DNA from: Candidatus Poriferihabitaceae bacterium
GTDB taxonomy: Bacteria > Pseudomonadota > Gammaproteobacteria > Arenicellales > Poriferihabitantaceae
Length of the DNA: 64,000 bases
NCBI GenBank assembly: GCA_965221795.1
Contig: OZ244914.1
Coordinates: 826,030-890,029, forward strand
Direction of reading: 5' to 3'
Shown here: positions 1-64,000 of the stretch, piece after piece
How the letters are laid out: every line of letters starts with the position of its first letter
Position numbering within the stretch: the first letter of the stretch is position 1
Made by a program: the position numbers and the translations under genes
The notes under the pieces: model-generated
The model's database searches: none
Seen by the model: only the letters and a program-made list of their open reading frames with translations
What the model was told of the DNA's origin: nothing

Positions 1-151
1 ACCGATACAAAGAACCTTTCGCAATAGATCCACCTCGGTGGAGAAGCGGTCTTGCGATGACAGCCTTTGCACTCCTGCCGAATGATGCGCTGCCACCCTG
101 TAAATCTGTCGCAAGATTCACTATAGTTGCGGGGGTACTCATGCCACCATC

Positions 152-400
152 ATGGGAATACTACATAATCGGCTCTGCATGACCCACTCAGCCAACATGT
201 CCGGAATGATCGTACTGACACTCACCGGGGGCTACCTGCTTGCCGGACTCCTGTTCGGAATCGCATTTTTCTTCCGGGGATATGTCGCCATTGAGCCCAA
301 GGCGCACGGGGCATCTATCCTGACTCGTTTGGTATGGACTCCCGCCTCAATTGTACTTTGGCCCTGCCTTCTCAAAAAGTGGATCCGAACCCGGTCATGA
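152..400 (+). CDS. small hydrophobic membrane protein (hypothetical)
   Basis: 82-aa ORF with two hydrophobic stretches. Its stop overlaps the next start (ATGA at 397-400). It is the first gene of a tightly coupled four-gene cluster. Confidence 0.35.
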   Translation: MGILHNRLCMTHSANMSGMIVLTLTGGYLLAGLLFGIAFFFRGYVAIEPKAHGASILTRLVWTPASIVLWPCLLKKWIRTRS

Positions 401-552
401 TCCGTCGCTGGCGTCAAGTACACAAATTTACATGGCTGGTTCTCGCCCCTGTCTTGTTGTTGCTGGTGATATTCGCGAGCAATTCCGTGACCGGGCCTGA
501 TCCAGACCATCATATGCCGCCCTCCCATCCATCCAAAGGCCCCCTGCCCTGA
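397..552 (+). CDS. small membrane protein (hypothetical)
   Basis: Internal ATG of the 334..552 ORF. It encodes MIRRWRQVHKF followed by one TM helix (WLVLAPVLLLLVIF). Translationally coupled to the upstream ORF. Confidence 0.3.
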   Translation: MIRRWRQVHKFTWLVLAPVLLLLVIFASNSVTGPDPDHHMPPSHPSKGPLP

Positions 553-576
553 ACACACCTTCCACTTCCAACATCC

Positions 577-1662
577 ATGAGCAAGGGCTATGTCACGGTA
601 AACTGGAATCGGCGTAAATGGATCTATGATCTGTGTCTATGGGCCGGCATGGCATGCTATCTGGTTGCCTTCGTGCTGGTCAGCAGGTCACTCTACCAAA
701 GCGATGAGTCCTTGCCATTACTGACCATCCTGTTGCGAGCCACCTCCAGTTGTGCCTTTGTTATGTTGACCCTGATCCTGTGTGTGGGCCCACTCGCTCG
801 CATGGACCATCGCTACCTACCACTGCTGTACAACCGCCGGCATTTTGGCGTTTCCATGTTTTTCATGGCTCTCCTTCATGCCTTGCTGGCCGTCTACTGG
901 CATCACAGTTTCGGCACAGTCAATCCATTCGTATCTGTCTTCCTTTCCGGTGGTGATTATGCATCCATCACAAATATTCCTTTCCAGGCACTGGGTGCCA
1001 TCGCCCTGATGCTGCTTTTTTTCCTTGCCGCCACCAGCCACGACTACTGGAACTCGATACTTGGCGGAGTGTGGTGGAAGGCTATTCATATGAGCATCTA
1101 TCCGGCGTATGCGCTGGTGGTCCTGCATGTGGTCTTCGGTGCGATGCAGCAGGATGTGACTGGATTCACGCCATGGATGGTCGGGCTCAGCGTGGGATTG
1201 GTAGGGGGGTTACATCTGCTCGCCGCATTTGTCCACTCAGGGGCAAGCCGCACTGTCACCAAGTCCGAGGAGCCATGGGTTCCAGTTGGCAGGTATCGGG
1301 ACATCCCCAATGATCGTGCAATTACCCTTGATCTTGGCAAGGATGAGCGTATCGCCATTTTCCGGTACAACGACAACCACCTCTGCGCTGTTTCCAATGT
1401 GTGCCCGCATCAAAATGGTCCCTTGGGAGAGGGCCGGGTCATCAATGGCCTGATTACTTGCCCATGGCATGGGTATCAGTATCGACCCCAAGACGGCTGT
1501 TCTCCCCCCCCCTTTACCGAAAAAGTCAGAACCTACCGCCTGAAACTGGAAGACGATCAGCTGTTCATTGATGCGAGCCCGTTGCCAGCAGGAGCCCCAC
1601 GGCCTGTTCTCGAAATCCCGGAAACAGGCCAGTTGGCAAATCATGGAGGAACCTCGACATGA
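577..1662 (+). CDS. membrane protein with a ferric-reductase-like heme-binding TM domain fused to a C-terminal Rieske [2Fe-2S] domain
   Basis: About 6 TM helices with paired conserved His residues (LLHALLAVYWHH, AIHMSIYPAYALVVLHVVF). C-terminal Rieske motifs CPHQNGPL and CPWHGYQY. Confidence 0.75.
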   Translation: MSKGYVTVNWNRRKWIYDLCLWAGMACYLVAFVLVSRSLYQSDESLPLLTILLRATSSCAFVMLTLILCVGPLARMDHRYLPLLYNRRHFGVSMFFMALLHALLAVYWHHSFGTVNPFVSVFLSGGDYASITNIPFQALGAIALMLLFFLAATSHDYWNSILGGVWWKAIHMSIYPAYALVVLHVVFGAMQQDVTGFTPWMVGLSVGLVGGLHLLAAFVHSGASRTVTKSEEPWVPVGRYRDIPNDRAITLDLGKDERIAIFRYNDNHLCAVSNVCPHQNGPLGEGRVINGLITCPWHGYQYRPQDGCSPPPFTEKVRTYRLKLEDDQLFIDASPLPAGAPRPVLEIPETGQLANHGGTST

Positions 1663-2426
1663 AGGATCCAGAGCTTCCTTTTTTTGTTGGCTACCTGCCG
1701 ACTCCAAAATCACTGGCAAGGTTCTATCGAATTCTGACCATGACACTTGTCGTCGGTTGTGGCCTGCTCGGGTACTGGCTGGGGACGCAACAAAAGCCTT
1801 CCGACCCGGGGCGGTGGGTGGTGGATTCCCCCATTACCATGACGGGCATACTGCAAGTGTCGCCATATCCTGTGCTTCATCGCACCCACCCCGATGACCC
1901 GACCCGTATCGAATCCGTGCTCCTCGTTCGGCAGGGGAAACACACTGCTGCAAGCCTGATGAACCATTTGGACGGACAAACAGCCTTGGTGACCGGGGCA
2001 CTGATCCAACGAGGAGGCTGGACCATGCTGGAGGTCTCCTCAAGGAAAAATTTCGCAGTCGCCCAAGACTCCGAGCAGGCCGCGATCCGTCACCGCCTGG
2101 GAATGGAAACCCTGGGCATGATCACACTCACGGGAGAAATCGTCGATTCCAAGTGCTTTCTGGGGGTAATGAAGCCTGGCCATGGCACAATACACCAACC
2201 TTGTGCCGAAGTCTGCCTGCTGGGCGGCATTCCTGCCATGCTGGTGTCAAAAGCGGCCGATGGCTTCAAATACGGATACCTACTGGTCCAGGCAGATGGC
2301 TCTCCCGCATCGGCTTTTGTGGCTTCCATGGCTGCGAAGCCGGTCACGGTCCGTGGCGAACTCCAGCGCCAGGGAGACCTGATGTATCTGCGCATGCCAG
2401 AGACCTTGCCAACGCCGTCTACCTGA
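1659..2426 (+). CDS. hypothetical protein with an N-terminal TM anchor
   Basis: 255-aa ORF whose start overlaps the upstream stop (ATGA). One N-terminal hydrophobic helix. No family recognised. Confidence 0.5.
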   Translation: MKDPELPFFVGYLPTPKSLARFYRILTMTLVVGCGLLGYWLGTQQKPSDPGRWVVDSPITMTGILQVSPYPVLHRTHPDDPTRIESVLLVRQGKHTAASLMNHLDGQTALVTGALIQRGGWTMLEVSSRKNFAVAQDSEQAAIRHRLGMETLGMITLTGEIVDSKCFLGVMKPGHGTIHQPCAEVCLLGGIPAMLVSKAADGFKYGYLLVQADGSPASAFVASMAAKPVTVRGELQRQGDLMYLRMPETLPTPST

Positions 2427-2488
2427 TCGGTAACAGCGCCCTACCGATACTCACCTGCTTTCTGCCGCCTTAGGTACCATAGGTATCC

Positions 2489-3076
2489 ATGTCAAGCCAT
2501 CCGCCGATTGTTCTGGCATCCAGTTCCCCTTATCGGCGGGCCATACTGGAACGCCTGGGGTTGGAATTCTTTCATTGTGCTCCAAATATCGATGAGTCAT
2601 ACCGGCGGGCAGAACCCCCAGATGACCTCGTACGCCGGCTGTCGATAGCAAAGGCATCTGCCGTTGCCGGACTCTACCCTCGGAGCTTGGTCATCGGTGC
2701 CGATCAACTGGCCGTACTGGATGGCCAGATCATGGGGAAACCGGCGAATCATATGGAAGCGATCTACCAGCTTCGATCTGCTTCCGGCTCTTGCATGACA
2801 CTGCACTGCGGTATTGCCGTCTTGAATACGGCCACCGAACAGGTTCAATCTGGCGTAGAACATGTGGACGTCGAATACCGAACACTGACCACATCGGAAA
2901 TCTACCGTTATCTGGCAGTCGACCAACCGTATGACTGTTGTGGCAGCCTCAAGGCTGAAGGACTGGGCATTTCGCTACTGCACCGGATTCGAAGCAATGA
3001 TCCCCATGCCATTACCGGACTCCCAGCCCTCCGGCTGCTGTCCATGTTGCGCAACGAAGGGATAGCCATACCCTGA
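2489..3076 (+). CDS. maf: Maf-family nucleoside triphosphate pyrophosphatase (YceF-like)
   Basis: N-terminal LASSSPYRRAILERLGL, then GADQ..VLDG...GKP and a C-terminal GLP motif. The length of 195 aa is typical of Maf/YceF. Confidence 0.85.
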   Translation: MSSHPPIVLASSSPYRRAILERLGLEFFHCAPNIDESYRRAEPPDDLVRRLSIAKASAVAGLYPRSLVIGADQLAVLDGQIMGKPANHMEAIYQLRSASGSCMTLHCGIAVLNTATEQVQSGVEHVDVEYRTLTTSEIYRYLAVDQPYDCCGSLKAEGLGISLLHRIRSNDPHAITGLPALRLLSMLRNEGIAIP

Positions 3077-3140
3077 CGGATTCACCGGTACGACCAATTC
3101 CGCTTTGACACGACATGGATGAATCGGGCGGCACAATGGA

Positions 3141-5189
3141 TCATGCCGCGACATGCCCTACGAAATTCCCATCCCGAATTTCGGCAATGCGATCGCGAAC
3201 CCGGGCCGCTTGCTCGAATTCCAGATTTTTGGCATGCGCATACATTTCCTTTTCCAGCTTGGTCAGCAACTTGCCCAATGACTTCGGCGTCATACCGGAC
3301 AGATCCTCCTCCTGACTGGCCTCATCCGCATAGGGGGATGCATAGCCGCGCTCCGGACTTTTGGCGATCACGCCATCGATAATCTCTTTGACCGGCTTGG
3401 AGATGGAGCGGGGTACAATGCCATGCTCACAGTTGAAAGATTGCTGTCTGTTTCGACGACGCTCGGTTTCGCTGATCGCCACCTCCATGGAAGGCGTTGT
3501 TTTATCGGCATAGAGAATGACTTTGCCGTCCACATTACGTGCTGCACGACCGATGGTCTGGATGAGTGACCGCCCTGACCGCAAAAACCCTTCCTTGTCC
3601 GCATCCAGGATGGCCACCAGCGAAACTTCTGGAATATCCAGCCCTTCCCGAAGCAGATTGATGCCAACCAGAACATCGAATATGCCTTTTCGCAAATCGC
3701 GAATGATCTCCACCCGCTCCACTGTATCAATGTCTGAATGTAAGTACCGGACACGCACACCATGTTCATGCAGATATTCCGTCAAATCCTCCGCCATTCG
3801 CTTGGTCAGAGTCGTCACCAGCACTCGGCTGCCTCGATTGGCATGCAAATGAATTTCGGACAGCAGGTCATCGACTTGGCTCATGACCGGACGGACTTCC
3901 ACTTCCGGGTCCAGCAACCCGGTGGGACGAACTACCTGCTCTACAACATCCGGAGCATGCTCTCCCTCATACGGTCCAGGGGTCGCAGAAACAAAAATCA
4001 CCTGCCCGATCATACTTTCAAACTCATCGAAGCGTAACGGCCGGTTATCCAGCGCAGACGGCAATCGGAATCCATATTCCACCAGCGTCTCTTTTCGGGA
4101 ACGATCCCCGTTGTACATCGCCCCGATCTGGGGAACCGTAGCATGGCTCTCGTCGATAAAGACAATGGCATCGGAAGGGAGATAATCAATCAGGGTGGGC
4201 GGCGGTTCACCGGGCTGACGGCCGGACAAATAACGCGAATAGTTTTCAATACCGTGGCAATAGCCGAGTTCACGCATCATTTCGATATCAAACCGTGTTC
4301 GCTGCTCCAGGCGCTGTGCTTCCACCAACTTTCCAGTCCCATGCAAGACCCGGAGTCGCTCCTTGAGTTCCGCCGCAATATCATCTACTACATCCAGAAT
4401 GGTCTGTCGAGCGGTCACATAATGACTCTTGGGGTACACCGTCACCCGGGTGAGATGACCCTCAGCACTACCGGTTAATGGATCAAAGCGTAATAGCCCA
4501 TCAATCTCGTCATCAAACAGTTGAACCCGTACTGCCAGCTTTTCGGATTCGGAAGGATACACATCAATTACGTCTCCACGGACTCGAAAGGTACCGCGCC
4601 GCAATTCCACATCATTGCGGGTGTACTGCATTTCCGCCAATCTTTTGAGAATCGCTCTCTGGCTGATTCGCTCACCACGTTTCAAGTGCAGGATCATGCC
4701 ATGGTATGACTTCGGGTCTCCGAGTCCGTAGATCGCAGACACGGTAGCGACGATGATGGCATCACGCCGCTCCAGAAGGGCCTTGGTTGCTGAAAGCCGC
4801 ATCTGATCAATATGCTCATTGACGGAAGCATCTTTTTCAATGTAGGTATCCGAACTCGGAACATATGCTTCCGGTTGATAGTAATCGTAATAGGAAACAA
4901 AATACTCCACAGCATTCTGGGGGAAAAAGTCCCGCATCTCGGAGTAAAGCTGGGCAGCCAAGGTCTTGTTATGCGCCATAATCAATGCGGGACGCCCTGT
5001 CCGGGCGATGATATTGGCCATGGTGAAGGTTTTACCCGAACCCGTCACTCCAAGGAGAGTCTGATATGCCTCCCCTTCTCCGAGACCATTGATCAGGCTT
5101 CTGATCGCTTGCGGCTGGTCACCGGCAGGTGCAAAGTCACTCTGTAGTTGGTACAGTGGATGCTCGGTTTTGGTCTGGGAAGCAACCAT
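3141..5189 (-). CDS. uvrB: excinuclease ABC subunit B
   Basis: Walker [14 protein letters not shown], helicase motifs, C-terminal UVR motif ([12 protein letters not shown]). 682 aa. Confidence 0.97.
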
Positions 5190-5284
5190 GAAATAAAGTG
5201 AGCTTTTTGGGTTAGAATGAAGCAGAAAACTTGCGAATTGTACTTGACGCCTGTGCAGAGGCGCATTAGTATTCGCGGCCCTAT

Positions 5285-5360
5285 TCCCCCGTAGCTCAGT
5301 TGGTAGAGCAGTTGACTGTTAATCAATGGGTCCCTGGTTCGAGTCCGGGCGGGGGAGCCA
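5285..5360 (+). tRNA. tRNA-Asn (anticodon GTT)
   Basis: Cloverleaf read by hand. Acceptor TCCCCCG/CGGGGGA, anticodon loop CTGTTAA, T-loop GGTTCGAGTCC, encoded CCA. Close to the E. coli tRNA-Asn pattern. Confidence 0.9.
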
Positions 5361-5707
5361 AAACCTAAAGGGAATAGATGGGAGTGGCATTGGCTGCCTT
5401 TTCCCCATCGTATTCCTGACTCGACGCACGAATACTTTGTTTCACTCGGAGTATATCCCGGAGTAAGCAAATGTATCAAACCCGATTCCGATTCTCGGAA
5501 GAACGTGGAGTTTCGGTCCTTCTGGCAGCGGACATCTCCCGTCATCATCTGCTTGTCTAATCCTGCCTGCACCCACGGTCCTCGGGCCCGGTGCTTTGTT
5601 TCAATCCCGGGCGTTCGCCCGATACCCGCATGGGGAGATTCCTTCCCCATCCGGGGCTGGTCTTCGTCCTCATGTCCCTGATTTTTTCCCTGCATGAGGA
5701 ATGGACG

Positions 5708-6364
5708 ATGAGCGATGACACTTCATCCGATCGCGCGTACAACGTGATCACCCGGGGATTCGGTTATCTCAACCGGATCCGCGAAATCCGCCCGCCCGCG
5801 GGCCCCTCGTACCTCGCCTGTGACGTGGCCCTGCTCCATGGGCTGGCGGACCGGGTCGAGAAGATCCGGTTCTCGTGCGTGATCCGCGGCTCATCGGCCG
5901 TGGCGATCGTGCGGCAGCACTTCACCACTGCCGACGGCACCGTGGCGTCGCCGGAGAGGCCGGTGATGGCCAGCCTGAGCCTCGGCGGCCTCCGTGCCGA
6001 GACCTTCGTCTACCGCAAGGGCGAGAAGCAAGGGCAGACCGGCATCGCCCTGCGCTCGACCCTGCTGGCCATCGAATGGCTGCGAATCGGTCGTCAGGTC
6101 ATCGACCTGAACGCCGGTCGGTCGGCGAGCGAGCCCGCGGAGCGGCCAGCCCCGGTGCCGAAAGAACCGGCGTTTGTCGCCGAGATGCGGGCCGAGGTCC
6201 GCCAGTCGGGCACGGTGCAGTTGGCGAAGGATCACCCGGAGTTCGAGGAACGCCGGGCCTTCCTGCGCGATCACGGCTTCACCTGGAGCCGGTCGCAAGC
6301 GGCCTGGGTCCGCAAGTCGCCCCCCGAGGCGGGGACGACGCCGGAACCGGAGGCACCGTTCTAG
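5708..6364 (+). CDS. DUF3577 / STY4534-family ICE-associated protein
   Basis: FGYLNRIREIRP..YLACDV motif, remembered from the DUF3577 proteins of PFGI-1/ICEclc-type elements. High GC. Lies just downstream of tRNA-Asn. Start chosen at the internal ATG (MSDDTSS). Confidence 0.6.
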   Translation: MSDDTSSDRAYNVITRGFGYLNRIREIRPPAGPSYLACDVALLHGLADRVEKIRFSCVIRGSSAVAIVRQHFTTADGTVASPERPVMASLSLGGLRAETFVYRKGEKQGQTGIALRSTLLAIEWLRIGRQVIDLNAGRSASEPAERPAPVPKEPAFVAEMRAEVRQSGTVQLAKDHPEFEERRAFLRDHGFTWSRSQAAWVRKSPPEAGTTPEPEAPF

Positions 6365-6527
6365 CGCGAAGTACGACGGGGGAAGTCGACGGCCTTTCGA
6401 GGCCGTCGCTTCCCGCGATTTGCCAATCCATGGGCCAGTGGCCCATTCCCCCGCACGGGACGATTTCGTTCCCGGTGGGGCACGGTCGACTCCCGTGCTT
6501 TTCTTTTGTCCCCTTGAGGAGTAGACT

Positions 6528-6830
6528 ATGTCCACCCATTCGGAAAACGCCGACATTCAGGCGTATGAAATCATGAAGAAACGCGGTTTCGAAACTGGCG
6601 ACATCGCCAAGCTTGCCAAGTATCTCGACCGGCACCAGAAGAGGACGATGCAGCCTTTTCTGGACCGGATTGATGCCCGGTTCGATCAACTCGAAGCCCG
6701 TCTTCGGGCGGAGCTGGTGTCCAAGAAGGAAGCCCGCTGGACGCTCGGTCTCCTGGCCGCGCTGGTAGCGGTGGCGGCACCAGAAGCCCTTGATCAAGTC
6801 GCCGAGGTGTGGCAATTCTTCAAGCGCTGA
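6528..6830 (+). CDS. small coiled-coil protein with a C-terminal TM helix (DUF1640-like)
   Basis: 100-aa ORF with a coiled-coil segment (RIDARFDQLEARLRAEL) followed by WTLGLLAALVAVAA. A decayed paralogue lies at 60603..60854. Confidence 0.4.
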   Translation: MSTHSENADIQAYEIMKKRGFETGDIAKLAKYLDRHQKRTMQPFLDRIDARFDQLEARLRAELVSKKEARWTLGLLAALVAVAAPEALDQVAEVWQFFKR

Positions 6831-6861
6831 CCCCCCGAGGCTCCCGTGCGGAACCTTTCCA

Positions 6862-6891
6862 GACCCCGACTTCGGTCGGGGTTTTCTTTTG
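6862..6891 (+). terminator. Rho-independent terminator
   Basis: GACCCCGAC-TTCG-GTCGGGGT hairpin followed by TTTCTTTTG, 30 nt after the 6830 stop. Confidence 0.6.
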
Positions 6892-7176
6892 CCACCGGCT
6901 CGACTTTCCTACCCTGGTAGAAAACCGGCGCGCTGTCAATAGCGAAAGTTCATTGAATTTTAAAGGAAAAAAGTGCCCGGACTTTCCCTCGAGAAGCTTG
7001 AATAGGGAAATCGGCATGAAAAAGGGCAGTTTCCGGGCCACCCTGATTGATCGATAACTAACCGATATCTACCAAGCGGGACACTTACCGTCATATCGCA
7101 TCGGCGCAAAAGATTTCCGGTCAACAGCTCGTGCTTCCGGTAAGGGTCATTCGTCCGATCCGGATCCCGGTTTTTT

Positions 7177-7198
7177 GGGGGGGGGGGGGGGGGGGGGG
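7177..7198. repeat. homopolymeric G22 tract (C22 on the minus strand)
   Basis: Counted directly: 22 consecutive G. Lies between the convergent genes 6528..6830 and 7422..8249. Confidence 0.95.
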
Positions 7199-7421
7199 TA
7201 AGGTCTCGGTATAGCCACGTTGGTGTAGAAGACTGTAAATGAAAGCACTGTTCAACGATTCGGTATTGAGCGTAACGGTGTCGTCCAGATTGAAAGAGTT
7301 GCAAAAGTCTGAAATCATAGGCGAGACCAGTCCGGTATCCTGCCTTCTTAAAACCAAGGTCCAATCCTCCACCAACCGCTGAACAAGGAGAGTATGGCGC
7401 GTTCTGCTTCCCTTTTTTGCG

Positions 7422-8249
7422 TCATGGCATATCGATCTGGGAATTGGCACCTCGTTTGGCAAGAAACGTGCATAGGCTGCAAGCAAGAGCAACGACGAGT
7501 TCAGCCTCTTCGCTGCTTACCGACTGACCTTCTTGAATATGGCGTGCACGACCAGATGCGTAGCCCCAGATTTTTTCAACTGCAGTATCGAGCGGCTGGG
7601 GGAGATTCAGATGGCGGATAAGGCTCCCTAAAGTCCGCTTGGGTTTGCCAGAGACTTCCCGAGCCGTGCATTCGAGAGCGGCCATGACATGCTGGATCGC
7701 ACCCGTTACGTCTGGCTCCGGCCTTCGCGAAATATCCTGTAATGCCTCGCGGATTTCCCTGGCCGAGGACACATGGTCGTTCTCTTCAAGAATTTCTCCG
7801 ACTTGCTTTGTGGTCTTCATGAATGTCTCGGATCCGCGATACATAATCAGGCCATCAGTCATTTGCCAACCGATGCCATTTTCAACAAAGACTTCGTTCA
7901 GTTGCTCCTCAAATCTCTGTGCTCTTTTCATGTCCCAGGGACTAGCCAGGCTCTCGAAGACTTTTTCCGCTATGTCGTATACCTTGAACCATGGGCACCC
8001 GGAAATAAGATAGTACACCTCGTCCGATACGTTGGGATAATCAGTCCAGTTGGTTGGGTCTGGCCGTTTCTGAAGTACAAGGCAAACCACTTGGCGCATG
8101 GGCGTCGGGCCCATCCCCACATCTGCCGCGATCTGCGGAATAGCATCTCGCAATTCTTTCGGCGCATCTTCGCGTAACGAAATCTCCGGTTCTGGTATTC
8201 GATAACCGTGCCGAGTCGAAAACCGGGTTCCTTTGGGTTGCTTATTCAT
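7422..8249 (-). CDS. putative abortive-infection-type protein (AbiJ N-terminal-domain-like, helical C-terminal half)
   Basis: 275-aa ORF. N-terminal FSTRHGY...APKELRDAI and C-terminal DVTGAIQHVMAALECTAREV...WGYASGRARH resemble, from memory, AbiJ-NTD4/HEPN-like defence proteins. Sits beside an R-M cassette. Confidence 0.4.
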   Translation of the reverse strand: MNKQPKGTRFSTRHGYRIPEPEISLREDAPKELRDAIPQIAADVGMGPTPMRQVVCLVLQKRPDPTNWTDYPNVSDEVYYLISGCPWFKVYDIAEKVFESLASPWDMKRAQRFEEQLNEVFVENGIGWQMTDGLIMYRGSETFMKTTKQVGEILEENDHVSSAREIREALQDISRRPEPDVTGAIQHVMAALECTAREVSGKPKRTLGSLIRHLNLPQPLDTAVEKIWGYASGRARHIQEGQSVSSEEAELVVALACSLCTFLAKRGANSQIDMP

Positions 8250-8437
8250 GGATTTTTCAATTTGCTGGTGCAGGGACGGGATCCCAACGATTAATCCATA
8301 CTGTCAAGCAGGCTGGGCTTGGCAACCCAAACCGCACCTGCTCGGCAGTCTATAACATTTGCTATCATGCGCAATCGTCAAGGGCGTTGCAATGCGAATT
8401 GATTAGTGCCCTGAAATGTTTGATGAGCGACTCCTTT

Positions 8438-9364
8438 TCACGAATGAGCGTGAGTCAGCAACAATCTGTCTGCAACGACTTCACCTTCCAATGATTGCCC
8501 TCCCATTTGGAAACGTCTCAGCATTGATCTGCCACAGTTTACTTGCACTTCCTTTTCAAAAAGATTGTCTGGGATAGAGTAGTTGCATTCCATAGCACCT
8601 GATTTTTTAAACCCATCAAGACTGAGGGCTACGAATACGCCGCGCTTCTTTGCCCGCTGAATAACTGAAAACAAGTGATCTTGATTGAATGACTGTGCCC
8701 CATAAAGTATTGCTTGGCTATGTGAATACGGGGGGTCACAATACACCACATCGCCCTCAACTGCCCTGTCAATCGACTCTTCGTACTCCCGATGAAAAAA
8801 ATCTGTCCCTTCCACTCGTTTTGACCATTCGTCCACTCGCCGAGCGAATGTGCCGTGATGAATGGGGTTATGGATTCCGCATGGGGTTGACATATACCCG
8901 TCACTCATCCTGAACCGCATCACACCCCCATAAGCCGAACGACTCAAATACAGCAAGTCAGCCGCATTGGGATTTGCATTGTAACGGGCTTTAATTTTCT
9001 CGTATTGCGCTACCTTATCTCCAGACTTTCCTTCTTCCCAGCGCTCGCGGTACCACTGCTTCAGTTTTTCAGGATTGGACTTGAGCGTTTTCCATATTCT
9101 AACGAGCGGTTTGAAGCTGTCAGCGCCTTCCGCTTTTCCAGGAGCTAAAACAGCCAAGACTCCACCAGAACCAATAAAAGGCTCATGGTAGGTGTCAAAT
9201 CTCTTGGGGAAATATGAAATAATCTCGTGAGCAAACCGCTGCTTGTTGCCAATCCATTTGAGCAACTGGTTCTTGTATGGCTGAGTAGGTTGAGAAGTGT
9301 CTCCATGAAGAATTTTAGCTTTTGGAGGTTCTTCCGGTAAATCAAGTTGTAACTGTAACTGCAT
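8438..9364 (-). CDS. Dam-type (D12 class) N6-adenine DNA methyltransferase
   Basis: Motif I EPFIGSGGV and motif IV DPPY (VVYCDPPYSHSQ) in alpha-class order. Start placed at the internal ATG (MQLQLQL). Confidence 0.85.
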   Translation of the reverse strand: MQLQLQLDLPEEPPKAKILHGDTSQPTQPYKNQLLKWIGNKQRFAHEIISYFPKRFDTYHEPFIGSGGVLAVLAPGKAEGADSFKPLVRIWKTLKSNPEKLKQWYRERWEEGKSGDKVAQYEKIKARYNANPNAADLLYLSRSAYGGVMRFRMSDGYMSTPCGIHNPIHHGTFARRVDEWSKRVEGTDFFHREYEESIDRAVEGDVVYCDPPYSHSQAILYGAQSFNQDHLFSVIQRAKKRGVFVALSLDGFKKSGAMECNYSIPDNLFEKEVQVNCGRSMLRRFQMGGQSLEGEVVADRLLLTHAHS

Positions 9365-9469
9365 GTCGGACTCTTTATTCAGCCATATCGCTGAAAACAC
9401 CATACCCGATTTTGGGATATTTTGCAAGGAGTTGTATCATTGATTAGTGAATTAAACCCATTCAATTCA

Positions 9470-9730
9470 ATGTACGGCCTTTGCACAAATGCCCACAAAG
9501 TGTTGCTGGATTTGCTAAGAGAAATCCGCATAGGCGCTGGTCTAAGGCAGGTTGACCTAGCTAGAAAGCTAAATGTCCCCCAATCTCGAATTAGCAAGCT
9601 TGAATTGGGAGAAAGACGAATTGATTTAATTGAACTTCGTGGGATTTGCAAAGCTTTAAACAAGCCCCTCATTGAGGTTATTCAAGAATTTGAGCGGCGA
9701 GTAGGAGGACAAGATATTGAGGCCAAATAA
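9470..9730 (+). CDS. XRE-family HTH protein, likely R-M controller (C) protein
   Basis: HTH LRQVDLARKLNVPQSRISKLELGERR. Divergent from the methylase. Its stop overlaps the start of the downstream putative endonuclease. Confidence 0.7.
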   Translation: MYGLCTNAHKVLLDLLREIRIGAGLRQVDLARKLNVPQSRISKLELGERRIDLIELRGICKALNKPLIEVIQEFERRVGGQDIEAK

Positions 9731-10559
9731 ACGATTCGCAGGAAAACCGAAATCATTTTGGGCTACGGTGCGCTCCGTGAGCCAAAGAGTGGGTTACAGC
9801 AAAAATGCGCGCATTGTTGTCCCGGGAATGGCTGAATTGAGGAACGCTTTCACTAAAATGAATCTTGACCCCGACTGCCTGGGGGTAGAGGAGCGGCCAA
9901 CGATTTTTGCAAGAGATTTGATGGACTACTTCGATGCGCACTCGAAGGCTTTAATGCAGGAGGCAGAGCCAAGCTTGATGAATGTTGACGAGGCAAGGAA
10001 AGAATTTTCAGCACTGAAGGCAGAATTCAATCCGCAATGCCCCATACCCATGAATAAGCAGAGGGGTGAAAAGAAGGCTGAAGCATACTTGACAGGAATT
10101 GTGAACATGATGGTTGAGCACTATTCATGCGGGTTGCCATGTGACTATGATCCCCGAGAGCTTACAAACGTTATACGTAACGGTCAACCGCTTCGGACGC
10201 TCTCTCGCCGATTGGATGGCGCATTTCCTTCGGCCACAAACCCCATCGCAGTATGGGAAATTAAAGAGTATTACCACACCACCACTTTTGGTAGCCGAGT
10301 CGCCGATGGCGTGTATGAAACACTTCTTGACGGCATGGAGATTGAAGAGATCAGAGAAAACGAAGCAGTCGATATCAAGCATTACCTGATGGTCGATTCA
10401 CGCTATACATGGTGGGAATGTGGCAAATCGTATCTTTGCCGATTGTTCGACATGCTGCATATGGGTTATGTCGATGAAATTCTCTTTGGCAGGCAAGTTG
10501 TCAAAGAGATGCCTCGCATTGTTGGAGAATGGGTGTCACAATATAAAAATACACGGTGA
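9717..10559 (+). CDS. putative type II restriction endonuclease (family not recognised)
   Basis: 280-aa ORF coupled to the C gene. Possible PD-(D/E)xK core (LDGAFP...AVWEIKEYY). The call rests mainly on context. Start TTG at 9717 is uncertain. Confidence 0.5.
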   Translation: MRPNKRFAGKPKSFWATVRSVSQRVGYSKNARIVVPGMAELRNAFTKMNLDPDCLGVEERPTIFARDLMDYFDAHSKALMQEAEPSLMNVDEARKEFSALKAEFNPQCPIPMNKQRGEKKAEAYLTGIVNMMVEHYSCGLPCDYDPRELTNVIRNGQPLRTLSRRLDGAFPSATNPIAVWEIKEYYHTTTFGSRVADGVYETLLDGMEIEEIRENEAVDIKHYLMVDSRYTWWECGKSYLCRLFDMLHMGYVDEILFGRQVVKEMPRIVGEWVSQYKNTR

Positions 10560-11025
10560 CTGCTGGGAACAATCTATCGCCAGCACATGATCCCTGCGAC
10601 CCTTAATCGGGATATTGCGGTAGAAAAGTACCCGTTCAGACGGTTTTCATCCAGCACCTCACCAGCTAAGGTGCTGACAGACCACAGGCTGATAGATGCA
10701 TATGAAAAACCGGTGCAACGGCTGGGTATCGGAACAACAATCTAGATAAGTCAAAACTGGTCGAGCAGTAACAAGCCAGCGTGTTCGAGACAGTGACACA
10801 ACTTGCATCAGCCCAATTATCCGCATTGACATTCCTGCAGAGAAAAGCAAGCGTCGGCATTGCCAGCACGGCGCTCGGAGTGGCAGAAGAACCATGTGCC
10901 AAAAGCGATACAATTTCCGGGAATAATCTCTCTTTTATCCAGCAGCGAAACATGCCGACCAGCAACATGTTACCTGACGTGTATCTATCTACAAACTATA
11001 CGACCCTTCCTCGGAGGAGCAGGAT

Positions 11026-12033
11026 ATGACTACAGAAGACCGGGTGACTGCCCTAAGGCAGGAATTGCAATCCGTTCTAAAGTATAAGAACATCGACCTT
11101 GTCACCCGTTCGGCATGGGGTGAGATTAATTTTGAAAGCGCCCGTGCGGATATAGAAGGCGCACTATCCACTTCAACAGACCTGGATAGCATGCCGCTTG
11201 AGCATCTTACTGATGGGGTCGCAGATAATATTCAAGGAGCGATCCCTGAAGTGGCACATGCCTCACAACAAATACAGGAATTTTCAATCGCGTCAGGCGG
11301 CACACCATCGGACAATAGAGATAGCATATGTAATCAACTTCATGCTGCAGTCGATACTTTCTGTGAGGTTGCAAATCCCCAGATTGCCTATCTCATGTAC
11401 AAGAGAGGCGATGTTGGGGAAAACATTGCCAGACTTGAACAAGCGATCACCAAGTCCCGGAAACTCTATGATGAAGCCCAAACATGGGTCGATGAGAAGA
11501 AGGCGGAAATTGAAAAAATCGAACATGCTGCGCGCACTGCTGCAGCGAGTGCCGGAGTGGGCACTTTCACAGCAGAATTCAATGAAGAGGCGGAAAAGTT
11601 GCAAAGTCAATCCAAGTGTTGGCTTTGGTCATCTTTTGGATTTGCCATAGCTACTATTGGGGCGGCTATACTCTTTTACTTTTGGCCCGATATTTCCTCA
11701 AATGCGGGCATATCGGAAACGCTTCGCAATATAGCAAGCAAGACAGCAGTCATCGTGGTGTTGTTTACTGGTGCCGTATGGTGTGGGCGCATTTATCGTG
11801 CGCTTGTCCATCAAGCGGCAGTGAACAGGCATCGCGCTCTCAGTCTGAAGACTTTTCAGGCATTCGTGGAGGCGACTGACGACAAGTACGTAAAGGGCGC
11901 TGTCCTGATGGCAGCAACCAACACAGTGTTCAGTAACGTACCCACCGGTCTTGTGGAAGAACGCAACAATCAGAACTCTGGGGTCAACTTTGTTGAATTT
12001 GGCAGATCAACTGCAGGGACAACGGACGAATAA
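11026..12033 (+). CDS. hypothetical 2-TM membrane protein with a long N-terminal helical/coiled-coil region
   Basis: 335-aa ORF. TM helices WLWSSFGFAIATIGAAILFYFW and AVIVVLFTGAVWCGRIY. AGGAG precedes the ATG. No family recognised. Confidence 0.6.
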   Translation: MTTEDRVTALRQELQSVLKYKNIDLVTRSAWGEINFESARADIEGALSTSTDLDSMPLEHLTDGVADNIQGAIPEVAHASQQIQEFSIASGGTPSDNRDSICNQLHAAVDTFCEVANPQIAYLMYKRGDVGENIARLEQAITKSRKLYDEAQTWVDEKKAEIEKIEHAARTAAASAGVGTFTAEFNEEAEKLQSQSKCWLWSSFGFAIATIGAAILFYFWPDISSNAGISETLRNIASKTAVIVVLFTGAVWCGRIYRALVHQAAVNRHRALSLKTFQAFVEATDDKYVKGAVLMAATNTVFSNVPTGLVEERNNQNSGVNFVEFGRSTAGTTDE

Positions 12034-12057
12034 TTTCGGCAAAGTTCAATCCATACG

Positions 12058-13446
12058 TCACCAGTCAACCCGGTTTTCCAGGCAGTTTCGGAACAGATCG
12101 TGGGGTTTCGTAAAGGCAGGGGTTCTGGGGCGCATGTTGTCGTCTGAAATGGTAAGGACCGGAGAGTCCATGAGACCACACCCGGCAATTTGCGTCCACA
12201 CCTTCAGGGAATATCTTCCCCGGGACCAGTCCGAAGTGCAACCGCGCCGCGATCCCGGAATGAGGGCGTAGCCCGAAGGGAGGGATCGCGGCGGCGACTG
12301 CAAAATCCACGCTTCGAGTGCTTCTTTTCGGCCTCGGATGGCAGCCATCTCGACGGCCAGCGATCCAGACCGAAGCCATCGGCCAAGGCAAGGGCGAAAC
12401 CGGCACCATGAGGCCGAGCGAAGCCGCTCCGGCGAGTCACCGGAGTGCCGGGGGCGATCGGGGGACCGCCAGCCGCGTCCGGGGGGAGCCAGCCCACGGG
12501 CAAAGACCTCTGCCGGGGTGCGGTATCCCAGGACCTTCCGAGGCCGACGGTGGAGCCGATTCTCCACCGCCCGCACCGGCGCCGGTGTCACCCGGCGGAA
12601 GTCGGTGCCCTTCGGGAAGTACGGGCGCACCAGGCCGTTGGTGTGCTCGTTCCGGCCCCGTTCCCAGGAATGGTAGGGGGTGGCGAAGTAACAGCCCGCA
12701 TCAAGCTTCTGCGCGATCTCCCGATGCCTCGCGAACTCCTTGCCGTGGTCGGCGGTGCCGGTGTGGACCCGGTCCCGGACCGGACCCATGCGCCGGGTAA
12801 TCGCCTCGGTCACCGCCGACGCGGTCTTGCCGTCCACCCACTCCAGGAACCGGAACTTCGAGCCCCGGTCCACCGCCGACACCAGCGCACCCCGGTGCCT
12901 CGCTCCCATGATCGGTTCGAGCTCCCAGTCGCCGATCCGGCACTTCGCCGCCACCACCGCCGGACGCTCCGCAAGGTCGACCCGATCGGGAATGTGCCCA
13001 CGACCGGCAGGACGCCCCCCGCGCCCGTTCGGCTTCTTGCCCCGACGTCGCCGGCACCGGTACCGGGCTCCTCCGGCCTGCCGGTCGGCCCGCACATGCT
13101 CGTAGATCCACTCCTTCCCCGCTATGACTTCGCCCGGCAACCGAACCCAGCCAGCGATCTGCTCCGGGCTCCATCCTTCCTGCAACCGTCCTGCCGCTAC
13201 CGCCCAGCGCTCGGGCGTCCTCTTCCGGGGCACCGCCGACGCTTCCTGACGGCGGGCCGTGGCCTGGCGGTCGGCCTGCTGATGCCGGTCGCCGCGTTGG
13301 CCACGGTGGCGCAAGGTCTCCCGCGAGATCGTCCCGGGGTCGCGTCCGGGATCGCGGGCGATCTCCCGTTTCGACCACCCCCGATGCAACAGCGCGTGAA
13401 TCGGGCATCGTTCGGCATGGGTCAGGTGATGGTAGCCTACGGGCAT
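12058..13446 (-). CDS. IS30-family transposase
   Basis: N-terminal HTH (LTHAERCPIHALLHRGWSKREIA). DDE region (RIGDWELEPIMG...TADHGKEF...PYHSWERGRNEHTNGL). The ORF runs on past the left IR, so the 3' end is uncertain. Confidence 0.85.
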   Translation of the reverse strand: MPVGYHHLTHAERCPIHALLHRGWSKREIARDPGRDPGTISRETLRHRGQRGDRHQQADRQATARRQEASAVPRKRTPERWAVAAGRLQEGWSPEQIAGWVRLPGEVIAGKEWIYEHVRADRQAGGARYRCRRRRGKKPNGRGGRPAGRGHIPDRVDLAERPAVVAAKCRIGDWELEPIMGARHRGALVSAVDRGSKFRFLEWVDGKTASAVTEAITRRMGPVRDRVHTGTADHGKEFARHREIAQKLDAGCYFATPYHSWERGRNEHTNGLVRPYFPKGTDFRRVTPAPVRAVENRLHRRPRKVLGYRTPAEVFARGLAPPGRGWRSPDRPRHSGDSPERLRSASWCRFRPCLGRWLRSGSLAVEMAAIRGRKEALEAWILQSPPRSLPSGYALIPGSRRGCTSDWSRGRYSLKVWTQIAGCGLMDSPVLTISDDNMRPRTPAFTKPHDLFRNCLENRVDW

Positions 13447-13567
13447 GGCAATCCTCCGTTGGTGAGAAACCGAGATGGTTGGCCATCCTCTGGCCCACTG
13501 CAAGCGGCTTGTCAGCTCACCAGCCAGCGGCTTACAGGGTGTTGCACTTCACACTGGAAAGGGGGTT
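12217..13567 (-). mobile_element. IS30-family insertion sequence, apparently intact
   Basis: Imperfect terminal inverted repeats (CCAGTCCGAAGTGCAAC near 12225, and GTTGCACTTCACACTGG near 13545). Uninterrupted transposase ORF. Three decayed copies occur elsewhere in the window. Confidence 0.7.
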
Positions 13568-13957
13568 CTATTCAGATCGTGAACACGGTATTTTGGGTTT
13601 TCAGGGTCGACTATCGAGAGCCCAGCCGCAGGAGCATTCGTCGCAGCAATAGCCGCGGATACCGCCTCGGTGACGACATTACACAGGTTGCGGGACGACG
13701 GGGTGTGGATTCGCCAGTTTCCCCCTGACTCTCTGGACACACGACCCCGGAAGAAGGCCTCTGGCGGCGAACTTCGAGGTGGTGCGGCGCGGCGGTGCTG
13801 ATGGGCCCGCAGGTCGTCCTCGCAGACAGCACTGGGTGCTTGAGATTTACTTGGGCGAGGAGATGGCAAGCTGAATATCCCATTAGCGCAGCTGGACAGC
13901 CATTAACCGAGCCAGCTGCCAAGCCCCGGTTCTTGGCCTCTTCGGGGCCTTCTCACC

Positions 13958-14320
13958 GCCGAGACCTTCGTCTATCGCAAGGGCGAGCGGCAGGGGCAGA
14001 CCGGCATCGCCCTGCGCTCGACCCTGCTGGCCATCGACTGGCTGCGGATCGGTCGTCAGGTCATCGACCTGAACGCCGGTCTGTCGGCGAGCGAGCCCGC
14101 GGAGCGGCCAGCTCCGGTCCCGAAAGAACCGGCGTTTGTTGCCGAGATGCGGGCCGAGGTCCGCCAGTCGGGCACGGTGCAGCTGGCGAAGGCGCACCCG
14201 GAGTTCGAGGAACGCCGGGCCTTCCTGCGCGATTATGGCTTCACCTGGAGCCGGTCGCAAGCCGCCTGGGTCCGCCAGTCGGCCTCCGAGACGGGGACGA
14301 CGCCGGAGGCTCCGTCACCG
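13958..14320 (+). pseudogene. 5'-truncated second copy of the DUF3577 gene
   Basis: Encodes ETFVYRKGERQGQTGIALRSTLLAIDWLRIGRQVIDL...MRAEVRQSGTVQLAK...GFTWSRSQAAWVR. About nine-tenths identical at DNA level to 5996..6350. The N-terminal half is missing. Confidence 0.65.
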
Positions 14321-14738
14321 TCGTGTCCACCGTCACCCGCCGTAACTCACACGGCGTCACGGTGCCGCTCTCCCGACTGGCGTCGATCTTTGCCTTCCGA
14401 ATCTCTTCGCCACCAGACTCCCCGATGCGCGAGCGAAACCGTGTCCGGCGGCTCGGGTCGATCGGCGGACGGTGCGGGAAAGACTCCTCGCCGCAACAGG
14501 ACTACCCGTAGCGATTCTCCACCCAACGCACGACCACCAGACGGAAATATCGCACCACTCCGCATATGGCGGGTGACCGGCAGTCTGGTGATTCGTGGTC
14601 GGTCAGATGAGCGGGCCGCCGTCCGCCAACCTCTCCATCTTACCGGTCAGGCGAATGACTAGGGATCTAGTGCCATCGCCTCTGGTTCGGCTTAACCGAT
14701 GGCCACTGCATTTTCCAGCATGATCGGCTGGCTCAGGT

Positions 14739-15164
14739 CTAATGTGTAACCGTTGAGATTGGCGAGACGATACATCGATTTCGATGCCAGCGAATCCGAC
14801 GGGCATGAGTCGACGATTTGTGCCGGATGGGATCGGGACCCGCCATACCGCCCACCATCTGGACCATGGCCTCATGTTGCGACAGCGCTGTCCAGCCAAG
14901 ACGGGCGCGACGTGTCTCTTTCCGGGCACCAAAGAACCGCGCGACTTGAATCACATAATTCCGCAAACTGCCAACATGTGCGGTCCCCGTGCCGGCCATG
15001 TCCAGGTGCTGACGGTCCCAGCGCTGCTGCTCCGGGGTGTAAGGACTGAAATCCGGATCCGTGGTATGGCCTGTATGGGTCTGCTCTCCACTTGGCCCGA
15101 TAATCGGCCCCGAGACCTGCGCCAAGGCCGGCACGGTCAATGTCGCCAGCAAGACAGCGGCCAC
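14739..15164 (-). CDS. hypothetical protein with a possible signal peptide
   Basis: 141-aa ORF with a GTG start and a LLATLTVPALAQ-like signal. High GC. No family recognised, so coding status is uncertain. Confidence 0.3.
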   Translation of the reverse strand: MAAVLLATLTVPALAQVSGPIIGPSGEQTHTGHTTDPDFSPYTPEQQRWDRQHLDMAGTGTAHVGSLRNYVIQVARFFGARKETRRARLGWTALSQHEAMVQMVGGMAGPDPIRHKSSTHARRIRWHRNRCIVSPISTVTH

Positions 15165-15452
15165 GAATGAGAGGGTGAATTTAGGGGGGAGGGCGTAGAT
15201 TGAGTACGGTTCATGGGTTCTTCCGGTTACGAACTCATAGTGGATTGTGGAGGTCGTGGATTATACTTCCACCGGAAGTCTTGAGAGAATCCCCGGGGAA
15301 CCGGTTTCTGGCCGCCCTTTGGGGTGACTCGCCAGGGCGGGAGTGTGTCCGGTAGATGGGGCCCTTCGCTGGCAGATTCCGCCGGCCCTGTCAAGCATTC
15401 GGCATCCATTTCGGCTGCGAATTGCCCGCGAATTTCGCCCCGAAACCGGCCC

Positions 15453-15710
15453 ATGGAACTCACATCAGTACCATACGAGCGCATGGCACCGCTGCTGCCG
15501 AAGCCGCGGGCAACATCCACCTCTCCAATCTGCAGGTACTCCATGCCATTCTCGATTTGGCCGAGCATGGCGGCAAATGGCGCAGCCTACCGGAGCGGTT
15601 CGGCCATGGACACACGAAATCGACACGCGCATGAACCGATGGTCGAAGAACGGTGTCCTAGGCCATGTGTTCGAGCCTCTGCAACGGGCAAAGAACGCGT
15701 TGAATACCTT
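15453..15710 (+). pseudogene. N-terminal fragment of an IS5-family (IS427-group-like) transposase
   Basis: MELTSVPYERMAPLLPKPR, LHAILDLAEHGGKWRSLPERFG and NRWSKNGVL are spread over three frames. Paralogous to the IS at 30074..30923. Confidence 0.55.
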
Positions 15711-15909
15711 TCGCAACCTCTTGGGGCAAGGCCCATCGAAGAAATTGCTCATTGTTTTTCTGTTCTGGGTGATGTACTTTGACAATTCCATTGCATCTTA
15801 GAGAAGGATCTCTATGGATCCATTCGATATATACAAATTGGTTGCGTGCAGAAAAAAAGTTGATGTTTCACTTATGGGGCCCCGATCCGGGTCTGGGTGA
15901 GGAATTGTC

Positions 15910-17214
15910 TTGAACATCCCGCTCGTCAATGAATCCCGGGAGGCACCACAGAGCCTGTTCCCCATTATCTTGTCCACTTGGGCCTTGCTGCTTGGATTCG
16001 GGATCCTGATGCTGGGCGATGGATTACAAGCCACGTTGCTGGCGGTGCGTGCAGACCAGGAGGGATTCAGTGCGACCATAACGGGCTTGATCATGTCCTC
16101 TTTCTACATCGGCTTTCTGGCTGGCTCTCTCCTGGCGCCTCAGATTATGCGCCAAGTGGGGCACGTGAGGGTCTTTGCTGCCTTTGCGGCCATGGCATCT
16201 GCCGCAATCCTCGTGCATGCCGTGTTTATTCAGGTCTGGGTATGGATTGCTCTCCGACTGATCAGTGGATTCTGCTTCGCCGGGCTCTATGTCGTGGCGG
16301 AAAGCTGGCTCAACGAATGCGCCACCAACCAGACCCGGGGCAAGCTGTTGTCGATCTATATGGTGGTCACGTATGTCGGCGTCGGTCTCGGGCAACTCAT
16401 GCTGAATCTGGCAGACCCCCGTGACTATCCACTGTTCGTGCTGACATCGATACTGATCTCCATCGCGGTGGTACCCCTGCTGTTATCCGCTCGAGAATCA
16501 CCCAGTTATCAACAGTCGGTACATATCCGGATGCGGGAACTCTATCGGGTATCTCCTCTGGGCATGCTGGGAATGTTCATGGTCGGACTGGTCACCGCTA
16601 CATTTTTCTCCCTCGGTCCAGTGTACGCACAACGCCTAGGGCTTTCGCTTCGCGAGATATCCTGGTTCATGACCGGAGGCGTAATCGGTACGATCTTGTT
16701 CCAGTGGCCTATTGGGGCATTGTCTGATCGATTGGACCGGCGCAAGGTATTGATTGTGATCATGCTACTCGCCGGATTATCCGCCATTCTCTGTATCCTA
16801 GTGTCTGATGGAGACAGTCGGATCTTGCTGTTGGCTGTCGGTGGATTTTGTGGGCTCGCCCTGCCGCTCTACTCAGTATGTATCGCCTATATCAATGATC
16901 ATCTTGATCCCAGCCAGATGATCGCTGCCAGTGGTACACTAGTACTGGTTAGTGGAGCGGGTGCCGTCGTCGGGCCCACGGTTGTAGCGGCCATGATGGA
17001 TGAGTTCGGCAATTCATGGTTTTTCGGATGCATGTGCTTTGCATACCTGTTCACCGGCTTCTTCGGAACCTATCGCATGTCCCGGCGCCGCGTATTTCGA
17101 AGAAAGTCACGACTGTCGGCGACGCCTACGGCAATGCACCCCTCAAGTGCGGCATTTGAAAGCATGCAACAACACGCCAGGGAAGATTACGAAGCGGATC
17201 AAAGGGTTCCATAA
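15910..17214 (+). CDS. MFS transporter
   Basis: 434 aa with about 12 TM helices. MFS-like loop motif between TM2 and TM3 (MRQVGHVRVF). Confidence 0.85.
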   Translation: MNIPLVNESREAPQSLFPIILSTWALLLGFGILMLGDGLQATLLAVRADQEGFSATITGLIMSSFYIGFLAGSLLAPQIMRQVGHVRVFAAFAAMASAAILVHAVFIQVWVWIALRLISGFCFAGLYVVAESWLNECATNQTRGKLLSIYMVVTYVGVGLGQLMLNLADPRDYPLFVLTSILISIAVVPLLLSARESPSYQQSVHIRMRELYRVSPLGMLGMFMVGLVTATFFSLGPVYAQRLGLSLREISWFMTGGVIGTILFQWPIGALSDRLDRRKVLIVIMLLAGLSAILCILVSDGDSRILLLAVGGFCGLALPLYSVCIAYINDHLDPSQMIAASGTLVLVSGAGAVVGPTVVAAMMDEFGNSWFFGCMCFAYLFTGFFGTYRMSRRRVFRRKSRLSATPTAMHPSSAAFESMQQHAREDYEADQRVP

Positions 17215-17335
17215 GAGGTGCCAACTGCAACGATTCGCATCGGAAGCGAGAATGGTGCGCCTCAAGCAAGCCAAAGCCGATCCTTTGGGATGACCTCAAC
17301 CGTCACCAAGATAGCAATGATACGAAATCGACCGA

Positions 17336-18256
17336 TCAGGCTGGATGCGCATGCTTTCCGTTTAGTAACTTTCTCGGATGCACCCGATGGTCCGGCGTTA
17401 CCTCACCGAGACCCAGAAATTGACCCGATTCCAGAAAAATGCGAACCATCCCCACTTTCCATTCCGTATGGGCACGAACACTTCGACCCAAGAGAAGATA
17501 GCGTGCGAGGTTCTCCGCGACCCGGACCTCGGGCAAACGCACCAAACCACATTCCGTCGGTAACAGCGCCCGTTCACGATCCCTTGGATTGCCAATCTTC
17601 TCCAGTTGATCCAAAGTAATGGCCTGGTCAACAGTGAAATCGCCCACCCCGGTACGCCGCAGGCACTCCACATGCCCCCCACAACCAAGATCCCTGCCGA
17701 TATCCTCTGCCAAAGTCCGGATGTAGAATCCCCTTGAACATCGCACGGCCAGGGCCAGATAGGGGCTCTCAAAGTGTTCCTGTGCCAAATTATATACAGT
17801 CACGAGACGCGGCTCACGCTCTACGGTGATTCCCTTCCGTGCCAGTTTGTAAAGAGGTTGGCCCTCTTTTTTCAGGGCGGAATACATCGGGGGGGTTTGC
17901 AGAAATTCGCCCCGATAGGCATCCAGGACTTCCATCAGCCGGGAATTGTCGACATCCACCGGTTTTTCTGCCATCACTGCTCCGGTCCGGTCTCCAGTAT
18001 CCGTATGGATACCCAAGCGAATGACGACATGATAGGTCTTGTCGGCAGACAGGAACAACTCGGAAATCTTGGTGGCTTCACCGAAACACAAAAGCAGCAG
18101 CCCGGTCGCAATTGGGTCCAGGCTTCCGGTATGTCCTGCTTTTTGGGCATTCAGTAGCTTTTTCGCCTGTTGTAGCGCCTGGTTGGAAGAGAGCCCCTCT
18201 GGCTTGTCCAATAGCAACAGGCCATGGACGGGGGATCCTGATCGAGACTTACCCAT
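17336..18256 (-). CDS. truB: tRNA pseudouridine(55) synthase
   Basis: GLLLLDKPEGLSS and GHTGSLDPIATGLL motifs. Sits in the rbfA-truB position. Confidence 0.95.
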   Translation of the reverse strand: MGKSRSGSPVHGLLLLDKPEGLSSNQALQQAKKLLNAQKAGHTGSLDPIATGLLLLCFGEATKISELFLSADKTYHVVIRLGIHTDTGDRTGAVMAEKPVDVDNSRLMEVLDAYRGEFLQTPPMYSALKKEGQPLYKLARKGITVEREPRLVTVYNLAQEHFESPYLALAVRCSRGFYIRTLAEDIGRDLGCGGHVECLRRTGVGDFTVDQAITLDQLEKIGNPRDRERALLPTECGLVRLPEVRVAENLARYLLLGRSVRAHTEWKVGMVRIFLESGQFLGLGEVTPDHRVHPRKLLNGKHAHPA

Positions 18257-18638
18257 CCCGTCGATTTTGATTCAATTGGTCAATCAAGTTCGTGATTTCA
18301 ATCCCTCTGCGAATGCTATCGTCATATTTAAATCGCAGGGCCGGGGTGACACGCATTTCCGCATGCTGACTCAATCGGCGACGGAGAAAGCCCGAGGCCT
18401 GATTCAGCACTTTTTCCAGATTGGGAAGCACCGTGCCAGAAGCTCCGGCTTCCCCCTCCTTTGGTGTGGTATCAAGGCTGGAAAAATAGACTGTCGCATG
18501 CTTGAGATCCTTTGAGACCCGGACACTATTGATAGAAACCAGGCGTATACGAGGGTCATTGATTTCCCGGGCAATCAACATCGACAGTTCACGGCACATC
18601 AATCCCGAGACCCTGCGGGTCCGGTCAGTGTTAATCAT
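18249..18638 (-). CDS. rbfA: ribosome-binding factor A
   Basis: 129 aa. RVSGLMCRELSMLI...DPR...VSINSVRVSKDLKHATVYF pattern. Lies downstream of infB. Confidence 0.9.
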   Translation of the reverse strand: MINTDRTRRVSGLMCRELSMLIAREINDPRIRLVSINSVRVSKDLKHATVYFSSLDTTPKEGEAGASGTVLPNLEKVLNQASGFLRRRLSQHAEMRVTPALRFKYDDSIRRGIEITNLIDQLNQNRRDG

Positions 18639-18652
18639 AGGAATCGGACAAA

Positions 18653-21427
18653 CTATGTGGCTGGTGTTTTTTCGACCAGCTGGAAGACCTCAATCTGGTC
18701 ACCGACCCTGACATCGTTATAGCTCCGGATACCGATCCCACATTCAAAGCCATTGCGGACTTCCTGCACATCGTCCTTGAACCGTCGCAGGGAATCGATC
18801 GCTCCTTCAAAGATCACGACATTGTCACGCAATACCCGAACGGGCAAGTTGCGCTTGACCACACCCTCCAACACATAACTCCCTGCAATCGCACCAATCT
18901 TCGGAGCCCGAAATACATCCCGAACCTCTATCAGGCCAACATGCTCTTCCTGCAAAATCGGCGAGAGCATCCCGCTCATGGCATTCTGCACCAGGTCAAT
19001 CACATCGTAAATCACGTTGTAATAGTACACCTCCACTCGTTCGGACTCGATCAATTTGCGCGCAGCTGTATTCGCGCGCACATTGAATGCAACGATGACC
19101 GCACTGGATGCGATCGCCAAATTGACATCCGACTCGCTGATGCCTCCCACCATGCCATGTATCACTCTCACATTGACCGTTTCGGTGCTGAGTTTTGCCA
19201 TTGCTTCTGTCAGCGCCTCCACAGACCCCTGCACATCGGCCTTGATGACCAAATTGAGATTCAGCGTTTCGCCTTCTTCCATATCCCGGAACATTCCTTC
19301 CAGCTTGGCTTTTTGTTGCCTTGCCAACCGCACTTCCTTGAATTTTCCCTGCCGGTGGAAGGCAATTTCTCTCGCCTTGCGCTCATCTGCCACCACGACC
19401 AAGTCGTCTCCCGCAACGGGCACACCCCCCAAACCATGAATTTCAACCGGCGTGGATGGGCATGCCTCATCTACTGCGCTGCCCATATCATCCAGCAACA
19501 CCCGAACCCGCCCGGTTTCCCGGCCAGCAAGGATGACATCCCCCTTGCGAAGGATCCCCTCTTGTACCAACACCGTGGCTACCGGGCCACGCCCCTTGTC
19601 CAAACGGGCTTCGACCACGATCCCAGTCGCCGAGCCGCTGTCTCGCGCTCTCAGATCAGCGACCTCCGCCTGTAACAGGACCGACTCCAGCAATCCCGGG
19701 ATGCCTTCTCCAGTGACAGCTGACACCATGTTCACCAACGTATCCCCGCCCAGCTCTTCCGGAATTACTCCATGACTGACGAGTTCATTCTTGACTCGCT
19801 CAGGATTGGCTTCCTCTCGGTCAATCTTGTTAATAGCTACGATCATGGGAACATCCGCATCCTTTGCATGATGAATCGCCTCAACGGTTTGCGGCTTGAC
19901 ACCGTCATCTGCCGCGACCACCAAGATTACAATATCCGTCGCACTGGCACCGCGTGCACGCATCGCTGAAAAAGCCTCATGGCCCGGTGTGTCCAGAAAG
20001 CAGATCTCATGTCCATCCAGACTCACCTTGTAAGCACCCAGATGCTGGGTAATTCCTCCCGCTTCACCGGACACGACCTTGGTCTTGCGAAGATAATCAA
20101 GTAGTGACGTCTTCCCATGATCTACATGCCCCATGATGGTCACCACCGGAGCTCTCGGTACCCGTTCCGCATCTTCGGTCTCGGGACGGGACAGTAAGGA
20201 TTCCGGATCGTCCATGGAAGCAGCGATCCCTTTGTGTCCCATTTCTTCGACTACCAACAAGGCGGTATCCTGATCCAGAACCTGGTTTATGGTCACCATG
20301 GAGCCCATACTCATCATGACCTTGATCACTTCTGCTGCCTTAACCGACATGACCAAGGCGAGTTCGCCCACTGTTATGGTTTCGGGGACCTGGACGTCGC
20401 GAACGACGGACGCCGTCGGTTTGACAAATGCATGTTGGTCTGCAACTGAGGAAGAGATCTTGCCAGGCTTGCGGCCCAAGGGCCGACGGCGATCCCGGCG
20501 ACGTTTGGACGCATGCAACTCGGCCCGCTCCTCCGCTACTGGCTTGCCCTTCCGAGCTTTTTTGCTGCTCCGACCGTCGGTATCGTCTTCTGCCTTTTCT
20601 CGCCCAGACTTTGGTTTTTGAGGATCGGAGGGAGTAGGCGGCTTGCTGCGCTTCTCTGCCTTCTGCGTCTTTTCCGTTTCCACCGATTGGGGAGCAGGTG
20701 GCACTGTTTCATGCTCTGAGTCTTTCCGAGAAGCCGGATCCCTGACTTCGGGTTGTCCATCTGTTCCCGGTATAGATACTTTGCCCAGCGTGGACGCTTC
20801 CGCCTTCTGACGTTCCTTTTCTCTACGCTCCTGTTCCAAAATCTCCTGCTCCCGGCGCTCTCTTTCCTGCTGCTCCCGTTCCGCTTGCTCCGCTTCTCGG
20901 GCTTCCCGTTCCGCCCTCTCCGCTTGTTCGCGCATTGCCTGCTCCCGCAACTGCAGTTCTCTTTCTGCCTCAAGAGCCTTGCGTTCCTCGGCTTCCCTTG
21001 CCAGCTTTTGAGCATCCGCCACACGTTGCTGCTCCTGTTCCGTTGCCAATTGATGTTGATTTTTTTCTTCTTCCTCCTGGTGGAGTCTTTTTTCCTGCAC
21101 CTGCTCGGCTTCCAGCACACTCCGCTTGACGAAAGTCCGCTTTTTCCGGGTTTCCACATGAACCGTACGGGCTGCCCCGGTTCGGGATGTCTGCCGAATC
21201 TCGTTGGTGGTCTTGCGCTTGAGAGTGATGCGGTTACGACCCGGAGTCTCCCGGGCTTGGGTTGCTTTTTCTCCCTTCAGAAATTGTAACAGACGTAGTT
21301 TCTCGCTGTCCTCCAGCAGGTCATCCGCCGTCTTGCCCGAAATACCGGCCTGCCCCAACTGCTCAATCAACTTGTCGATCGAAACGCCGATCTGGGACGC
21401 AAAATGGCTTATTGTGATCTCTGACAT
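18653..21427 (-). CDS. infB: translation initiation factor IF-2
   Basis: G-domain [24 protein letters not shown]-rich N-terminal region. Start set at the internal ATG ([10 protein letters not shown]). Confidence 0.95.
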
Positions 21428-21474
21428 ATGGACTCTTGTAATTTCAGTATGTGGGCCGGACCAGAGCGATTCTA

Positions 21475-22974
21475 TCATTGAACAGAAGGTTCACCTTCCA
21501 CAAACCAAGGGGCCCGGGCTGTCATAATCAACTCACTGGCACGCTCACTGGGTATATTCACGACTTCCAGCACCTCATCAATGGCGCAATCTGCGAGATC
21601 GGACATAGTCCGAATTCCACCGCTGGCAAGGGCGCTGGCCGTTGCCTCATCCATCCCTTTCATACTCAGCAGGTCCTCACTCGGCGCATTCATTTCCTGG
21701 GTCGCGATGGCATCGGTCAACAGCGTGTCCTGGGCCCGGTTGCGCAATTCATCCACAATGGCTTCATCAAACTCCTCGATATCCAGCAACTCCTGCTTGG
21801 GAACATAAGCAATTTCCTCCAGACTGGTAAAGCCTTCCTGAGAAAGAATGGTTGCCACATTTTCATCAATAGCCAGATGCTGGATGAAATACCCCATCAA
21901 CTCCTTTTGTTCGGATTCCTGCTTTTCGACGGCTTCCTTATCGGTCATCAAATTGATCTCCCATCCCGTCAAGTCGGAGGCAAGACGAACATTCTGCCCA
22001 CCACGACCTATGGCTCGGGAAAGATTTTCTTCTGTGACGACCACGTCCATCTGTCGGGTTTCTTCGTCCATGAGAATGGAATCCACCTCCGCCGGTGCCA
22101 AGGCCTGGATCACAAATTCCGCCGCATCTTCGGACCAAATGATAATATCGACCCGTTCGCCGGCAATCTCGTTGGAGACACTTTGCACTCGGGACCCTCG
22201 GATCCCCACACACGCTCCTACCGGGTCGACGTTGCGATCATTGGAACGGACCGAAATCTTAGCCCGGGAACCCGGGTCTCTCGCAGCACCAATGATGTCG
22301 ATAATCCCTTCACTGACTTCCGGCACTTCCAGGCGGAACAGTTGTATCAGGTATTGCGGGGACAGTCGGCTAAGAATCAGTTGTGGGCCCCTCTCTTCGT
22401 CGATCTTTTCCAAAAGGGCCCGGATTCGGTCTCCCGGACGGAGCCCCTCACGTGGGATCATCCTGTTTTTTGGCAGCATCGCCTCAGCGTCTCCAAGGTC
22501 AATGATGGCATGCCCCCGCTCAACACGTTTGACGGTGCCCGACACCAACGTCCCCACACGCTCTTCATAGCGCGCTGCAACCTGTTGGCGCTCGGCTTCC
22601 CGAACCTTCTGCATAATCACCTGCTTGGCGGCTTGGGCGGCAATACGACCAAAATCCACCTTGTCGATAGGTTCTTCAATCAGATCACCCACCTCCACTT
22701 CGTCATTGCTCTCTTTGGCTTCGGATACCCGCATCTGCGCATCGGGAAAAGTGAGTTCTTCCTCATCGGAAATCACTTCCCAGACACGGAAGATCTCATA
22801 TTCTCCAGAGACCCGATCAATGCTGACCCGGGCTTCGATTTCCTTCTCATGTTTTTTCCGAATTGCGGTCGCAAGTGCCGCTTCGATGGTCTTGAAGATA
22901 ATTTCCTTATCGAGATTTTTCTCCCTGGATACCACCTCGGCCATCAAGAGGATTTCATTATTTGTAATCGCCAT
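21475..22974 (-). CDS. nusA: transcription termination/antitermination factor NusA
   Basis: 499 aa with S1 and KH regions and C-terminal acidic repeats. Canonical rimP-nusA-infB order. Confidence 0.97.
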
Positions 22975-23044
22975 GTTTATTTACGCCAAGAAAACATTCG
23001 CTCTGCCAGTCGACCGCAATTAGCCAAACCATGCGGATCACTCT

Positions 23045-23533
23045 TCATGACCGCTTCTTGCCCTTTCCGGGCAGGTCGTATAACGGCTGGAGACGAGCCA
23101 ACTCCATTTCGGCATATGGCAAGCGGTACTTCTCACCGTCCACTTCCACCTCTGCTGTTGTCTCATCTGCTGCGACCAACTCTCCAGAAAACCGCCGTCG
23201 ACCCAATATATGGGTCTGCATGAGAATCCGGACACGCTCACCGGCATACCGTTGAAAATGTGCTGGCTTGACCAAGGGCCGGTCCAACCCCGGGGAAGAC
23301 ACCTCCAACGTATAGGCATGTTGAATCGGATCCTCGACATCCAGCACCAAACTGACTTGCCGGCTGACCATTTCACAGTCATCCAGTTCAATCCCCCCCG
23401 GCGCATCAATATATAGCCTGAGCGAACTCTGTCCCGGACCCGTAAATTCCAAGTGGAGCAGTTCATAACCCAAGGCCTCCACCGAAGGCTCCAGGATGGT
23501 TCTCAATCCGGCCAGATTTTGCATTACGAGCAT
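23045..23533 (-). CDS. rimP: ribosome maturation factor RimP
   Basis: LEPSVEALGYELLHLEF N-terminus, 162 aa, directly upstream of nusA. Confidence 0.9.
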   Translation of the reverse strand: MLVMQNLAGLRTILEPSVEALGYELLHLEFTGPGQSSLRLYIDAPGGIELDDCEMVSRQVSLVLDVEDPIQHAYTLEVSSPGLDRPLVKPAHFQRYAGERVRILMQTHILGRRRFSGELVAADETTAEVEVDGEKYRLPYAEMELARLQPLYDLPGKGKKRS

Positions 23534-23657
23534 CTGTCAAAATTATGCCTCGTTTAGAACAAAGCCACAAAAAATGGGCCCATGGCCCATCCAATTCACA
23601 CAGCAAGCACCACCGAAAGTCTTCATCCCGGGAGTGCCAAACCATACCACTTTGCAG

Positions 23658-23683
23658 AAAAACAAAACCCCGCATCAGCGGGG
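23658..23683 (-). terminator. Rho-independent terminator or attenuator inside repeat copy 1
   Basis: On the minus strand: CCCCGC-TGAT-GCGGGG followed by TTTTGTTTTT. Copy 2 has the equivalent at 38089..38114. Confidence 0.6.
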
Positions 23684-23830
23684 TCGCTTTTCAATCCGGT
23701 CAGATTGGTAGCAGGGGCTGGCCACGATGACACCGACCGCTGATCACGGCCCGCGATATAGCCTCTCAACCCGCAACATTAGCCGCGTTACTGCCAACCC
23801 TAGAGGAAGTACGTGACTGTCAGGGCGGAT

Positions 23831-23860
23831 ATTATAACCACTTGGCTCGGCGTTCATCAA
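23831..23860 (-). promoter_or_regulatory. sigma70-like promoter inside repeat copy 1
   Basis: On the minus strand: TTGATG, 18 nt, TATAAT. Directed toward rimP. The same motif occurs in copy 2 at 38262..38291. Confidence 0.5.
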
Positions 23861-24119
23861 GGGGTGGTGTACTGGCACAAGGACCTACGTATGGCATATT
23901 TACCAGCGCCTTCCTGGTTGCTCTTTCCTACAACACCATTCGAGGGGAAATTTGCTGTTAGTCTGCAAGATTTTCCATTAATGTACTTATTGCAAAATTG
24001 AGCAAAAAACTCCGAATAATGGCCATCTGAGATGTCTTTCAGATAATCATCCAGATCAACATCCTTAAGATCTTCCCCACCATCGAAGTCTGGCTGCTTA
24101 ATTTGGTATTCCCCCCTTA

Positions 24120-25667
24120 TTATTCGCTGCTACCAAAGATTTCATCGAATTTGCTCTCGATAGCCAACACTTCTTTGTCAGTAAGTTCCGCAAATTCTTT
24201 TTTGCGAGCGCGTTTTGAGAGTTGGCCGTTATTCTGATGGAGAAAACGAATGAGTAAATCAACCAGCCTATCCGGCATATCGATATAGTGTTTAATAAAG
24301 CCATTGAGCAAATCATATTTCATTAAGTATTCGACTTCTTGCGGCAATGTTTTATTGACCGTCTCTTCCACGCATTCAAAGAAAAATTCGGCCTGTTTGG
24401 TCGCATCAAAATAGCGATAGAGATTTATCGTGTCGTTCAAGACTTCAACATTGCCGTTTTCAGTTGGTCTCCACTCAATCAGTTCAAGTCTGGGTTTGGA
24501 GTAATGCTCCAATGTACGTCTGTAATCATCAATGCGACTCAGGATGATTGCAGAAACTGGAAAAACCAGTCCCCTGGGGACAAAGCCTTTTTCGGCCAAG
24601 ACATGATGAAACAGATAGCGATGTATCCGGCCATTGCCATCTTCAAACGGGTGGATAAAAACAAAACCAAAAGCAATAAGCGTTGCCATAAGAACAGGAT
24701 CATAATCACTATCCGTTAAAAGCTGACTGGTTTCGATTAAACCCGAGAGAAGGCTTTTCAAATCCTCCGCCCGCGCAGAGATATGAACGGGCATCGGCAT
24801 TCCGGTAGTACGGTCATGATCACCCACAAATCCGCCCTCAACGCGAAGGCCAGGCAGGATGAAACGGCTCTCTGCAATGACAATGGATTGCAGATACTCC
24901 AACTCATCCATGCTCAAGGTTCGCTGTCCGGCTTCGCCGATGATCTTTCCCCAGCGCTCAATACGATTATGCGGCGGAGCCTCGCCTTCGATTGTGTAAG
25001 ACGCCCTGGAGTCCTTGAGTAAGAGAAAAGCTGCTGCGCGGCTTAGCAGGTCAGCATGGATTTTTCCAATGTGATCGGCAGCTACCCGCGAGAGACCCAT
25101 AGCGATGAAGCGATCGAGTTTCGCAGTACGACGAATCAGTGGGCAAAAGTCACGAGTGCCCGACAGATTGTTGCGCACACGATGTCGTCTTGAATTTCGT
25201 GATGCTGCCGCATATTGAAGCTTCTCATTGATCAGGGGAACAAAATTCCCGTGAGCAGCATCTTCTAGTTTAAGTGTTGTATCGGTCAGCCACTCATACA
25301 AAAACCAGATACGACGGCTATAACTGCCCGTTGGCATCGCCTTAACAATGTTGACGATTTCTTGCGGATCAATGTCATCAAACAAGGCTTTGAGAATAGC
25401 GAGATCAATGCCTTCATACTTTAAGGCAAAGGTAAGATGGCCTTGCAATGTATCGTCAGGCCTGTGGCGCGGTGTGTATAGCTGCCAGCGCCCCCGCTCA
25501 GCCTTTCTATGCTTCGTTCCTATGGCACAAAGGCTATCCGGCACTGGTACGGCGAGCCTGTGCCCTTCAATCAGTGCGGCATAACCTGCATAGGTCGCAC
25601 CTGACTCCAATGCTTGGAAAGCATGAAAGGTCGTTACACCTCCTGATTTTCGATTATATTGAGCCAT
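24120..25667 (-). CDS. Fic family protein
   Basis: Fic motif HPFEDGNGRIHR. 515 aa with an extended N-terminal region and a C-terminal helical domain. Confidence 0.85.
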   Translation of the reverse strand: MAQYNRKSGGVTTFHAFQALESGATYAGYAALIEGHRLAVPVPDSLCAIGTKHRKAERGRWQLYTPRHRPDDTLQGHLTFALKYEGIDLAILKALFDDIDPQEIVNIVKAMPTGSYSRRIWFLYEWLTDTTLKLEDAAHGNFVPLINEKLQYAAASRNSRRHRVRNNLSGTRDFCPLIRRTAKLDRFIAMGLSRVAADHIGKIHADLLSRAAAFLLLKDSRASYTIEGEAPPHNRIERWGKIIGEAGQRTLSMDELEYLQSIVIAESRFILPGLRVEGGFVGDHDRTTGMPMPVHISARAEDLKSLLSGLIETSQLLTDSDYDPVLMATLIAFGFVFIHPFEDGNGRIHRYLFHHVLAEKGFVPRGLVFPVSAIILSRIDDYRRTLEHYSKPRLELIEWRPTENGNVEVLNDTINLYRYFDATKQAEFFFECVEETVNKTLPQEVEYLMKYDLLNGFIKHYIDMPDRLVDLLIRFLHQNNGQLSKRARKKEFAELTDKEVLAIESKFDEIFGSSE

Positions 25668-26257
25668 TTTTTATAAAATTCGGTTACAAATGATTCTCCT
25701 GTATCATTGCATGAAAAACAATGACTATTCGTGAAAATAATTCAAATAAGGTAGTATTTGTGAAAATTAGTTACCCTGAGGGGGCTTTCTTCAAGAAAAA
25801 TATGGATAGTGATCCATATCGTTCATATTGGCACTTTAAGGAGCTTTTTATAAATCAGGCTGCCATGCCCCAATCATCCAAAATCATCTACTTGCGTCAC
25901 GGCGGGATGTCATGGCTCTATTTTTGAGGTTGCGTGATTTTCATTATTCAACACCGGCCACAAAGCCGTAAAAGTTCACCATGAGTACGCTGAAGAGAAG
26001 CGAACCTTGCTACCAAAAACCATGAGAAAGGCTGCACAGGCGATAGATGATTTTTGGTTGTATGCCGATCAAAACCCACGATTTGTATTTGTAATCGGCT
26101 TGATAACGACCACCGAAATCTCTATTGAACCCCGTTCAAAACATGCGCAATAACCAATTCCCAGCTGTCAATGCTTTTTCATTGACAGGTGTACGGCAGT
26201 AACGTGGTCAAGAACTGCTGGAGTAATCTCAATCTCCGTTAAGAGACCAAGGGTACA

Positions 26258-28633
26258 TCAGACTTCCAGTGTAGATTGAATAAAAAGCTCATCATTATTA
26301 TGTACCAATCGGTACCCCATCGCTGCATACCCCTTGCAGCGACGCTGGAACATGCGCTGCAACATTGGTAATGAGCTGTCGACATAGTCGTAAATCGTCA
26401 CTTTCTTTTTGTTTGCAGCTACTCTATGAATACGTCCTGCGTACTGCACAAGTGAGCCTTTCCAGGAAATGGGCAGTGTTAGGAATAGTGTATCCAGTCT
26501 GGGAAGATCAAAGCCTTCACCAATATACTTGCCAGTCGCAATCAACACTTGCGCAGTTGAGGCTTTTTCCATGACTTGTGCTCTCTCTTTAGCTCGCATT
26601 GCTCCACGTAAAACAAGGGTCTGATATCCCCGGCTGGACAGTGCTTCGCTAAGTAAGCCAGCATGTTCTCGCCGTTCCGTTAACACCAAGGAGCTTCGGC
26701 CAAGTTCAATCTGATCGGCAACATCCTGCACGATTAACCGATTCCTCATATCGGATTCCATCAGCCATCGGTAAACGTCTGCGATTTGCAGCTTCGCCTC
26801 TGAGGCTAATGTTACAGGCGGCCTTCCTGCTACTGGCCTGACGATGACATGCTGCTCAAAATGATCTGTCTTATCGCTTTTAACCCGATGACGGATAGGG
26901 CCTGCCTGCATAAAGATAATCGGATGATGGCCATCCTGCCGTTCCGGTGTGGCGGTTAGGCCGAGAACAAAGCGTGCCCTGACATCGGACAAAAGGCGAT
27001 CATAATTCGGTGCTGATACGTGATGGCACTCGTCGATAATAACCTGACCATAGCTCAGCAGTAATGGATCCACGCTGTTATCCTTTTTGCTCAACAAGCT
27101 TTGGTAGGTAGCAATATCAATACAACCAGTCGGTGTGCGCTTGCCCCCACTAATGGCACCAATGTCGGCACCATCCAGAAAAGCCGATAAGCGTTCCTTC
27201 CATTGATCGAACAGTTGTCGAGTATGAGTCAGTATCAGGGTGTTAGTCTTGCGTTTGGCGATTACACCAATGGCGGTTATCGTTTTTCCAAATGCCGTTG
27301 GCGCATGGAGAATCCCCACATCGTGAGCGAGTAATTTCTTAACCGCATGCTTCTGCTCTCCACGCAGTTCACCCAGAAACCGGATATCTTTCAAGCGCTG
27401 TCCTGCTTCCCGTTTATCATCAATCTCAATCACAATATTCTGCTCAGTGAGTAATTGCCGAATATCATCAAGACACCCACGGGGAACAATTAAGTAGTCC
27501 TGCTCGATGCGAGCCAAGCTGATATAGCGAGGAATGCCGTGGGTACTGAACCGCATCGCTTGTGTTTTAAAGAATACCGGATTAGCAAAACTGGCCTGGT
27601 GTTTCAGGCGGGCCAACAATTTTGATGGCAGAGTGCTGACTGGAATAAACACCTGATTCGCCAGTACGATTTTCAGTCTCACCGGGCAATTCTCGACCTT
27701 TGTGTGGTCGGCAGGAATACCTTGCTCCCAAGGCTTGGCTTCTGTTTCCGGCATTTCCCCTTCGAACTGGTGGAGAAGCCTATGCAGTTTGTCGAGCGCA
27801 AGCCGATTCAGTCTGCTAAGAAACTGCCACTGATCGGTGTAAGCGACTAGATACTGATCAACAAAAACTGAGTTTCCGTATTGACGAGGCTGGCGCTGTA
27901 AAGGTAGCGCGATCAAATTGCCGAAACCACCGCTTGGCACTGAATCCTGATTCGGAAATAAGCGATCATAGGAGTCAAATGACAAGCCTGGATAGCTTTC
28001 CATTGCGCAGCCCAGTAATCCAAATCCCAAGCGCCGCGCATCTCTTGCGGATACCTTGTTTTCAAAGAAAATCCAGATATGTGCGCCATTTCCGGAACGG
28101 GAGCGCTCTATAGCATAGGGAACGTTATGGAATTCACAAGCTTGCGCGAATGCTTTTGCTGCCTGCTGCCAATCCGATTTGTCAAAATCCACCGCCAACA
28201 ACCGACAGGTATCGTCGCGCATGAGCGGATATAGCCCAACTGTCTGGAAGCCGGACAAGTGTTCAAATATGGCTCTGGGTTCCAATGCTTTATAGGCCTT
28301 ATTGGTGCATTCACCGCATTTGATTTTTGGTTTGTTGCATAAACCTGGTCGCCATTCGTTATGGCAGGCCACTGCATAGCCGCTTTTCCCTGTACTGTTT
28401 TCCCACCGGAGGGCGTAGATATCTTCTCTGCCGACAAAGAAATTCTGGAATAGCGAGACTTTCTCGTTGGGTGAAAGTGTAGATGAGGTGGCAATCAAAT
28501 TTGGGGGCGTAGACCCCAACTGAGACTTTCGAGCAAGTAATCGTGATTTTTCTTCTTCCAGTTCCTGAAGCCGTTGATTGATCGATTCGACTTCCTGAAT
28601 GATATGGGATCGATCATCAGTAGCCACAAACAA
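26258..28633 (-). CDS. archaeo-eukaryotic primase (AEP/PrimPol-like) domain fused to an SF2 DEAD/DEAH helicase
   Basis: AEP motifs LLAVDFD, SGNGAHIWIFF and YDRLFP, plus a Cys cluster (CNKPKIKCGECTN). Helicase motifs APTAFGKT, IIDECHH, LGLTATP and YAGRIHR. Confidence 0.75.
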   Translation of the reverse strand: MFVATDDRSHIIQEVESINQRLQELEEEKSRLLARKSQLGSTPPNLIATSSTLSPNEKVSLFQNFFVGREDIYALRWENSTGKSGYAVACHNEWRPGLCNKPKIKCGECTNKAYKALEPRAIFEHLSGFQTVGLYPLMRDDTCRLLAVDFDKSDWQQAAKAFAQACEFHNVPYAIERSRSGNGAHIWIFFENKVSARDARRLGFGLLGCAMESYPGLSFDSYDRLFPNQDSVPSGGFGNLIALPLQRQPRQYGNSVFVDQYLVAYTDQWQFLSRLNRLALDKLHRLLHQFEGEMPETEAKPWEQGIPADHTKVENCPVRLKIVLANQVFIPVSTLPSKLLARLKHQASFANPVFFKTQAMRFSTHGIPRYISLARIEQDYLIVPRGCLDDIRQLLTEQNIVIEIDDKREAGQRLKDIRFLGELRGEQKHAVKKLLAHDVGILHAPTAFGKTITAIGVIAKRKTNTLILTHTRQLFDQWKERLSAFLDGADIGAISGGKRTPTGCIDIATYQSLLSKKDNSVDPLLLSYGQVIIDECHHVSAPNYDRLLSDVRARFVLGLTATPERQDGHHPIIFMQAGPIRHRVKSDKTDHFEQHVIVRPVAGRPPVTLASEAKLQIADVYRWLMESDMRNRLIVQDVADQIELGRSSLVLTERREHAGLLSEALSSRGYQTLVLRGAMRAKERAQVMEKASTAQVLIATGKYIGEGFDLPRLDTLFLTLPISWKGSLVQYAGRIHRVAANKKKVTIYDYVDSSLPMLQRMFQRRCKGYAAMGYRLVHNNDELFIQSTLEV

Positions 28634-29093
28634 ACACCGCTGTCTTCAATAAATGCTCGCCTTCAGAAATGAAGAATAAGTAGCATATTTTATGGAGGAT
28701 AGGGAAAACCTCCACACCGTTATCAGTGCAAGCGTAGGAAATACAGCCAGATTCTACGGGATATTGAAAACCCCCGTTCCAGTTATCGCCCTTGAATACG
28801 GCAAGATCAATATCTTCCAAAAAACGATGCAGCAGGCGATAAGCCTTAGACAGGGATGTTCCACCCTTGAACACAACATCATCGACGTGGACTGATTCAG
28901 ACAGATGTTTCAGTGACTGAGTGACCCAATAACCTTTTTCACCATACACCTGCGGCAAGCCAAAAGTTTCAGCGGCTAGCGGCACAAATTCGGAAAAAAC
29001 CTCATTGTCTTGATATCGATTCAATTGTTTCTTGTAACTCTTGCATCCCTGACGCTCAACGCGCTGTCGACTTTCTTGCAACGAAGAACTCAT
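28617..29093 (-). pseudogene. N-terminal fragment of an AbiEii/AbiGii-family nucleotidyltransferase toxin
   Basis: GEKGYWVTQSLKHL and FKGGTSLSKAYRLLHRFLEDIDLAVF match the AbiEii N-terminus. The sequence then loses family character and stops at about half the usual length. No AbiEi partner is present. Confidence 0.5.
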
Positions 29094-29844
29094 ACCCGTA
29101 GCTTTCCGGGTAGGACTCACGAATCGCAATCTCTTTTCGAACCGAATCGATCACTGACAGGCCAATTTCATCATTCGCATACTTCTTCTCCAAGGCGGAT
29201 AAGCGCTGAACAAGCGGTGAATAGTAGCCGTCCCACCAAGCACTGTCTGGCAACGTAAAATGTTCGAGATGCTGATACCCCGCGTTCTCAATTTCTGCAA
29301 CGATGCTTTCTCGCCCAGCCATTGCCGGATACTCGTCAGAGAAAAAGGTCAAGGCGTCATCTGGCGGGCTATCGGTCAGCCAGACAAGTTCCGTGAACGC
29401 CAAGTAACCACCGCTCTTAAGCAGAGGCTTCCACTTCGATAGCGCGTTGGGAACGCCCATGATGTAGGCCGACCCTTCCGCCCACACGAGGTCAAAACTC
29501 TCCGGTTCGAGCGGCAGATCGTTCATGTCCGCCGGCAACACTTCGATGCGGTTTGCAGTCCCCTGCTCTTCAGCCCGAAACCGAAGTTCGCTTAAGTAAG
29601 GGTCGTGGAAATCGACCGCCGTGATCATTGCATCGGTTTTAATCTCGGCAATGTCGAGCGTTTGCGCGCCTGGACCGCAGCCGATATCCAACACGCGGGG
29701 GCTTGACGGGAGTTCGGTACACAGTTCGAGCGCCTTTTGCGTACTCTTGGCATCGCCGGGGCCCTGCCGCGGCAAATCCGACTGGACTTCAAAGAAAACT
29801 TCCATCATATGCTTATCGGTCTGCGAAGACTCTAGATCACTCAT
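29056..29844 (-). CDS. class I SAM-dependent methyltransferase
   Basis: Motif I VLDIGCGPGAQTLDIA. AGGAG lies 5-6 nt upstream of the ATG at 29844. Confidence 0.8.
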   Translation of the reverse strand: MSDLESSQTDKHMMEVFFEVQSDLPRQGPGDAKSTQKALELCTELPSSPRVLDIGCGPGAQTLDIAEIKTDAMITAVDFHDPYLSELRFRAEEQGTANRIEVLPADMNDLPLEPESFDLVWAEGSAYIMGVPNALSKWKPLLKSGGYLAFTELVWLTDSPPDDALTFFSDEYPAMAGRESIVAEIENAGYQHLEHFTLPDSAWWDGYYSPLVQRLSALEKKYANDEIGLSVIDSVRKEIAIRESYPESYGYEFFVARKSTAR

Positions 29845-31643
29845 GACCTCTCCTGATTGGTTTTCGCTTGCTTGGCATTGAGCACCTGAAGACCGAAAGC
29901 CCGTTCCCTTGAGCGGCGTTCGGCCAATGTCTCTGTGTTTCGACACTCTTCTGCTTCAAGTTTGCGATATCGATCCAGTCGCTTTTCGTCTAGTTGCCCG
30001 TCCGCAATAGGGCGGCGTACCGCATAACCCGGTTCAGTTTCATGCTGGCAGTCGCTAAAACGGCACTGACTAGGGCGTGTTAACGCTACGCAGTGTATCG
30101 ATGACCCGCGCGAAGACGACGAATCCGAGATACATGACATCAAGCTGGTCGAAGCGCGAGAAGACTCGGCGAAAGCCCTTGAGTCGCCGGAACCGGCGCT
30201 CGACCTCGTGGCGCCGCCGGTACCGTTTCCGGTCGTATTCCCAGGGGGTGATGCGACGGCTTTTCGGCGGGACCCCGGGCGTGAAGCCGAGGTCGGCAAC
30301 CGGCCGGCGGGTTTCCTCGTCTTCATCGGCCCGATCCATGACCAGTGCCGGTCGGTGTGACGGCTTCTTCCGCCGCTGCCGGAGCTTCCGCCCCTCCGGG
30401 GCATCGTGCGCGTTGCCGGGAGAGCGCGCGAAGGCAACGGCCGTTCGGGTATCCGCGGCCACCAGAAGAAGCTGGGTGTTGCATCCGCCCCGGGACTTTC
30501 CGATGCCCTGGGCGCCGTTTTTTGTAGCGCCCCCGTGCCCTCGGGATGCCCCTTGATGCGGGTGCTGTCCAGGCCCATGGCCTCCCCCCGGATCCGGATC
30601 ATCCGCTGCCGCTGCCGAGGCTCGAACACGCGGTCCAGAACCCCGTTCTTCGACCACCGGTTGATGCGCGTGTCGATGGTGTGCCCGTTGCCGAAGGGCT
30701 CCGGCAGGCCGCGCCCCTTGCCGCCGTGCTCGGCCACGTCGAGAATGGCGTTGAGTACCGGCAGGGTCGAGAGGCTGACCTTGCCCCGCGGCCTCGGCCG
30801 CAGCGGGGCCATGCGCTCGTACGGTGCCCGTGTCAGTTCCATTGCCGGTTCTTCCGTAATGTTCCGGTTGAAAATCACGGGCACCGAGTATACCATGTCT
30901 GGAAGAGATTGTGTTAACACGCCCTAGCCAGTTCGATTATATCGTCGAAGATTGACTCGATGCCTTCATGCACATCGACTAACTGGAGCTCCCGCATGCC
31001 TGGGGTATCGAGCAGCCACCCGCCAGAGCCTAATCGATACAATGTTCTACTCGTCGTGGTATAGCGACCCTTGTCATCGTCGCTTCTTATACCTCCGTTT
31101 GATCCGTTGCTCCGGTCAGCGTGTTGATGATGGTGGACCTCCCGACCGGACGAACCCATCAGCGTCACACCATGCCAACAGCACCTCCAAAAAACTGGGC
31201 TCCAGTGCATTCACCAATTCGACGAATACACCCGGCCGTACTCCCTCGGCCCGCTGCCTATAATCGCTCGGGACAGCACACTCATCGATCTTCGTCAGAA
31301 CGATCACCGGGATCACACCCGCTTCCTCTGCGAGTACAAGGTAGCGCTCCAGGCGGGCCACATTGAAATCTTGATTGCATGACGTAACGATAAGAGAGCA
31401 TATTGACGTTTGCCGCAATCAGTTGGACCTCTCTGCCTGTCCCCGTCGCACTACCGATTGAACACACTGATTGCGCTCAAGCCGCCGTGAAAAACGCATG
31501 TCATGGCCGAACAGCAATCAATCTCCAACCGTGGCTTGGCCTTCATGCAGTTTTTTATCGACCGGGACTCTGGCGTCACCTGTGACACCGGCAAGGTCGA
31601 GGTGATTGCGATGGACTGCGCTAATACGCATGGCGTTGGACAT
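29841..31643 (-). pseudogene. rsgA: rsgA-like (YjeQ) GTPase gene, inactivated several times
   Basis: Pieces present: VGD(stop)LLF, RLERYLVLAEEAGVIPVIVLTKID, GGWLLDTPGMRELQL and CRFSDCQHETEPG. Lesions: in-frame TGA at 31518..31520, a frameshift near 31116-31210, and an IS insertion at 30074..30923. Confidence 0.7.
30074..30923 (-). mobile_element. IS5-family (IS427-group-like) insertion sequence
   Basis: 12-bp perfect terminal inverted repeats GGGCGTGTTAAC / GTTAACACGCCC, flanked by TA on both sides within CTAG-like context. Transposase lies in two frames: an N-terminal DUF4096-like part and a DDE part (HEVERRFRRLKGFRRVFSRFD). Confidence 0.75.
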
Positions 31644-31744
31644 CTGCAGCTCACCCCCAGATAACTGAGAACGCAAGTGAGAGCCCTATCCGAGCGCTGT
31701 TAGCTTATTTTCGTCAATTCCCATATTAAAATCTACCTAAAATT

Positions 31745-31826
31745 GGTCTATATATAGACCGCAATATCTATAAATGATCCATATATAGATCATTTTCTTG
31801 ACAAGATATGATGAATCGAGTACTTT
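31745..31826 (+). promoter_or_regulatory. hipBA promoter with palindromic operators
   Basis: Perfect 16-bp palindrome GGTCTATATATAGACC (31745..31760). Near-palindrome ATGATCCATATATAGATCAT (31774..31793). Then TTGACA (31798..31803), 17 nt, TACTTT. Confidence 0.5.
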
Positions 31827-31884
31827 GGTTCATAGAAAGATCATAAAGCATTCTTATGGTCTATATACGATACATTTAAGAACG

Positions 31885-32223
31885 ATGCCAAAGTCTATTA
31901 CACGTACCTACTCCCGCTACAGCCGCGATGCAACCGCATTGCTCGCCGGGCTGATCCGTGCAGCGCGAAAGGAACGCCAGTTGACTACTCAGGAGTTAGC
32001 AGACCGCGCTGGCATTTCGAGAGGATTGCTGCAACGCATTGAAAAAGGCGATCTCAAGTGCGAAATTGGTGCTGTTTTCGAAGTGGCCACCATTGTTGGT
32101 GTCAAGCTTTTTGAGGCTGATGAAAGAGCGCTGTCCAAACACCTGAGCCAGACGAAGGATAAACTAGCGCTATTGCCAAAGTCCGTTCGCAAGAAATCGA
32201 AGGCGGTACGCGATGACTTCTAA
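31885..32223 (+). CDS. hipB: HipB-like XRE-family antitoxin
   Basis: HTH QELADRAGISRGLLQRIEKG. Overlaps the hipA start by 11 nt. Confidence 0.75.
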   Translation: MPKSITRTYSRYSRDATALLAGLIRAARKERQLTTQELADRAGISRGLLQRIEKGDLKCEIGAVFEVATIVGVKLFEADERALSKHLSQTKDKLALLPKSVRKKSKAVRDDF

Positions 32224-33472
32224 CAGCGACAAAGAAGCCTTCGTTTGGATTTGGTTGCCGGACGAAACCACGCCAGTGGTTGCCGGACGGCTGGAAGCGG
32301 ACAATGGCAATGTTCTGTTCAACTATGGACAGAGCTATCTGAAGCGCATCGGCGATCAGCCTTCCGCAATTCCGATCTACGAACCCGAGTTGCCGTTACA
32401 AGCCGGAGCGTTGCCGCTACCGGAAGGATTAACTATGCCCAGTAGTATTCGGGACGCTGCCCCCGATGCGTGGGGTCGGCGTGTAATGATTAACAAGAAG
32501 CTCGGTCTCGAGGGCTCTGATACGGACACCGCCGAGCTGGACGAGTTGACCTATCTGCTGGATTCCGGCTCTGATCGGATTGGTGCGCTCGATTTTCAGC
32601 ATTCACCGACCGAGTATGTACCGCGTGTCGCCAACAACGTCAGCATGGAAGAACTGATTGAATCCGCTGGGCGCGTCGAGAAAGGCGTCCCGCTCACGCC
32701 CGAACTGGATCAGGCATTGTTCCACGGCAGCTCCATCGGCGGTGCGCGCCCCAAAGCCCTGATCCAAGATCAGGGCAAAAAGTATGTTGCCAAGTTTTCA
32801 TCCAGCACCGACCTGTACAGCGTTGTAAAGGCCGAATTTATCGCCATGCGGCTGGCACATCTTGCCGGGTTGAATGTCGCGCCTGTAAAGCTGGTCAAGG
32901 CCGCGAAGAAAGACGTGCTGCTGATTGAGCGCTTTGACCGCCAACAAAAAGATGGAGGCTGGTCACGCCGCGCCATGGTCTCGGCACTAACGCTGCTCGG
33001 GCTGGATGGCATGATGGCGCGCTACGCCAGCTATGAAACGCTGGCCGAAACCATTCGCCACCGATTCACCGACCCGAAAGATACCTTGAAAGAGTTATTC
33101 TCACGGCTGGCTTTCAATATTCTGTGCGGCAACACTGACGACCATGCCCGCAATCATGCCGCTTTCTGGAATGGCAATTCACTGACATTGACGCCAGCGT
33201 ATGACATCTGCCCGCAAGGGCGAACAGGCAACGAGGCGTCTCAGGCGATGCTGATATCAGGCAACAACAATATGAGTCAGCTCAAATCCTGTGTTGAAGC
33301 GGCGAATCATTTCCTGCTCTCGGAGGACGATGCCCGAGCAATCTTCGGCCATTTGACCGAATCCATCGAAAAGCATTGGGACTTGGTATGCGAGGAAGCC
33401 GAATTGAGCGAAGTGGACAGGAAACTTTTCTGGGGAAGGCTGTTTCTAAACCCTTATTCGACTGAACAATAA
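32213..33472 (+). CDS. hipA: type II toxin-antitoxin system HipA-family kinase toxin
   Basis: GSDRIGALDF, GSSIGGARPKAL and the catalytic CGNTDDHARNHA motif. 419 aa. Confidence 0.9.
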   Translation: MTSNSDKEAFVWIWLPDETTPVVAGRLEADNGNVLFNYGQSYLKRIGDQPSAIPIYEPELPLQAGALPLPEGLTMPSSIRDAAPDAWGRRVMINKKLGLEGSDTDTAELDELTYLLDSGSDRIGALDFQHSPTEYVPRVANNVSMEELIESAGRVEKGVPLTPELDQALFHGSSIGGARPKALIQDQGKKYVAKFSSSTDLYSVVKAEFIAMRLAHLAGLNVAPVKLVKAAKKDVLLIERFDRQQKDGGWSRRAMVSALTLLGLDGMMARYASYETLAETIRHRFTDPKDTLKELFSRLAFNILCGNTDDHARNHAAFWNGNSLTLTPAYDICPQGRTGNEASQAMLISGNNNMSQLKSCVEAANHFLLSEDDARAIFGHLTESIEKHWDLVCEEAELSEVDRKLFWGRLFLNPYSTEQ

Positions 33473-33698
33473 GCAGCCGCTTTGAAAAGCCCATTGATTC
33501 AAACGACATTAATGGAATTTTTTCCAAGATTGACGATCTTGAACTTGAGGAAACGCCGAAAGTCATGATCGACGTGCGCGTATTTCATCAAAAGCCATTG
33601 CCTCCGGCCTAAACGAAGACAGAATGCCATGCCCATCGGCAAGGCATGGGGACAGTCAACGATCAATGGCAACCGAAAACGCGGCACGGGCATTTTGA

Positions 33699-33840
33699 AC
33701 AATCACCTCTATCGGTGAACTGATCTGGAACCGCCAACGGTTTATCAAAGACCCGGCTACGGGACATCGTGTCCCTCGGTTCAACCCTGAATTCGAATGG
33801 ATACGCCAGAATGTGCCGGATTTGGGTATCCTGATGGACG
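33699..33840 (+). pseudogene. fragment of a large serine recombinase (about 47 codons)
   Basis: IGELIWNRQRFIKDPATGHRVPRFNPEFEWIRQNVPDLGIL matches the conserved 'recombinase' domain segment of large serine recombinases. It has no start and abuts IS21 debris. Confidence 0.45.
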
Positions 33841-34560
33841 GTGACCGGCTTCCACTCGGCGAACTCGTAGGGCTCCCGGGGCAGTGGCTTCCCGGCCGGC
33901 TGGTCAATCGGCTCGAAGAGTTCCCGGCGGGAGCCGGGAGCTTCGGGAACGGCTTGCGGTGGCGCTTCTCCCGCAGCCCCCGGATCTCGGCGTTGACCTC
34001 AGCCAAGGAGCAGAACGGCCGGTTGCGCAGGGACGCGAGGATCCACCGCTCCGCCAGTAGCACACTCCACTCCGCGGGGGCCTGGTCCCGAGGTTTGCCA
34101 ACGCGCGCCGGGACCACGGCCACGGCCACGGAATCGTGGTCCGCCATCTCCGGGTTGATGGGGTGAAGGTCGGGATCGTACCGGTGGGCCTTCGTCACCG
34201 CGGACCGTAGATGGTCCGGCACGACGATCTCGACCACGCCGCCCAGGGTTTCGAAGCCGCGCGGGTGGGACCCGATCCAGTCCTCCAGACCCTGGCTCCT
34301 GATGACGTCGGCATCGGGGTACCCCGATGCCCCCAGCGCTGCGACGAAGACCTGCGCTGCCCGCACCTCCCCGCTCCACCGGTCGAGGATCTCTACCGTC
34401 CTGCCGGCATCATCGACCAAACCGCTTCTCCCCCGCCTGGTGGTCCGGCCGCATCACCCGATCCCGCTTCCCGGCCCCGTGGCGGTCGTGCCGGCAGAAC
34501 CCGGAGGACTCGGTTCCTCCAGAGTGCGGTTCCCGGGATTCCTACCCGAGCAGGAGCCGG
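33840..34560 (-). pseudogene. IS21-family IstA transposase fragment, frameshifted
   Basis: HQAGEKRF, VFVAALGASGY, HPRGFETLGGVVEIVVPD and RYDPDLHPINPEMADH follow the IstA core, spread over two frames. A further IS-end-like hairpin lies at about 34565-34650. Confidence 0.6.
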
Positions 34561-34819
34561 GTTACACCCTTGTGGCCTCCGAGTCGGACGGTGTCCCACC
34601 GCGGGTGCTTGCGACCCCCTGAAACAGACTTTTCAGGGTCGACTCGGTAACCTCACGCTAGAATGGATCGTCATCGCCAGCGCCAGACAATTCGTCGAAA
34701 TATGCGAGATTCATCTTCTCTTCGAAGAACTTCTTTGCAGTCATGTTCTTGTAAGCAATCCGGTCTTTTCCGACGTTCAGCATTGCAGCAATACGCGACC
34801 GTCCATCTTCGATACGACC

Positions 34820-35746
34820 TTACACAAGGTCTGGCTTGTCTTCAAAAATTGGAGCCACGACTAAGACTTTGAGGTACTCGCTACGCGTAATGGCCTGTCC
34901 AATAAGACGGTTCACATAGTCGTCGCTGAAACTATAGCCAATAACGACAATAAACCGCAGCGCCTCATTCAATGAGTATTTACGAAGCTCATGCACGTAG
35001 AATAGGTAAGGATCAATTGAACTCAATTTCGCGGCAGTACCGAAAATCAGTTCAGGGTTTGGCTGCGGGTTGTCGCATAACGTCAGTACGCCGCGATTAG
35101 TCTTGTCTCTGATCCAGTCTATAGAGCCATGCAGCTTGTAAAGATACACTTCAACATCTGCATTCTCATTGGTATCGAATTTTGACGCTTCCCACTCTCG
35201 GTCGCTGTTGAACCCCAATTCAATACTAAAATCCGTACCAGCGAGGGCTTTCTCGACGCAGATATCGTAGTTGAGCGTAAAAACGCGCACTGCGCTCCCA
35301 GGATCAGATACTAAATCTCTAAATCCGCGAAAATAGTTCGACCTGTCATAGTTGCTGATATTTATCCATTGAAAGAGTTGTGAGCGTATTTTCTTGTCCA
35401 GTTTGGCGACCATCTCAAACTCTTCCCCGGCTACTTTTAGAAGATGGATGTTCCAGCCGCCTATAAAAGGATACAGCTTGTTCTGATGCTTCTGGTTTAT
35501 CTCTGATAGCACGTCTAACAGCTCTTCAATAGTAGCGGTCTGCTCTTCGAATGCGCCCTCAAGTCCTCTCTGATAGATAATCGAGCTTTTTAGGTAGTTA
35601 TACAGTTCGTAAAACTCTTTGAAATCTGTGTCAGATCGTATCTTCTCTTCGATATCAAGCGTCATTGCCTTTGCGTGCTTGATCCCTGCATCCACGCTGG
35701 CTCCGGCCCCTAGAAGAAACAATAACGAATCTTCTCTTAAACTCAT
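34820..35746 (-). CDS. stand-alone SIR2-family (SIR2_2-like) protein, predicted NAD+-consuming effector
   Basis: LLGAGASVDAGI (NAD-binding loop), FTLNYD, LYKLHGSIDW (catalytic His) and VVIGYSFSD. AAGGAG SD. Only 13 nt downstream of the Argonaute stop. No APAZ-like extension. Confidence 0.85.
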   Translation of the reverse strand: MSLREDSLLFLLGAGASVDAGIKHAKAMTLDIEEKIRSDTDFKEFYELYNYLKSSIIYQRGLEGAFEEQTATIEELLDVLSEINQKHQNKLYPFIGGWNIHLLKVAGEEFEMVAKLDKKIRSQLFQWINISNYDRSNYFRGFRDLVSDPGSAVRVFTLNYDICVEKALAGTDFSIELGFNSDREWEASKFDTNENADVEVYLYKLHGSIDWIRDKTNRGVLTLCDNPQPNPELIFGTAAKLSSIDPYLFYVHELRKYSLNEALRFIVVIGYSFSDDYVNRLIGQAITRSEYLKVLVVAPIFEDKPDLV

Positions 35747-35759
35747 TTTGTTCTCCTTT

Positions 35760-37658
35760 CTACAAGAACCATGGCGCTAATGACTTAGCGCTCACGATGT
35801 TCATGTCGTTAACGTTTTCAAGATGCGAAAACTCCCTCATGAATTTCGCAATAAGCCTTGAATACAGGATCGAAATTGGCTGGGCTTTAGAATTGAACCC
35901 GCGCCAATTAGCGCCTGTCAGATTCAAGATATCCTGAAGACACTCCTTCTTTGTTGCCCATTCCTCTTGTGACTTAATAAAGTCCACGTACAATGGCTCC
36001 GAGACTCGCTTGTGCAGCACCTCTTTTCCGTATTGCAATCCTTCGGCCCATATCAAAAACTCGTTTTTTGATATCTGAACATACGTGCTCTCATAAGGAA
36101 CGCAGGTATTGTGATCGCTAAATCCAAGGAATTTGTGCTTGGTATTTACCCGTATGACGATGACCTCGAACTCGTCCGCTTTTCTGATTTCCGAAACGAC
36201 CGCTTTGATAACTTCGATCTCTTTTCGGCTGATTTTGTAGGGTAGATGCAAAACGAGCGATTTGTAGTGGTCACCAAGCTCGCTTTGCAAAACTTCCTTT
36301 AGATTAGTTTGCAGGCTACCTAGATAGGTTTCTTCGTTGTTCGATGACGAGAGAGGCTTAGTGTATTTGAAGTCGCCACTGGAATCTAAACAAACCGTAT
36401 ACGCGGTATATCTTGTCATATTGCCTTGAACTCTTTCCTGCACACTCCCCAACCCAAAAATCAGGCAGTTGCTTTTGGCAGGCTGTACTAGCCAAGGTGC
36501 GCCTCCAAGCTTGCTAAATATCTGCAACCCAATATTGGATACAGACCATTTCAATTGATCCTTTTTAAAGAAAGTGTCTTCAGTGACAACCTGACAATAT
36601 GCATCGTTTCTCAATGCCATTAGCTTTAGATGGCCGTAGGCGTCGTAAGCTGCTTCTACGCCCTTGAAGCCTTTCGGAAGGACTGCTACGAGCATCACCT
36701 TGCTATTCATGTGGGATGCCTTGAACTGCTGTACACGACCTTCGATAGCTTCTATTGCGTCTGCGTCAAACATGCTTACTAGATGATGCTCAACGATGTC
36801 TTTGTGAATTGGTACAGAGAACATCTTCTCTAAGCCAGAGAACTGACCCGGAAACAACTTGCCAACTAGTCCAAGATAGATATCTCTCGCTAACGACCGC
36901 GTTCTCTCGGTGAAAAGAAAGAGATACCTAACATCGTCATCCATGCGACGGTACGGCCCGTTGGCCCTAATTCCCATGAACTGCGACTTGGCTGTTTGTC
37001 CACCACCAACTAGATAGGTCTTTACATCAAGCTTTTTGGCGGGCAGAGAAGAAAATTCGCTGATAGCAAGGCCGGAATTCGAAAGTAACGGTGAGAGCAC
37101 GTCCTTGGTGAAGTTCTCAAGGGTCGATTTCTTGTCCTTGTAGAAATAGATGTTTGGTTTTCCAGACTTATCGAGAGAGAAGCTTCGGATTTGCGTCTGC
37201 CTGTTAAACGGCTGATCGTCTTTGAGGGAGAACTTGTGTTCAATGAGAAGCCCAAATTGCCTTTTTCCCTTTAGGAAATAAGGCTTGACAATTAGCTCAG
37301 TATTTCCTTCGCCGAACTTCTCTGTAACAAAGCGAACCTCCTTCAGCGTAATGGCCTTCTCAGGAATGTAGTAATCAAGTTCTCCAGCTTCGATCGTTTT
37401 CAGAAAGTCTTGGTATATGAGATGCACTGTCAGAACAGGATTCTGAGAATACTCGAACTGGTACGCTTCGTAACCGTCTCGCTCGACGGTAGATACATCA
37501 AACAACACCCATTCCTCATCACCCTCTTGCGCGGGCAAATTGGCGCGAAAATCCTCGTCCTTCTTAGCAAGAGAACTGTCATGGACACGGATTCGATACA
37601 CTGTTACGCTATTGTCTTGTTTGAGCAGAGGAACAAAGTTCAATGCGATGCTATCCAT
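35760..37658 (-). CDS. prokaryotic Argonaute (MID-PIWI with a ~240-aa N-terminal region), catalytically inactive
   Basis: PIWI hallmarks: NIGLQIFSKLGGAPWLV (KLGGAPW at 36492..36512), NWRGF...PISILYSRLIAKF, and C-terminal APWFL. Catalytic positions are replaced (IFGLGS, LHLPYK). MID Y-K..Q..K pattern (AYGHLK...CQVV...SKLGG). Start is ATG 37658, with GGAGG 8 nt upstream, or 37664. Confidence 0.85.
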   Translation of the reverse strand: MDSIALNFVPLLKQDNSVTVYRIRVHDSSLAKKDEDFRANLPAQEGDEEWVLFDVSTVERDGYEAYQFEYSQNPVLTVHLIYQDFLKTIEAGELDYYIPEKAITLKEVRFVTEKFGEGNTELIVKPYFLKGKRQFGLLIEHKFSLKDDQPFNRQTQIRSFSLDKSGKPNIYFYKDKKSTLENFTKDVLSPLLSNSGLAISEFSSLPAKKLDVKTYLVGGGQTAKSQFMGIRANGPYRRMDDDVRYLFLFTERTRSLARDIYLGLVGKLFPGQFSGLEKMFSVPIHKDIVEHHLVSMFDADAIEAIEGRVQQFKASHMNSKVMLVAVLPKGFKGVEAAYDAYGHLKLMALRNDAYCQVVTEDTFFKKDQLKWSVSNIGLQIFSKLGGAPWLVQPAKSNCLIFGLGSVQERVQGNMTRYTAYTVCLDSSGDFKYTKPLSSSNNEETYLGSLQTNLKEVLQSELGDHYKSLVLHLPYKISRKEIEVIKAVVSEIRKADEFEVIVIRVNTKHKFLGFSDHNTCVPYESTYVQISKNEFLIWAEGLQYGKEVLHKRVSEPLYVDFIKSQEEWATKKECLQDILNLTGANWRGFNSKAQPISILYSRLIAKFMREFSHLENVNDMNIVSAKSLAPWFL

Positions 37659-38003
37659 GTGCATGTCCTCCGTTTCGGCTGCTCGTCAAGTCTTCCAGAA
37701 ATTCGGAAGGTACTTCACCGCTGGTTACCAACAGACGATCTCTAGCCCTCGTAAATGCCACATACAGCAAATGTCGTTCGGTGTCGTAGACTTCTTCCAA
37801 ATCAGCGTTGTCGGCTACTCCTTCTATCCGCTCTTGTGAGGGAATGATTTCATCGTCGCACGCCATGACCACGATCGCTTTGAACTCCAACCCCTTAACC
37901 AAGTGCATCGTGCACAATGCCGCGCTTCTGTGCGCCAAGTAGCTATCCAGTAGCTCGTATGGAATATCGGCTCTTTCTAGCACCGCTTTTGCGCGATCTA
38001 ATT
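37651..38003 (-). pseudogene. C-terminal fragment of a UvrD/Rep-type SF1 helicase
   Basis: TMHLVKGLEFKAIVVM and LLYVAFTRARDRLLV are SF1 motifs V and VI. The 5' end is cut at the edge of repeat copy 2. Its stop overlaps the Argonaute start (ATGGATAG). Confidence 0.7.
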
Positions 38004-38295
38004 GGGGCCCATGGCCCATCCAATTCACACAGCTAGCACTTACCGAAAGTCTTCATCCCGGGAGCGCCAAACCATACAACTTTTCCAGAAAAACAAAACC
38101 CCGCATCAGCGGGGTCGCTTTTCAATCCGGTCAGATTGGTAGCAGGGGCTGGCCACGATGACACAAACCGCTGATCACGGCCCGCGATATAGCCTCTCAA
38201 CCCGCACCATGAGCCGCATTACTGCCAACCCTAGAGGAAGTGCGCGACTGTCAGGGCGGATATTATAACCACTTGACCCGGCGTTCATCAAGGGG
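38004..38295 (-). repeat. copy 2 of the ~290-bp direct repeat
   Basis: Aligns with 23576..23864. Contains the same TTGATG-18-TATAAT (38262..38291), the CTGCTACCA segment and the terminator (38089..38114). A G10 tract follows. Confidence 0.85.
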
Positions 38296-39058
38296 GGGGG
38301 GCGGAGCAGACCGACGGTTGGGTTCGGTTGCCGGGCGAAGGGATGGCGGGGCAGGAGTGGAGGTGCCCGTAGGTGCGGGCGGACCGGCAGGCCGGAGGGA
38401 CGCGGTACCGATGCCGGCGGCGTCGGGTCCAGAAGCCGAACGGGCGCGGGGGGCGTCCTGCTGGACGGGGCCATATCCCGGATCGAGTGGACCTTGCGGA
38501 GCGGCCTTCGGTGGTGGCCGAGAAGAGCTGGATCGGCGATTGGGAGCGGGAACCGATCCTTGGCGCGAGACCCCGGGGGAGCGGGTATCAGCAGCGGATC
38601 GGGGCTCGAAGTTCCGGTTCCTGGAGTGGGTGGAGGGCCAGACCGCGGCTGCGGTGACCGCGACGCTCACCCGGCGTCCGGGTCCAGTCCGGGACCGGGT
38701 CCACACCGGCACGGCAGATAACGGCAAGGAGTTCGCGAGGCATCGGGAGATCGCACAGAAGCTTGATGCGGGCTTTTACTTTGCCACCCCCTACCCTTCC
38801 TGGGAACGGGGCCGGAACGAGCACCCCCATGGCCGGGTGCGCGAGTACTTCCCGAAGGGCACCGACTGCCGCCAGGTGCCCCCGACACTCCGGGCCCTCC
38901 GGTGATCCACCGGAGCGGCCACTCGACCTCCAAGTTCCGAACTCGCCTTTGCCTTGGCCGATGGCTTCGCTCAGGATCACCGGCCGTCGAGATGGGTGCC
39001 ATCTGAGGTCGAAAAAAAGGCGTTCGCAGCGCGGGTGCACTTCGGACTGGCCCCGGGG
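38296..39058 (+). pseudogene. IS30-family element remnant (5'-truncated, frameshifted)
   Basis: Transposase pieces (ADRQAGGTRYRCRRRR, DRGSKFRFLEWVEGQTAAAV, TADNGKEFARHREIAQKLDAGFYFATPYPSWERGRNEH) lie in several frames. A terminal IR sits near 39030-39058. Confidence 0.6.
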
Positions 39059-39141
39059 CCAGAATACAGGAAAAGTCATGCTGGATTGATTCGGCTCAAC
39101 ACCCCTGCTTCCTTTCCAAACAGCGTGGGCAACAACAGCCG

Positions 39142-39761
39142 CTAGCTGCTGGTGGCCGGCGTCTCAAAGCAGAGTTGTGCGAACACAGGCTTAGGCTTGT
39201 GAGGATTGCCGACACCCCTCAAGAGGGTCTCAGTCACATTCCGATTTCCTCTTCCAAGAGAAACATACCTTAAATTGCCTACAACAAGCTGAGCCACATG
39301 TTTCGTAGCTGGTGCTAGGTTATGAAATGTTACTGGTGATCCGATTATAAGGTCTCGAATCCCGCCCACAAATCCGACCGTCCCCACAAGATGACGAAAA
39401 CCACCATGGATGGGTCCGTCTTCGTCTCTCACTGTGAAATACATATCAGCATGAGTGAAATCCGTCAGCCATGTTCCGGAGATCTCTGATAAACCCTCTA
39501 TATCCCTTGGGGATATCGGGGATGTACCACCACCAACCGTGGCTTGGGTTGTATCAGGACGACCCCGCTCGGCCTCGCTTTTTATATCAGAAACTCTAAT
39601 ATACGATGTTCCTTTCTGACTAAATCCTTCCGGGCAGGCCGCTGGTCCCAACGTCTGCGCATTCACGGCTGCCGGCAGGGCTATGGCCGCCAGCAACAGG
39701 AAGGCCGTTAGTTTAGCGAGGGGGGGGGGGGGGGGGGGGGCAAGTTACGTAAATATTTCAT
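39142..39761 (-). CDS. secreted hypothetical protein with a poly-C tract in the signal-peptide coding region, currently out of frame
   Basis: GGAG, then ATG AAA TAT TTA CGT AAC TTG, then C21, then (in the other frame) LAKLTAFLLLAAIALPAAVNAQ and a 170-aa mature part. With 21 C the ATG frame hits TAA. With 19 or 22 C it would be in frame. Confidence 0.55.
39720..39740. repeat. homopolymeric G21 tract (C21 in the coding sense)
   Basis: Counted directly: 21 consecutive G. Confidence 0.95.
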
Positions 39762-39831
39762 TGCTGTCTCCAATGTCGAATGATGTTCGAGCAATTATAT
39801 CCCAATTTCGTGCAGAATGAGGTGATTTTCA

Positions 39832-40917
39832 ACCCCCCTTTTCCAGCGTGAGGTGCAACACCCTGTAAGCCGCTGGCTGGCGAGGTGACCAGAAGCTTGC
39901 GGCGGGCCAGAGGATGGTCAACCATCTCGGTTTCTCACCCACGGAGGATTGCCATGCCCGTAGGTTACCACCACCGGACCCATGTCGAACGATGCCCGAT
40001 TCACGCCCGGTTGCATCGGGGGGTGGTCGAAACGGGAGATGGCCCGCGACCTCGGACGGGATCCCGCGACGATCTCGCGCGAGACCTCGCGCCACCGTGG
40101 CCAACGCGGCGACCGGCACCAACCGGCCGACGGCCAGGCCACGGCCCGTCGCCAGGAAGCGTCGGCGGTGCCCCGGAAGATGACACCGGAGCGCTGGGCG
40201 GTCGTGGAAGAACGGTTGCAGGAAGGCTGGAGGCTGGAGCCCGGAGCAGATTGCCGGCTGGGTTCGGTTGCCGGGCCAAGGGATGGCGGGGAAGGAGTGG
40301 AGCTACCCGCACGTACGGGCGGATCGGCAGGCCGGAGGGACCCGGTACCGGTGCCTGCGACGTCGGGGCAAGCAGCCGAACGGGCACGGCGGCCGGCACG
40401 CCGGACGCGGCCACATTCCCGATCGGGTGGACCTTGCGGACCGTCCGGCGGTGGTGGACCGGGGCTCGAAGTTCCGGTTCCTGGAGTGGGTGGACGGGAA
40501 GACCGCGTCGGCGGTGACCGCGGCGATTACCCGGCGCCTGGGGCCGGTTCGGGACCGGGTCCACACCGGCACCGTCGACCTCGGAAGGTTCTGGAGGTTC
40601 GTACCCCGGAAGAGGTCTTTGCCCGTGGGTTGGCTCCCCCCGGACGCGGCCCACGGTCGCCCCTCGACCCCGGCACTCCGGTCCCTCTGGTGATCCACCG
40701 GAGCGGCTTCGCTCGGCCTCCCGGTCCTGAGTGCGCCCTTGCCTGGGCCGATGGCTTCGGTCAGGATTGCCCGCAGTCGAGATGGGTGCCATCGGTGGCC
40801 AAAATGAGCGCCTTGGGGGGCGAATTTTTCGGTCGCCGCCACGATCTCTGCCTTCGGGCTACGCCCTCATTCCGGGATCGCGGCGACTGTTGCACTTCGG
40901 AGTGGAAGCGGGGGTTC
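39832..40917 (+). pseudogene. IS30-family element remnant (both IRs present, transposase deleted and frameshifted)
   Basis: IR AACCCCCCTTTTCCAGCGTGAGGTGCAAC at the left end and GTTGCACTTCGGAGTGGAAGCGGGGGTT at the right. Transposase pieces lie in at least 3 frames. Confidence 0.6.
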
Positions 40918-40971
40918 AAAATAACCTTTGTATAGTCCATAAAACATCTATATGTGATTTATTATAGAGCA

Positions 40972-41310
40972 ATGCCCAAATCTATTAGACGCACCTATTC
41001 ACGTTACAGCCGCGATGCAACGGTATTGCTTGGGGGGCTGATCCGTGAGGCACGTAAAGAGCACAAGCTAACTGCACAGGAAGTAGCCGACCGTGCGGGC
41101 ATTTCCAGAGGCTTCCTGCAACGCATGGAAAAAGGCAACCTCAAGTGCGAAATCGGTGCTGTGTTTGAAGTGGCCACCATTGTCGGAGTGAAGCTCTTTG
41201 ACACCGACGAGATCACTCTTTCCAGGCACCTGAAACAGACCAGGGACAAGTTGAGTCTGCTGCCAAAGTCCATTCGCAGAAAACCCAAGGTGGTACATGA
41301 TGACTTTTAA
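40972..41310 (+). CDS. hipB: HipB-like XRE-family antitoxin (second copy)
   Basis: MPKSIRRTYSRYSRDATVLLGGLIREARKE...QEVADRAGISRGFLQRMEKG. Roughly four-fifths identical to the 31885..32223 product. Confidence 0.75.
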   Translation: MPKSIRRTYSRYSRDATVLLGGLIREARKEHKLTAQEVADRAGISRGFLQRMEKGNLKCEIGAVFEVATIVGVKLFDTDEITLSRHLKQTRDKLSLLPKSIRRKPKVVHDDF

Positions 41311-42562
41311 CGGCGAAAGGGAAGCCTTCGTTTGGATTTGGTTGCCGAATGAGACTACGCCCGTAGTGGCCGGACGGCTGGAAGCTGACAATGACCATCT
41401 CCTGTTCAATTATGGCAAGAGCTATCTGGAACGGGTTGGCGGCCAACCCCCATCAGTGTCAATTTATGAGCCCGAATTACCGCTGCAGGCCGGAATGCTG
41501 CCGCTGCCGAAAGGGTTGACCATGCCTGGTTGTATTCGGGACGCCGCCCCCGATGCGTGGGGGCGACGTGTAATTATCAACAAGAAACTCGGACTTAAGA
41601 ACGCTGGCATGGATACAGCCGAGCTGGGGGAATTGACCTATCTGCTGGAATCCGGTTCTGACCGAATTGGAGCACTCGATTTTCAGTATTCGCCGACCAA
41701 GTACGTACCGCGCTCTGCGAACAACGTCAGCATGGAAGAGCTGATAGAGTCTGCTGAACGGGTTGAAAAAGGCATCCCGCTTACACCTGAACTCGACCAG
41801 GCCTTGTTTCATGGCAGTTCCATTGGCGGTGCCCGTCCCAAAGCACTGATCCACGAACAGGGCCAAAAGTACGTCGCCAAATTTTCTTCTGGCACTGACT
41901 TATACAGCGTGGTTAAAGCCGAATTTATCGCGATGCGGCTGGCTGGACTGGCAGGCCTCAACGTTGCACCGGTCAAACTAACCAGCGCTGCTAACAAGGA
42001 TGTATTGCTCATCAAGCGCTTTGACCGACTGCCCAAAGGTGATCACTGGTCACGTCGAACAATGGTCTCCGCTCTGACCATACTGGGTCTGGACGATATG
42101 ATGGCGCGCTATGCCAGCTACGAAGTATTGGCAGAGATTATCCGCCAGCGCTTTAGCGCCCCGAAAGAAACCCTCAGAGAATTGTTTTCACGTCTGGCGT
42201 TTAACATTTTGTGCGGAAACACTGACGATCATGCGCGCAACCATGCCGCTTTTTGGGATGGTCAGGAACTGTCGCTCACACCGGCTTACGATATCTGTCC
42301 TCAGGGCCGAACTGGCAACGAGGCCTCGCAAGCCATGTTGATCGTTGGAAACAATAATATGAGTCAGCTCAAAACCTGTCTCCAGGCAGCACATCATTTC
42401 CTGTTATCGGAAAAGGATGCCCGCGCAATTTTTGATCAACAGATCACCGCGATAAAGCAGCACTGGAGCGATGCTTGTGACGAAGCGACGCTTACTGAAG
42501 TGGATAGGAAGCTGCTGTGGGGTCGTCAATTCCTAAATGACTTTTCGATTGTTGCGAATTGA
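41297..42562 (+). CDS. hipA: HipA-family kinase toxin (second copy)
   Basis: Same motifs as the first copy (GSDRIGALDF, GGARPKAL, CGNTDDHARNHA). 421 aa. Confidence 0.9.
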   Translation: MMTFNGEREAFVWIWLPNETTPVVAGRLEADNDHLLFNYGKSYLERVGGQPPSVSIYEPELPLQAGMLPLPKGLTMPGCIRDAAPDAWGRRVIINKKLGLKNAGMDTAELGELTYLLESGSDRIGALDFQYSPTKYVPRSANNVSMEELIESAERVEKGIPLTPELDQALFHGSSIGGARPKALIHEQGQKYVAKFSSGTDLYSVVKAEFIAMRLAGLAGLNVAPVKLTSAANKDVLLIKRFDRLPKGDHWSRRTMVSALTILGLDDMMARYASYEVLAEIIRQRFSAPKETLRELFSRLAFNILCGNTDDHARNHAAFWDGQELSLTPAYDICPQGRTGNEASQAMLIVGNNNMSQLKTCLQAAHHFLLSEKDARAIFDQQITAIKQHWSDACDEATLTEVDRKLLWGRQFLNDFSIVAN

Positions 42563-42576
42563 GCAACTCCCGAAAT

Positions 42577-42634
42577 CATTATTCGTTGCTACCAAAGCCG
42601 TTATACTTCCTGATTTTTCATTATATTGAGCCAT
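42577..42634 (-). pseudogene. Fic gene remnant (first ~12 codons joined to the last ~6 codons)
   Basis: TCATTATTCGTTGCTACCAAAG matches the 3' end of the Fic gene at 24117-24140. CCGTTATACTTCCTGATTTTTCATTATATTGAGCCAT, plus upstream bases to about 42665, matches 25631-25700. Confidence 0.6.
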
Positions 42635-42671
42635 TTATGTAAAATTTGGTGATAAAAGATTCTCCCCCATC

Positions 42672-43395
42672 ATTCCCCGGGACCAGTCCGAAGTGCAACC
42701 GCGCCGCGATTCCGGAATGAGGGCGTAGCCCGAAGGGAGGGATCGCGGCGGCGACCAAAAAAATCGCGCATCGAACGCTTCTTTTCGGCCTCGGATGGCA
42801 GCCATCTCGACGGCCGGCAATCCTGACCGAAGCCATCGGCCCATGCCAGGGCGAGCTCAGGACCTGGAGGCCGAGCGAAGCCGCTCCGGTGGATCACCGA
42901 AGGGCCCGGAGTGCCGGGGTCGAGGGGCGGCCGCGGGCCGCGTCCGGCAGGACGGCCGCCGCGACCGTTCGGCCTACCGATCGGCCCGCACATGCGGGTA
43001 GATCCACTCCTTGCCCGCCATCCCTTCGCCCTACTGCCGAGCCCGGCCCGCGATCTGTTCCGGGCTCCCGCCTTCTTGCCGCCGGGTCGTCGCCTTGCCG
43101 TGGGTCTGCGGGTGCCGGTCGCCGCGTTGGCCACGGTGGCGCGAGGTCTCCCGCGAGATCGTACCGGGATCCCGTCCGAGGTCGCGGGCCATCTCCCGTT
43201 TCGACCACCCCCGATGTAACCGCGCGTGAATCGGGCATCGTTCGGCAGGGGTCAGGGGATGGTAGTCTACGAGCATGGTCATTCTCCGTGGGTAAGAAAC
43301 CGAGATGGTTGGCCATCCTCTAGCCCACCGCCAGCGCCTTTTCAACTCACAGCCAGCGGCTTAGGGAGTGCTGCACCTCACACTGGAACGGGGGT
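42672..43395 (-). pseudogene. IS30-family element remnant (internal deletion)
   Basis: Both IR-like ends are present, but only about 720 bp lie between them. N-terminal transposase piece LTPAERCPIHARLHRGWSKREMA. Confidence 0.6.
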
Positions 43396-43520
43396 CCCAC
43401 GATCGGTTCCGAAATCGCCTGGAAAACCGGCTGGATTCGCGCCATGCGCGGGTTCGCCTGGCCGGGACCCGGAACGGGTCCCGATTCGACGAGACCTTCG
43501 GTGTGCGGTACGGCCCCGAC

Positions 43521-44680
43521 CGTGGTAGTCCCGGCCAGCCCACGCGTGGGATGGTCGGGCTAGAGTCTCTCCAGCAGGTGTACCCACTCTCGGACGAGGC
43601 GGTGGTCGCCGGTTGGGGGGAGAATCCCTACGGGCAGTCCTTTTGCGGCGAGGAATATTGCCCGCCCCATCCGCCGGTCGACCCGAGCCGCCGGACGCGG
43701 TGTCGCCCGCGCATCGGGACGGCCGGGGCCGAGTGGGTCCTGCCAGCGACGATCGATGCCGGTCTTACGAGCGGCACCGGGAAGCCGCGGGCGTGGCGGC
43801 GGGTGACGGTCGATACGACCGTGCCGGACCAGGCGGTAACCTTTCCGACCGATGGCCAGCGGTGGAACCGTTCCCGGGTGCGGCGGGTGAAACGGTGCCA
43901 GCGGTATGAGGGGAAGTGGCACCAGCGCGACGCCCGCAAGGGGCCGCAGGCGCGGCGGCGGGCGAACCGGGTTGCCCATGCCCGGCAGCGGCGCCGTATG
44001 AACCGTCCGGTCAAGAGTCTGCGGACCGACCTGGGCCGGGTGGTCCGGGACCGGGAACGAAACACCGCGGGGAGCAAAGATCGGGAGCTGGCGTTTGCGG
44101 ACGAACGGGCGATGGCCCGGCGGGTACGGGCGCCGGAGCCGAAGGGCCGGAACCAGGGGTCCCGCCGGCAGGCCCCGGAAGTCGAGTGTATCCGCAAGGG
44201 CAAGGCCCACCGGCGGTACGAATTCGGGGTCCAGGGGAGCATGGCCACCCCCCCACCGGAGCCACTTCCTCCTGGGCGGGATGGCGCGGGTGAGGCTTCC
44301 GTATACCGGTCCGGGCAGCGGCGAGGCCTCGTGACCCGACGGTGGAAGCAGTGCCTGCGGCGGCGGCAGGCGATGGAGCCCGTGATCGGGCATCTGAAAT
44401 CGGATGGCCATCCGGGAAGGAACGGGCTCCAGGGAATGGAGGGCGACCGGAGGAATGTCCTGCGGTGCGGTGCCGGTCACCACCGGCGGCGGATCCTCCG
44501 TCCGCTGCGGTTTTTTGGTCGCTGGATTTTGGGCCTTGGAGGCCGCATTTTCGACGTTTTGAGGGCCCAGGAACGACGGGGCGATGGAAAATGCCGGCCT
44601 CCGAGTTGGGCAGTGTCCCACCGTGGCGCTTGCGGCCCCCTGAAACAGGTTTTTTTCAGGGCCGGCTACTTATCCACAGA
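43521..44680 (+). pseudogene. IS5-family transposase, degenerate with an internal deletion
   Basis: LSDEAVVAGWGENPYGQSFCGEEY, VTVDTTVPDQAVTFPTD, HAPEVECIRKGKAHRRYEFGV and EPVIGHLKSDG follow the IS5-group transposase. The central DDE part is missing or garbled. C-terminal FFRAGY. Confidence 0.6.
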
Positions 44681-45242
44681 ATCTGTGGATAACTTCACCT
44701 TGACCAGACCCCGGGATTCTTGATGGTGATCCATCTATCGGATTTTCGGAATATGGGAGGGACTGGGGTGCAGGATCAGACGCCCGTGCTCCTGGCTGAC
44801 CCGGGCATCCTTATAAGCGGTAAGTACTGATCGGAGATGCTTGGTGAAGGGGCTTATAAACATTACTTGACAAAGATGAAATCGTGTCGCCAAACCGCCT
44901 TAGCCAAAGAGAAGGGCGAATAAAGTGGGGCCGGTGCCGGGCTGATTGCCCATGACGCCCCCTATTGTGGGGAGGATTGCCCTGTGTCAAGCTATCTTTA
45001 TAATTCCCCATTAGAAACGCAAGTTCTGTGATGCAGGAAGCCGGGGAATGGTACGTGAGCAATTGCACAACCGAATGAGCGGATTACTCCACAGCCAATC
45101 CAATGATGCAGCAGTGGAAAATGATGGCTGAGAAGATGGCCGTCATCCGTACAGTGAGCAGGAAAAACTGGACGAACCATCCTCCGAGATTACCAGACTT
45201 TCCGAAGGCGGTCAGACGGCCCGTCCTTAGGCAAAAACAAAA

Positions 45243-45319
<77 letters not shown>

Positions 45320-45558
45320 CCAAGGTGATGATTCTAGCGCAAATCATCGACATTTCACAATGCCAATTGGTGCGAAAATCAGGGGAGGGGGGAGGGAAGT
45401 TGATGCGCATCTGCCGAAAGCCAGACTCTAGCTCCATTCCACTGTGGATGCTGGGCAAATGCCGGATCAATAGATTTATCCGGAATACTCAATAAACCCT
45501 GGCTCCGGGAATCTCCGCCAACCTGTCCATGGTGGTCGAAGCCGCGCTAATGATCCGG

Positions 45559-46965
45559 TTAACCTGCCCTGACTCGGGATCCTTCCGGACCATCCTCAAT
45601 GACATATCCCATCGTCTGGATCTGATTCCTCAATTCATCTGCCAAAGGCCAGTTTCGTTCTGCCCGGGCACAGTCTCGATCGGCAAGTAGTTTCAGTACC
45701 GTATCAGGGATCTCTTCGAACGGCTGTGACCAGTTGACCAAGTCCAATCCAAGGAAACGGTCCATTGCCAATACGGTAGCCCGGCGGTCCGACGCCGTAA
45801 TCGCAGATTTCGCCAACCCCCAAAGCACTGCCAGGGCCTTGGGGCTGTTCAGATCGTGCTGCATTTCATCCCGGAATTTTTGCAACCATTCGATTTGCAC
45901 CATGCCATCGTCATCCCCTTCCAACACCAGATCTCGCAGACGACCCAAGGTAACACTCGCACTATCAAGGCTCTCCCAAGTGAACTTGAGATCACTGCGA
46001 TAGTGGGCCATCAGGCAAAGATAACGATAGGCTAACGGATCATACCCCCGGTCGGACAGCGATTGCATTCGCAGAAAGGTTCCGTCGGACTTCGCCATTT
46101 TTGCCTGTTCCAGTTCAAGAAAGTACCCATGCAACCAATAATTCGCCAAGCGGGTGCCGTGAGCCACTTCACTTTGCGCGATTTCATTGCTGTGATGCAC
46201 TGGAATATGGTCTTTACCACCACAGTGAATATCAAACCATTTGCCGAGATATTTCACCGACATGGCCGAACACTCGATGTGCCAACCGGGGAAGCCAAGG
46301 CCCCATGGACTTTCCCATTCCATTTGTCTTTGCTGGTTTGCAGGACTGAATTTCCAGAGCGCAAAGTCAGTCACATTACGCTTTTGGCCCAAGTCCACAC
46401 GGGAGCCGGCATTCAGACCGGAGACATCCAGCCTGGCAAGATATCCGTACCCTTCCAGTTTGGCAGTATCAAAATAGACCCCATCATCGGTCGTATAGGT
46501 GTAGCCTTTTCGCTCAATCTCCTGAATGTCGGCAATTTGTTCATCGATATGATCCGTTGCCCGGCACCAGACCTGAGGCTCAAGAATGTTCAGAACTCTC
46601 AAATCCTCCTGAAACGCCTGGGTATAACGCTCAGCAATTTCCCACGCCGAGAGGCCTGTTCGAGCCGAGCCCTTCTCCATCTTGTCCTCCCCGGTATCTG
46701 CATCGGAAGTAAGATGGCCGACATCCGTAATATTCACGACATGGGACACCTCGTACCCTGCTTCAGACAAGGTCCGCCGCAATAAATCTTCGAAAATATA
46801 AGTACGAAGGTTGCCGATATGGGCATAGTCATAGACCGTCGGCCCACAACAATACATCCGGACTTTGCCCGGCTCAATGGGATCAAAGCGTCGCAACTCT
46901 CGTTGGTATGTATCGAAAAGAACAATTGGCTGCGGATCAGTCGTCATCGGTTCGGGGGATGTCAT
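45559..46965 (-). CDS. cysS: cysteine--tRNA ligase
   Basis: CGPTVYDYAHIGNLRTY (HIGH region) and KMAKSDG (KMSKS). 468 aa. Confidence 0.95.
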   Translation of the reverse strand: MTSPEPMTTDPQPIVLFDTYQRELRRFDPIEPGKVRMYCCGPTVYDYAHIGNLRTYIFEDLLRRTLSEAGYEVSHVVNITDVGHLTSDADTGEDKMEKGSARTGLSAWEIAERYTQAFQEDLRVLNILEPQVWCRATDHIDEQIADIQEIERKGYTYTTDDGVYFDTAKLEGYGYLARLDVSGLNAGSRVDLGQKRNVTDFALWKFSPANQQRQMEWESPWGLGFPGWHIECSAMSVKYLGKWFDIHCGGKDHIPVHHSNEIAQSEVAHGTRLANYWLHGYFLELEQAKMAKSDGTFLRMQSLSDRGYDPLAYRYLCLMAHYRSDLKFTWESLDSASVTLGRLRDLVLEGDDDGMVQIEWLQKFRDEMQHDLNSPKALAVLWGLAKSAITASDRRATVLAMDRFLGLDLVNWSQPFEEIPDTVLKLLADRDCARAERNWPLADELRNQIQTMGYVIEDGPEGSRVRAG

Positions 46966-47051
46966 GACTATAGGTCTGTTCAGGGGGTAGGATGGTACAA
47001 TAGTTTCGTTGTCTGCCCAACTTCTCTCTGTCCCTCTCGTGTTTTCGGCAA

Positions 47052-47768
47052 ATGGCTATTGCTTTCATATCCGACCTACATCTGACACCTGAAGCGCCCC
47101 GCTCGACCCTGCTGTTTGAGCAGTTTATCGCCAATGCCTGCCACTATATAACCCAACTTTATATTCTGGGCGACCTGTTCGAGTACTGGATAGGCGATGA
47201 CGGGGGGGAAGTGCTGGGTCACCAAAAGGTCGAAGCTGCACTGCGAAAAACTGTGGATGCCGGCACCGAGATTTTCTTCCTTCCTGGCAACCGGGATTTC
47301 CTGATCGGAGAAGCATTTGCCGAACGAACCGGATGCCGGCTGATGCCGGATCCGGTAGTCATTCAACCCGATGGCATCCGGATTCTCCTGACCCATGGTG
47401 ATGCGCTCTGCACCGATGACACGTCACACCAAGCTGCCCGTCACCAGATGCTGTCCGGGAAGTGGAAGCGGATGTTCCTTGAGCAATCTCTTCACCAGCG
47501 CATGCAGGCCGCTTTCACAATGCGCCAGAAGAGCGAACAGAACAAGGGATCCAAACCCCCGGAAATCATGGATGTGAATCAGTCTGCCGTAGAAGAGATG
47601 ATGCGCAAGCATAATGTGCAAATCATGATTCACGGCCACACGCACCGACCAGCGGCACATGCATTCAGGCTGGATGACCAGTTGAGACGACGATATGTGC
47701 TCGGTGACTGGCACGACCGAAAAAGCGTGATCTATTTCGAACAGGGCCACTTAACCCTGCGACGATAA
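47052..47768 (+). CDS. lpxH: UDP-2,3-diacylglucosamine diphosphatase
   Basis: ISDLHL, GDLFEYWIGDD, GNRDF and HGHTH metallophosphatase motifs. 238 aa. Confidence 0.9.
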   Translation: MAIAFISDLHLTPEAPRSTLLFEQFIANACHYITQLYILGDLFEYWIGDDGGEVLGHQKVEAALRKTVDAGTEIFFLPGNRDFLIGEAFAERTGCRLMPDPVVIQPDGIRILLTHGDALCTDDTSHQAARHQMLSGKWKRMFLEQSLHQRMQAAFTMRQKSEQNKGSKPPEIMDVNQSAVEEMMRKHNVQIMIHGHTHRPAAHAFRLDDQLRRRYVLGDWHDRKSVIYFEQGHLTLRR

Positions 47769-48143
47769 TGTATAGCCGTTGAGTAGCATACCAATCGGGG
47801 GGTGTGAATGAACCGCTTCGTGGCCAGTTTTATCGTCGCCGTGAAGAGGAATTCCGCTGTATGGAATATCCAGGGCGTTTTGACATGCCCTGGTCAGTCC
47901 GCATTTTCTCATATGCCTGCCCGACCGATACCGGCACAAAGCAATCGGAACCCTATTCCGAGTCAGGCATCGCATCAAGCAACCGTAACATTGGATGGGG
48001 TCAGGCCATCTCATTATGCATCGTAGAGCTGAAACCCAGCGAGATCATGGGAATCGGGTCGATGGCAGGAATCAGATGATTGATCATTCCTGCAGAAAAC
48101 CTTGAGGTCGGGTGCTGCCATCGCCCCGTCTGATGGTCATGCG

Positions 48144-49673
48144 CTACGCAGGCCTCTCCGATACATTACTGATTTCTGCCAGATCCAGTTCTTCCTGGCT
48201 GGTGATTTTGGCACCATCATGCCGTTCGCTGTCCACCAAGGCCAGATAATCGGCCGTTACATTGCCGGTCACATATTCTCCACTGAAACATGACGTATCA
48301 AAGTCCACCAACTTCGAATTGAACATTCGCACAGATTCTTCCATGTCCATCAAATCCTGGTAAATCAACCAGTCGGCTCCGACCCTGGCACAAATCTCAT
48401 CCACGCTACGGTTGTGTGCCACCAGTTCATCGGAAGATGGCATATCAATTCCATAAACATTGGGATAACGCACTGGGGGGGCCGCAGAGGCAAAATACAC
48501 TTTTTTGGCACCCGCTTCCCGGGCCAACTCAATGATTTGCGAAGAAGTGGTTCCACGCACAATGGAATCGTCGACCAGAAGCACATTCTTGCCCGCGAAC
48601 TCGGCTTCAATGGCATTCAGTTTCTGCCGTACGGACTTTCTGCGTTCCGCCTGACCGGGCATGATGAATGTCCGGCCAATATAGCGATTCTTGATGAATC
48701 CCTCACGGTACGAAACCCGGAGTTCCTTGGCAACTTCCAGCGCTGCCGTCCGACTGGTATCCGGAACCGGAATGATCACATCAATATCATGATCCGGCCA
48801 TTCTCTCTGTAACTTGCGACCCAATCGCTTCCCCATCTCCATACGTGACTGGTACACCGAAACATCGTCCAGTATGGAATCGGGGCGGGACAAGTAGACA
48901 TATTCGAAGATACAGGTATTGTATTTGGCATGCTCATGGCACCGGGCCTGGTGTGGCACACTGCCCATATCGACCATCATGGCTTCGCCGGGTTGCAGAT
49001 CCCGAATCCGCTCATAACCGAGCACATCCAGTGCCACGCTCTCAGACGCAAACATATGAGCCGTTCCATCGCTGCTGCGGCGAGTACCGTAAATCAAAGG
49101 GCGTATGCCATGAGGATCACGGAATGCCACAATGCCGACCCCGACCACCATGGCAATCGCCGCATATGCACCCTGACAACGGCGCATGACATTGCCAATG
49201 GCCTTGAAGACTTCCGGCGCACCAATCTGGACCTGACGGTCGGCGATACATCGGCGCAACTCATGGGCAAATACATTGAGCAGGATTTCCGAGTCTGATG
49301 TCGTATTGATCTGGCGCAGTTCCTGTCGAAAGATCTCTTCTCGTAACTGGTCGGAATTGGTAAGGTTCCCATTATGGGCCAGCGCAATCCCATAGGGCGA
49401 GTTCACATAAAAGGGTTGGGCTTCCGCTCGGGAGTCACAGCCAGCGGTGGGGTAGCGGGTATGTCCGATTCCCATAGTGCCTTGCAGTTGCATCATATGG
49501 CGGGTATGAAACACATCCCGCACCAGTCCGTTATCCTTGCGCAGAAAGACACGCTTGCCATCGCTGGTCATGATGCCAGCAGCATCCTGCCCACGATGCT
49601 GTACCACCGTCAAACCATCATACAGCTGCTGGTTGACACGCTGATGATCAAGAATCCCCACGATGCCACACAT
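48144..49673 (-). CDS. purF: amidophosphoribosyltransferase
   Basis: N-terminal MCGIVGI (Ntn Cys) and a PRTase motif (VLLVDDSIVRGTT). 509 aa. Confidence 0.97.
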   Translation of the reverse strand: MCGIVGILDHQRVNQQLYDGLTVVQHRGQDAAGIMTSDGKRVFLRKDNGLVRDVFHTRHMMQLQGTMGIGHTRYPTAGCDSRAEAQPFYVNSPYGIALAHNGNLTNSDQLREEIFRQELRQINTTSDSEILLNVFAHELRRCIADRQVQIGAPEVFKAIGNVMRRCQGAYAAIAMVVGVGIVAFRDPHGIRPLIYGTRRSSDGTAHMFASESVALDVLGYERIRDLQPGEAMMVDMGSVPHQARCHEHAKYNTCIFEYVYLSRPDSILDDVSVYQSRMEMGKRLGRKLQREWPDHDIDVIIPVPDTSRTAALEVAKELRVSYREGFIKNRYIGRTFIMPGQAERRKSVRQKLNAIEAEFAGKNVLLVDDSIVRGTTSSQIIELAREAGAKKVYFASAAPPVRYPNVYGIDMPSSDELVAHNRSVDEICARVGADWLIYQDLMDMEESVRMFNSKLVDFDTSCFSGEYVTGNVTADYLALVDSERHDGAKITSQEELDLAEISNVSERPA

Positions 49674-49675
49674 GG

Positions 49676-50209
49676 CTATATTTTCCCCAGGTTGGGTTCT
49701 ATGGGAAGAAGGTCAGTGGCGGGAGGCCGAAAGTTATTGACCGCTTCCGGCGGCATCAGCGACAGAATGAGTTCAGTCACGGGAGTGAAATAGCCCACCA
49801 ATCTGGCGTCATGCCACCAGGGTTGTGCCGCAAAATTCATGTATACAGCTGCCACGATCAGCGCTCCCACCAAAATCACTCCCCGGGAGAAGCCAAACAC
49901 TGCTCCCAACGACCGGTCCATGCCAGAAATACCGGTAGCGGCAAACAACCGATACAGCAGAAAACTCAGAATGGACGCCAAGATCAATACGACCACGAAG
50001 ATGATGGCGAATGAAGAGGCGATACGCAACGGTGCCTGACTGATATGCGCTTCCAGATACATTGCACCCCGGACCGCGAACACCCACGCCAGATAAACGG
50101 CAATGATCCAGGAAGCAAGGGACAGGACTTCACGGATAAAACCACGAAAAACCCCCATCAAGGTGGAGATGGCGATGATCACAAAAATAACGAGGTCGAC
50201 CGGGCTCAT
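49676..50209 (-). CDS. cvpA: CvpA-family membrane protein
   Basis: 177 aa with 4 TM helices. GVFRGFIREVLSLASW motif. Lies upstream of purF, as in many gammaproteobacteria. Confidence 0.85.
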   Translation of the reverse strand: MSPVDLVIFVIIAISTLMGVFRGFIREVLSLASWIIAVYLAWVFAVRGAMYLEAHISQAPLRIASSFAIIFVVVLILASILSFLLYRLFAATGISGMDRSLGAVFGFSRGVILVGALIVAAVYMNFAAQPWWHDARLVGYFTPVTELILSLMPPEAVNNFRPPATDLLPIEPNLGKI

Positions 50210-50228
50210 GGGGGATCGCGGCGTGGAA

Positions 50229-50954
50229 TCAGGAGTTATCGTTGGTCACGTAACCCTTTTCTCCGGTCAGATCAATCAAGCGTTTGCTAACACCATCTGC
50301 CGCATCACGTCGAATATAAGGGCCTAGCCAGATCCGTGTGGAGCCCCCCCCTGATGTGGTGATCGGCTTGGTTTGGGGTTGATAACCATTCTGTTGCAAC
50401 AGGTCGACCACAAAATCCACATTGGTTTTTTTGGCGTATGTTCCCACTCGCACAAACCATCCTTCCTGATTCCGGGCCCGTTCGGGCTCTACCGAAGCGA
50501 CCTCGGTTCTCGCCGGCTTTCCAGATTCATCCGATATCGGCGTCATGATCAGAGTCGACTGGGATGGATCACTCGACAAGACCGATGAGGACGGGGAATC
50601 GGGGCGATTTCTCGGCAGGTCCGGTTCCTTGCTGTCTGGCACAACAACCTCACCAGATACATCCAGCGAAACCAATTCCCGCTCTGCAGGGATCGTTTTC
50701 GCCGGCTCGTCACGGCTTGTCTGCTCGGTCTTGTGGGTGACAGTACTGAGATCCAAGGGTGTGACTTTTGACCGATAGATGGATGCCGGTTGCCCGGGAG
50801 CTTCTGGACTCGGCTGGCCCTGCGGGTTGGGCTCTACCAGCAAGAACGGCACGATCAGTACCGCTACGGTCACCAATATAATCGCCCCGGTGATTCGATG
50901 CTTCAGCTCATATTCCGGCTCTGTCTGCCCGGAGCGTTTCAGCATCGGTGCCAT
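50229..50954 (-). CDS. dedD: SPOR-domain cell-division protein (DedD-like)
   Basis: One N-terminal TM helix, a Pro/Ser-rich linker, and a C-terminal SPOR-like GWFVRVGTYAKKTNVDFVVDLL...RIWLGPY. Lies between folC and cvpA. The start is uncertain. Confidence 0.65.
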   Translation of the reverse strand: MAPMLKRSGQTEPEYELKHRITGAIILVTVAVLIVPFLLVEPNPQGQPSPEAPGQPASIYRSKVTPLDLSTVTHKTEQTSRDEPAKTIPAERELVSLDVSGEVVVPDSKEPDLPRNRPDSPSSSVLSSDPSQSTLIMTPISDESGKPARTEVASVEPERARNQEGWFVRVGTYAKKTNVDFVVDLLQQNGYQPQTKPITTSGGGSTRIWLGPYIRRDAADGVSKRLIDLTGEKGYVTNDNS

Positions 50955-51066
50955 GGGGTACGCTTGACAGGAAACGGTATGGAGTGGTGGTTTGACACCA
51001 GGAACCATACCGAAAAGGCAGTCAGGATGCGTTCAACCTGTGCAGCCACCATACAGTTCCTTGACG

Positions 51067-52392
51067 TCATTGCAAAGTGCGGTCTTTTGCCAAAGACGCA
51101 ATTATATCACCGACAATGAAAAAGGAACCAAATGCTACCACCCGATCATTTGGGCCAGCCCAGTGCCGCGCCCCCTGGTATGCCCTTACGGCATCAGGAT
51201 AAGTCCCGATTTTTACTCCCGGAAGTCGGAAGGACATTTTTTTCGCCAGTGTTTCACTCGACTGTCCACGCTCATCGGCAATGCCAGCCAGATGCCAGTG
51301 ATCCACCCGCTTCACCATCTCCTGCAGGACTTCCTCCAGCGCCTTGTCAGCCAGTAGACCGAATACGGCATGGGTTTTCCCGGGCACGGTATGAGCATCC
51401 AGAAAACACGCCAGGGCCGCCGCCGAATCCGCATTGTGGGCTACATCCAAAATGGTCAAAGGGTCATAGCCGACTACTTCACAACGCCCGGGCAACCGAG
51501 CCTCAGCCAAGCCAGACACCAAATGTTCAGGAGTGACTTCGGTTACGGAAGAGGTCAGAGCGAGGGCCGCAACCACTCCACCGAGATTGTGAATCTGCCA
51601 ATGACCAGGAAGGCACTGCGGTACGCCCGCGATCCGACGCCAGTGGTGTGGGACAGCGGGATGATCGCTCCACCAGCAGCCACATTCCCCATCCGGCTCA
51701 GATGTCATACAATAATCCTTCCCGTCCTGTAGCAGCGTCGCATTGCGTTCCATCGCCATTACGGCGATCGTGGCAGGCGGTAACGGGTCCGCATTCACCA
51801 CAAGTTTTCCGGGTTTGATAATACCCGCCTTTTCCCTTCCGATCTGTTCCCGGTCAGAACCCAGCCATCGCTGATGATCTAACCCGATCGAAGTGATCAG
51901 TGCCAGATCATTCTCAATGACATTCACCGCATCCAGCCGCCCTCCCATACCGACCTCCAACACCGCGACTTCGATGGCATGCGACGCAAACACCTGCAAT
52001 GCACAGAGGGTCCCGAATTCAAAATAGGTCAATCCGATCTCCTCCCGGACCGCCTCAATACACTGGAACGCGTATACGATTTCGTCGTCGGTTGCCGGCA
52101 CTCCATCAATACGAATGCGTTCGTTATAGCGAACCAGATGAGGAGAGGTATAACTGCCTGTATGGTGTCCCGCTGCTATCAGGACCGCTTCCAGCATTGC
52201 GACACACGATCCCTTGCCATTGGTTCCTGCCACGGTGAAAACGAAAGGGGGACGTGCGATACCCAACCGCCGCCATACGGTCGCCACCGGATCCAATTGG
52301 AGGTCAATAGTCCGGAAGTGCTGGCATTGGATGTACTCCAACCAACCAGCCAAGCCTTGCGGCGGCACCCCTCCCCATTCAGTCGTGGCCAT
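51067..52392 (-). CDS. folC: bifunctional folylpolyglutamate synthase / dihydrofolate synthase
   Basis: [10 protein letters not shown]-loop with a Mur-ligase-like layout. Start set at the internal ATG (MATTEWGG), which overlaps the accD stop. Confidence 0.9.
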
Positions 52393-53374
52393 CAGGTCCA
52401 GCAGAATCCTTCGTGAATCTGGCCTTTTGGGATGATGTCTGCTGGACGATTTCTGCCTCGACGATGCAGGGCTCGGCAACGAGCGGGTTCGGCTTGATCT
52501 CCCGATTGGCCGTGGAACTACTGCCAAATCCCAGCTTGTCCAATAGGCCAAAAATCTCTTCTCGCATCTGACGGCGGTCTACAATTCGATCAATGGCACC
52601 ATGTTCCAGCAGAAACTCGGCTCGCTGAAATCCCTCTGGCAGGGTCTGGCGAACGGTTTGCTCAATCACACGAGGGCCAGCGAACCCAATCAATGCATTG
52701 GGTTCGGCGATAATGATGTCTCCCAACATCGCCAGGCTGGCCGAAACCCCCCCCATAGTCGGGTCTGTCAGAACTGAAATGAACGGAATCCCTTGCTCGC
52801 GATTGCGGGCGATGGCGGCAGCGGTCTTGGCCATCTGCATCAGGGAAAACAACGCCTCCTGCATGCGGGCTCCTCCCGAAGCCGAAAAACAGATCAGTGG
52901 CACCCGGTGGTCGAGGCTGTAATCGGCTACACGAACGAATCGCTCCCCGACTACGGTCCCCATGGAGCCGCCAAGGAAGCCGAAATCGAACGCCAGCGCG
53001 GCGACCGATGCTCCCTGCAAAGTACCCTGTGCACCGGCAATCGCTTCCGTGGAGCGATTGGTTTTGCTGGCTTCCGCCAACCGGTCCCGATACCGTTTCC
53101 GGTCGCGAAACTTGAGAATATCCCGAGGTTTGACCTTTTCTCCAATGAGCACCATACTGCCCGGGTCCAGAAATGACTCCAGACGTTCCTGCCCCCCCAG
53201 GCGCATGTGATGATTGCACTTTGGACAGACCTGAAGGCCCAGATTCAACTCTTCCCGGTACAGGGTAGCCTGACAGGCCGGACATTTGCTCCACAATCCT
53301 TCCGGCACCCCCCGCTTACCAAGACCGGTCCGGGTCTGGATTTTGGGGGGCAGGATCTTGTCAAGCCAGTTCAT
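52379..53374 (-). CDS. accD: acetyl-CoA carboxylase carboxyltransferase subunit beta
   Basis: N-terminal Zn ribbon CPACQATLY...CPKCNHHMR and carboxyltransferase core GGSMG. Confidence 0.95.
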
Positions 53375-53400
53375 GGCAAACGTCCGGGAGACAGTTCCGA

Positions 53401-54048
53401 TCAGGACCCATGATGCCCGCTATCGGCCCTGTGGACTTGCCGGCAGAAATCCGCCATCTTGACCGGGTCTTTTTGGCCGTCAGTCTCAAGGCTGGTACTG
53501 ACATCGACCCCATAGGGCCGCACCTTCTCGACGGCCATGCAGACATTATCCATATCCAATCCACCGGCCAGAATCACTGGCTTGGTACCGTCATAGCAGG
53601 CCTTGCTCCAATCAAATGGGCGACCGCTGCCGCCATACTGGTCGGGCACAAAGGTGTCCAGCAACACTCCCTGACAGCAAGGGTAGCGACGCTCACAGGA
53701 TCCGAGATCCGTTTCCCGGGATACCCGGATAGCCTTGAGATATGGAATCCCGAACTGATGACAAAAGCCGTCGGATTCATCGCCATGAAACTGTAGCAGG
53801 GTCGGATGCACCTGATCGATAATGCGACGAACATACTCCGGTTCGGGATTGACCATGACCGCAACCGAGACGACCATGGGCGGCAAGGCTGCAGAGATGG
53901 CGGCAGCCTGTTCAAGCGACAGATGCCGGGAACTCGGTTCGTGAAATACCAGACCAATAGCATCCGCACCCACTCTCGCCGCCCTCCGGGCTACGTCCGG
54001 GTCTGTGATCCCACAAATCTTGATTCGGGTCCGAAGGGAAAGGCGCAA
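53401..54048 (-). CDS. trpF: phosphoribosylanthranilate isomerase
   Basis: KICGIT N-terminus, 215 aa, in the truA-trpF-accD arrangement. Confidence 0.85.
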
Positions 54049-54081
54049 AGGGTACGATGCAGAGACGGGCGAAGATTGATT

Positions 54082-54864
54082 CTACCAAAAGCGACATGCC
54101 GGCGGGGGTGGTGGCAGTTGGATTTCGGGCACATAATCGACCCCGGTCAAATACAACCCATCAGGAGGGAATGTCACCCCACCCTGATTCCGGTTGCGCG
54201 ACTCCAGTACATCGCGAGCCCACTCGGGTCTGGCCATTCCTTGGCCGATCGCACACAGGACCCCGACCAAATTACGCACCATGTGGTGCAAAAAGCCATC
54301 CGCGGAGACATCAAACCAGATCCACTGCCCGGCATGGCCAATGTCCAGTCGACGCAGTTCCTTGACCGGATTTCGTGACTGACAGCTCGCCGCCCGGAAT
54401 GCACTGAAGTCATGGATGCCAAGCAAATGGTCCGCCGCTGACTGCATGGCCCTGATCTCCAGTGGCCAGCGAAACCAGGTGACCCGACCATGCAGATATG
54501 CTGAACTTACCTCCCGGTTCAGCAGGATATAACGATAATGCCGGCCCTGTGCTCCGAAACGGGCATGAAACGCTTCTCCCACTGGTTGGGTCCAGAGCAA
54601 GCGGATATCGTTCGGCAGCCAGGTGTTGCCCCCCCGCAGCCAACTGATTGATGCGCGCGGGTTGGGGCTGTCAAAATGCAGGTACTGTCCACAGGCATGG
54701 ACACCGGTATCCGTCCGTCCGGCGGCAACCACATGCACCGCATGATCCGCGACCCGGCTGATGGCCTGCTCCACCGCTTCCTGTATCGAAGGCGCATGTT
54801 TCTGCCGCTGCCAGCCCGCATAGCGCACCCCACAGTATTCGACACAGGCCGCGTAACGCTGCAT
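54082..54864 (-). CDS. truA: tRNA pseudouridine(38-40) synthase
   Basis: YCGVRYAGWQRQ and the catalytic AGRTDTGVHA motif. 260 aa. Confidence 0.93.
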   Translation of the reverse strand: MQRYAACVEYCGVRYAGWQRQKHAPSIQEAVEQAISRVADHAVHVVAAGRTDTGVHACGQYLHFDSPNPRASISWLRGGNTWLPNDIRLLWTQPVGEAFHARFGAQGRHYRYILLNREVSSAYLHGRVTWFRWPLEIRAMQSAADHLLGIHDFSAFRAASCQSRNPVKELRRLDIGHAGQWIWFDVSADGFLHHMVRNLVGVLCAIGQGMARPEWARDVLESRNRNQGGVTFPPDGLYLTGVDYVPEIQLPPPPPACRFW

Positions 54865-54879
54865 CCCGCCGGCCCGCCA

Positions 54880-55491
54880 TCACAACCGGATCGGTTGACG
54901 ACCCTCGAACGCCTGGTTGAGTGTCGCCGGATCCATATACTCCAGTTCGCCGCCCATGGGCAATCCCCGTGCAAGGCGTGTAATCGGCACACCTTTGCCA
55001 GCCATCAAGTCGACCAGGAAGTCCGCAGTCGCCTGCCCCTCCACCGTCAGGTTAGTGGCCAGAATCAGCTCATTCACTGTCACCTCTTGCAGCAACTGCA
55101 GCAGTCGGTCCACCCCCAGTTCATCCGGTCCGATATCATCCAAAGGAGACAAACTCCCCATCAGGACAAAATAGCTGCCCTGATAGATGCCGGCCTGTTC
55201 GATCACCTCCAGGTCGGCCGGCGTTTCCACCACGCAAATTCGCGTCAGATCCCGCTCCGGCGACTCGCAGACCGGGCAAAGATCTTTCTCGCTGAAATTG
55301 TTGCAGCGATAGCAGTGGCGAACCTTGTTGAGGGCATGGCGAATGGCTTCGCTGATCTGGTTTGCACCTTCCCGGTCCCGTTCCAGCAGATGAAACGCGA
55401 TGCGCTGGGCGGATTTTGGCCCCACCCCTGGCAACCGACGCAATGCCTCTTGCAACACCTCGACCGAACGTGGATCAGCCATGGTGAACAA
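54880..55491 (-). CDS. recR: recombination protein RecR
   Basis: LPGVGPKSAQRIAFHLL HhH motif, a C4 Zn finger (CYRCNNFS...CPVC), and Toprim. The start may be the ATG at 55482. Confidence 0.95.
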   Translation of the reverse strand: MFTMADPRSVEVLQEALRRLPGVGPKSAQRIAFHLLERDREGANQISEAIRHALNKVRHCYRCNNFSEKDLCPVCESPERDLTRICVVETPADLEVIEQAGIYQGSYFVLMGSLSPLDDIGPDELGVDRLLQLLQEVTVNELILATNLTVEGQATADFLVDLMAGKGVPITRLARGLPMGGELEYMDPATLNQAFEGRQPIRL

Positions 55492-55497
55492 TCCACA

Positions 55498-55821
55498 TCA
55501 GAACGGCAGCTTCAGGCCCGGGGGCAGGTTGATCCCGGAGGTCAACCCGCCCATTTTTTGCTGTGACATTTCCTCGACCTTACGCACCGCATCGTTCAGA
55601 GCCGCCGCAATCAGATCCTCCAGAATCTCCTTATCGTCCGACATCAGTTCCTGGGCAATTGTGACCCGATGTACGTCATGACGACAGGTCATCACCACCT
55701 CCACCATGCCGGCACCTGACTGCCCCGTCACTTCCGTGCTGGCCAGTTCCGCCTGCATTTTCTGGAAGTTCTCTTGCATCGCCTGGGCCTGTTTCATGAT
55801 ATTGCCAAGTTGGTCTTTCAT
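55498..55821 (-). CDS. ybaB: YbaB/EbfC nucleoid-associated protein
   Basis: [24 protein letters not shown]-terminus, about 108 aa, between dnaX and recR. Confidence 0.9.
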
Positions 55822-55886
55822 CAGTTTTCCTCTGAACAGAATGAATGTACTGAATTTTCGGACACGGGGAAAATGCCCGCCTCCAC

Positions 55887-57566
55887 TCATTCCATTGGTG
55901 GACGAATGGATCCCGGCACAATTTCCGCATGGAACCGGGTGATCATTTGCTGCACATGCGGATCTTCCTGAAAGGTCTTCTCGGCCTGCGCCTGCCGCTG
56001 CTGGTTTTCCCGATCCCTGCGCATTGCCGGAGATTCATCGGTCAATTGATCGTGATCCTGGGCTGTCACCCTGAGTTGAAGGTCCGTACCGAAATGTTCG
56101 CAGCAAAGTTGCTGGATACGGCTTATACGGTGGTCCTTGAGCAGCACTTCCGATCCCTTCGCCAAGCACAATGTAAGAACACCTTCCTCCATCCGGACCG
56201 GCATCATATGCATTGCCAGTTCCCGCAGAATACCAGTCAATCGATCGCTGGTGGCAAACGCCGACCATCCTTCCGCACTGTCGAGACCGCACTCACCTGA
56301 CTCTGCATCCGGCCACTTTGGCGATGGGCCGGATGGAACGGCTGCCGTTCGGTCACCGGTTGTCTCCACTGGCACCTTGACTGGATTCGTCGGCCGAGAC
56401 GCGTGTCCGTCATGTCCTGGAGCGGATGCACCGTGGCGGCCAAGGCTCGGGGCGGTCTGACCCGAGGCTGTCGCTGTGGGATGGGTTGGCTGAAAAACCG
56501 CCATGCGAAGCAACGTCATTTCAAAACCTGAACGAGGATCTGTTGCCAGCGCAAAATCACGCTTCCCCAACAGTGCCGTCTGGTAGAAGAGTTGTAGCAA
56601 TTCCGAATCCACCCGGGACGCCATTTGGGCAAGCTCTTCCATGTCCATCCCTTTCGATTCCAGGATATCCGGGTTTACCTGATACAGCGCTACATTGTGC
56701 AGCGCAGTCAAAATGTCATCCAAGGCCGCCCGAAAATCCACCGCACGCTGAGCCATCTCCGCCACGGTCGCCAGCACAGCAGAACCGTCTTGATTGGCCA
56801 CCGCATCCAGCAGTTCGCGGGTGAAGTGGATCTCAATCATACCCAACATGCTGCGGACCCGTTCCGACCGCACCTCTCCCTGCCCGTGGGCAATCGCCTG
56901 ATCCAGAAGACTTAGGGCATCTCGTACACTGCCTTCGGCAGACCGGGCGATTACCCGCAACCCGTCTGGATCAAAGGCAATTTGCTCTGTTTTCAGAATA
57001 TGCTCCATGTGGTCCTGCAGCTGCTGGATATCCATGGCTTTCAAGTTAAACTGGATGCAGCGTGACAGGACCGTAGCCGGAAGCTTTTGCGGGTCGGTAG
57101 TGGCCAGCAGGAACTTGACATGATCCGGCGGTTCTTCCAGTGTCTTCAGTAAGGCATTGAAGCTGTGCATGGACAGCATATGGACCTCATCAATGAGGTA
57201 TACTCTCGACCGGCCCAAGGAAGGTGCGTACTGCACATTCTCCAGCATTTCCCGGGTATCCTCGACCTTGGTCCGGGAGGCGGCATCCACTTCCAGTAGA
57301 TCGGCATAGTTACCCTCACTGATCCCGACACAGGCCGAGCACTGACCACATGGGACAGCAGTGATCCCGGCCTCACAATTCAGTGCTTTGGCGAAAATCC
57401 TTGCCAGAGTGGTTTTGCCCACTCCTCGGGTACCGGAAAACAGGAACGCATGGTGAATCCGGCCGGAAGACAGGGCATTGGTCAGGGCAGACACCACATG
57501 GTCCTGGCCTACCACATCGGCAAATGTCTGCGGTCGCCATCTTCTGGCCAGGGCTTGGTAACTCAT
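55887..57566 (-). CDS. dnaX: DNA polymerase III subunit gamma/tau
   Basis: [11 protein letters not shown] Walker A, a Zn module (CGQCSAC), DEVH. 559 aa. Confidence 0.95.
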
Positions 57567-57680
57567 GAAACGGGCAAACAGCCAATGGGATGTAGCGGGA
57601 CTTCGACAGCCGGTCGGAGCGGGGAGCCAGCCAGTTCACACCGCCTGGGGCCGGAAAACAGCAGAGGCCTGTCGAAGGGG

Positions 57681-57796
57681 GGTGGCGGTTCCAACCGGCC
57701 CGGCCCTGGCACCCGCATCGGCTGCTACGGCTGCTTCCTTCCGGATCTGACCGGGTTCACAACCTATCGCCACCAGGGAGACCAGCCTTCACCGCC
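57681..57796 (-). ncRNA. ffs: signal recognition particle RNA (4.5S)
   Basis: The minus strand contains GGTCAGATCCGGAAGGAAGCAGCC, the conserved domain IV motif. The ends GGCGGT and ACCGCC can pair. Lies upstream of dnaX, as in many bacteria. Confidence 0.8.
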
Positions 57797-57860
57797 ATAA
57801 ACATTCAGACTCTGAGATCGGATTCTAACGGATTTGTCACTCAAGCGGGTAGGAAATTCA

Positions 57861-58086
57861 GGACTCCGCAAAAGTCGTACTTCGAAGATCATAGTTGACT
57901 TGATGGGGGCAACCCTTTTCCCTTCGATATTTTTTCGGTTCGAGTGTGGGCCAGCAAAGCTCCCTGGTGGATGATCCGGGTCATGGAAGAGGATCACTGG
58001 AATCCAGGCGAAGTTCGGGTGCGGTCGGTTCGCGATACGCGGGAACAGAGGGGCGCGGGGGCGGCGGATGGCCGCACCACACGATC
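57861..58086 (+). repeat. left arm of a ~220-bp inverted repeat
   Basis: Reverse-complementary to 60241..60460, at roughly 85-90 percent identity by eye (for example GGTGGATGATCCGGGTCATGGAAGAGGATCAC). Confidence 0.85.
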
Positions 58087-58261
58087 TCTCGTTGCCCGGA
58101 CTCACCCCGCCATTGATGGTGGAGTGGCGTCGTCCCTGAACCGTATTGCACGCTCCCCCTGGGTCGACGGTGGTCGTGTGCAGAAGCTCACTCGAAGCCC
58201 CTCCGACACACCAGTCCCCGTTCGCCGGGAGGCCGATGATATCGGGGCGCGATAAGGGCGG

Positions 58262-58840
58262 TCAGCGGGTCACGGTGACCACCGCGTCCCAGTCGCTGGA
58301 CTGGTGCATCACCCGGGCCGGGCGATAGCTGCCGGTAGAGCAGACATCCTCCTGGAATCGCTCCACCCGGCCCTCCTCGTTGATCCGATGGCGCCAGCCA
58401 TGGCGCTGGTTGAGATCACGGATGGTGTCAGGCGACCAGTCCGCGAACACGATCTCCTGAATCGTCAGGGTGAGCGTGTAGGGCTGGTTGAGAGTGCGGT
58501 AGGGGGTACGGTTGAGGTTGATGGCAATCCCCCCGCTCTCCGACTCGCCACAGGGAATGGTCGTCTCGGCGCGGTGCCCGGCGGTGCCGGGACAAGTGCC
58601 GCCGCCGTCCTGCAGCGTGCAGGCGATCGTATACGCGACCTTCAGCGCCCCGCCATGCACCCGGTCACTGCCGTTGGCCAGGAGGAGGCGGAAATGGGCA
58701 TAGCCGCCGTGCGGCACGGGCCAGGAATCGGCCCGGAGGTCGGGGATCGCGGTGGCTTGGGCCGGGGCGTCCTGCGCCCCCATGGCGAGGACCAGCACCA
58801 GCGCGGGCAGCAGGGTACTACCGAGGGTTCGGGTGGTCAT
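58262..58840 (-). CDS. secreted hypothetical protein
   Basis: Signal peptide MTTRTLGSTLLPALVLVLAMGAQDAPAQA. 192 aa, high GC, several Cys. Confidence 0.6.
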   Translation of the reverse strand: MTTRTLGSTLLPALVLVLAMGAQDAPAQATAIPDLRADSWPVPHGGYAHFRLLLANGSDRVHGGALKVAYTIACTLQDGGGTCPGTAGHRAETTIPCGESESGGIAINLNRTPYRTLNQPYTLTLTIQEIVFADWSPDTIRDLNQRHGWRHRINEEGRVERFQEDVCSTGSYRPARVMHQSSDWDAVVTVTR

Positions 58841-59055
58841 CGGGGCTCTCCGGGGTCATTTGGGTATGGTGCGAGACCACATGGGCGATCCCACGGGGTC
58901 AGTGCCAACAACTATACCATGATCTGTCCCGGCGAGTGGGTGGTCGCGGGCCCCGGTCGGGTCGTCGTTTGCCGGTTTTGCGGCGGTCCCGTCGGCAGAT
59001 TGCAAGCAGTCTTGCAGGAAGAGGCCCCCTGGAATGTGGTGGCAGCAGTCAGCGG

Positions 59056-59952
59056 TTACCGGCGGACATCAACCGTGACGTCGCACCATTCGGCATACGG
59101 CGGCGCATTCGCCGCCTGCAACTCCGGCGTCGGCCAGCGGGCCGGTCCGCAATTGTAGGCAGGCGGGAAGGTGGCCACATAGCCGAGTTCATTCAAACTA
59201 GAGCGACTCTTAAGCACGGTACTGTCGTTATCGACTAATGAAGCACACTGCTCGAAATAACGTGCAGCGATGCAAATTTTACCCCAGATCCGGACGGTGA
59301 AGATGCCGTTGTGGGTACCTTGTTGACGGTCGGTGGCGGTAATCTCTTGTCGACTGTCAGGAATATCATCCGCTGCATCGCCAAGAGCAGGGGCTCCGAC
59401 ACGAGTAGAGACAGACTCTCCGTCGACCATGACCGTTTCCGGAGTATTCCATGCGTCAGGGCATCGCGGGTACCCGCGGTTGACGGTGTAAGTGTGCGTG
59501 CCAAAGCCCAACGCTCCAAGGTTGACGGTCACGGTGCGCGAGCATTTTCGGGGCCCCCAGTGGGGGCAGGCGCGGGCGATGGGTTGGCCGCGGGAATAGC
59601 GGCCGGTCGGATTGTGGAATTCGACGACCTGGGTCTGGTCCCGGTCGCCGAGCCCGTAGGCGCACCGGACATCGGAGCCGACCCCAAAGTTCATCATGCC
59701 CTGAGGATTGGGGCGGGCCTCGATATCCAGGCCTCGGGTCAAAACATTCCAGGTTCGGCCGTTAACTGAAACGGCTCGGCCGACCAAGGGTGTGGTCAGG
59801 CTGGTGACGGTTGCGGGGGTGCTTGGCAGAGCCCGTGATCTTTGGGCCGCCTGCTCCAGCTTTGTCACCTGTGCCGCCGCCGGCAGGGCAAGGGCGGCAC
59901 TCAGCAGGACGATAGCGAACGCCTTACGGCAGGGGGGGGGTATGTTCATCAT
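59056..59952 (-). CDS. secreted Cys-rich hypothetical protein with a C9 tract in codons 5-7
   Basis: GAGGA SD, then ATGATGAACATA-C9-TGC encoding MMNIPPPCRKAFAIVLLSAALALPAAAQ. The tract is in frame. 298 aa. Confidence 0.65.
   Translation of the reverse strand: MMNIPPPCRKAFAIVLLSAALALPAAAQVTKLEQAAQRSRALPSTPATVTSLTTPLVGRAVSVNGRTWNVLTRGLDIEARPNPQGMMNFGVGSDVRCAYGLGDRDQTQVVEFHNPTGRYSRGQPIARACPHWGPRKCSRTVTVNLGALGFGTHTYTVNRGYPRCPDAWNTPETVMVDGESVSTRVGAPALGDAADDIPDSRQEITATDRQQGTHNGIFTVRIWGKICIAARYFEQCASLVDNDSTVLKSRSSLNELGYVATFPPAYNCGPARWPTPELQAANAPPYAEWCDVTVDVRR
59932..59940. repeat. homopolymeric G9 tract (C9 in the coding sense)
   Basis: Counted directly. Lies in the signal-peptide N-region of the 59056..59952 gene. 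Confidence 0.9.
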
Positions 59953-60240
59953 CAATCCTCACAACTCTTCGATTGCCTGCATTATACCGCCTTTGCCGTC
60001 TGCAGGCAAGGGGGGATTTTCGCAGTGAGATCCTACCCGGGGCCCTTCGGTACCATCGTTCTCTGCACCGAGCACCGTCATGGCGGGGCAGGAGGGGAGC
60101 TGCCCGCCGGTGCGAACAGCCGCAACCGGGCATGGTGGGCGATCCGTTACCGGCGCGGCACCCGCCGACCCGCGCCAGCCACGACTCGCCGCAGACCGCC
60201 ACATGGCGCAGGGCACGACCGTAGAAGCACCGGAACGAGC

Positions 60241-60460
60241 GATCATGCGTCGCGGCCATCCGCCGCTCCCTGCGCCTCTGTTCCCGCGGACCGCGAACCA
60301 GACACACCCGAACCTCGCCTGAATTCCCGTGATCCTCTTCCATGACCCGGATCATCCACCAGGGAGCGTTGCTGGTCCATACCCGAACAGAAAAAATATC
60401 GAAGGGGAAAGGGTTGCCCCCATGTCAACTATGATCCGCGAAGTACGACTTTTGTAGAGC
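60241..60460 (-). repeat. right arm of the ~220-bp inverted repeat
   Basis: Reverse complement aligns with 57861..58086. Confidence 0.85.
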
Positions 60461-60602
60461 CTTACTCCCGAGCCATAGCAGCAGGCCTCTGCAAACGTCC
60501 TGCTCTGTATCGAGTCCGCCCCTCGCCCCATTAAGAAGAGCCTTTTCCCTGGTAGGGCCAGTCTGTTGCTCTCTTTGCTTTTCATTGCATGCGAAGTAGA
60601 CT

Positions 60603-60854
60603 ATGTCAACCATCTGGACAATCCCGCCATCCGGGCGCATGAAATCTTGAAGAAGCATACTTTCGGTCCCGACGACATCTCGGCCTCGCCGAGTATTTCG
60701 ATGAGTATCGGAAGAGGACGATGCAGCCTTTTCTGGACCGCCTTAGATGCCAAACTGATGTTGCTGCAATCAAGAATGGTGTCCAAGAACCAAGCCTGGG
60801 GGGATGCTCGGTGTCCTGTTGGTGGTGGTAGTGCTGCTACCGGAAGCCCTCTAA
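60603..60854 (+). pseudogene. decayed paralogue of the 6528..6830 small coiled-coil/TM gene
   Basis: Shares GTAGACTATG...CATGAAATC..TGAAGAA...GAAGAGGACGATGCAGCCTTTTCTGGACCG with 6521-6670. The reading frame is broken several times. Confidence 0.5.
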
Positions 60855-60985
60855 CGAGTCCTGCAGATAGGGCACTCTCATCTGTTCGGTCAATGAATGG
60901 TTGCGTAACCTTGAAAGTTCCGGGCTGAACTTGACACAATCCCGAGTTTTCCCGCCCTCCATCTGGCTGATCCATTCCTGCTCCC

Positions 60986-62221
60986 ATGACCATTCTCGAT
61001 CTTGCCTTTGTCCGTGATTCCTTCCCCGCATTTCAGCAACCTCTGCCGGCAAAAACCGCCTTTTTTGAAAATGCCGGTGGTAGCTATGTACTGGGCACTG
61101 TCATGGATCACTACTACCGATTTTACACCGAAAACAAGGTACAGCCCTATGGTGCCAGTGAAATCTGCCGAGTGGCCGGAGAACAAATGGACCGGGGTCG
61201 GCAAGTCATGGCCGACGCCCTTGGAGTTGCTGTCGATACGGTCACTCTGGGCCCTTCCACTACCCAGAATCTGAATACGCTGGCTTTGGCCAGCACTTCG
61301 CTGGTCACACCGGGCAGTGCAGTGATCGTGACGGGACAGGATCATGAAGCCAATGTCGGAGCCTGGGAGCGACTCTGTCAACGGCAACATGCCGAACTGC
61401 GCATCTGGAAAGTCAACCAGAACGGCGAGCTTGACCTGGTACAACTGGAACCACTGCTGGATTCGAACGTGACCATTCTGTGCATGACCCACAGTTCCAA
61501 TATCGTCGGCACCGTCAACCCTGTTCAGGAGGTGATCCGGTTGGCCCGTCCACTGAGCATTCGAGTCGTTGTCGACGGGGTTTCCTATGCCCCTCATTCC
61601 TGGCCGGACATCCCTGGATTAGCACCGGATGCATACTGTTTCAGTACCTATAAGACCTATGCACCCCATCTCGGCGTGATGTATGTCTCGCCGGATTTTG
61701 CAGCTGTGCTGGACCCCCAGTGCCATTACTTCAATCGGGACTATCCCGAGAAACAGTTCGATGCCGCCGGGCCGGATCACGCCTCGATTGCGGCCCTGGC
61801 CGGGATTGGAGAGTATTTTGAGCGATCCCACCGCCATCATTTCGGGCATGATGAAGGTACCCTCTTCTCCCGCGCCCAGGCCGTCTCCTCCCTGATGAAC
61901 CGCCATGAGAACCAACTCGGCCAGCAGCTACTGGACGGAATCTCGGGCCTGCCACTGCAGGTTCTTGGACGCCGTCAGATGGCTGGCCGGGAAGCCAACA
62001 TTGCGCTGTACAGTGACACGGTCCCCTCTGCCCGCATGTCCCATGCGCTCGGCTTGGCGGATGTCGCCGCAGGAAACGGACATTTCTATGCCCGACGATT
62101 ACTGGAGAATGTGGGTATCCCGGATCCCGAAGACGGGGTACTGCGGATCAGCATGGCCCACTATAATACCGCCGAAGAAGTGGAGCGGGTCGTGGCAACA
62201 CTGCAACCGCTTTTCTGGTAA
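60986..62221 (+). CDS. aminotransferase class V-fold PLP-dependent enzyme (cysteine-desulfurase-like)
   Basis: 411 aa. HSSNIVGTV and FSTYKTYAPHLG (candidate PLP Lys). Confidence 0.8.
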   Translation: MTILDLAFVRDSFPAFQQPLPAKTAFFENAGGSYVLGTVMDHYYRFYTENKVQPYGASEICRVAGEQMDRGRQVMADALGVAVDTVTLGPSTTQNLNTLALASTSLVTPGSAVIVTGQDHEANVGAWERLCQRQHAELRIWKVNQNGELDLVQLEPLLDSNVTILCMTHSSNIVGTVNPVQEVIRLARPLSIRVVVDGVSYAPHSWPDIPGLAPDAYCFSTYKTYAPHLGVMYVSPDFAAVLDPQCHYFNRDYPEKQFDAAGPDHASIAALAGIGEYFERSHRHHFGHDEGTLFSRAQAVSSLMNRHENQLGQQLLDGISGLPLQVLGRRQMAGREANIALYSDTVPSARMSHALGLADVAAGNGHFYARRLLENVGIPDPEDGVLRISMAHYNTAEEVERVVATLQPLFW

Positions 62222-62239
62222 CGGGATTCCTCAAGAGCC

Positions 62240-63001
62240 CTATCTCATCTCCCGGATCATGCGGTCACAGGCGAGATCCACCGTGGCACGGATTATCACC
62301 GTTAGCAGGCAAAGGGCAACCAAGGCCGCAAACATCAAATCCACCTTGACCCGACCATTGGCCAGCAACATCAGATAGCCAAGACCATTGGATGCACCCA
62401 CCCATTCTCCGATCACTGCACCAATCGGTGCGTAGACGGCCGCCAGCCGAATCCCTGACGCCAGGGATGGGAAAGCCGCTGGCACGCGGATCTGCAACAG
62501 GGTCGAAGTCCGGGTACTGCGCATGGTTTGGGCCAGGTCCAGGTAGCCCGTGGGAGTGGAACGTAGTCCGTCGAGAAACGTCGAGGTGACGGGAAAGTAC
62601 ACAATGAGGACAGTCATGGCAATCTTGGAGACCAGCCCATATCCCAACCACAGTGTCAGGATGGGAGCCAATGCGAAAACCGGCACGGTCTGACTCATGA
62701 CCAACGCCGGCAAGAGCAACTTGCGGGCCCTCTTCGACCTCATCAGGCACAGGGCTGTCAGTACTCCAGCTGCAACGCCCAACAGCAGGCCCACAATGAC
62801 TTCGGTCGCGGTCACCCCGGCATGATACATAATCAGCCCGAAGTGCTCCCGAAACGTGATCAGGACCTGTATCGGGCTTGGTAGAATGAAGGATTGCACC
62901 TGGGTTCCCCAAACCACCAACTGCCAGATCAGGACCAGAGATAACCACACCAGGACTGACTGTACGGCACCCGTCAGAATCGATTTGCCAATGACTGTCA
63001 T
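62240..63001 (-). CDS. ABC transporter permease (NitT/TauT-like)
   Basis: 253 aa, about 6 TM helices, EAA-like loop (LAQTMRSTRTSTLLQIRVPAA). The stop overlaps the ATPase gene. Confidence 0.85.
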   Translation of the reverse strand: MTVIGKSILTGAVQSVLVWLSLVLIWQLVVWGTQVQSFILPSPIQVLITFREHFGLIMYHAGVTATEVIVGLLLGVAAGVLTALCLMRSKRARKLLLPALVMSQTVPVFALAPILTLWLGYGLVSKIAMTVLIVYFPVTSTFLDGLRSTPTGYLDLAQTMRSTRTSTLLQIRVPAAFPSLASGIRLAAVYAPIGAVIGEWVGASNGLGYLMLLANGRVKVDLMFAALVALCLLTVIIRATVDLACDRMIREMR

Positions 63002-63726
63002 CAGGCGTTCAGGGCAGAAAAGATCCGGGCCTGAATATCCATCACCATGGGATCGTCCAATTGCCGGGCAGGGGTGCCCGGCTCCATGTCATAGCGTTCC
63101 AGACCCCTGCCGGACAGAGCATAAATCCGGTTCGCCATCCTCAAGGCCTCACCAATATCATGGGTCACCAGCAATACCGTCCGACCCTGCAAGAGGGTAC
63201 CGGCCAGTGTCTGCATCTGTCTGCGGGTCACCGGATCCAGGGCGGAGAATGGTTCATCCAGTAATACGATCGGGGTGTCCTCCATCAGCGTCCTTGCGAG
63301 CGCACAGCGCTGACGCATACCTCCTGACAATTGGCGTGGCTTGCTTTGGGCATAGGGCCCCAAGGCGACCTGCCCAATGAGTCTGTGCACTCGGGCAGAG
63401 TCGGTTTTTTCCCTTCGCAGGCGAGTGCCAAGGCCCACGTTCTGCCATACTGTCAGCCAAGGAAGAAGCAGGTCAGACTGGCCCATGTACGCGACCCGAC
63501 CATCGACTGGCTGATGATCGGTGGTCGTGATATGGCCCTGGAAAAGCCCCCCCGTTTCCAGCCCGGCAATCAGGCGCAACAGGGTCGATTTGCCGACACC
63601 GGAACTGCCCAGGAGGCATGTGAACTGCGCTGGTGGGAGTTCCAGCACCAGATCCCGAAACAGGGCTTGCTCACCATAGGAGAAGTCCCCCTTCAGTTCA
63701 ATCCCGGGCATCATCCCACGCACCAC
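63001..63726 (-). CDS. ABC transporter ATP-binding protein
   Basis: Walker A GSSGVGKST, signature LSGGMRQR, Walker B VLLDEPFSALD. Confidence 0.9.
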   Translation of the reverse strand: MVRGMMPGIELKGDFSYGEQALFRDLVLELPPAQFTCLLGSSGVGKSTLLRLIAGLETGGLFQGHITTTDHQPVDGRVAYMGQSDLLLPWLTVWQNVGLGTRLRREKTDSARVHRLIGQVALGPYAQSKPRQLSGGMRQRCALARTLMEDTPIVLLDEPFSALDPVTRRQMQTLAGTLLQGRTVLLVTHDIGEALRMANRIYALSGRGLERYDMEPGTPARQLDDPMVMDIQARIFSALNA

Positions 63727-63815
63727 ATGTTCCAGACCAGGATGTCGGATCGGATGCCATCAGGGCGCATCAGCTCGACCATACAGTCTCCCGATACACC
63801 CTGCTACCCACTCTA

Positions 63816-64000
63816 TCAGGGGTGCCGGGTAATATCCCGCGCCAACTTTTCTACCGGACTCAACTGCTCGATCAATCCCTGTTCGAACAGAAAGGATTCC
63901 ATATGCTGGTAGCGTGCCGCATCCAGTGCTGCGGGGCGTAGCGCAAATCGGGGCAATGTATCGAACCAGGCCAGCCGATTGAGATCATCCTGCAGTTCGG
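63816..64000 (-). CDS. partial CDS, probable substrate-binding protein of the ABC system (C-terminal end only)
   Basis: Open frame running off the window edge, ...LAWFDTLPRFALRPAALDAARYQHMESFLFEQGLIEQLSPVEKLARDITRHP, with stop at 63816. Assignment is by operon context. Confidence 0.4.
   Translation of the reverse strand, partial: ELQDDLNRLAWFDTLPRFALRPAALDAARYQHMESFLFEQGLIEQLSPVEKLARDITRHP

Follow-up and report, generated by a model that had tools for sequence, protein, structure and literature searches.

Two direct repeats in the 64,000-nt stretch of DNA analysed here (the window) are integration scars that carry an outward promoter, and neither a decayed tRNA nor a demonstrated new small-RNA gene. 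Each copy is likely to be a composite fossil, in which the right end of a mobilizable element that inserted at metY, the tRNA-fMet gene, is joined to the native metY terminator and rimP leader; this judgement covers the history and present function proposed below as well as the structure.

Composite structure of the repeats

The copies (23576-23867 and 38005-38298, both on the minus strand) lie in the same orientation, ~14,430 bp apart from start to start. Compared by blastn, MAFFT and a repeat search of the window, they are 94.2% identical across 294 aligned columns (94-95% overall; blastn E=3.5e-127), in keeping with the original prediction of two ~290-bp repeats sharing about nine-tenths of their positions. 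Each repeat consists of two joined parts: a module of ~165 bp, which is the right arm of the element including a 13-nt tRNA 3' end (the att core), and ~125 bp of metY terminator and rimP leader. Mismatches are evenly spread (about nine in the 165-bp module part, seven to eight in the 125-bp leader part), so that the two parts have diverged to an equal degree, and the terminator and leader DNA of copy 2 is 94% identical to that of copy 1.

The att core, a displaced tRNA-fMet 3' end, reads GCCCCTGCTACCA in both copies (23706-23718 and 38137-38149, minus strand), against GCCCCCGCTACCA in the tRNA-fMet itself (45255-45243). Searching for the core gave four matches versus 0.33 expected by chance, and the 13-nt 3' end is present at the tRNA and at both modules. 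The tRNA (45243-45319, minus strand) is of the genuine initiator type, as had been supposed: ARAGORN calls it Met-CAT, Rfam scores it at 61.8 bits, and inspection reveals a U1xU72 mismatch and a GGG/CCC anticodon stem. This tRNA gene was the attachment site in the ancestor and today stands 21.7 kb away from rimP. The native metY terminator, which forms the first rimP-leader hairpin, comprises a CCCCGC/GCGGGG stem and the T-run TTTTGTTTTT (23656-23685, minus strand, with a twin in copy 2 at 38087-38116). The original prediction had already pointed to this hairpin, to the near-perfect tRNA end and to the recurrence of TTTTGTTTTT directly after the tRNA-fMet, all of which were recovered. A second leader hairpin, GGGCCATGGGCCC followed by a T-run, lies at 23569-23588 (minus strand) and gives a weak, sub-threshold match to the Rfam rimP leader (RF01770); in copy 2 (38005-38017) its stem is retained and the T-run is replaced by a helicase fragment.

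The surroundings of the copies differ. On its 3' side, copy 1 runs on into the native leader and rimP (23045-23533, minus strand), the first gene of rimP-nusA-infB, and this continuation matches the ancestral leader of two relatives (L002 and L006). Copy 2 adjoins a truncated IS30-family fragment on its 5' side and is fused on its 3' side into a truncated UvrD/GajB-like gene, stopping at the stem of hairpin 2 within a gene fragment whose stop codon overlaps the pAgo start. Since the final ~125 bp of each repeat are native host DNA, the repeat is no simple att duplication. The earlier suggestion of att-type scars is borne out and can be made more precise: the doubled tRNA 3' end, the existence of island-free relatives and the recurrence of the module at the tips of related elements, where homology ends at ACCA, agree with it.

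The element family and its cargo

Island-free alleles come from related genomes, the species itself being on record as one contig. Comparison with relatives lacking the island, which had been proposed at the outset, yields the order cysS-tRNA-fMet-terminator-hairpin 2-rimP in L004, L005 and L006, with the same terminator hairpin after the intact tRNA. Copy 1 occupies exactly the metY site of these genomes, bearing out its predicted metY-like placement before rimP. By position, the 125 bp at the 3' end of each repeat are homologous to the metY-rimP intergenic region of the relatives. In two other genomes, the tRNA lies 9.7 kb (L002) and 6.3 kb (L003) upstream of rimP, and the module takes its place beside the leader.

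The ~165-bp module was found by nhmmer at thirteen independent loci, in one copy each; two copies occur in the window only. At 12 of these loci, ACCA marks the precise end of homology, with unrelated flanks beyond, while in L003 the core itself has diverged. At the opposite end, a mobC homologue begins 15-18 nt upstream of the -35 hexamer in eight of the 13 loci (L002, L021, L025-L029 and L031), the five homologues compared being 45-78% identical. Less-decayed copies are adjoined by divergent mobC and relaxase genes, the relaxase being present beside the module in L021, L022, L025, L027, L028 and L031. A large serine recombinase lies at the far, tRNA side, immediately next to the tRNA in L002 and after the core in L022; its reading frame crosses the att core in L002, L022 and L028, and the frame in the L024 contig does not match. 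At attP-like junctions (L022, L024 and L028), a strong element-borne terminator lies within ~10 nt after the core, and in integrated copies the host metY terminator stands in its place. L031 represents an intact element at rimP, with a cargo of pAgo, SIR2, ArdA, a type I restriction-modification system and GmrSD; its pAgo, paired with SIR2, is 78% identical to that of the window. In L023 and L031, the module is directly upstream of rimP and ~70-75% identical to that of the window, versus ~44% for RimP, which indicates that the module is mobile and not vertically inherited.

The predicted defence island between the copies is present as a 14.1-kb mosaic of defence and toxin genes (23868-38004). 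It contains a Fic-domain PDC-S24 candidate (24120-25667), a TOTE AEP-helicase (26258-28633), an AbiEii fragment (28617-29129), a methyltransferase (29056-29946), an IS4/5-like fragment (29841-30920), HipBA (31798-33472), an IS21 fragment (33656-34420), Aga_SIR2 (34820-35746), a class II pAgo (35760-37664) and the UvrD/GajB-like C-terminal fragment (37651-38028). A remnant of a large serine recombinase (33585-33839, plus strand) encodes 86 aa, shares 44% identity with residues 205-290 of the recombinase in L002 and is ended by the IS21 fragment. No intact recombinase exists in the 21.7-kb insert, and neither mobC nor relaxase nor ArdA is detectable in the window by tblastn. With the machinery gone, the repeats are left as scars rather than functional sites. 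Older inserted DNA fills the interval from copy 2 to the tRNA (38299-45242); it is made up of IS30-family fragments (38299-39100, 39835-40913 and 42675-43395), another HipBA (40954-42562), the 5' remnant of a Fic gene (42599-42674) and an IS5 transposase (43368-44723). HipBA (77%), the 5' end of Fic (82%) and a 73-bp piece (82%) occur in both halves of the insert but are not colinear there, which points to a history of several steps. No recombinase remnant is seen at the tRNA-proximal junction (45242), and the left end of the original element is therefore unrecognisable.

Outward promoter and module body

Both copies carry the sigma-70-type promoter noted earlier, TTGATG-18-TATAAT, which matches 10 of 12 consensus positions. 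It lies at 23831-23860 in copy 1 (minus strand, predicted start near 23824) and at 38262-38291 in copy 2 (minus strand), where the hexamers are identical and the spacer has two substitutions. On the minus strand, no sigma-70-like site other than the copy 1 promoter occurs in the 300 bp upstream of rimP. A strong intrinsic terminator separates this promoter from rimP; read-through is assumed, as it is for the ancestral metY promoter. The motif TTGnnn-18-TAnAAT, with its invariant 18-nt spacer, occurs in 11 of the 12 tabulated members of the module family and, by inspection, in L031, and the distance from the -10 hexamer to ACCA is fixed at 125-127 nt. The hexamers have a conservation of 0.88-0.90, compared with 0.58 for the spacer and 0.56-0.62 for the flanks, and they are kept in the window copies and in L003 despite decay of the remainder. 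With the metY promoter 21.7 kb distant, copy 1 holds the only recognisable promoter before rimP-nusA-infB, and, to judge from its sequence, the conserved outward promoter probably now drives these genes.

The module body (23719-23830 in copy 1 and 38150-38261 in copy 2, minus strand) corresponds in intact elements to the antisense strand of a small, conserved reading frame that lies immediately before mobC and was called as a gene five times, with a 59-86-aa protein. This frame has no stop codon in all eight tabulated members with mobC or relaxase, one in L002 and L003, four in copy 1 and three in copy 2, and its pairwise differences by codon position number 121/106/197. Conservation of the body is thus better explained by the opposite-strand reading frame than by an RNA.

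It is conceivable, though rather doubtful, that the module is instead a functional sRNA gene of ~165-180 nt, complete with promoter and terminator, the repeats being two copies of it. The transcript would be a cis-antisense regulator of the pre-mobC frame and of recombinase read-through in intact elements, and a retained regulator in the window. Such a gene would suit the fact that 11 of 12 members keep the hexamers, the 18-nt spacer and the spacing of 125-127 nt to the core, and that the promoter outlives the dead opposite-strand frame in relics; and because the core is followed by either the element-borne or the host metY terminator, a discrete RNA would form in both states. However, an Rfam search of the module returned no family match, the single-sequence fold reaches a z of only -1.9, and the consensus structure of 12 homologues is weak (-11.4 kcal/mol, covariation term -0.38, compensatory changes in 5 of 24 pairs). 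Moreover, the third-codon-position excess on the other strand explains much of the conservation of the body, one member (L028/L029) is missing the promoter, and there is no known target.

Doubling of the junction and comparison with known systems

Comparison of the relatives shows that the order was ancestrally cysS-metY-terminator-leader-rimP and that an element inserted after metY and left its right arm before the leader. The recombinase, mobC and relaxase subsequently disappeared, and insertion sequences moved in. The whole 290-bp junction, including the host leader, would have come to be doubled, and, as the repeat holds host leader and ends in a truncated helicase gene, this duplication was not made by site-specific integration. 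Its likeliest route may be the import of the metY-rimP island of a related strain, one end being fixed through homology within the module, leader or rimP and the other joined illegitimately inside the UvrD-like gene upstream of pAgo. Any duplication model must explain the 5' breakpoint common to both copies, which lies at the mobC ribosome-binding site. Copy 1 would now supply the promoter for rimP-nusA-infB, and the corresponding promoter and leader of copy 2 would be directed at the operon of truncated helicase, pAgo and SIR2.

There is a modest chance that the copies were instead generated locally, through unequal crossing-over or replication slippage at the resident junction, with the 14 kb of cargo inserted later. 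Their shared orientation and identical 5' and 3' limits, the IS30, IS21, IS5 and IS4/5 fragments throughout the region and the other segments common to both halves of the insert are what such an event might leave, but the even 5-6% divergence speaks for two separately diverged lineages or for an event of great age. Where copy 2 meets the truncated helicase of the pAgo operon, the junction resembles one illegitimate join rather than an insertion in a spacer separating tandem copies, and the presence of pAgo-SIR2 as cargo of the intact family element at rimP in L031 favours its arrival as part of an element. That the repeats are live attL and attR of an island excisable by a site-specific recombinase is very improbable: they are direct repeats around horizontally acquired DNA beside a tRNA-derived core, but the insert retains only the recombinase remnant, the repeat reaches 125 bp into the host leader and stops at a gene truncation, and element ends and target in the module family share the 13-nt core only. 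The window repeats are not active att sites, and deletion of the island between them is possible in principle by general homologous recombination only. The least credible reading, a decayed metY paralogue duplicated with the island, which the original prediction had also raised, draws on the metY position and near-perfect tRNA 3' end of the module but fails because every insert-bearing genome examined has an intact tRNA elsewhere, the 109-111-nt module body has no tRNA similarity (z -0.3 to 1.1 versus shuffles, with no likeness past the last 16 nt in four versions), and ARAGORN and the Rfam tRNA model are silent even at E<=10.

As composite scars, the repeats are best compared with the attL/attR repeats that flank islands and integrative mobilizable elements inserting in tRNA gene 3' ends. 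As in those systems, the tRNA 3' end is doubled at the ends of the insert, relatives hold the island-free allele, the cargo consists of defence and toxin genes, and several elements have accreted at one hotspot; in the module family, too, the recombinase lies at one end, opposite mobC, the relaxase and probably oriT. However, the repeat in the window is 290 bp long, as it includes a 150-bp element arm and 125 bp of host leader, and the family uses a large serine recombinase, whereas tRNA-targeted islands usually have a tyrosine integrase. SXT/R391 elements in prfC reportedly give the disrupted host gene a new promoter and 5' end; similarly, an outward promoter carried to the junction by an element can maintain expression of an essential host gene downstream. 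Here, in contrast, the upstream tRNA gene and its promoter are replaced and no coding sequence, and promoter activity is predicted from the motif. The gammaproteobacterial metY-rimP-nusA-infB leader (RF01770) shares the metY-rimP position and two terminator-like hairpins, but the Rfam scores obtained are far below threshold (18.2 and 15.6 bits versus a gathering score of 47), and hairpin 2 of copy 2 lacks its T-run and precedes a defence operon and not rimP. In Tn916, read-through into the transfer genes occurs across the joined ends of the circular form, in Tn4451 a joint promoter serves TnpX, and in mycobacteriophages immunity depends on integration through an attP inside a gene. The module family resembles these systems in that both a small conserved frame and, antisense to it, a promoter-terminator unit extend across attP; since the recombinase frame crosses the core as well, integration would swap the 3' ends of all three. 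It differs from them in being convergent, the outward promoter being predicted to lie antisense to the recombinase and the small frame.

The repeat pair and its att core

The two direct repeats claimed in the original prediction are real. Copy 1 (23576-23867, minus strand) and copy 2 (38005-38298, minus strand), recovered by blastn (E=3.5e-127), pairwise alignment and repeat search (families D5 and D12), are 94.2% identical over 294 aligned columns. Each contains the features originally listed, namely TTGATG-18-TATAAT, a body (~110 nt long), GCCCCTGCTACCA and a GC-rich hairpin followed by TTTTGTTTTT, as well as a second hairpin, GGGCCATGGGCCC, ~75 nt past the first hairpin and its TTTTGTTTTT. 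Annotation of the DNA between the copies bears out the defence island and shows it to be a mosaic of defence and toxin genes: it encodes a Fic-domain PDC-S24 candidate, a TOTE AEP-helicase, an AbiEii fragment, a methyltransferase, HipBA, a class II pAgo with Aga_SIR2 and a UvrD/GajB-like C-terminal fragment, and also holds IS fragments.

Among the readings proposed for the repeats, that of att-type scars is right, as the tRNA 3' end is repeated, island-free relatives exist and homologous ends elsewhere stop at the core. The sequence GCCCC[C/T]GCTACCA occurs at 45243-45255, 38137-38149 and 23706-23718, the 3' end of the target gene thus being repeated across the insert, and in the related locus L002 the end of the tRNA is identical to that of the module over 13 nt. 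The homology of the ~165-bp module (outward promoter, body and core) stops exactly after ...GCCCCCGCTACCA in 12 of the 13 loci that carry it; in L003, the att core itself has diverged to GCCCCTGTCAACA. The modules of L021-L029 and L031 end at ACCA and are followed by unrelated sequence. Beyond the core lie an unrelated terminator (L021, L025), a rimP leader (L023, L031) or, on the opposite strand, the 3' end of a serine-recombinase gene (L022, L024 and, as a remnant, L028 and L029). A symmetric attB of the serine-integrase kind would imply a crossover in the middle of the T-loop, which can be dismissed: CCAGCC, the element type, is retained in integrated copies and CCTGCC in the tRNA, and the exchange must therefore fall within the 13-nt identity.

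Homologues of RimP put the window within or close to Candidatus Poriferihabitaceae, gammaproteobacteria associated with sponges. Comparison with island-free relatives revealed the uninterrupted target site in L004, L005 and L006, where cysS is followed by tRNA-fMet, a terminator hairpin with TTTTGTTTTT, a second hairpin with a T-run, and rimP. Because of this order, the terminator and second hairpin of the window repeat represent the native metY terminator and rimP leader, and the 3' part of the repeat is, by position, clearly homologous to the region between metY and rimP in the relatives. The Rfam rimP leader (RF01770, gathering score 47) matches the window copy at 18.2 bits (E=1.9), across both hairpins, and L023 at 15.6 bits, below the gathering score; the weak match fits the 3' part of the repeat being a native leader. 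In L002 and L003 the tRNA lies 9.7 kb and 6.3 kb upstream of rimP, and the module takes its place beside the leader. L023 also contains a long near-perfect palindrome (L023:1058-1142) between the rimP leader and rimP, probably a REP-like element, which gives spurious Rfam matches to microRNA families.

As proposed, 45243-45319 encodes a genuine initiator tRNA, and the suggestion that the repeats are a decayed paralogue of it has to be abandoned, since ARAGORN, Rfam and shuffle-controlled alignment are all negative beyond the last 16 nt. In the window, ARAGORN detects only a tRNA-Asn and the tRNA-Met at 45243, with no cloverleaf in the repeats, and RF00005 does not match the repeats at its gathering score or at E<=10. 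Local alignments of four module bodies with the tRNA-fMet body give z values of -0.3 to 1.1 against 500 shuffles. The match is confined to the last 13-16 nt (14/16 agreements over the last 16), and what resembles a tRNA 3' end represents the att core, not a decayed tRNA, which removes a false lead. The window initiator tRNA has U1 opposite U72; that of E. coli has a C1xA72 mismatch. In contrast to the ancestral arrangement in L004-L006, TTTTGTTTTT directly follows the window tRNA without a separate terminator hairpin.

An element family marked by the module

A dispersed repeat of the REP or MITE type would be present in many copies at unrelated positions, whereas the module occurs twice in the 64-kb window and once per related locus. 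An exact 20-mer of the module has no match in the genome and metagenome contig collections, a degenerate pattern has none in viral contigs, and blastn and tblastn searches of plasmid records returned nothing. The degenerate pattern, built from the modules of the window, L002 and L003, yielded five further copies in metagenomes, every one at the same kind of junction; L026-L029 and L031 were added by protein search and context look-ups. In a profile search over 492 kb, the module was found once per locus in the 13 independent loci, and twice in the window only.

The module lies beside mobilization genes. A mobC homologue starts 15-18 nt upstream of the -35 hexamer in 8/13 loci (L002, L021, L025, L026, L027, L028, L029 and L031), and the five MobC proteins compared share 45-78% identity. 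A relaxase gene adjoins the module in L021, L022, L025, L027, L028 and L031; relaxase and mobC together near a presumed oriT, the combination that marks an IME, are thus found in L021, L025, L027, L028 and L031. The opposite end of the L002 insert, next to the tRNA, encodes a large serine recombinase of 486 aa, the gene for which is intact there and partial in L022. The fullest example is L031 (ERZ26859023 ctg15371_159x_c, a 4.3-Mb chromosome), where L031:1-15100 holds an apparently intact family element at rimP, the left end (tRNA and recombinase) being outside the sequence compared. Its cargo comprises type I restriction-modification, GmrSD, pAgo (78% identical to that of the window), SIR2, ArdA and acetyltransferase genes, followed by relaxase, mobC, module and rimP, which would make it a good experimental or comparative reference for the family. 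RimP of L023 and L031 is ~44% identical to that of the window and their modules are ~70-75% identical, and the module therefore moves horizontally. These sequence comparisons identify the module as the right end of a mobile element, and a 165-bp module ending GCCCCCGCTACCA can be annotated as such.

Inserts between metY and rimP measure 21.7 kb in the window, 6-10 kb in three relatives (from tRNA or module to rimP) and >14 kb in L031. The gap is an insertion hotspot, in which mobilizable elements accumulate and decay into a defence island, and the cargo that travels with the family includes pAgo-SIR2, restriction-modification, GmrSD, RHS and ArdA genes. The window pAgo (35760-37664, 634 aa, PADLOC pAgo_II 646 bits), with Aga_SIR2 downstream (34820-35746), has many homologues of 65-82% identity in marine gammaproteobacterial contigs in varied contexts, such as beside restriction-modification genes (L031, L032) or near a contig end (L030).

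Reading frames, RNA and promoter of the module

The body is the antisense strand of a conserved frame, VAGAGCQRYLPL(V/I)TA(F/Y)DIASKP...ALLS.LEG(A/V)R. This small frame contains no stop in 8/8 tabulated members carrying mobC or relaxase, one stop each in L002 and L003, and 3-4 in the window copies. In the intact members read (L021-L023 and L025; L031 by inspection), the stop codon of the frame and the start of mobC overlap. Differences between members fall mainly at third codon positions (121/106/197), and the frame appears five times among gene-caller predictions, as a protein of 59-86 aa. Serine-recombinase frames (L022:2057-3039, L002:70-1530 and L028:225-485) show no stop before the att core. 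After integration they continue into the tRNA (tail ...VAGAGFEPTTFGL), and in attP-like junctions they lead into the small frame, being in phase through the core in L002, L022 and L028 and out of agreement in L024. As the frame is open through the core and has different continuations, integration would change the C-terminus of the protein. That the small frame always forms the recombinase C-terminus is contradicted by L024 and stays conjectural; the protein database contains no long recombinase with the small-frame tail.

The third reading offered for the repeats, an uncharacterised sRNA gene, may apply but is not needed for explaining conservation of the module. Rfam searches of the window copy and L023 returned only sub-threshold matches to the rimP leader and irrelevant hairpin matches, and no known RNA family. 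The RNAalifold consensus energy weakens as sequences are added, from -32.7 (four, terminator included) to -14.9 (nine) and -11.4 kcal/mol (12), and with 12 homologues the covariation term is -0.38, with compensatory changes in 5/24 pairs. An inverted repeat around the GGCTCCCTCTA block covaries, which a DNA hairpin explains equally well. The conserved block GTGCGGGCTCCC agrees with the MOBQ oriT core GTGCGCCCTCCC at 10/12 positions (consensus quoted in PMC3832669). The block also lies within the reverse-strand small frame, and the relaxase has a weak score for the MobA(P) type; as a putative oriT core, it is only a lead.

The outward promoter, TTGnnn-18-TAnAAT, is present in 11/12 tabulated members, plus L031 by inspection, always with an 18-nt spacer and with 125-127 nt from the -10 to ACCA, and conservation is 0.88-0.90 in the hexamers and 0.56-0.62 in the spacer and flanks. 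A working sigma-70 promoter is expected to vary at the third position of the -10, which is variable among the module promoters. The window copies and L003 have lost mobC, and their opposite frame is dead, but they retain an intact promoter, which suggests selection in the host context. In copy 1 it is the sole consensus promoter on the rimP strand within 300 bp of rimP, and would replace the displaced metY promoter for rimP-nusA-infB. Copy 2 aims the same promoter and leader unit at a helicase fragment, the stop of which overlaps the pAgo start.

Relics, duplication and a possible life cycle

In the window, tblastn with five MobC proteins, four relaxases and ArdA found nothing, and the serine recombinase is reduced to an 86-aa remnant (33585-33839); the window copies are therefore relics, not functional sites. 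Judged by its extent, the 290-bp repeat was not made by integration, because a second integration would duplicate only module and core and copy 2 adds 125 bp of host terminator and leader. The leader part is as diverged between the copies as the module part. On the 3' side, copy 2 stops within a truncated gene, at the hairpin 2 stem; its 5' neighbour is an IS30-family fragment, also truncated. Most economically, the island of a related strain would have been imported, with homology anchoring one end and an illegitimate join forming the other; the main alternative is an old duplication in place. A simple recent tandem duplication of the whole island fails, as the shared segments are 94, 77, 82 and 82% identical and non-colinear; on this comparison, the segments of 77-82% identity show that the region went through several steps.

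Further repeated sequences occur in the window and in related inserts. HipBA cassettes at 31798-33472 and 40954-42562 are 77% identical and occupy different halves of the metY-rimP insert; L003 has a third homologue (L003:7400-9002) in its insert at this locus. The second HipA is directly followed by a remnant of the Fic gene start and upstream region (42599-42674), 82% identical to 25632-25708, and related Fic cassettes were therefore once present in both halves. An IS30-family IS is represented by one full copy (12058-13566) and by truncated, rearranged fragments of 76-90% identity (38299-39100, 39835-40913 and 42675-43395), one of which forms the 5' boundary of copy 2; relatives occur in L002 (6981-8322). 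This 1.35-kb repeat could be mistaken for an unknown element, as the ORF on one strand has no Pfam match, but NCBIfam finds an IS30-family transposase on the other. A further pair of direct repeats (5996-6350 and 13958-14312; ~355 bp, 95% identical, high G+C, coding-like) brackets a low-G+C segment of ~8 kb that lies downstream of tRNA-Asn (5285-5360) and may delimit another island with duplicated ends.

A tentative reading, on balance doubtful as a whole, is that these loci carry an undescribed mobilizable element that targets tRNA-fMet and has its att site in a convergent gene pair. One strand would carry the serine-recombinase frame and the conserved 60-86-aa frame coupled to mobC, and the other a promoter-to-terminator unit giving a ~170-nt RNA. 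On integration, both 3' ends would be exchanged with the tRNA gene and its terminator, which might let the element read its own state (circular or integrated) and give the host a replacement promoter for rimP-nusA-infB. In the sponge symbiont, the promoter would have outlived the element and been co-opted twice, for rimP and ahead of the pAgo-SIR2 operon. A literature search found no described serine-recombinase IME targeting tRNA-fMet; given this, and the lack of matches in plasmid records and viral contigs, the family, whose att site is crossed by a reading frame and, on the opposite strand, by a promoter-terminator unit, appears not to have been described. Where an element splits an essential operon headed by a tRNA gene, it may bring a replacement promoter, and this promoter may stay under selection after the death of the element.

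Follow-up and report, generated by a model that had tools for sequence, protein, structure and literature searches.

The BPAS system GbBPAS is made up of GbAgo (HAG96803) and GbbAgaS (HAG96802) (Song et al. 2023, Nat Commun, PMC10620215). The published order of its operon is the prokaryotic Argonaute (pAgo) followed by the SIR2 gene, and the pAgo and the SIR2 protein, bAgaS, form a stable complex that keeps the NADase in check. GbBPAS is triggered by a plasmid with a CloDF13 origin, upon which NAD+ is depleted, and this depletion is abolished by the N155A mutation of bAgaS; GbbAgaS alone is an active toxin, and GbBPAS functions in E. coli as a two-gene system (PMC10620215). Because of the conserved MID pocket and of the results obtained with RsAgo and EcAgo, we infer that the pAgo of GbBPAS takes up a small RNA guide with a 5' phosphate and recognizes complementary invader DNA. 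Moreover, long-B pAgos that lack PAZ, consist of a single chain and are followed by a ThsA-like Sir2, one of two types of downstream effector, have already been described (Manakova et al. 2024, PMC10954474).

Here, we have analysed a 64-kb stretch of DNA (hereafter the window) and show that the locus it carries is a typical two-gene BPAS system, consisting of a long-B pAgo and the SIR2 effector bAgaS. Taken together, it is highly probable that the locus is BPAS, that this copy is most likely disabled or decaying, and that the helicase stub in front of it is not a partner. Three ORFs, namely the UvrD_C stub, the pAgo and the SIR2 gene, were confirmed on the minus strand, and the features of the locus are as follows.

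33656..34420, minus strand: GC-rich fragment of an IS21-family transposase downstream of the SIR2 gene; it matches NCBIfam NF033546 (E 1.2e-30) at positions 132-276 of the 294 in the model
34658..35746, minus strand: reading frame of bAgaS (SIR2_2 NADase effector), 362 codons with a stop at codon 309
34661..34819, minus strand: coding sequence of the orphaned C-terminal module of bAgaS, with the TAKxFF motif and an acidic DDDPF end, conserved family-wide
34820-34822, minus strand: premature TAA stop (Q309*), where the twin genome L001 has CAA
34820-35746, minus strand: SIR2 ORF up to the first stop, 308 aa
35747..35759, minus strand: intergenic spacer between pAgo and SIR2, 13 nt, with an AAGGAG Shine-Dalgarno sequence for the SIR2 gene
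35760..37658, minus strand: pAgo of the long-B type (bAgo), 632 aa, or 634 aa (35760-37664) with the alternative ATG at 37664
37651..38004, minus strand: 3' stub of a gene for a UvrD-family helicase, which closes a Res-Mod-helicase module, 117 codons and a stop
37651-38028, minus strand: UvrD_C stub ORF, 125 aa
38005..38298, strand not given: repeat of 294 bp in direct orientation to 23576-23868, with which it is 94% identical
38240..38905, plus strand: GC-rich fragment of an IS30-family transposase upstream of the helicase stub; it matches NCBIfam NF033563 (E 6.9e-27) at positions 152-249 of the 267 in the model

Read from the sequence, the stop codon TAG of the pAgo is followed by the spacer aaaggagaacaaa, which contains AAGGAG, and then by the ATG of the SIR2 gene. 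In BPAS, this place directly behind the pAgo, on the same strand, belongs to the SIR2_2-type bAgaS gene og_44. The operon has a GC content of 45.8% compared with 65-66% in its flanks, which bears out the original prediction, made from the sequence alone, of an operon richer in AT than the GC-rich IS elements around it. The genes that had suggested a defence-type island (hipBA, Fic, an AbiEii fragment and an AEP-helicase) were also confirmed, and this IS-ridden island is visibly degraded by IS fragments.

Profile searches, one of the checks proposed with the original prediction, recognized both proteins of the operon. The pAgo, already called an Argonaute from its sequence, matched Pfam Piwi (E 2.9e-14) and PADLOC pAgo_II (PDLC02381, E 1.5e-194) over 617 of 617 model positions, and the SIR2 protein matched Pfam SIR2_2 (E 7e-11) and PADLOC Aga_SIR2 (PDLC02408, E 5.4e-118), the latter only over model positions 1-293 of 343. 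The approximate domains of the pAgo are N-L1 (residues 1-146), a connector (147-171), L2 (172 to ~205), MID (~206-335) and PIWI (~336-632). An AF2 model of the pAgo monomer, likewise among the proposed checks, has a pLDDT of 87.1 and finds RsAgo as its best Foldseek match (TM 0.70); in the PDB, the sequence matches are AfAgo, EcAgo and RsAgo, with AfAgo on top when the family profile is the query (E 5e-30). The N-terminal ~205 residues are confidently modelled as N-L1-L2, and in alignments they match the N-lobes of long-B relatives. Alignment by hhalign shows that the sole large insertions of the relatives of 750-781 aa amount to ~75-80 residues in two adjacent blocks and fall between residues ~146 and ~172 of the pAgo, a PAZ-sized gap where the short connector occupies the would-be place of PAZ. 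The PAZ domain, as had been suggested, is absent. Residues Y341, K345, Q356 and K383, which had been recognized as a MID-type Y-K/Q/K pattern, are invariant in 48 homologues and align with the pocket region of RsAgo, and the C-terminal PWFL is conserved. Similarly invariant in the 48 homologues are G404/S405 and P473, whose aligned counterparts in the CbAgo chain are residues 541 and 611, positions that we take to be the first and third Asp of the tetrad. This agrees with the earlier view that the DEDX tetrad is lost and that the PIWI domain is catalytically inactive, as we also predict. On its sequence, the pAgo would belong to the SIR2-associated subclade of the long-B lineage.

The window pAgo (632 aa) aligns end to end with GbAgo (630 aa) at 43% identity, and the SIR2 protein is 46% identical to GbbAgaS, so that BPAS had rightly been named as the closest arrangement. 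What did not hold was that the operon is non-canonical and its scaffold unusually short: the experimentally characterized GbAgo has the same architecture as the window pAgo, and PADLOC has dedicated models for both proteins of the operon. The pAgo family comprises 240 matches at E<=1e-10, and ~110 of the 150 best-scoring representatives of clusters at 50% identity are 610-655 aa long and align end to end, so a PAZ-less scaffold of ~630 aa is the norm for the BPAS family. Among 92 loci surveyed for the neighbourhood of the pAgo, 87 had enough downstream sequence, and a SIR2 gene lies downstream of the pAgo in the same arrangement in all 87; the distance between the two genes is 5-32 nt in almost all of these, 91 nt in one, and another holds a deletion-fused remnant. 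BPAS is an already characterized anti-plasmid defence family of which the window holds an ordinary member. The window adds one more locus, probably a defective one, to the several hundred members of this family, which are already recognized by standard defence-finder profiles.

In the SIR2 protein, residues G13/G15/S17, N159, D161 and H206 are all present and invariant in the family alignment, and N159 corresponds to N155 of GbbAgaS. A SIR2 gene 13 nt downstream of the pAgo, with its own AAGGAG and a complete set of catalytic residues, had been described correctly, but 308 aa is not the full protein, as its frame is interrupted by TAA at codon 309. Beyond this in-frame stop, the frame runs to 34658 and encodes the conserved C-terminal 53 residues. 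(Position 34658 is also the start coordinate that the original prediction itself gave for its finding.) Through Q309*, 54 residues conserved across the family are lost. The median length of complete homologous SIR2 ORFs is 351.5 aa (n=82), and full-length bAgaS including the C-terminal module, which is present in ~80 homologues, has ~341-374 aa, a range outside which the window copy falls. In the AF2 model of bAgaS, residues 308-354 are ordered (pLDDT 92-95) and residues 357-362 are disordered; the lost segment is an ordered helix-strand-helix-helix module (pLDDT >90) with an acidic DDxPF tail. The twin record L001, ~99% identical, has an intact bAgaS of 362 aa, and its operon differs from that of the window by 9 substitutions and no indels. 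One further difference in SIR2, the non-conservative L149P, is unique to the window among 50 aligned sequences. Both lengths of the protein occur in public genomes, 308 aa (P0248) and 362 aa (P0361). The 308-aa ORF is best read as a nonsense-truncated allele of bAgaS, cut short compared with every full-length homologue, not as another family.

How this locus might work can be proposed from GbBPAS, whose mechanism would in principle apply to a relative that is 43-46% identical. The window pAgo is predicted to have an intact 5'-phosphate pocket in MID, a dead PIWI site and no PAZ, and its SIR2 partner to have kept the catalytic core N159, D161 and H206. The Q309* stop would remove the ordered, family-conserved 54-residue C-terminal module and the acidic tail, and the DNA upstream of the operon has been replaced by a terminator-carrying repeat and IS fragments. 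Given Q309*, L149P and the replaced upstream DNA, the window copy is most likely a disabled or decaying BPAS.

We considered whether the TAA could be an error of sequencing or assembly, or else a variant carried by a minority, in which case both genes of BPAS would be intact and functional in this genome. At this codon the window departs from the twin record by one C-to-T change, both sequences were assembled from metagenomes, and the frame downstream of the stop is otherwise perfectly kept. On the other hand, 9 substitutions without indels look like real strain divergence rather than long-read error, L149P is likewise non-conservative and unique, the pAgo changes of the window agree with the family consensus, and the surrounding island is itself degraded by IS fragments; we regard an error as unlikely.

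Improbable, too, is that the SIR2 of 308 aa is naturally short and works as an effector, be it as an NADase that is constitutively held or regulated in another way, or with a separately translated C-terminal peptide that complements it. That all catalytic and NAD-binding residues precede residue 309 and that GbbAgaS is an active toxin by itself would suit such a protein, but no other SIR2 of ~308 aa was seen among the full-context homologues, the shorter entries in databases come for the most part from contigs of 1-6 kb, and there is no obvious restart signal for the C-terminal peptide. Moreover, since the removed segment is modelled as an ordered unit, misfolding is likely. As no BPAS structure was found in searches of the PDB and the literature, the 308-aa protein with its intact catalytic core might retain some activity, and for the same reason the natural allele pair, two ~99%-identical genomes with a bAgaS of 362 aa in one and Q309* in the other, marks the C-terminal module and the DDxPF tail as candidates for a role in regulation or in docking to the pAgo.

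The original prediction also noted a helicase remnant upstream and raised it as a possible third partner. The remnant is there, as a UvrD_C stub ORF that overlaps the pAgo start by 8-14 nt, but its first 8 codons are supplied by the 294-bp repeat, at which the helicase gene is broken off and which contains, on the minus strand, a terminator-like hairpin (38097-38116). The stub matches Pfam UvrD_C (E 2.9e-15) only over model positions 265-346 of 350, has no ATPase motifs, and is 77% identical to the C-terminal end of the helicase of locus L005, which is intact and has 699 aa. The helicase mostly sits behind Res and Mod, as the third gene of a widespread module that resembles a type III R-M system; at the window the rest of this module is replaced by the repeat and IS fragments, while L094 retains an intact syntenic island, cysS-Res-Mod-Hel-pAgo-SIR2-hipAB-Fic. 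That an SF1/UvrD helicase, a short-scaffold pAgo and a stand-alone SIR2 make up a non-canonical three-component system could be argued from L005 and L094, where the intact helicase ORF overlaps the pAgo start as in the window, and from UvrD-type helicases being among the genes enriched near pAgos (Ryazansky et al.). It is nevertheless very improbable. The neighbourhood survey that had been proposed to look for an intact upstream helicase yielded a homologue in only 2 of the 92 loci, one of them the twin of the window; the helicase family has at least 8000 matches at E<=1e-20 compared with the 240 of the pAgo at E<=1e-10; Res and Mod precede the helicase; cargo of unrelated kinds shows the same overlap with the helicase stop codon; and GbBPAS is active in E. 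coli with two genes. The helicase stub is not part of the pAgo system but a leftover of the adjacent Res-Mod-UvrD module.

The cargo downstream of Res-Mod-Hel varies, being pAgo-SIR2 (BPAS), a GajA-like (Gabija-like OLD/UvrD) pair with a U49 peptidase, or a Cap4 nuclease, and the first ORF of each overlaps the helicase stop. This recurrence of defence cargo directly behind Res-Mod-UvrD is a tidy example of defence-island modularity. A doubtful extension would be that the module is a conserved plug-in slot for abortive-infection cargos that are co-transcribed and perhaps functionally layered. If so, BPAS in the lineage of the window would have depended on the Res-Mod-UvrD operon for expression, and the loss of Res, Mod and the 5' part of the helicase gene would have orphaned it, the unregulated toxic NADase then being inactivated (L149P, Q309*).

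In SPARSA systems, the SIR2-APAZ gene lies upstream of the pAgo. A SPARSA-type short-pAgo system, which shares a SIR2 effector paired with an inactive pAgo, can practically be dismissed, as the window has the reverse gene order, its pAgo has an N-L1-L2 lobe of its own, and its SIR2 is without APAZ, the PADLOC Class I Aga_SIR2-PNTD1-PNTD2 model matching only 35 residues (2-36); the original prediction had already set the arrangement apart from SPARSA, and this identity is refuted by domain architecture.

Comparison with known systems places the BPAS locus of the window closest to GbBPAS. Both are two-gene operons with the pAgo upstream of a SIR2_2 protein, both lack PAZ and have a PIWI predicted to be inactive, and the TAKxFF...D-x-PF C-terminus of GbbAgaS is shared with the full 362-codon frame of the window. 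The window, known from its sequence, differs in a bAgaS cut at codon 309, in L149P and in its genomic setting. EcBPAN and RsAgo are also of the long-B clade and give the best sequence and fold matches in the PDB (23wq, 5awh), with the MID YKQK pocket, the C-terminal WFL, a dead PIWI and an effector gene directly downstream. Their pAgos, however, have 731-778 aa and a reduced PAZ (residues 155-218 of EcAgo) where the window has none, and their effector is a PD-(D/E)XK nuclease instead of a SIR2; GbAgo and GbbAgaS were co-purified, whereas EcAgo and bAgaN were not (PMC10620215, PMC13535254). AfAgo and the PAZ-less long-B pAgos share with the window the organization N-L1-L2-MID-PIWI with complete loss of PAZ (PMC10954474), but AfAgo is split into two polypeptides where the window pAgo is a single chain, and the effector encoded downstream of AfAgo belongs to the other of the two types, in which an effector domain is fused to an alpha-helical one. 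With SPARSA, the likeness would lie in the mechanism, in which an inactive pAgo that carries a guide licenses a SIR2 NADase, and NAD+ depletion and abortive infection follow; there, in contrast to the window, APAZ (the equivalent of N-L1-L2) is fused to a SIR2 of a different subfamily and the pAgo consists of MID and PIWI alone. Among solved folds, those closest to bAgaS are the SIR2 of SIR2-HerA (Nezha) and ThsA of Thoeris (Foldseek E 2.6e-15 to 8e-7), NADases of defence systems that share its N/D/H catalytic constellation. They work with a HerA ATPase or a SLOG sensor domain and no Argonaute, and the C-terminal module and DDxPF tail of bAgaS are specific to the pAgo-associated family.

The three ORFs of the original prediction are all present on the minus strand:

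37651-38028, minus strand, upstream stub ORF (3' remnant of a UvrD-family helicase gene), 125 aa
35760-37664, minus strand, pAgo ORF, 634 aa (632 aa from the ATG at 37658)
34820-35746, minus strand, SIR2 ORF as annotated, 308 aa

The ATG at 37658 is the pAgo start in public gene calls, and the pAgo start is overlapped by the stub ORF. Piwi and SIR2_2, for which a profile search had been proposed, were both matched in Pfam (2.9e-14 and 7e-11), as was UvrD_C (2.9e-15). The pAgo stop codon is followed by a spacer read directly as aaaggagaacaaa and then by the SIR2 ATG, which agrees with the thirteen nucleotides predicted. The operon is indeed AT-richer than its surroundings, with 45.8% GC against 65-66% in the flanks and 55% in the window overall. 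The locus is chromosomal, in a genome of uncultured gammaproteobacterial type, and bounded by cysS/tRNA and nusA/infB; no near-identical DNA was found in plasmid or E. coli collections. In the 64-kb window Rfam matched only two tRNAs and the SRP RNA, none of them in the operon.

That the middle ORF encodes an Argonaute is supported, besides the Piwi match, by the PADLOC-DB model PDLC02381 'pAgo_II', which covers residues 3-634 and all 617 model positions (E = 1.5e-194). The solved sequences closest to the family profile are AfAgo (5e-30), EcAgo of the BPAN system (1e-26) and RsAgo (1e-16), all catalytically inactive long-B Argonautes. The AlphaFold monomer and Foldseek check gave a confident AlphaFold2 model (48 homologues; pLDDT 87.1, pTM 0.86), whose top matches were RsAgo ternary complexes (E 1.6e-28, query-normalised TM-score 0.70). 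The MID 5'-phosphate pocket (Y341, K345, Q356, K383) and the C-terminal PWFL are invariant within the pAgo family. When the CbAgo chain of 6qzk was aligned directly, residues 541 and 611, both Ala in this crystal form, stood opposite G404/S405 and P473, and E577 opposite the Ser-rich stretch S437-S439; G404 and P473 are also invariant in the family. We take the CbAgo tetrad to be D541, E577, D611 and D727, of which 541 and 611 are the first and third Asp. Since the MID pocket is invariant and the first and third Asp positions of the tetrad are replaced, the predicted guide-binding but non-slicing character of the protein is supported by its sequence.

The absence of PAZ was also predicted correctly. 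Long-B relatives of 750-781 aa aligned collinearly with the window protein from end to end in a profile-profile comparison (probability 100%, E 6.9e-74). These longer relatives have large insertions at one place only, ~75-80 residues in two neighbouring blocks, corresponding to residues ~146 to ~172 of the window protein. This site, flanked by the L1 strands and the L2 helix, is the PAZ position, in agreement with the published domain map of EcAgo (PAZ, residues 155-218).

The stand-alone SIR2 protein was identified correctly; its 308 aa come from a 362-codon frame cut by a nonsense codon. In the most similar public record, the twin L001 (ENA ERZ25070844; 99% identity to the window), the SIR2 gene call is 362 aa long and ends at window position 34658, the lower bound of the range given in the original prediction. 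Codon 309 differs between the two:

34820-34822, minus strand, premature stop at codon 309 (Q309*), TAA in the window and CAA in L001

The reading frame past the TAA is intact and encodes ...MTAKKFFEEKMNLAYFDELSGAGDDDPF, homologous to the C-terminus of GbbAgaS, the SIR2 effector (bAgaS) of the characterised system GbBPAS. The 82 complete bAgaS ORFs taken from loci with a linked pAgo have a median of 351.5 aa (range 341-374 aa, bar one disrupted copy); nearly all have a TAKxFF motif, and most an acidic D-x-PF-type terminus. The PADLOC Aga_SIR2 model was matched up to position 293 of 343 only. We modelled the structure of bAgaS on a full-length homologue 88% identical to the 362-aa protein of the twin (pLDDT 85.5); the nearest folds are NADases of SIR2-HerA (Nezha), then ThsA. 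In the model, residues 308-354 fold as an ordered unit of helix-strand-helix-helix (pLDDT 92-95), after which a disordered hexapeptide closes the C-terminus. Because this unit is modelled as ordered, the stop would remove an integral element rather than a loose tail.

Both alleles are found in public databases, the 308-aa form on a 3.64-Mb contig and the 362-aa form on a 1.03-Mb contig. Between the window and L001, the operon has 9 substitutions and zero indels. SIR2 position 149 is P in the window and I/L/V/Y/M in the other 49 aligned homologues; judged from homologues, both SIR2 differences (L149P and Q309*) are predicted to be damaging on the window side. Where the two pAgo proteins differ, at two positions, the window agrees with the family consensus. 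The TAA could be a long-read or consensus error, which is less likely given that the differences are substitutions without indels and that L149P accompanies the stop. The Q309* allele is thus probably real and inactivating. The natural pair of alleles, 362 aa and Q309*, is the one point of modest value in this locus and points to the C-terminal module of bAgaS. Directly after the native SIR2 stop, an inverted repeat without a T-run, GACCCTGAAA...TTTCAGGGGGTC (34600-34657, minus strand), is a possible IS end or hairpin at the transcript end.

A helicase had been proposed as a possible third partner, and a neighbourhood survey of homologues suggested. Our tblastn survey took in 92 pAgo-homologue loci (12 species-representative genomes, 80 metagenomes, plus the twin). 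A helicase homologue lies upstream only in L001 and L005; it is intact in L005, but the association is not general, and with the neighbourhood statistics against it the helicase-partner reading was dropped. Upstream of pAgo the survey also met R-M genes of types I, II and III and a DrmD-like SNF2 protein. Enough downstream sequence is present in 87 loci, and in nearly all of these SIR2 follows pAgo after 5-32 nt, the exceptions being L012 (91-nt gap) and L011 (deletion-fused remnant). Five other BPAS loci also look damaged, some perhaps through long-read assembly errors: pAgo is broken into ORFs of 477 and 132 aa in L008:8004-9911 and frameshifted in L009:8001-9907, the SIR2 C-terminus diverges past residue 300 in L010:9915-10982, an internal deletion fuses pAgo residue ~324 to SIR2 residue ~165 in L011:8001-9571, and SIR2 is only 78 aa in L081:3491-3712.

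The origin of the stub is suggested by intact relatives. Only positions 265-346 of the 350 in UvrD_C are matched by the stub; the complete helicase of L005 has 699 aa. At least 8000 candidates match this L005 protein at E<=1e-20, and most of the best 120 have ~690 aa. The L005 helicase has a weak RelE/HigB-like N-terminal match, and some sources label family members RelE/SF1-helicase. A conserved three-gene module with the helicase in last place is found in L005, L094, L096-L099 and L100.

Genes of the Res-Mod-UvrD module (L005:31-8014; L094:1127-9103; L096:1152-9088; L100:1144-9076)
Gene 1, Res, ResIII + RE_endonuc, ~1020 aa
Gene 2, Mod, N6_N4_Mtase, ~930 aa
Gene 3, UvrD helicase, ~695 aa

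The slot downstream of the module holds pAgo-SIR2 in L005 and L094, an OLD/AAA_15 protein with a UvrD-like protein and Peptidase_U49 in L096-L099, and a Cap4 nuclease in L100. In L005, L094 and L096-L099 there is an overlap of 4-17 nt at the helicase stop codon with the first cargo ORF, which in L100 begins 33 nt past the helicase gene; L095 has the helicase without the module directly ahead and without defence cargo downstream. The undegraded form of the window's island is found in L094, with cysS, Res, Mod, Hel, pAgo, SIR2, hipAB and Fic. In the window, helicase-derived DNA stops at ~38004. From these module neighbourhoods, the cut at ~38004 and the repeat and IS DNA beyond it, we conclude that the stub is debris of a neighbouring system. 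The breakpoint is formed by a repeat:

38005-38298, direct repeat of 294 bp, 94% identical to 23576-23868 at the other end of the island
38097-38116, minus strand, strong terminator-like hairpin in the repeat (8-bp stem, 6 GC pairs, T-run)

The stub ORF takes its first 8 codons from this repeat, whose two copies lie 14.4 kb apart with Fic ... pAgo-SIR2 ... helicase stub between them; among related loci the repeat was not found outside the twin record. A sigma-70 scan from the terminator hairpin to the pAgo start, which is weak as evidence, gave no promoter-like site.

Pfam recognised none of the immediately flanking GC-rich ORFs; by NCBIfam, those past the repeat are IS30 fragments and the one downstream of SIR2 is an IS21 fragment. 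Multiple fragmentary and frameshifted IS copies (IS21, IS30, IS5/DUF4096, DUF772) lie at 12.2-13.6, 29.8-30.9, 33.7-34.4, 38.2-40.9 and 42.7-44.7 kb, with 63-72% GC against ~54% in housekeeping genes, and several have common segments 82-88% identical. The 38-39 kb stretch accounts for most of the differences from the twin (83, of which 45 are indels). Two hipB-hipA pairs on the plus strand (31798-33472 and 40954-42562) stand on either side of the operon; their HipA proteins (419 and 421 aa) are clear paralogues at protein level without a default blastn (megablast) match, and only the first pair is syntenic with the intact L094 island. A further conflict-system gene of the island (26258-28633, minus strand) encodes an AEP-TOTE primase-like protein of 791 aa (PF22548, E 6.5e-95) with a fused ResIII/DEAD helicase; the site also takes in 28617-29129 (minus strand), and ahead of the primase-like gene are an AbiEii fragment (first ~47 model positions only) and a class I methyltransferase. 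At the island edge, a tRNA gene (45246-45319, minus strand) adjoins cysS. The Res-Mod-Hel-pAgo-SIR2 block of L094 likewise starts beside cysS, so this site appears to be a conserved insertion hotspot.

How an intact copy could work is suggested by GbBPAS, in which bAgaS alone is toxic, co-expressed pAgo suppresses the toxicity, the two proteins co-purify, and a CloDF13-origin plasmid leads to NAD+ depletion and cell death in a manner requiring the SIR2 catalytic Asn (PMC10620215). By analogy, based on conserved residues and 43-46% identity to the GbBPAS proteins, pAgo would hold a 5'-phosphorylated small RNA guide in its YKQK pocket, with the 3' end free of PAZ anchoring. The loaded pAgo would pair with invader DNA and pass a conformational change to bound bAgaS, which would then hydrolyse NAD+, resulting in abortive infection or plasmid loss. 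With a truncated effector and its upstream operon context lost, the window copy is probably non-functional. We speculate that selection would favour an inactivated effector once regulation is lost, since bAgaS is toxic when free.

The original prediction rightly contrasted the locus with SPARSA (short pAgo and SIR2-APAZ), an architecture that does not fit, as both of its defining features are absent. It also placed the locus closest to BPAS, defined as a long-B pAgo gene upstream of the SIR2_2 protein bAgaS (Song et al. 2023, PMC10620215), and this is upheld by the same gene order, by 43% identity to GbAgo (locus L031; window residues 4-632 with 3-630) and by 46% to GbbAgaS over residues 1-299. 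N159 of the window's SIR2 protein is the counterpart of the catalytic N155 of GbbAgaS, mutation of which abolished NAD+ depletion (PMC10620215). No BPAS structure was found in PDB or literature searches, and as of a September 2026 paper BPAS is shown active against plasmids, not phages. The descriptions 'non-canonical' and 'unusually short scaffold' fail, because the architecture is shared with GbAgo (630 aa), with cluster representatives and with the single-chain long-B pAgos with complete PAZ loss described by Manakova et al. (2024, PMC10954474), for which a ThsA-like Sir2 is one of two downstream effector types. Among 1.84 billion cluster representatives searched, 167 clusters matched the pAgo at E<=1e-30; of the 150 best-scoring representatives, ~110 have 610-655 aa and align from first to last residues. 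At the level of sequence, the locus has every feature of BPAS but a full-length effector; it is a further, probably pseudogenised, member of this already known class.

Follow-up and report, generated by a model that had tools for sequence, protein, structure and literature searches.

The short open reading frame in front of the Argonaute gene is very probably a pseudogene, the stub of a UvrD-like helicase from a Res-Mod restriction cassette, left standing before a pAgo–SIR2 pair in a decaying island at a tRNA-Met gene. Rather than part of a new three-gene Argonaute system, it is an ordinary remnant of a gene, the dead tail of a restriction-operon helicase that happens to precede the Argonaute and SIR2 genes in a disintegrating island. 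The features of the locus are listed in Table 1. "The window" refers to the whole 64,000-nucleotide stretch of contig OZ244914.1 (Candidatus Poriferihabitaceae bacterium) that was analyzed.

Table 1. Features of the Argonaute locus and its surroundings, in window coordinates.
Feature	Position	Strand	Description
Repeat copy 1 (R1)	23577..23867	-	Native site, directly upstream of rimP (start ~23533)
Fic-domain gene	24120..25667	-	Syntenic with L097, 74% amino acid identity
hipB-like HTH gene and hipA	31798..33472	+	Syntenic with L097
Cut-off SIR2 tail	34658..34819	-	53 in-frame codons up to ...LSGAGDDDPF and a TAG stop
SIR2_2 effector (bAgaS-like)	34820..35746	-	308 codons; Pfam SIR2_2, PADLOC Aga_SIR2 class II
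pAgo	35760..37658	-	632 aa, intact, class II / long-B-like; Pfam Piwi, PADLOC pAgo_II
Helicase stub ORF	37651-38028	-	125 codons; C-terminal UvrD_C part alone, SF1 motifs V and VI
Helicase remnant proper	37651..38004	-	117 codons plus stop; residues 581-699 of the 699-aa L020 helicase
pAgo Shine–Dalgarno GGAGG	37671-37667	-	8 nt before the ATG; sequence reading
Repeat-derived 5' codons of the stub	38005..38028	-	GTG AAT TGG ATG GGC CAT GGG CCC (VNWMGHGP), from repeat copy 2
Repeat copy 2 (R2)	about 38005..38298	-	Duplicate of the rimP-nusA-infB promoter/leader
Intrinsic-terminator-like hairpin GACCCCGCTGATGCGGGGTT then TTGTTTTT	38097..38116	-	Between the R2 promoter and pAgo
Sigma-70-like promoter TTGATG-18-TATAAT in R2	38262..38291	-	Points to the stub and pAgo; promoter scan
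tRNA-Met (CAT)	45243..45319	-	Downstream of cysS; left edge of the island array

The helicase stub

Pfam UvrD_C (PF13361) matches the stub with an E-value of 2.9e-15 at profile positions 265-346 of 350, and UvrD_C_2 matches it as well, while the Pfam search found no match to PF00580 or AAA_19 that would represent the N-terminal ATPase core. Alignment with the C-terminal domains of the SF1A helicases UvrD, PcrA and Rep (PDB 1pjr, 2is1, 1uaa) places the stub at residues ~550–630, the motif V–VI part of domain 2A, where its TMHLVKGLEF and LLYVAFTRARDRLLV correspond to TLHAAKGLEF and LAYVGITRAEEEL. Unlike these enzymes, the stub is without motifs Q and I–IV and domains 1A, 1B and 2B. Profile match and alignment agree with the original prediction that the frame carries SF1 motifs V and VI only. 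The prediction had also put the loss at 500 or more N-terminal codons, and measured against the helicase of a related locus (L020), to which the remnant is 77% identical, ~580 codons (1–580) are missing.

Judging from the absent motifs and domains, the stub cannot bind or hydrolyze ATP, and since it lacks Walker A and B and motifs I–IV, it should also be unable to unwind DNA. Its frame is closed upstream by a TGA at 38055-38053, and sequence reading found no Shine–Dalgarno sequence before the GTG or before an in-frame ATG at 38019, so it is probably barely translated.

There is no internal stop or frameshift within the stub. Its dN against intact homologues is 0.12–0.19, compared with 0.15–0.21 among intact genes, over 117 codons and with dS saturated; the window branch in this dN/dS test carried no excess of dN. 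The clean frame and the dN, which is not raised, suggest either a recent truncation or a sequence that is still somewhat constrained. The stub departs from conserved positions by a two-codon deletion (DSY--LAH) and a C-to-F change in YVACTRAR.

The open frame and the lack of excess dN, together with the preserved overlap with pAgo described below, could be taken as signs that the stub was retained for a function, either as a translational coupler that aids pAgo initiation or as a 14-kDa C-terminal subdomain serving as a small regulator. This is very unlikely, however, given that neither possible start has a ribosome-binding site, that pAgo carries a well-spaced GGAGG of its own, that all ATPase motifs are missing and conserved residues changed, and that the SIR2 gene downstream is itself broken. 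Nor are the short database matches a protein family consisting of the C-terminal part on its own; the one example checked was a contig-edge fragment.

The Argonaute gene and its overlap with the stub

The pAgo gene has full-length homologues in the databases and is matched along its whole length by PADLOC pAgo_II (E 1.5e-194). The length of the window protein (P0001) is consistent with the second ATG. Its closest solved relatives are AfPiwi, EcAgo and RsAgo, which are inactive or short pAgos. The pAgo tree did not resolve a nine-member clade, and a single clade for the helicase-linked loci is neither supported nor opposed by it.

The stop codon of the stub (TAG, 37653-37651) overlaps the pAgo start codon (ATG, 37658-37656), reading ATGGATAG, as had been noted from the sequence. 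The same overlap is present in L020 and an equivalent 8-nt overlap (ATGAATAA) in another locus, L097, so it is not a matter of chance. Because pAgo has its own GGAGG, its translation is probably independent of the stub.

The intact helicase and its Res-Mod cassette

A search for pAgo loci with a full-length upstream helicase found it in the islands of L020 and L097, where a 699–700 aa protein occupies the position of the stub and overlaps the start of pAgo. The L020 pAgo is 79% identical to that of the window. L097 has the order Res-Mod-helicase-pAgo-SIR2-hipBA-Fic, adjoining tRNA-Met, and is syntenic with the window.

The intact helicase has a weak RelE/HigB-like match at its N-terminus, fused to UvrD domains. 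It belongs to a large family with at least 8000 matches and stands at the end of a type III-like cassette made up of a BPTD_3080-family Res, a large N6/N4 Mod methylase and the helicase. Res and Mod are found upstream in 10 of the 11 full-length helicase loci examined (on the same strand in L020, L097, L098, L099-L101, L109, L110, L111, L113, L115 and L116; not in L114). The genes 3' of the helicase differ from locus to locus, and variable defence genes stand between Mod and the helicase or after it in the cassettes of relatives. Three genomes of the family encode the full helicase and lack pAgo. An OLD-family ATPase/nuclease gene follows in L099-L101, its start overlapped by the helicase stop, and the start/stop coupling is therefore a habit of the helicase rather than a signature of pAgo. 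The pAgo–SIR2 pair is one passenger among the variable defence genes of the Res-Mod-helicase cassette.

An architecture with a RelE-like N-terminus and UvrD domains has been described for ArmD of ARMADA type II (Bell et al., bioRxiv 2025; PMC12458937). The intact helicase resembles ArmD in this fusion, a likeness in architecture, sequence orthology aside, and the window keeps just the last 117 helicase codons. Unlike ArmD, which goes with ArmA, ArmB and ArmC, the helicase here has the BPTD_3080-family Res and the N6/N4 Mod as its partner genes. The variable defence genes of the cassette are also similar in kind to those within and after restriction-modification and other multi-gene immune operons described by Payne et al. 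(bioRxiv 10.1101/2024.01.29.577857).

The pAgo–SIR2 module

The original prediction took the overlap for a sign of an ancestral helicase-pAgo-SIR2 operon. As a gene arrangement this stands, since a full-length helicase does overlap pAgo in L020 and L097. It is not supported as a functional unit: the helicase is present in 1 of 80 pAgo loci from genomes, while SIR2 lies directly downstream of pAgo in 78 of them. The helicase is not a partner of pAgo, and pAgo–SIR2 is an autonomous, self-contained BPAS-type module of two genes.

A genuine third component of the ancestral system, for example one that makes single strands or guides and whose loss disabled a three-gene system, would account for the overlap in the window and L020 and its equivalent in L097, and UvrD-type helicases, methyltransferases and type III restriction enzymes are enriched in pAgo operons (Ryazansky et al. 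2018). This explanation is nevertheless unlikely in light of the single helicase-bearing locus among the 80 and the unrelated genes upstream of pAgo in its close relatives, namely HsdS, HsdM, an N6/N4 methylase, XamI, BsuBI/PstI, AbiEii or AbiJ. Most helicase loci have Res-Mod but no pAgo, and the helicase also overlaps downstream genes of other kinds. Moreover, BPAS, which pairs a long-B pAgo with the SIR2_2 protein bAgaS (Song et al., Nat Commun 2023), was active in E. coli as a pair of genes (PMC10620215).

The arrangement in the window and its relatives, pAgo followed by a stand-alone SIR2_2 gene, resembles BPAS as a two-gene module and fits PADLOC pAgo_II plus Aga_SIR2 class II, with the 632-aa window pAgo assigned as long-B-like from profiles and nearest relatives. 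The window has the Piwi-domain pAgo and the adjacent downstream SIR2_2 gene, which begins 13 nt past the pAgo stop. Unlike BPAS, its effector is not full-length but ends 53 codons early. BPAS is further characterized by a PIWI domain that has lost its DEDX catalytic residues, a long-B domain layout and NAD+ depletion triggered by invaders; an indication on the PIWI domain and layout in the window comes from the inactive or short pAgos among its nearest solved relatives. In the assembled sequence, an in-frame TAA at 34822-34820 (codon 309) removes a conserved 53-aa tail, and the PADLOC Aga_SIR2 class II match (E 5.4e-118) covers profile positions 1–293 of 343 only. The aligned SIR2 homologues are 355–362 aa long; SIR2 partners of pAgo range from 342 to 412 aa, apart from two of 82 and 316 aa, and many share an acidic ...PF terminus. 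Without its conserved C-terminal tail, SIR2 would leave the defence module crippled or non-functional.

A more speculative idea is that the RelE-like/UvrD helicase is a shared "adaptor" that supplies interchangeable downstream effectors with unwound or nicked DNA of invaders, and that the duplicated leader described below rewired the remainder of the module to a NusA-controlled promoter. We consider this improbable. It draws on the overlap of the helicase stop with the next defence gene, which is pAgo–SIR2 in two loci and the OLD-family gene in three.

As a separate observation, the start/stop overlap is conserved in three loci, which would allow for a degree of functional coupling.

The duplicated leader and the joint

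Upstream, the stub runs into the second copy of a 293-bp repeat. R1 and R2 are 94% identical, and there are no other copies in the 3.64-Mb genome. Identity between the two stops at base 38005, and homology to the L020 helicase begins at the CAA codon 38004-38002, so that the GTG and the seven codons after it are repeat sequence. Database relatives of the stub begin matching at query residues 7–9. The original claim that the first eight codons come from repeat copy 2 and that the helicase is cut at its boundary is right to within 1–2 nt. At its other edge, R2 adjoins the truncated remnant of an IS-like element.

R2 contains a promoter-like site, a ~170-nt non-tRNA body with tRNA-fMet-like ends, a first terminator and a second hairpin. 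Scanning recovered both the TTGATG-18-TATAAT promoter and the terminator that the repeat had been said to supply. An identical promoter site stands in R1 at 23860-23831; the scan, which reached 24150, showed no other promoter-like site upstream of rimP. The second hairpin keeps a T6 run in R1, whereas in R2 the T-run is replaced by helicase sequence. Rfam gave no family for the repeat or the joint at gathering or permissive thresholds, and no known sRNA or tRNA; ARAGORN likewise found no tRNA within the repeat. Folded in silico, the repeat RNA did not exceed shuffled sequence in stability (z -0.7), and this lends no support to special structure beyond the terminator hairpins.

In E. coli, the metY-rimP-nusA-infB leader consists of a promoter, a tRNA-fMet gene and partial terminators, followed by rimP. 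Relatives within the genus share this plan, their tRNA-fMet being followed by a terminator, a hairpin and rimP, and the R2 terminator hairpin is conserved between their tRNA-fMet and rimP. The 293-bp repeat occupies the same place and keeps the terminator and hairpin; single-copy homologues of it lie upstream of rimP in two other genomes, G008 and G022. Unlike E. coli, this genome and these two have non-tRNA sequence with tRNA-like ends in place of the tRNA body, and here the unit is duplicated, with copy 2 facing the pAgo module.

Misassembly is well known at the edges of repeats, and 94%-identical copies might in principle have been joined wrongly so that the helicase is in reality intact. 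Such an artefact is scarcely credible: the genome is a single 3.64-Mb contig with no other helicase, Res or Mod of this cassette's family to be joined, the copies differ at ~6% of positions, which is enough to separate them in assembly, and the opposite edge of R2 also meets a truncated element.

Loss of the left end of the island

In L097, a tRNA 97% identical to the window tRNA-Met directly precedes the intact Res-Mod-helicase-pAgo-SIR2 island. Both the Res and the large N6/N4 Mod that precede the helicase on its strand in relatives are absent from the window and its island, and no remnants of Res, Mod or the helicase N-terminus were found anywhere in the 3.64-Mb genome. Its sole Res/Mod-like pair lies at 3.50 Mb, is 28–34% identical and is not adjacent.

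In a family of islands adjoining tRNA-Met, pAgo–SIR2 comes right after the helicase of the Res-Mod cassette, with the helicase stop overlapping the pAgo start. In the preferred reading, that of a decayed cassette helicase, the left 7–8 kb of the island, comprising Res, Mod and helicase codons 1–580, was lost here, and the break at codon 581 is joined, to the base, with the end of the second copy of the rimP-nusA-infB leader. Any present transcription of pAgo–SIR2 would be read-through of the duplicated leader, as copy 1 would likewise have to be read through for expression of rimP-nusA-infB; the second terminator of copy 2 no longer has its T-run.

Candidate origins of the joint are illegitimate recombination, accretion of tandem islands and Campbell-type integration of a repeat-bearing circle. 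A simple internal deletion from an R-like element upstream of Res was rejected because L097 has no R-like sequence and no promoter-like or terminator-like site between tRNA-Met and Res. A plain tandem duplication of the whole island with decay of the first copy is disfavoured, as the hipBA copies are 77% identical versus 94% for the repeat copies. Besides hipBA, just two matches of ~75 nt are common to the island and the region upstream of R2.

Implications

The locus is a caution that neighbouring defence genes cannot be taken for one system because their start and stop codons overlap. The overlap seen here goes back to an island that had pAgo–SIR2 appended to the last gene of a restriction operon. 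The locus is also a clear natural example of the erosion of a defence island at a tRNA-Met site, with one end of the island deleted, a nonsense codon in the effector, IS debris, and a duplicated housekeeping leader facing the remnant. The Res-Mod-helicase operon, as a rack for swappable defence genes, merits study more than the stub itself.

Identity of the helicase remnant

The 125-residue stub next to the pAgo gene matches Pfam UvrD_C (E 2.9e-15, profile positions 265-346 of 350) as well as UvrD_C_2, with no Pfam match to an N-terminal helicase domain. Alignment with solved structures places its counterpart at residues ~550-630 of PcrA, UvrD, UvrD1 and Rep, where the TMHLVKGLEF of the stub corresponds to TLHAAKGLEF and its LLYVAFTRARDRLLV to LAYVGITRAEEEL. 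The frame contains no internal stop and differs from intact homologues by a two-codon deletion and a C-to-F change in YVACTRAR. Its dN to the intact genes is not raised and dS is saturated; the truncation is either fairly recent or the dN test is too weak.

The joint was mapped by aligning the minus strand to repeat copy 1 and to the intact helicase gene of L020, a pAgo locus in a Pseudomonadales MAG. Repeat identity runs through ...GATGGGCCATGGGCCC, with 38005 as its last base, and helicase homology begins at the next codon, CAA (38004-38002): QLDRAKAVLERADIPYELLDSY in the window corresponds to ELNRAAAALERSGIPHRLLDSY in L020. The GTG start of the stub and seven more codons are thus derived from the repeat. 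This agrees with a whole-library HMMER search, in which relatives match from query residues 7-9 to the C-terminus of 464-616-aa proteins. Copy 1 continues from the hairpin ATGGGCCATGGGCCCAT into TTTTTT and then rimP; in copy 2, helicase sequence takes the place of the T-run.

At its other end, the TAG of the stub (37653-37651) overlaps the pAgo ATG (37658-37656) in ATGGATAG, consistent with the 632-aa pAgo in the protein collection. Since GGAGG (37671-37667) lies 8 nt 5' of this ATG, pAgo has its own ribosome-binding site; none was read before the GTG (38028) or in-frame ATG (38019) of the stub.

Features of the window around the helicase stub
Feature	Position	Strand	Remarks
Helicase stub	37651-38028	-	125 aa; Pfam UvrD_C and UvrD_C_2
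Repeat copy 1	23577-23867	-	~293-bp unit, native place upstream of rimP
Repeat copy 2	38005-38298	-	~293-bp unit facing stub and pAgo
Promoter-like site in copy 2	38291-38262	-	sequence scan
Terminator 1 in copy 2	38116-38097	-	sequence scan
SIR2 premature stop	TAA 34822-34820	-	in-frame, codon 309
SIR2 cut-off tail	34658-34819	-	53 in-frame codons, end ...LSGAGDDDPF
1.35-kb repeat, reference copy	12216-13565
1.35-kb repeat, further matches	38290-39020; 39835-40935; 42673-43394
Two hipB-like/hipA pairs	40954-42562; 31798-33472		flank copy 2, one on each side

Relationship between the helicase and pAgo

Eighty pAgo loci from one-genome-per-species contigs were queried with the stub and its full-length relatives. 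A full-length helicase is present at only one, L020 (pAgo 79% identical). It has 699 aa, is 77% identical to the stub over residues 581-699 and ends in the identical ATGGATAG overlap. A helicase-side search reached a second case, the metagenome contig locus L097 (pAgo 73% identical), which has the order tRNA-Met, Res (1024 aa), Mod (930 aa), helicase (700 aa), pAgo (633 aa) and SIR2 (362 aa), followed by hipA/HTH on the opposite strand and then Fic. The window's island is arranged in the same way, and the two match in DNA at tRNA-Met (97%), from the stub through SIR2 (71%), at both hipBA copies and at Fic. The pAgo tree does not resolve the three helicase-linked loci (window, L020 and L097) as a single clade, so they are tied instead by the shared junction and island synteny.

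By the yardstick of L020 and L097, Res, Mod and the first 580 codons of the helicase have been lost from the window. A whole-genome tblastn with these proteins hit the stub, distant housekeeping helicases and, at 3.50 Mb, an unrelated Res/Mod pair (28-34% identity), and nothing else. The missing part is thus deleted rather than relocated.

The original prediction is borne out in its observations: only SF1 motifs V and VI in a UvrD-like ORF, eight first codons read from copy 2, some 500 or more N-terminal codons missing and the overlap with the Argonaute start. A check that it proposed agrees as well, in that homologous loci with a full-length upstream helicase exist. Its interpretation holds only in part. 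The overlap was taken as the signature of an ancestral helicase-pAgo-SIR2 operon; however, SIR2_2 lies directly downstream at 78 of the 80 pAgo loci and a helicase accompanies one. The upstream neighbours of close pAgo relatives are varied: HsdS (three times), HsdM, an N6/N4 methylase, XamI, a BsuBI/PstI enzyme, AbiEii and AbiJ. Across L018-L031, the gene upstream of pAgo-SIR2 is usually an R-M gene of one of several unrelated types or Abi, so that the pair seems generally to travel behind R-M operons. PADLOC assigns the window's pair to pAgo_II (E 1.5e-194) and Aga_SIR2 class II (5.4e-118). Like this pair, BPAS consists of pAgo and a stand-alone SIR2_2, and as a two-gene, plasmid-triggered NAD+-depleting system it is functional in E. 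coli (PMC10620215). UvrD helicases, methyltransferases and type III restriction enzymes are enriched in pAgo operons (Ryazansky et al.), which the present data explain, for this pAgo clade, as a neighbourhood effect. The evidence says that the helicase is not part of the pAgo system.

The Res-Mod-helicase cassette

The intact helicase, a member of a large family (at least 8000 hits, E < 1e-10), has UvrD-helicase/AAA_19 and UvrD_C domains and a weak N-terminal HigB/RelE-like match below the Pfam cut-off. Several sources name the relatives "RelE ... / superfamily I helicase" or "3'-5' exonuclease". Same-strand Res and Mod genes lie upstream in 10 of 11 distinct helicase loci (L020, L097, L098, L099-101, L109, L110, L111, L113, L115 and L116; absent from L114). 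The Res belongs to the BPTD_3080 family (NCBIfam NF046055, 1347 bits) and the Mod is a 930-aa N6/N4 methylase (PADLOC MTase_III PDLC03632, E = 0). ArmD of ARMADA type II is a fusion of a RelE-like domain and a GajB-like UvrD helicase, and its gene comes last in a defence operon that contains a methylase (PMC12458937). The likeness is one of architecture, in the fusion and the terminal place, whereas the partner genes are different here.

Extra genes sit between Mod and helicase in L098, L109-L111, L113, L115 and L116. The helicase is followed by pAgo-SIR2 in L020 and L097 and by OLD-family ATPase, UvrD-like and Peptidase_U49 genes in L099-101, where its stop likewise overlaps the next start; this overlap is thus seen with two unrelated passengers. 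The operon has two passenger slots, between Mod and helicase and after the helicase, and its passengers also include a DndB-like gene. Three genomes of the window's taxonomic family carry the full helicase, none of them with pAgo. By tblastn on L020, the 616-aa metagenome protein P0157 fuses approximately the first 440 residues of Res to the final 200 of the helicase, and is either a further deletion derivative of this cassette or an assembly chimera.

The repeat and its arrival

The ~293-bp unit occurs as two direct copies, 94% identical, with no further copies in the single-contig 3.64-Mb genome. The genus relatives G002, G004, G007 and G009 have tRNA-fMet, a terminator and a GGGCC..GGCCC hairpin with a T-run ahead of rimP-nusA. 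In G008 (same genus; L003) and G022 (same family; L010), a single R-like unit stands in the tRNA's place upstream of rimP; it shares its promoter and terminators with the window's repeat and has a similar non-tRNA body. The repeat is the rimP-nusA-infB promoter/leader. Where other genus members have the tRNA-fMet gene, this genome, G008 and G022 have a ~170-nt non-tRNA body whose 5' and 3' ends are tRNA-fMet-like. It may represent a small RNA not yet recognised, or else an att/promoter cassette carried by islands.

As predicted, copy 2 supplies both a promoter toward the operon and a terminator. Since no promoter-like site other than that of copy 1 lies upstream of rimP (scanned up to 24150), rimP-nusA-infB transcription must pass its terminators. 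With the second terminator of copy 2 lacking its T-run, read-through into pAgo would likewise be plausible.

A simple internal deletion as the source of the joint is excluded, because no R-like sequence was found between tRNA-Met and Res in L097. On its other side, copy 2 directly adjoins a truncated copy from a GC-rich family of 1.35-kb repeats, and a second hipBA pair, 77% identical in DNA to the first, lies between tRNA-Met and copy 2. Together, these suggest that two related islands lie in tandem or that a repeat-carrying circle integrated; whole-island duplication is less likely.

The 1.35-kb repeat (~70% GC in surroundings of mostly 45-55%) occurs in the window and genome-wide, with ~100 blastn HSPs, dozens of them near-full-length, at only 85-90% identity. 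The ORFs examined resemble an IS30-type transposase (HTH_38 hit; C-terminal part by reading) and are seemingly frameshifted. At tRNA-Met, the 3' ACCA is directly followed by TTTTGTTTTT (45233-45243), a string equal to the T-run in the terminator of the repeat, as though the ~45 nt between had been deleted; no similar sequence follows the tRNA in L097.

State of the defence module

Comparison with homologues shows that pAgo is full length. SIR2 is interrupted by a premature TAA; its homologues have 355-362 aa (median 356 over 79 complete partner genes), an acidic ...PF end is common among these partners, and the PADLOC profile reached only position 293 of 343 on the window's SIR2. The effector has thus lost a conserved tail, and the pAgo-SIR2 module, too, is damaged. 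In L112 (G046:C1:1995000-2009000, 5919-7483), pAgo residues 1-322 run straight into SIR2 165-362, the remnant of an internal deletion. As G046 is a genome of the same family, decay of the module recurs. The stub itself is an ordinary pseudogene, what is left of a restriction-operon helicase where a tRNA-Met defence island has eroded at its edge.

Follow-up and report, generated by a model that had tools for sequence, protein, structure and literature searches.

Host-adapted pathogens are the textbook users of phase-variable contingency loci, and several of the described systems place their repeat in or near the signal-peptide coding region. Jonsson and colleagues are said to have described, in 1991, a poly-G tract in the signal-peptide coding region of the Neisseria genes pilC1 and pilC2. 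The opa genes of Neisseria carry CTCTT repeats in the signal-peptide coding region, and outer-membrane protein genes of Helicobacter pylori carry CT repeats in the signal region. In Campylobacter jejuni, poly-G contingency loci are found genome-wide in genes with surface or secreted functions. The nanH3 sialidase gene of Gardnerella has a C8-14 tract near its signal-peptide coding region, which varies in length within colonies (bioRxiv 10.1101/2020.09.16.300947). Poly-C tract switches are also found in Neisseria nalP/ausI (PMC5472700).

The locus at 39142-39832 on the minus strand of the window, by which we mean the whole stretch of 64,000 nucleotides analysed here, is probably a slipped-strand translational phase-variation (contingency) locus. 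This reading is based on the anatomy of the locus, its frame logic, a layout that recurs across a family of loci, the differences in tract length among homologues and duplicates, and the intact gene bodies. The locus appears to have the structure of a contingency locus: a frame-shifting repeat (C21) separates codon 7 from the hydrophobic core, and the gene behind it is intact and conserved, with 191 open codons 3' of the tract and homologues that align end to end. The differences in repeat length are those between members of the family (homologues, duplicates).

The resemblance to pilC is close, with a homopolymer in the signal-peptide coding region and a slipped-strand frameshift that would toggle an exported protein. 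However, the pilC tracts are shorter, roughly 10-15 nt, and there are two such genes compared with about 40 here. There is also no promoter/leader cassette common to unrelated proteins in pilC, whereas here a cassette heads unrelated domains. Moreover, pilC belongs to a human-associated pathogen in which switching has been demonstrated, while the present locus comes from an uncultured MAG whose labels suggest a sponge symbiont, and its switching is predicted. Like the opa and H. pylori genes, the loci described here would form a multigene family in which each member has its own leader repeat, is independently and stochastically ON or OFF, and contributes to a combinatorial surface variation. 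In those families the repeat unit is a penta- or dinucleotide and the members are paralogues of one fold; here the repeat is a homopolymer and the cassette heads at least five unrelated mature-domain clusters. Like our genome, C. jejuni and nalP/ausI rely on G/C homopolymers, in genome-wide sets, to switch genes with surface or secreted roles, but their tracts are mostly 8-13 nt long and found at varied positions in the ORF, whereas here they span 9-30 nt, sit at one stereotyped position and have built-in stops in both OFF frames. In nanH3, as here, the poly-C adjoins the signal-peptide coding sequence, but there it follows directly on the signal peptide, some 100 nt from the start of the ORF, and belongs to a single gene of a Gram-positive bacterium (bioRxiv 10.1101/2020.09.16.300947).

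What we describe would therefore be a known mechanism at a new scale and in a new setting, with about 40 genes per genome, tracts of up to 30 nt and carriers whose labels suggest sponge symbionts. The poly-C belongs to the genes of fast-evolving proteins that are presumably secreted, and more than one bacterial class has the leader module. Our search of the literature found no published description of such switches in sponge symbionts. If the switching is confirmed, these genes would be a pointer to the proteins that mediate contact of symbionts with host or phage in a very old animal-microbe symbiosis.

Table 1. Features of the poly-C locus and its flanks; positions are those of the window.
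Feature	Position	Strand	Remarks
Upstream copy of decayed IS30-like repeat	39833..40935		high GC (~70%); HTH_38; far boundary approximate
Conserved 5' cassette, ~90 nt (TTTGAAAAT, TATAAT, 5' UTR, Shine-Dalgarno, leader)	39743..39832	-	84-90% identity matches
Cassette hexamer TTGAAA	39832-39827	-
Cassette hexamer TATAAT	39799-39794	-	27 nt from TTGAAA
Shine-Dalgarno-like GGAG	39768..39771	-	6 nt 5' of ATG
Leader, ATG + 6 codons (MKYLRNL)	39741..39761	-	basic n-region; stops in both other frames
C21 homopolymer	39720..39740	-	signal peptide n-/h-region boundary; poly-Pro if in frame
Rest of signal peptide, (L)AKLTAFLLLAAIALPAAVNA	39658..39719	-	V-N-A at -3/-1, then Gln+1
Two TAA stops within the rest of the signal peptide	39715-39713; 39710-39708	-	close both OFF frames
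Mature domain, 171 aa + TAG stop (39144-39142)	39142..39657	-	intact ORF, homologues
Downstream copy of the same decayed repeat	38240..39014		direct orientation; 77-88% identical to upstream copy

The preliminary description of this DNA had placed a run of 21 C within a signal-peptide coding region, and the window sequence bears this out, since positions 39720-39740 of the plus strand read directly as 21 G. On the minus strand, GGAG (39771-39768) is followed by ACAGCA, ATG (39761-39759), AAA TAT TTA CGT AAC TTG, C21 and TCGCTAAACTAACGG. The spacer between GGAG and ATG, which had been given as 8 nt, is actually 6 nt; this was the sole discrepancy. Given the composition of the window, about 2e-7 C/G runs of at least 21 nt are expected by chance in 64 kb. 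Every codon within the tract is CCC. Translation across both flanks gives one signal peptide, as had been claimed; by inspection of the sequence, it is predicted to have a basic n-region, a hydrophobic core of 16 residues and a VNA|Q cleavage site.

The frame arithmetic also agrees with the earlier claim that C21 leads to an early stop. At this length translation from the ATG yields MKYLRNLPPPPPPPSLN and ends 4 codons past the tract, for a product of 17 aa. Lengths of C17, C18, C20, C23 and C24 give products of 14-18 aa only, and the OFF frames at this locus end after 3 codons and 1 codon. With C19, C22 and C25 the products are 205, 206 and 207 aa and read MKYLRNL-(P)n-LAKLTAFLLLAAIALPAAVNA|QTLGP..., so that one C more or two fewer would restore a secreted protein of about 170 aa, as was proposed, with a mature part of 171 aa. 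A TAA immediately 5' of C21 lies in the frame of the mature ORF, and there is therefore no alternative upstream start. The sole in-frame start at C21 is a TTG at 39696, which lies within the hydrophobic core and has no Shine-Dalgarno sequence. We therefore call the locus OFF, one C short of ON. This call is provisional because the length of 21 comes from one metagenome assembly, which was probably made from long reads, and the count in a homopolymer of 21 nt may then be off by one or more.

We propose the following course of events. The promoter-like/leader cassette would drive the gene of a small exported beta-rich protein, in which the poly-C splits the signal-peptide coding region between MKYLRNL and the hydrophobic core. 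Slipped-strand mispairing at replication would alter the length of the tract. At lengths of 3k+1 (19, 22, 25) the ATG would be in frame, and the resulting precursor, its signal peptide carrying a poly-Pro insert, would be exported and then cleaved after VNA. At other lengths a TAA would be reached within 1-4 codons and no exported protein would be made. With about 40 such switches, each cell could express its own random selection from a diverse secretome, and a plausible use would be to vary what the host, phages or neighbours see. We infer the slippage mechanism, its reversibility, export and cleavage, promoter activity and purpose.

The same tract might act as a dimmer, in which slippage of RNA polymerase or of tRNA-Pro restores the frame in a fraction of the products and gives low expression at any tract length; EF-P-dependent stalling on poly-Pro would further modulate the output. 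Other bacteria are known to show transcriptional slippage on long homopolymers and +1/-1 slippage of tRNA-Pro on C runs, and the tract is unusually long and consists of CCC codons throughout. Nevertheless, the immediate stops in both OFF frames suit a clean OFF state. Moreover, transcriptional slippage is best documented for A/T runs, yet long A/T runs are avoided in this genome. We consider leaky expression of this kind very unlikely, and it would complement the phase-variation reading.

The mature protein starts with QTLGPAACPEG after the VNA cleavage motif and contains two cysteines, at mature positions 8 and 163. In the family alignment almost every sequence has Cys163, and all sequences that include the N-terminus have Cys8; the two may form a disulfide. 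Other conserved motifs are CP[DE]G, V-R-D/G, HG, L-x-P-[AS]-T-K-[HY]-V-A-Q-L-V-V and KPKPV-x-AQ-x-CF-x-TPA. The AlphaFold2 model is confident and all-beta (pLDDT 84.5, pTM 0.82). Neither Pfam nor PHROGs gave a match for the protein, and Foldseek found no structure in the PDB at E <= 1e-3 (best E = 7e-3, TM 0.28-0.36). An FN3/Ig-like beta-sandwich was considered and is not supported, as the best matches are generic FN3/ApaG-like sandwiches with a TM of about 0.3 and are not significant. We suggest that the protein is an exported beta domain of a binding type.

Relatives of the gene are few. A word-indexed search of 5.8 billion protein clusters gave 2 matches and an exhaustive search of 1.8 billion representatives gave 11, one of them spurious; P0008 was rejected as a homologue because it is a spurious repeat protein. 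The proteins P0001-P0003 align end to end with the window protein at 52-59% identity and keep the conserved residues, and the four closest sequences agree in 56 alignment columns. No orthologue was found among 40 species representatives, 12 of the same genus included, and no identical ORF is on record in other assemblies. The exact 30-nt flank was absent from the metagenome contigs searched, and a profile search of metagenome contigs found no relatives.

The preliminary description had also suggested looking for the same tract in homologues, and poly-C of C8-C21 was found at the matching position in relatives. We read the tract states directly from the DNA of the homologues. Besides the window gene (C21, OFF, needing one more C), OFF states are found in the in-genome paralogue (locus 734134, at 733.6-734.1 kb; C18, with an additional frameshift in the gene body), in L001 (C12, where the gene caller's rescue is a read-through from an upstream TTG), in L002 (C11), in L055 (C8, with a different cassette, MKHYRN), in L059 (C21, adjoining a TraG-type coupling protein) and in L013, which is labelled Ca. 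Poriferihabitans (C12; the protein is 47% identical and 28 of 30 post-tract nucleotides are identical). Two relatives are ON, L057 with C9 and L058 with C18, and L056 has an ordinary signal peptide and no tract. The tract-bearing loci, with the window gene counted, thus comprise 2 ON and 7 OFF. One mature domain is thus found behind at least five different leaders, each with poly-C at the n/h boundary.

The layout of the window locus is also repeated many times within its own genome, a single contig of 3.64 Mb with 55.5% G+C. The C/G runs that reach 9 nt number 107, and the longest has 30 nt; among A/T runs of at least 10 nt we find one of T and none of A. At 40 to 43 of the C/G runs the arrangement is that of the window: ATG, 3-10 codons, C(n), a hydrophobic core and an ORF of 160-400 aa. 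The tracts are often followed by TCGCTAAACTAG, which reads LAKLA in the ON frame and has TAA and TAG in the remaining frames. In 24 of 40 loci a stop closes both OFF frames within 6 codons, compared with 4.8% at control positions inside the same ORFs, and this enrichment holds for loci with quite different post-tract sequences. The mature domains at the poly-C loci form several unrelated clusters, with 17, 7, 4 and 2 members, and the others are singletons, as is that of the window gene except for one diverged paralogue.

This recurrence also bears on the question whether the tract is a sequencing or assembly artefact, such as a read-end poly-G or a chimeric join. Two-colour sequencing chemistry is known to produce spurious long poly-G. 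However, the tract is internal to the 3.64-Mb contig, both of its flanks belong to one signal peptide, the same junction is found at about 40 loci and in other genomes and other assembly types, and the tracts are position-specific and have no long A/T equivalents. We therefore rejected this explanation, which is extremely unlikely. The earlier claim that the tract is biological and not a join is thus upheld by the recurrent junction, by homologues with other tract lengths and by tracts in MAGs with SPAdes-style names.

Tract length changes faster than point substitutions accumulate in the flanks, because recent duplicates with identical flanks differ in length. Loci 364013 and 1674328 have C23 and C29 with 800 of 800 flanking nucleotides identical, and loci 2159215 and 3440260 have C14 and C15 with 400 of 400 downstream nucleotides identical. 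Two further pairs are loci 1189181 and 2644151 (C23 and C15, ~98.5% identical) and loci 3226498 and 3365726 (C25 and C20, ~98% identical). The sole duplicate pair with equal lengths is an intergenic G22 pair (833206, 2019307). The hypermutability that had been ascribed to homopolymers of this length is thus supported indirectly, by duplicates whose flanks are 100% identical.

Not all long tracts lie within genes of predicted secreted proteins. About 44 further tracts lie in single-copy contexts, some of them resembling promoter spacers, for example TTGACT-C14-TAGCTTATAGT. About 20 long tracts are within or adjoin multicopy repeats, mostly a decayed IS30-like element that has an HTH_38 remnant and is found more than 65 times in the genome, and sites that are C5/G6 in the window copies of this repeat have become C10-G20 in other copies. 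As C/G runs have expanded both in multicopy repeats and in single-copy contexts, a lineage-specific bias towards their growth exists that does not need selection. We argue that selection has co-opted this bias at the genes of secreted proteins, because of the stereotyped position in the signal peptide, the stops in the OFF frames and the intact ORFs. Loss of mismatch repair was rejected as a sufficient cause: the open frame of MutS is intact in the genome, so an obvious MutS loss does not explain the tract pattern, and the long runs are C/G only. This check covered MutS.

The window gene itself is bracketed by two copies of the decayed repeat, as they lie on either side of it in direct orientation. 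The upstream copy ends with ...CACGCTGGAAAA and G6 (39838-39833), abutting the cassette. The surroundings are a junk-rich defence and mobile island with an AEP-TOTE helicase, two hipBA pairs, a pAgo-SIR2 operon, a UvrD fragment and IS debris. A rival reading is a mutational hazard, in which the lineage strongly tends to expand C/G runs and a few Pro codons in a conserved leader seeded a run whose growth knocked out the gene, leaving a recently inactivated, decaying gene and not an adaptive reversible switch. The tracts in and near multicopy repeats, with their growth from C5/G6, the IS debris around the gene, the body frameshift in the in-genome paralogue and the predominance of OFF states would all be compatible with such decay. 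It is, however, difficult to reconcile with the intact ORFs of 160-400 aa behind the tract at about 40 loci, OFF or ON, and with the highly non-random tract position, which is without exception the n/h boundary of a signal peptide. The strong enrichment of OFF-frame stops and the presence of ON as well as OFF copies among close relatives also speak against it. In addition, the tract changes faster than the flanks are substituted, so an OFF state is expected to revert. We regard a mere hazard as distinctly unlikely and retain phase variation as the preferred reading.

How many of the loci are ON can be compared with the one third that is expected for a randomised tract length. In this genome 11 loci are ON, 22 need one more C and 10 need two more (chi-square p = 0.045), while the 47 module loci in other genomes comprise 12 ON, 16 needing one and 19 needing two. 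For all 90 loci together (23 ON, 67 OFF) there is no significant departure from one third (p = 0.15). Of the 39 short tracts (9-12 nt), 7 are ON (p = 0.04 compared with one third). The OFF states are real and not miscalls of long homopolymers, because these reliably callable short tracts are mostly OFF too. The ON state may be somewhat under-represented, and the mostly OFF short tracts could mean that many copies are simply inactivated.

These counts are also relevant to the length of the window tract. It might be wrong in the assembly, or merely the modal one, with a true state of C22 or C19 and hence ON. The contig names of related records (ctgN_cov x_l/c) resemble what we take to be the output of a long-read metagenome assembler, and the excess of loci in this genome that need one more C would follow from systematic one-base under-calling. 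We consider this excess weak evidence for under-calling, which is a further reason to keep the OFF call at C21 provisional. On the other hand, the other genomes have no such excess, the reliably called tracts of 9-12 nt are mostly OFF, and both ON and OFF copies are found in the SPAdes-named MAGs. An erroneous or merely modal length is unlikely, and it would bear on the current state alone and not on the nature of the locus.

The sequence 5' of the tract gives a further link between the loci. When we compared the 260 nt 5' of the tract with the rest of the genome, positions 40000-39835 proved to be the end of the high-GC repeat, and the cassette matched, at 84-90% identity, only the poly-C loci 364013, 1674328 and 954062, and weakly also 760639. 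The mature domains of these loci are unrelated to that of the window gene, and in the alignment the similarity stops past the signal peptide. TTGGAGA is kept across the paralogous cassettes, and other poly-C loci also have leaders of the MKHYRN/MKYLRN type. The conservation of the cassette suggests that it may act as a promoter. A canonical sigma-70 promoter was rejected, as the 27-nt gap between its hexamers is too long for a -35/-10 pair. A generic promoter scan missed the conserved TTGAAA/TATAAT and called a weak site overlapping the leader instead.

The module, with the pattern C(>=9)TCGCTARACT, was also looked for in other genomes. Of 201 sampled from the order, 4 carry it, and these belong to three genera of two families; a reversed-pattern control gave zero. 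Among 185,579 species representatives the module is present at 48 loci, all in MAGs. By record title, which is our source for the taxonomy of the carriers, the records are labelled Ca. Poriferihabitans, Arenicellales, Ca. Azotimanducus, Ca. Azophilus, Pseudohongiella, Pseudomonadales and unclassified Gammaproteobacteria, and four module records carry the label of the alphaproteobacterial Paracoccaceae. The labels suggest that the gamma- and alphaproteobacterial MAGs with the module are sponge symbionts. Four module records are draft (WGS) MAGs with tracts of C10-C14, two with SPAdes-style names and two without an indication of the assembler. As the module is present in SPAdes-named MAGs, it does not stem from one assembly pipeline. 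C runs that reach 14 nt or more are frequent in the few-contig genomes of the same family and absent from fragmented MAGs, which probably break at long C runs.

The N-termini of L025 and L046, both labelled Paracoccaceae, are nearly identical to that of locus 1189181 of this genome over about the first 60 residues, as compared by eye. This resemblance suggests that poly-C genes might have been exchanged horizontally between classes. We tentatively raise the possibility of a horizontally shared poly-C leader cassette system, which is open to considerable doubt. A portable block, made up of a promoter-like region, leader, poly-C, the start of the hydrophobic core and stops in both OFF frames, would head unrelated secreted domains, be exchanged among co-resident gamma- and alphaproteobacterial sponge symbionts, and be fed by the bias towards C/G runs (up to C30). 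If true, this would amount to a community-wide stochastic secretome, a symbiont counterpart of the antigenic variation of pathogens.

Finally, gene callers systematically mis-annotate the poly-C genes, either as truncations without a signal peptide or with read-through starts further upstream (P0001-P0003). Secretome surveys of such MAGs therefore under-count them. Out-of-frame annotations of nanH3 likewise lose the signal peptide, the same as is seen here and in P0001-P0003 (bioRxiv 10.1101/2020.09.16.300947).

The secreted-protein gene with the C21 tract in its signal-peptide coding region lies in a defence/mobile island. This island contains an AEP-TOTE primase-helicase fusion, two diverged hipBA pairs, a SIR2 gene plus a Piwi-domain Argonaute, and a UvrD C-terminal fragment. 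The high-GC IS30-like repeat found on either side of the gene occurs more than 65 times genome-wide, at 82-90% identity, and possesses hot spots for C/G runs which are both internal and terminal. In the two window copies these hot-spot runs are short (G6 at 39833-39838 and G10 at 38292-38301), and in other genomic copies they reach C10-G20.

Positions of features in the window and of a paralogue elsewhere in the genome
Feature	Position	Remark
Intergenic G22 tract	window 7177-7198	
Defence/mobile island around the C21 gene	window 26258-37664 and 40954-42562	
Decayed high-GC IS30-like repeat, two direct copies	window 38240-39014 and 39833-40935	bracket the C21 gene
Paralogue of the C21 gene	genome C1:733500-734260, outside the window	leader MTQIKRS, C18

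The combination of a poly-C tract with TCGCTAAACT is also found on chromosomes labelled as alphaproteobacterial (records L025, L046, L007 and L050, all labelled Paracoccaceae). Some genes in these records have N-termini that are nearly identical to those of genes in the gammaproteobacterial genome that holds the window; one such N-terminus is MNQKNLNS-(P)n-LAKLATLLLLAAIAWPAQAQQLVIPATTG. This comparison was made by eye, over the first ~60 residues only. The shared module and N-termini suggest cross-class horizontal transfer among co-resident symbionts. In another record, L059 (1-983 and 1365-2001), a homologue of the C21 gene, likewise C21 and OFF, is found directly 3' of a TraG/TrwB-type T4SS coupling protein that is fused to a Toprim domain. 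This homologue is therefore placed on a conjugative element, which is a possible vehicle for the spread of the family.

The same design is seen in a second gene of the window, MNI-(P)3-CRKAFAIVLLSAALALPAAAQ, where a C9 tract (59932-59940) is in frame, the ON state, and gives a protein of 297 aa. For its paralogue, at genome position 1335131, the tract is C17 and the state OFF. The paralogue of the C21 gene has an additional 1-nt frameshift in its body (GVRGW.. vs the expected GVRGYGY..), and downstream of it in tandem is another gene start, MIRLPPLILLAAALVA, where the run is just C6 and may represent a tract in a short, precursor form. The intergenic G22 tract has a second copy at genome position 2019307 that is likewise G22 and matches it at 100% identity in the flanks, and this is the sole duplicated tract pair with equal lengths.

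Out-of-frame tracts lead gene callers to mis-annotate the homologues (L001 4001-4696, L002 4001-4516 and L055 1501-2025). The annotated start of the homologue protein P0001 is an upstream TTG, reading through the 5'UTR, and those of P0002 and P0003 lie 3' of the tract, so that the signal peptide is mostly or wholly missing.

Outside the window, poly-C/G tracts at genome C1:2601227, 2768390 and 2717603 have an apparent promoter-spacer position, as in TTGACT-C14-TAGCT-TATAGT. If this placement holds, phase variation at these tracts would be transcriptional, not translational.
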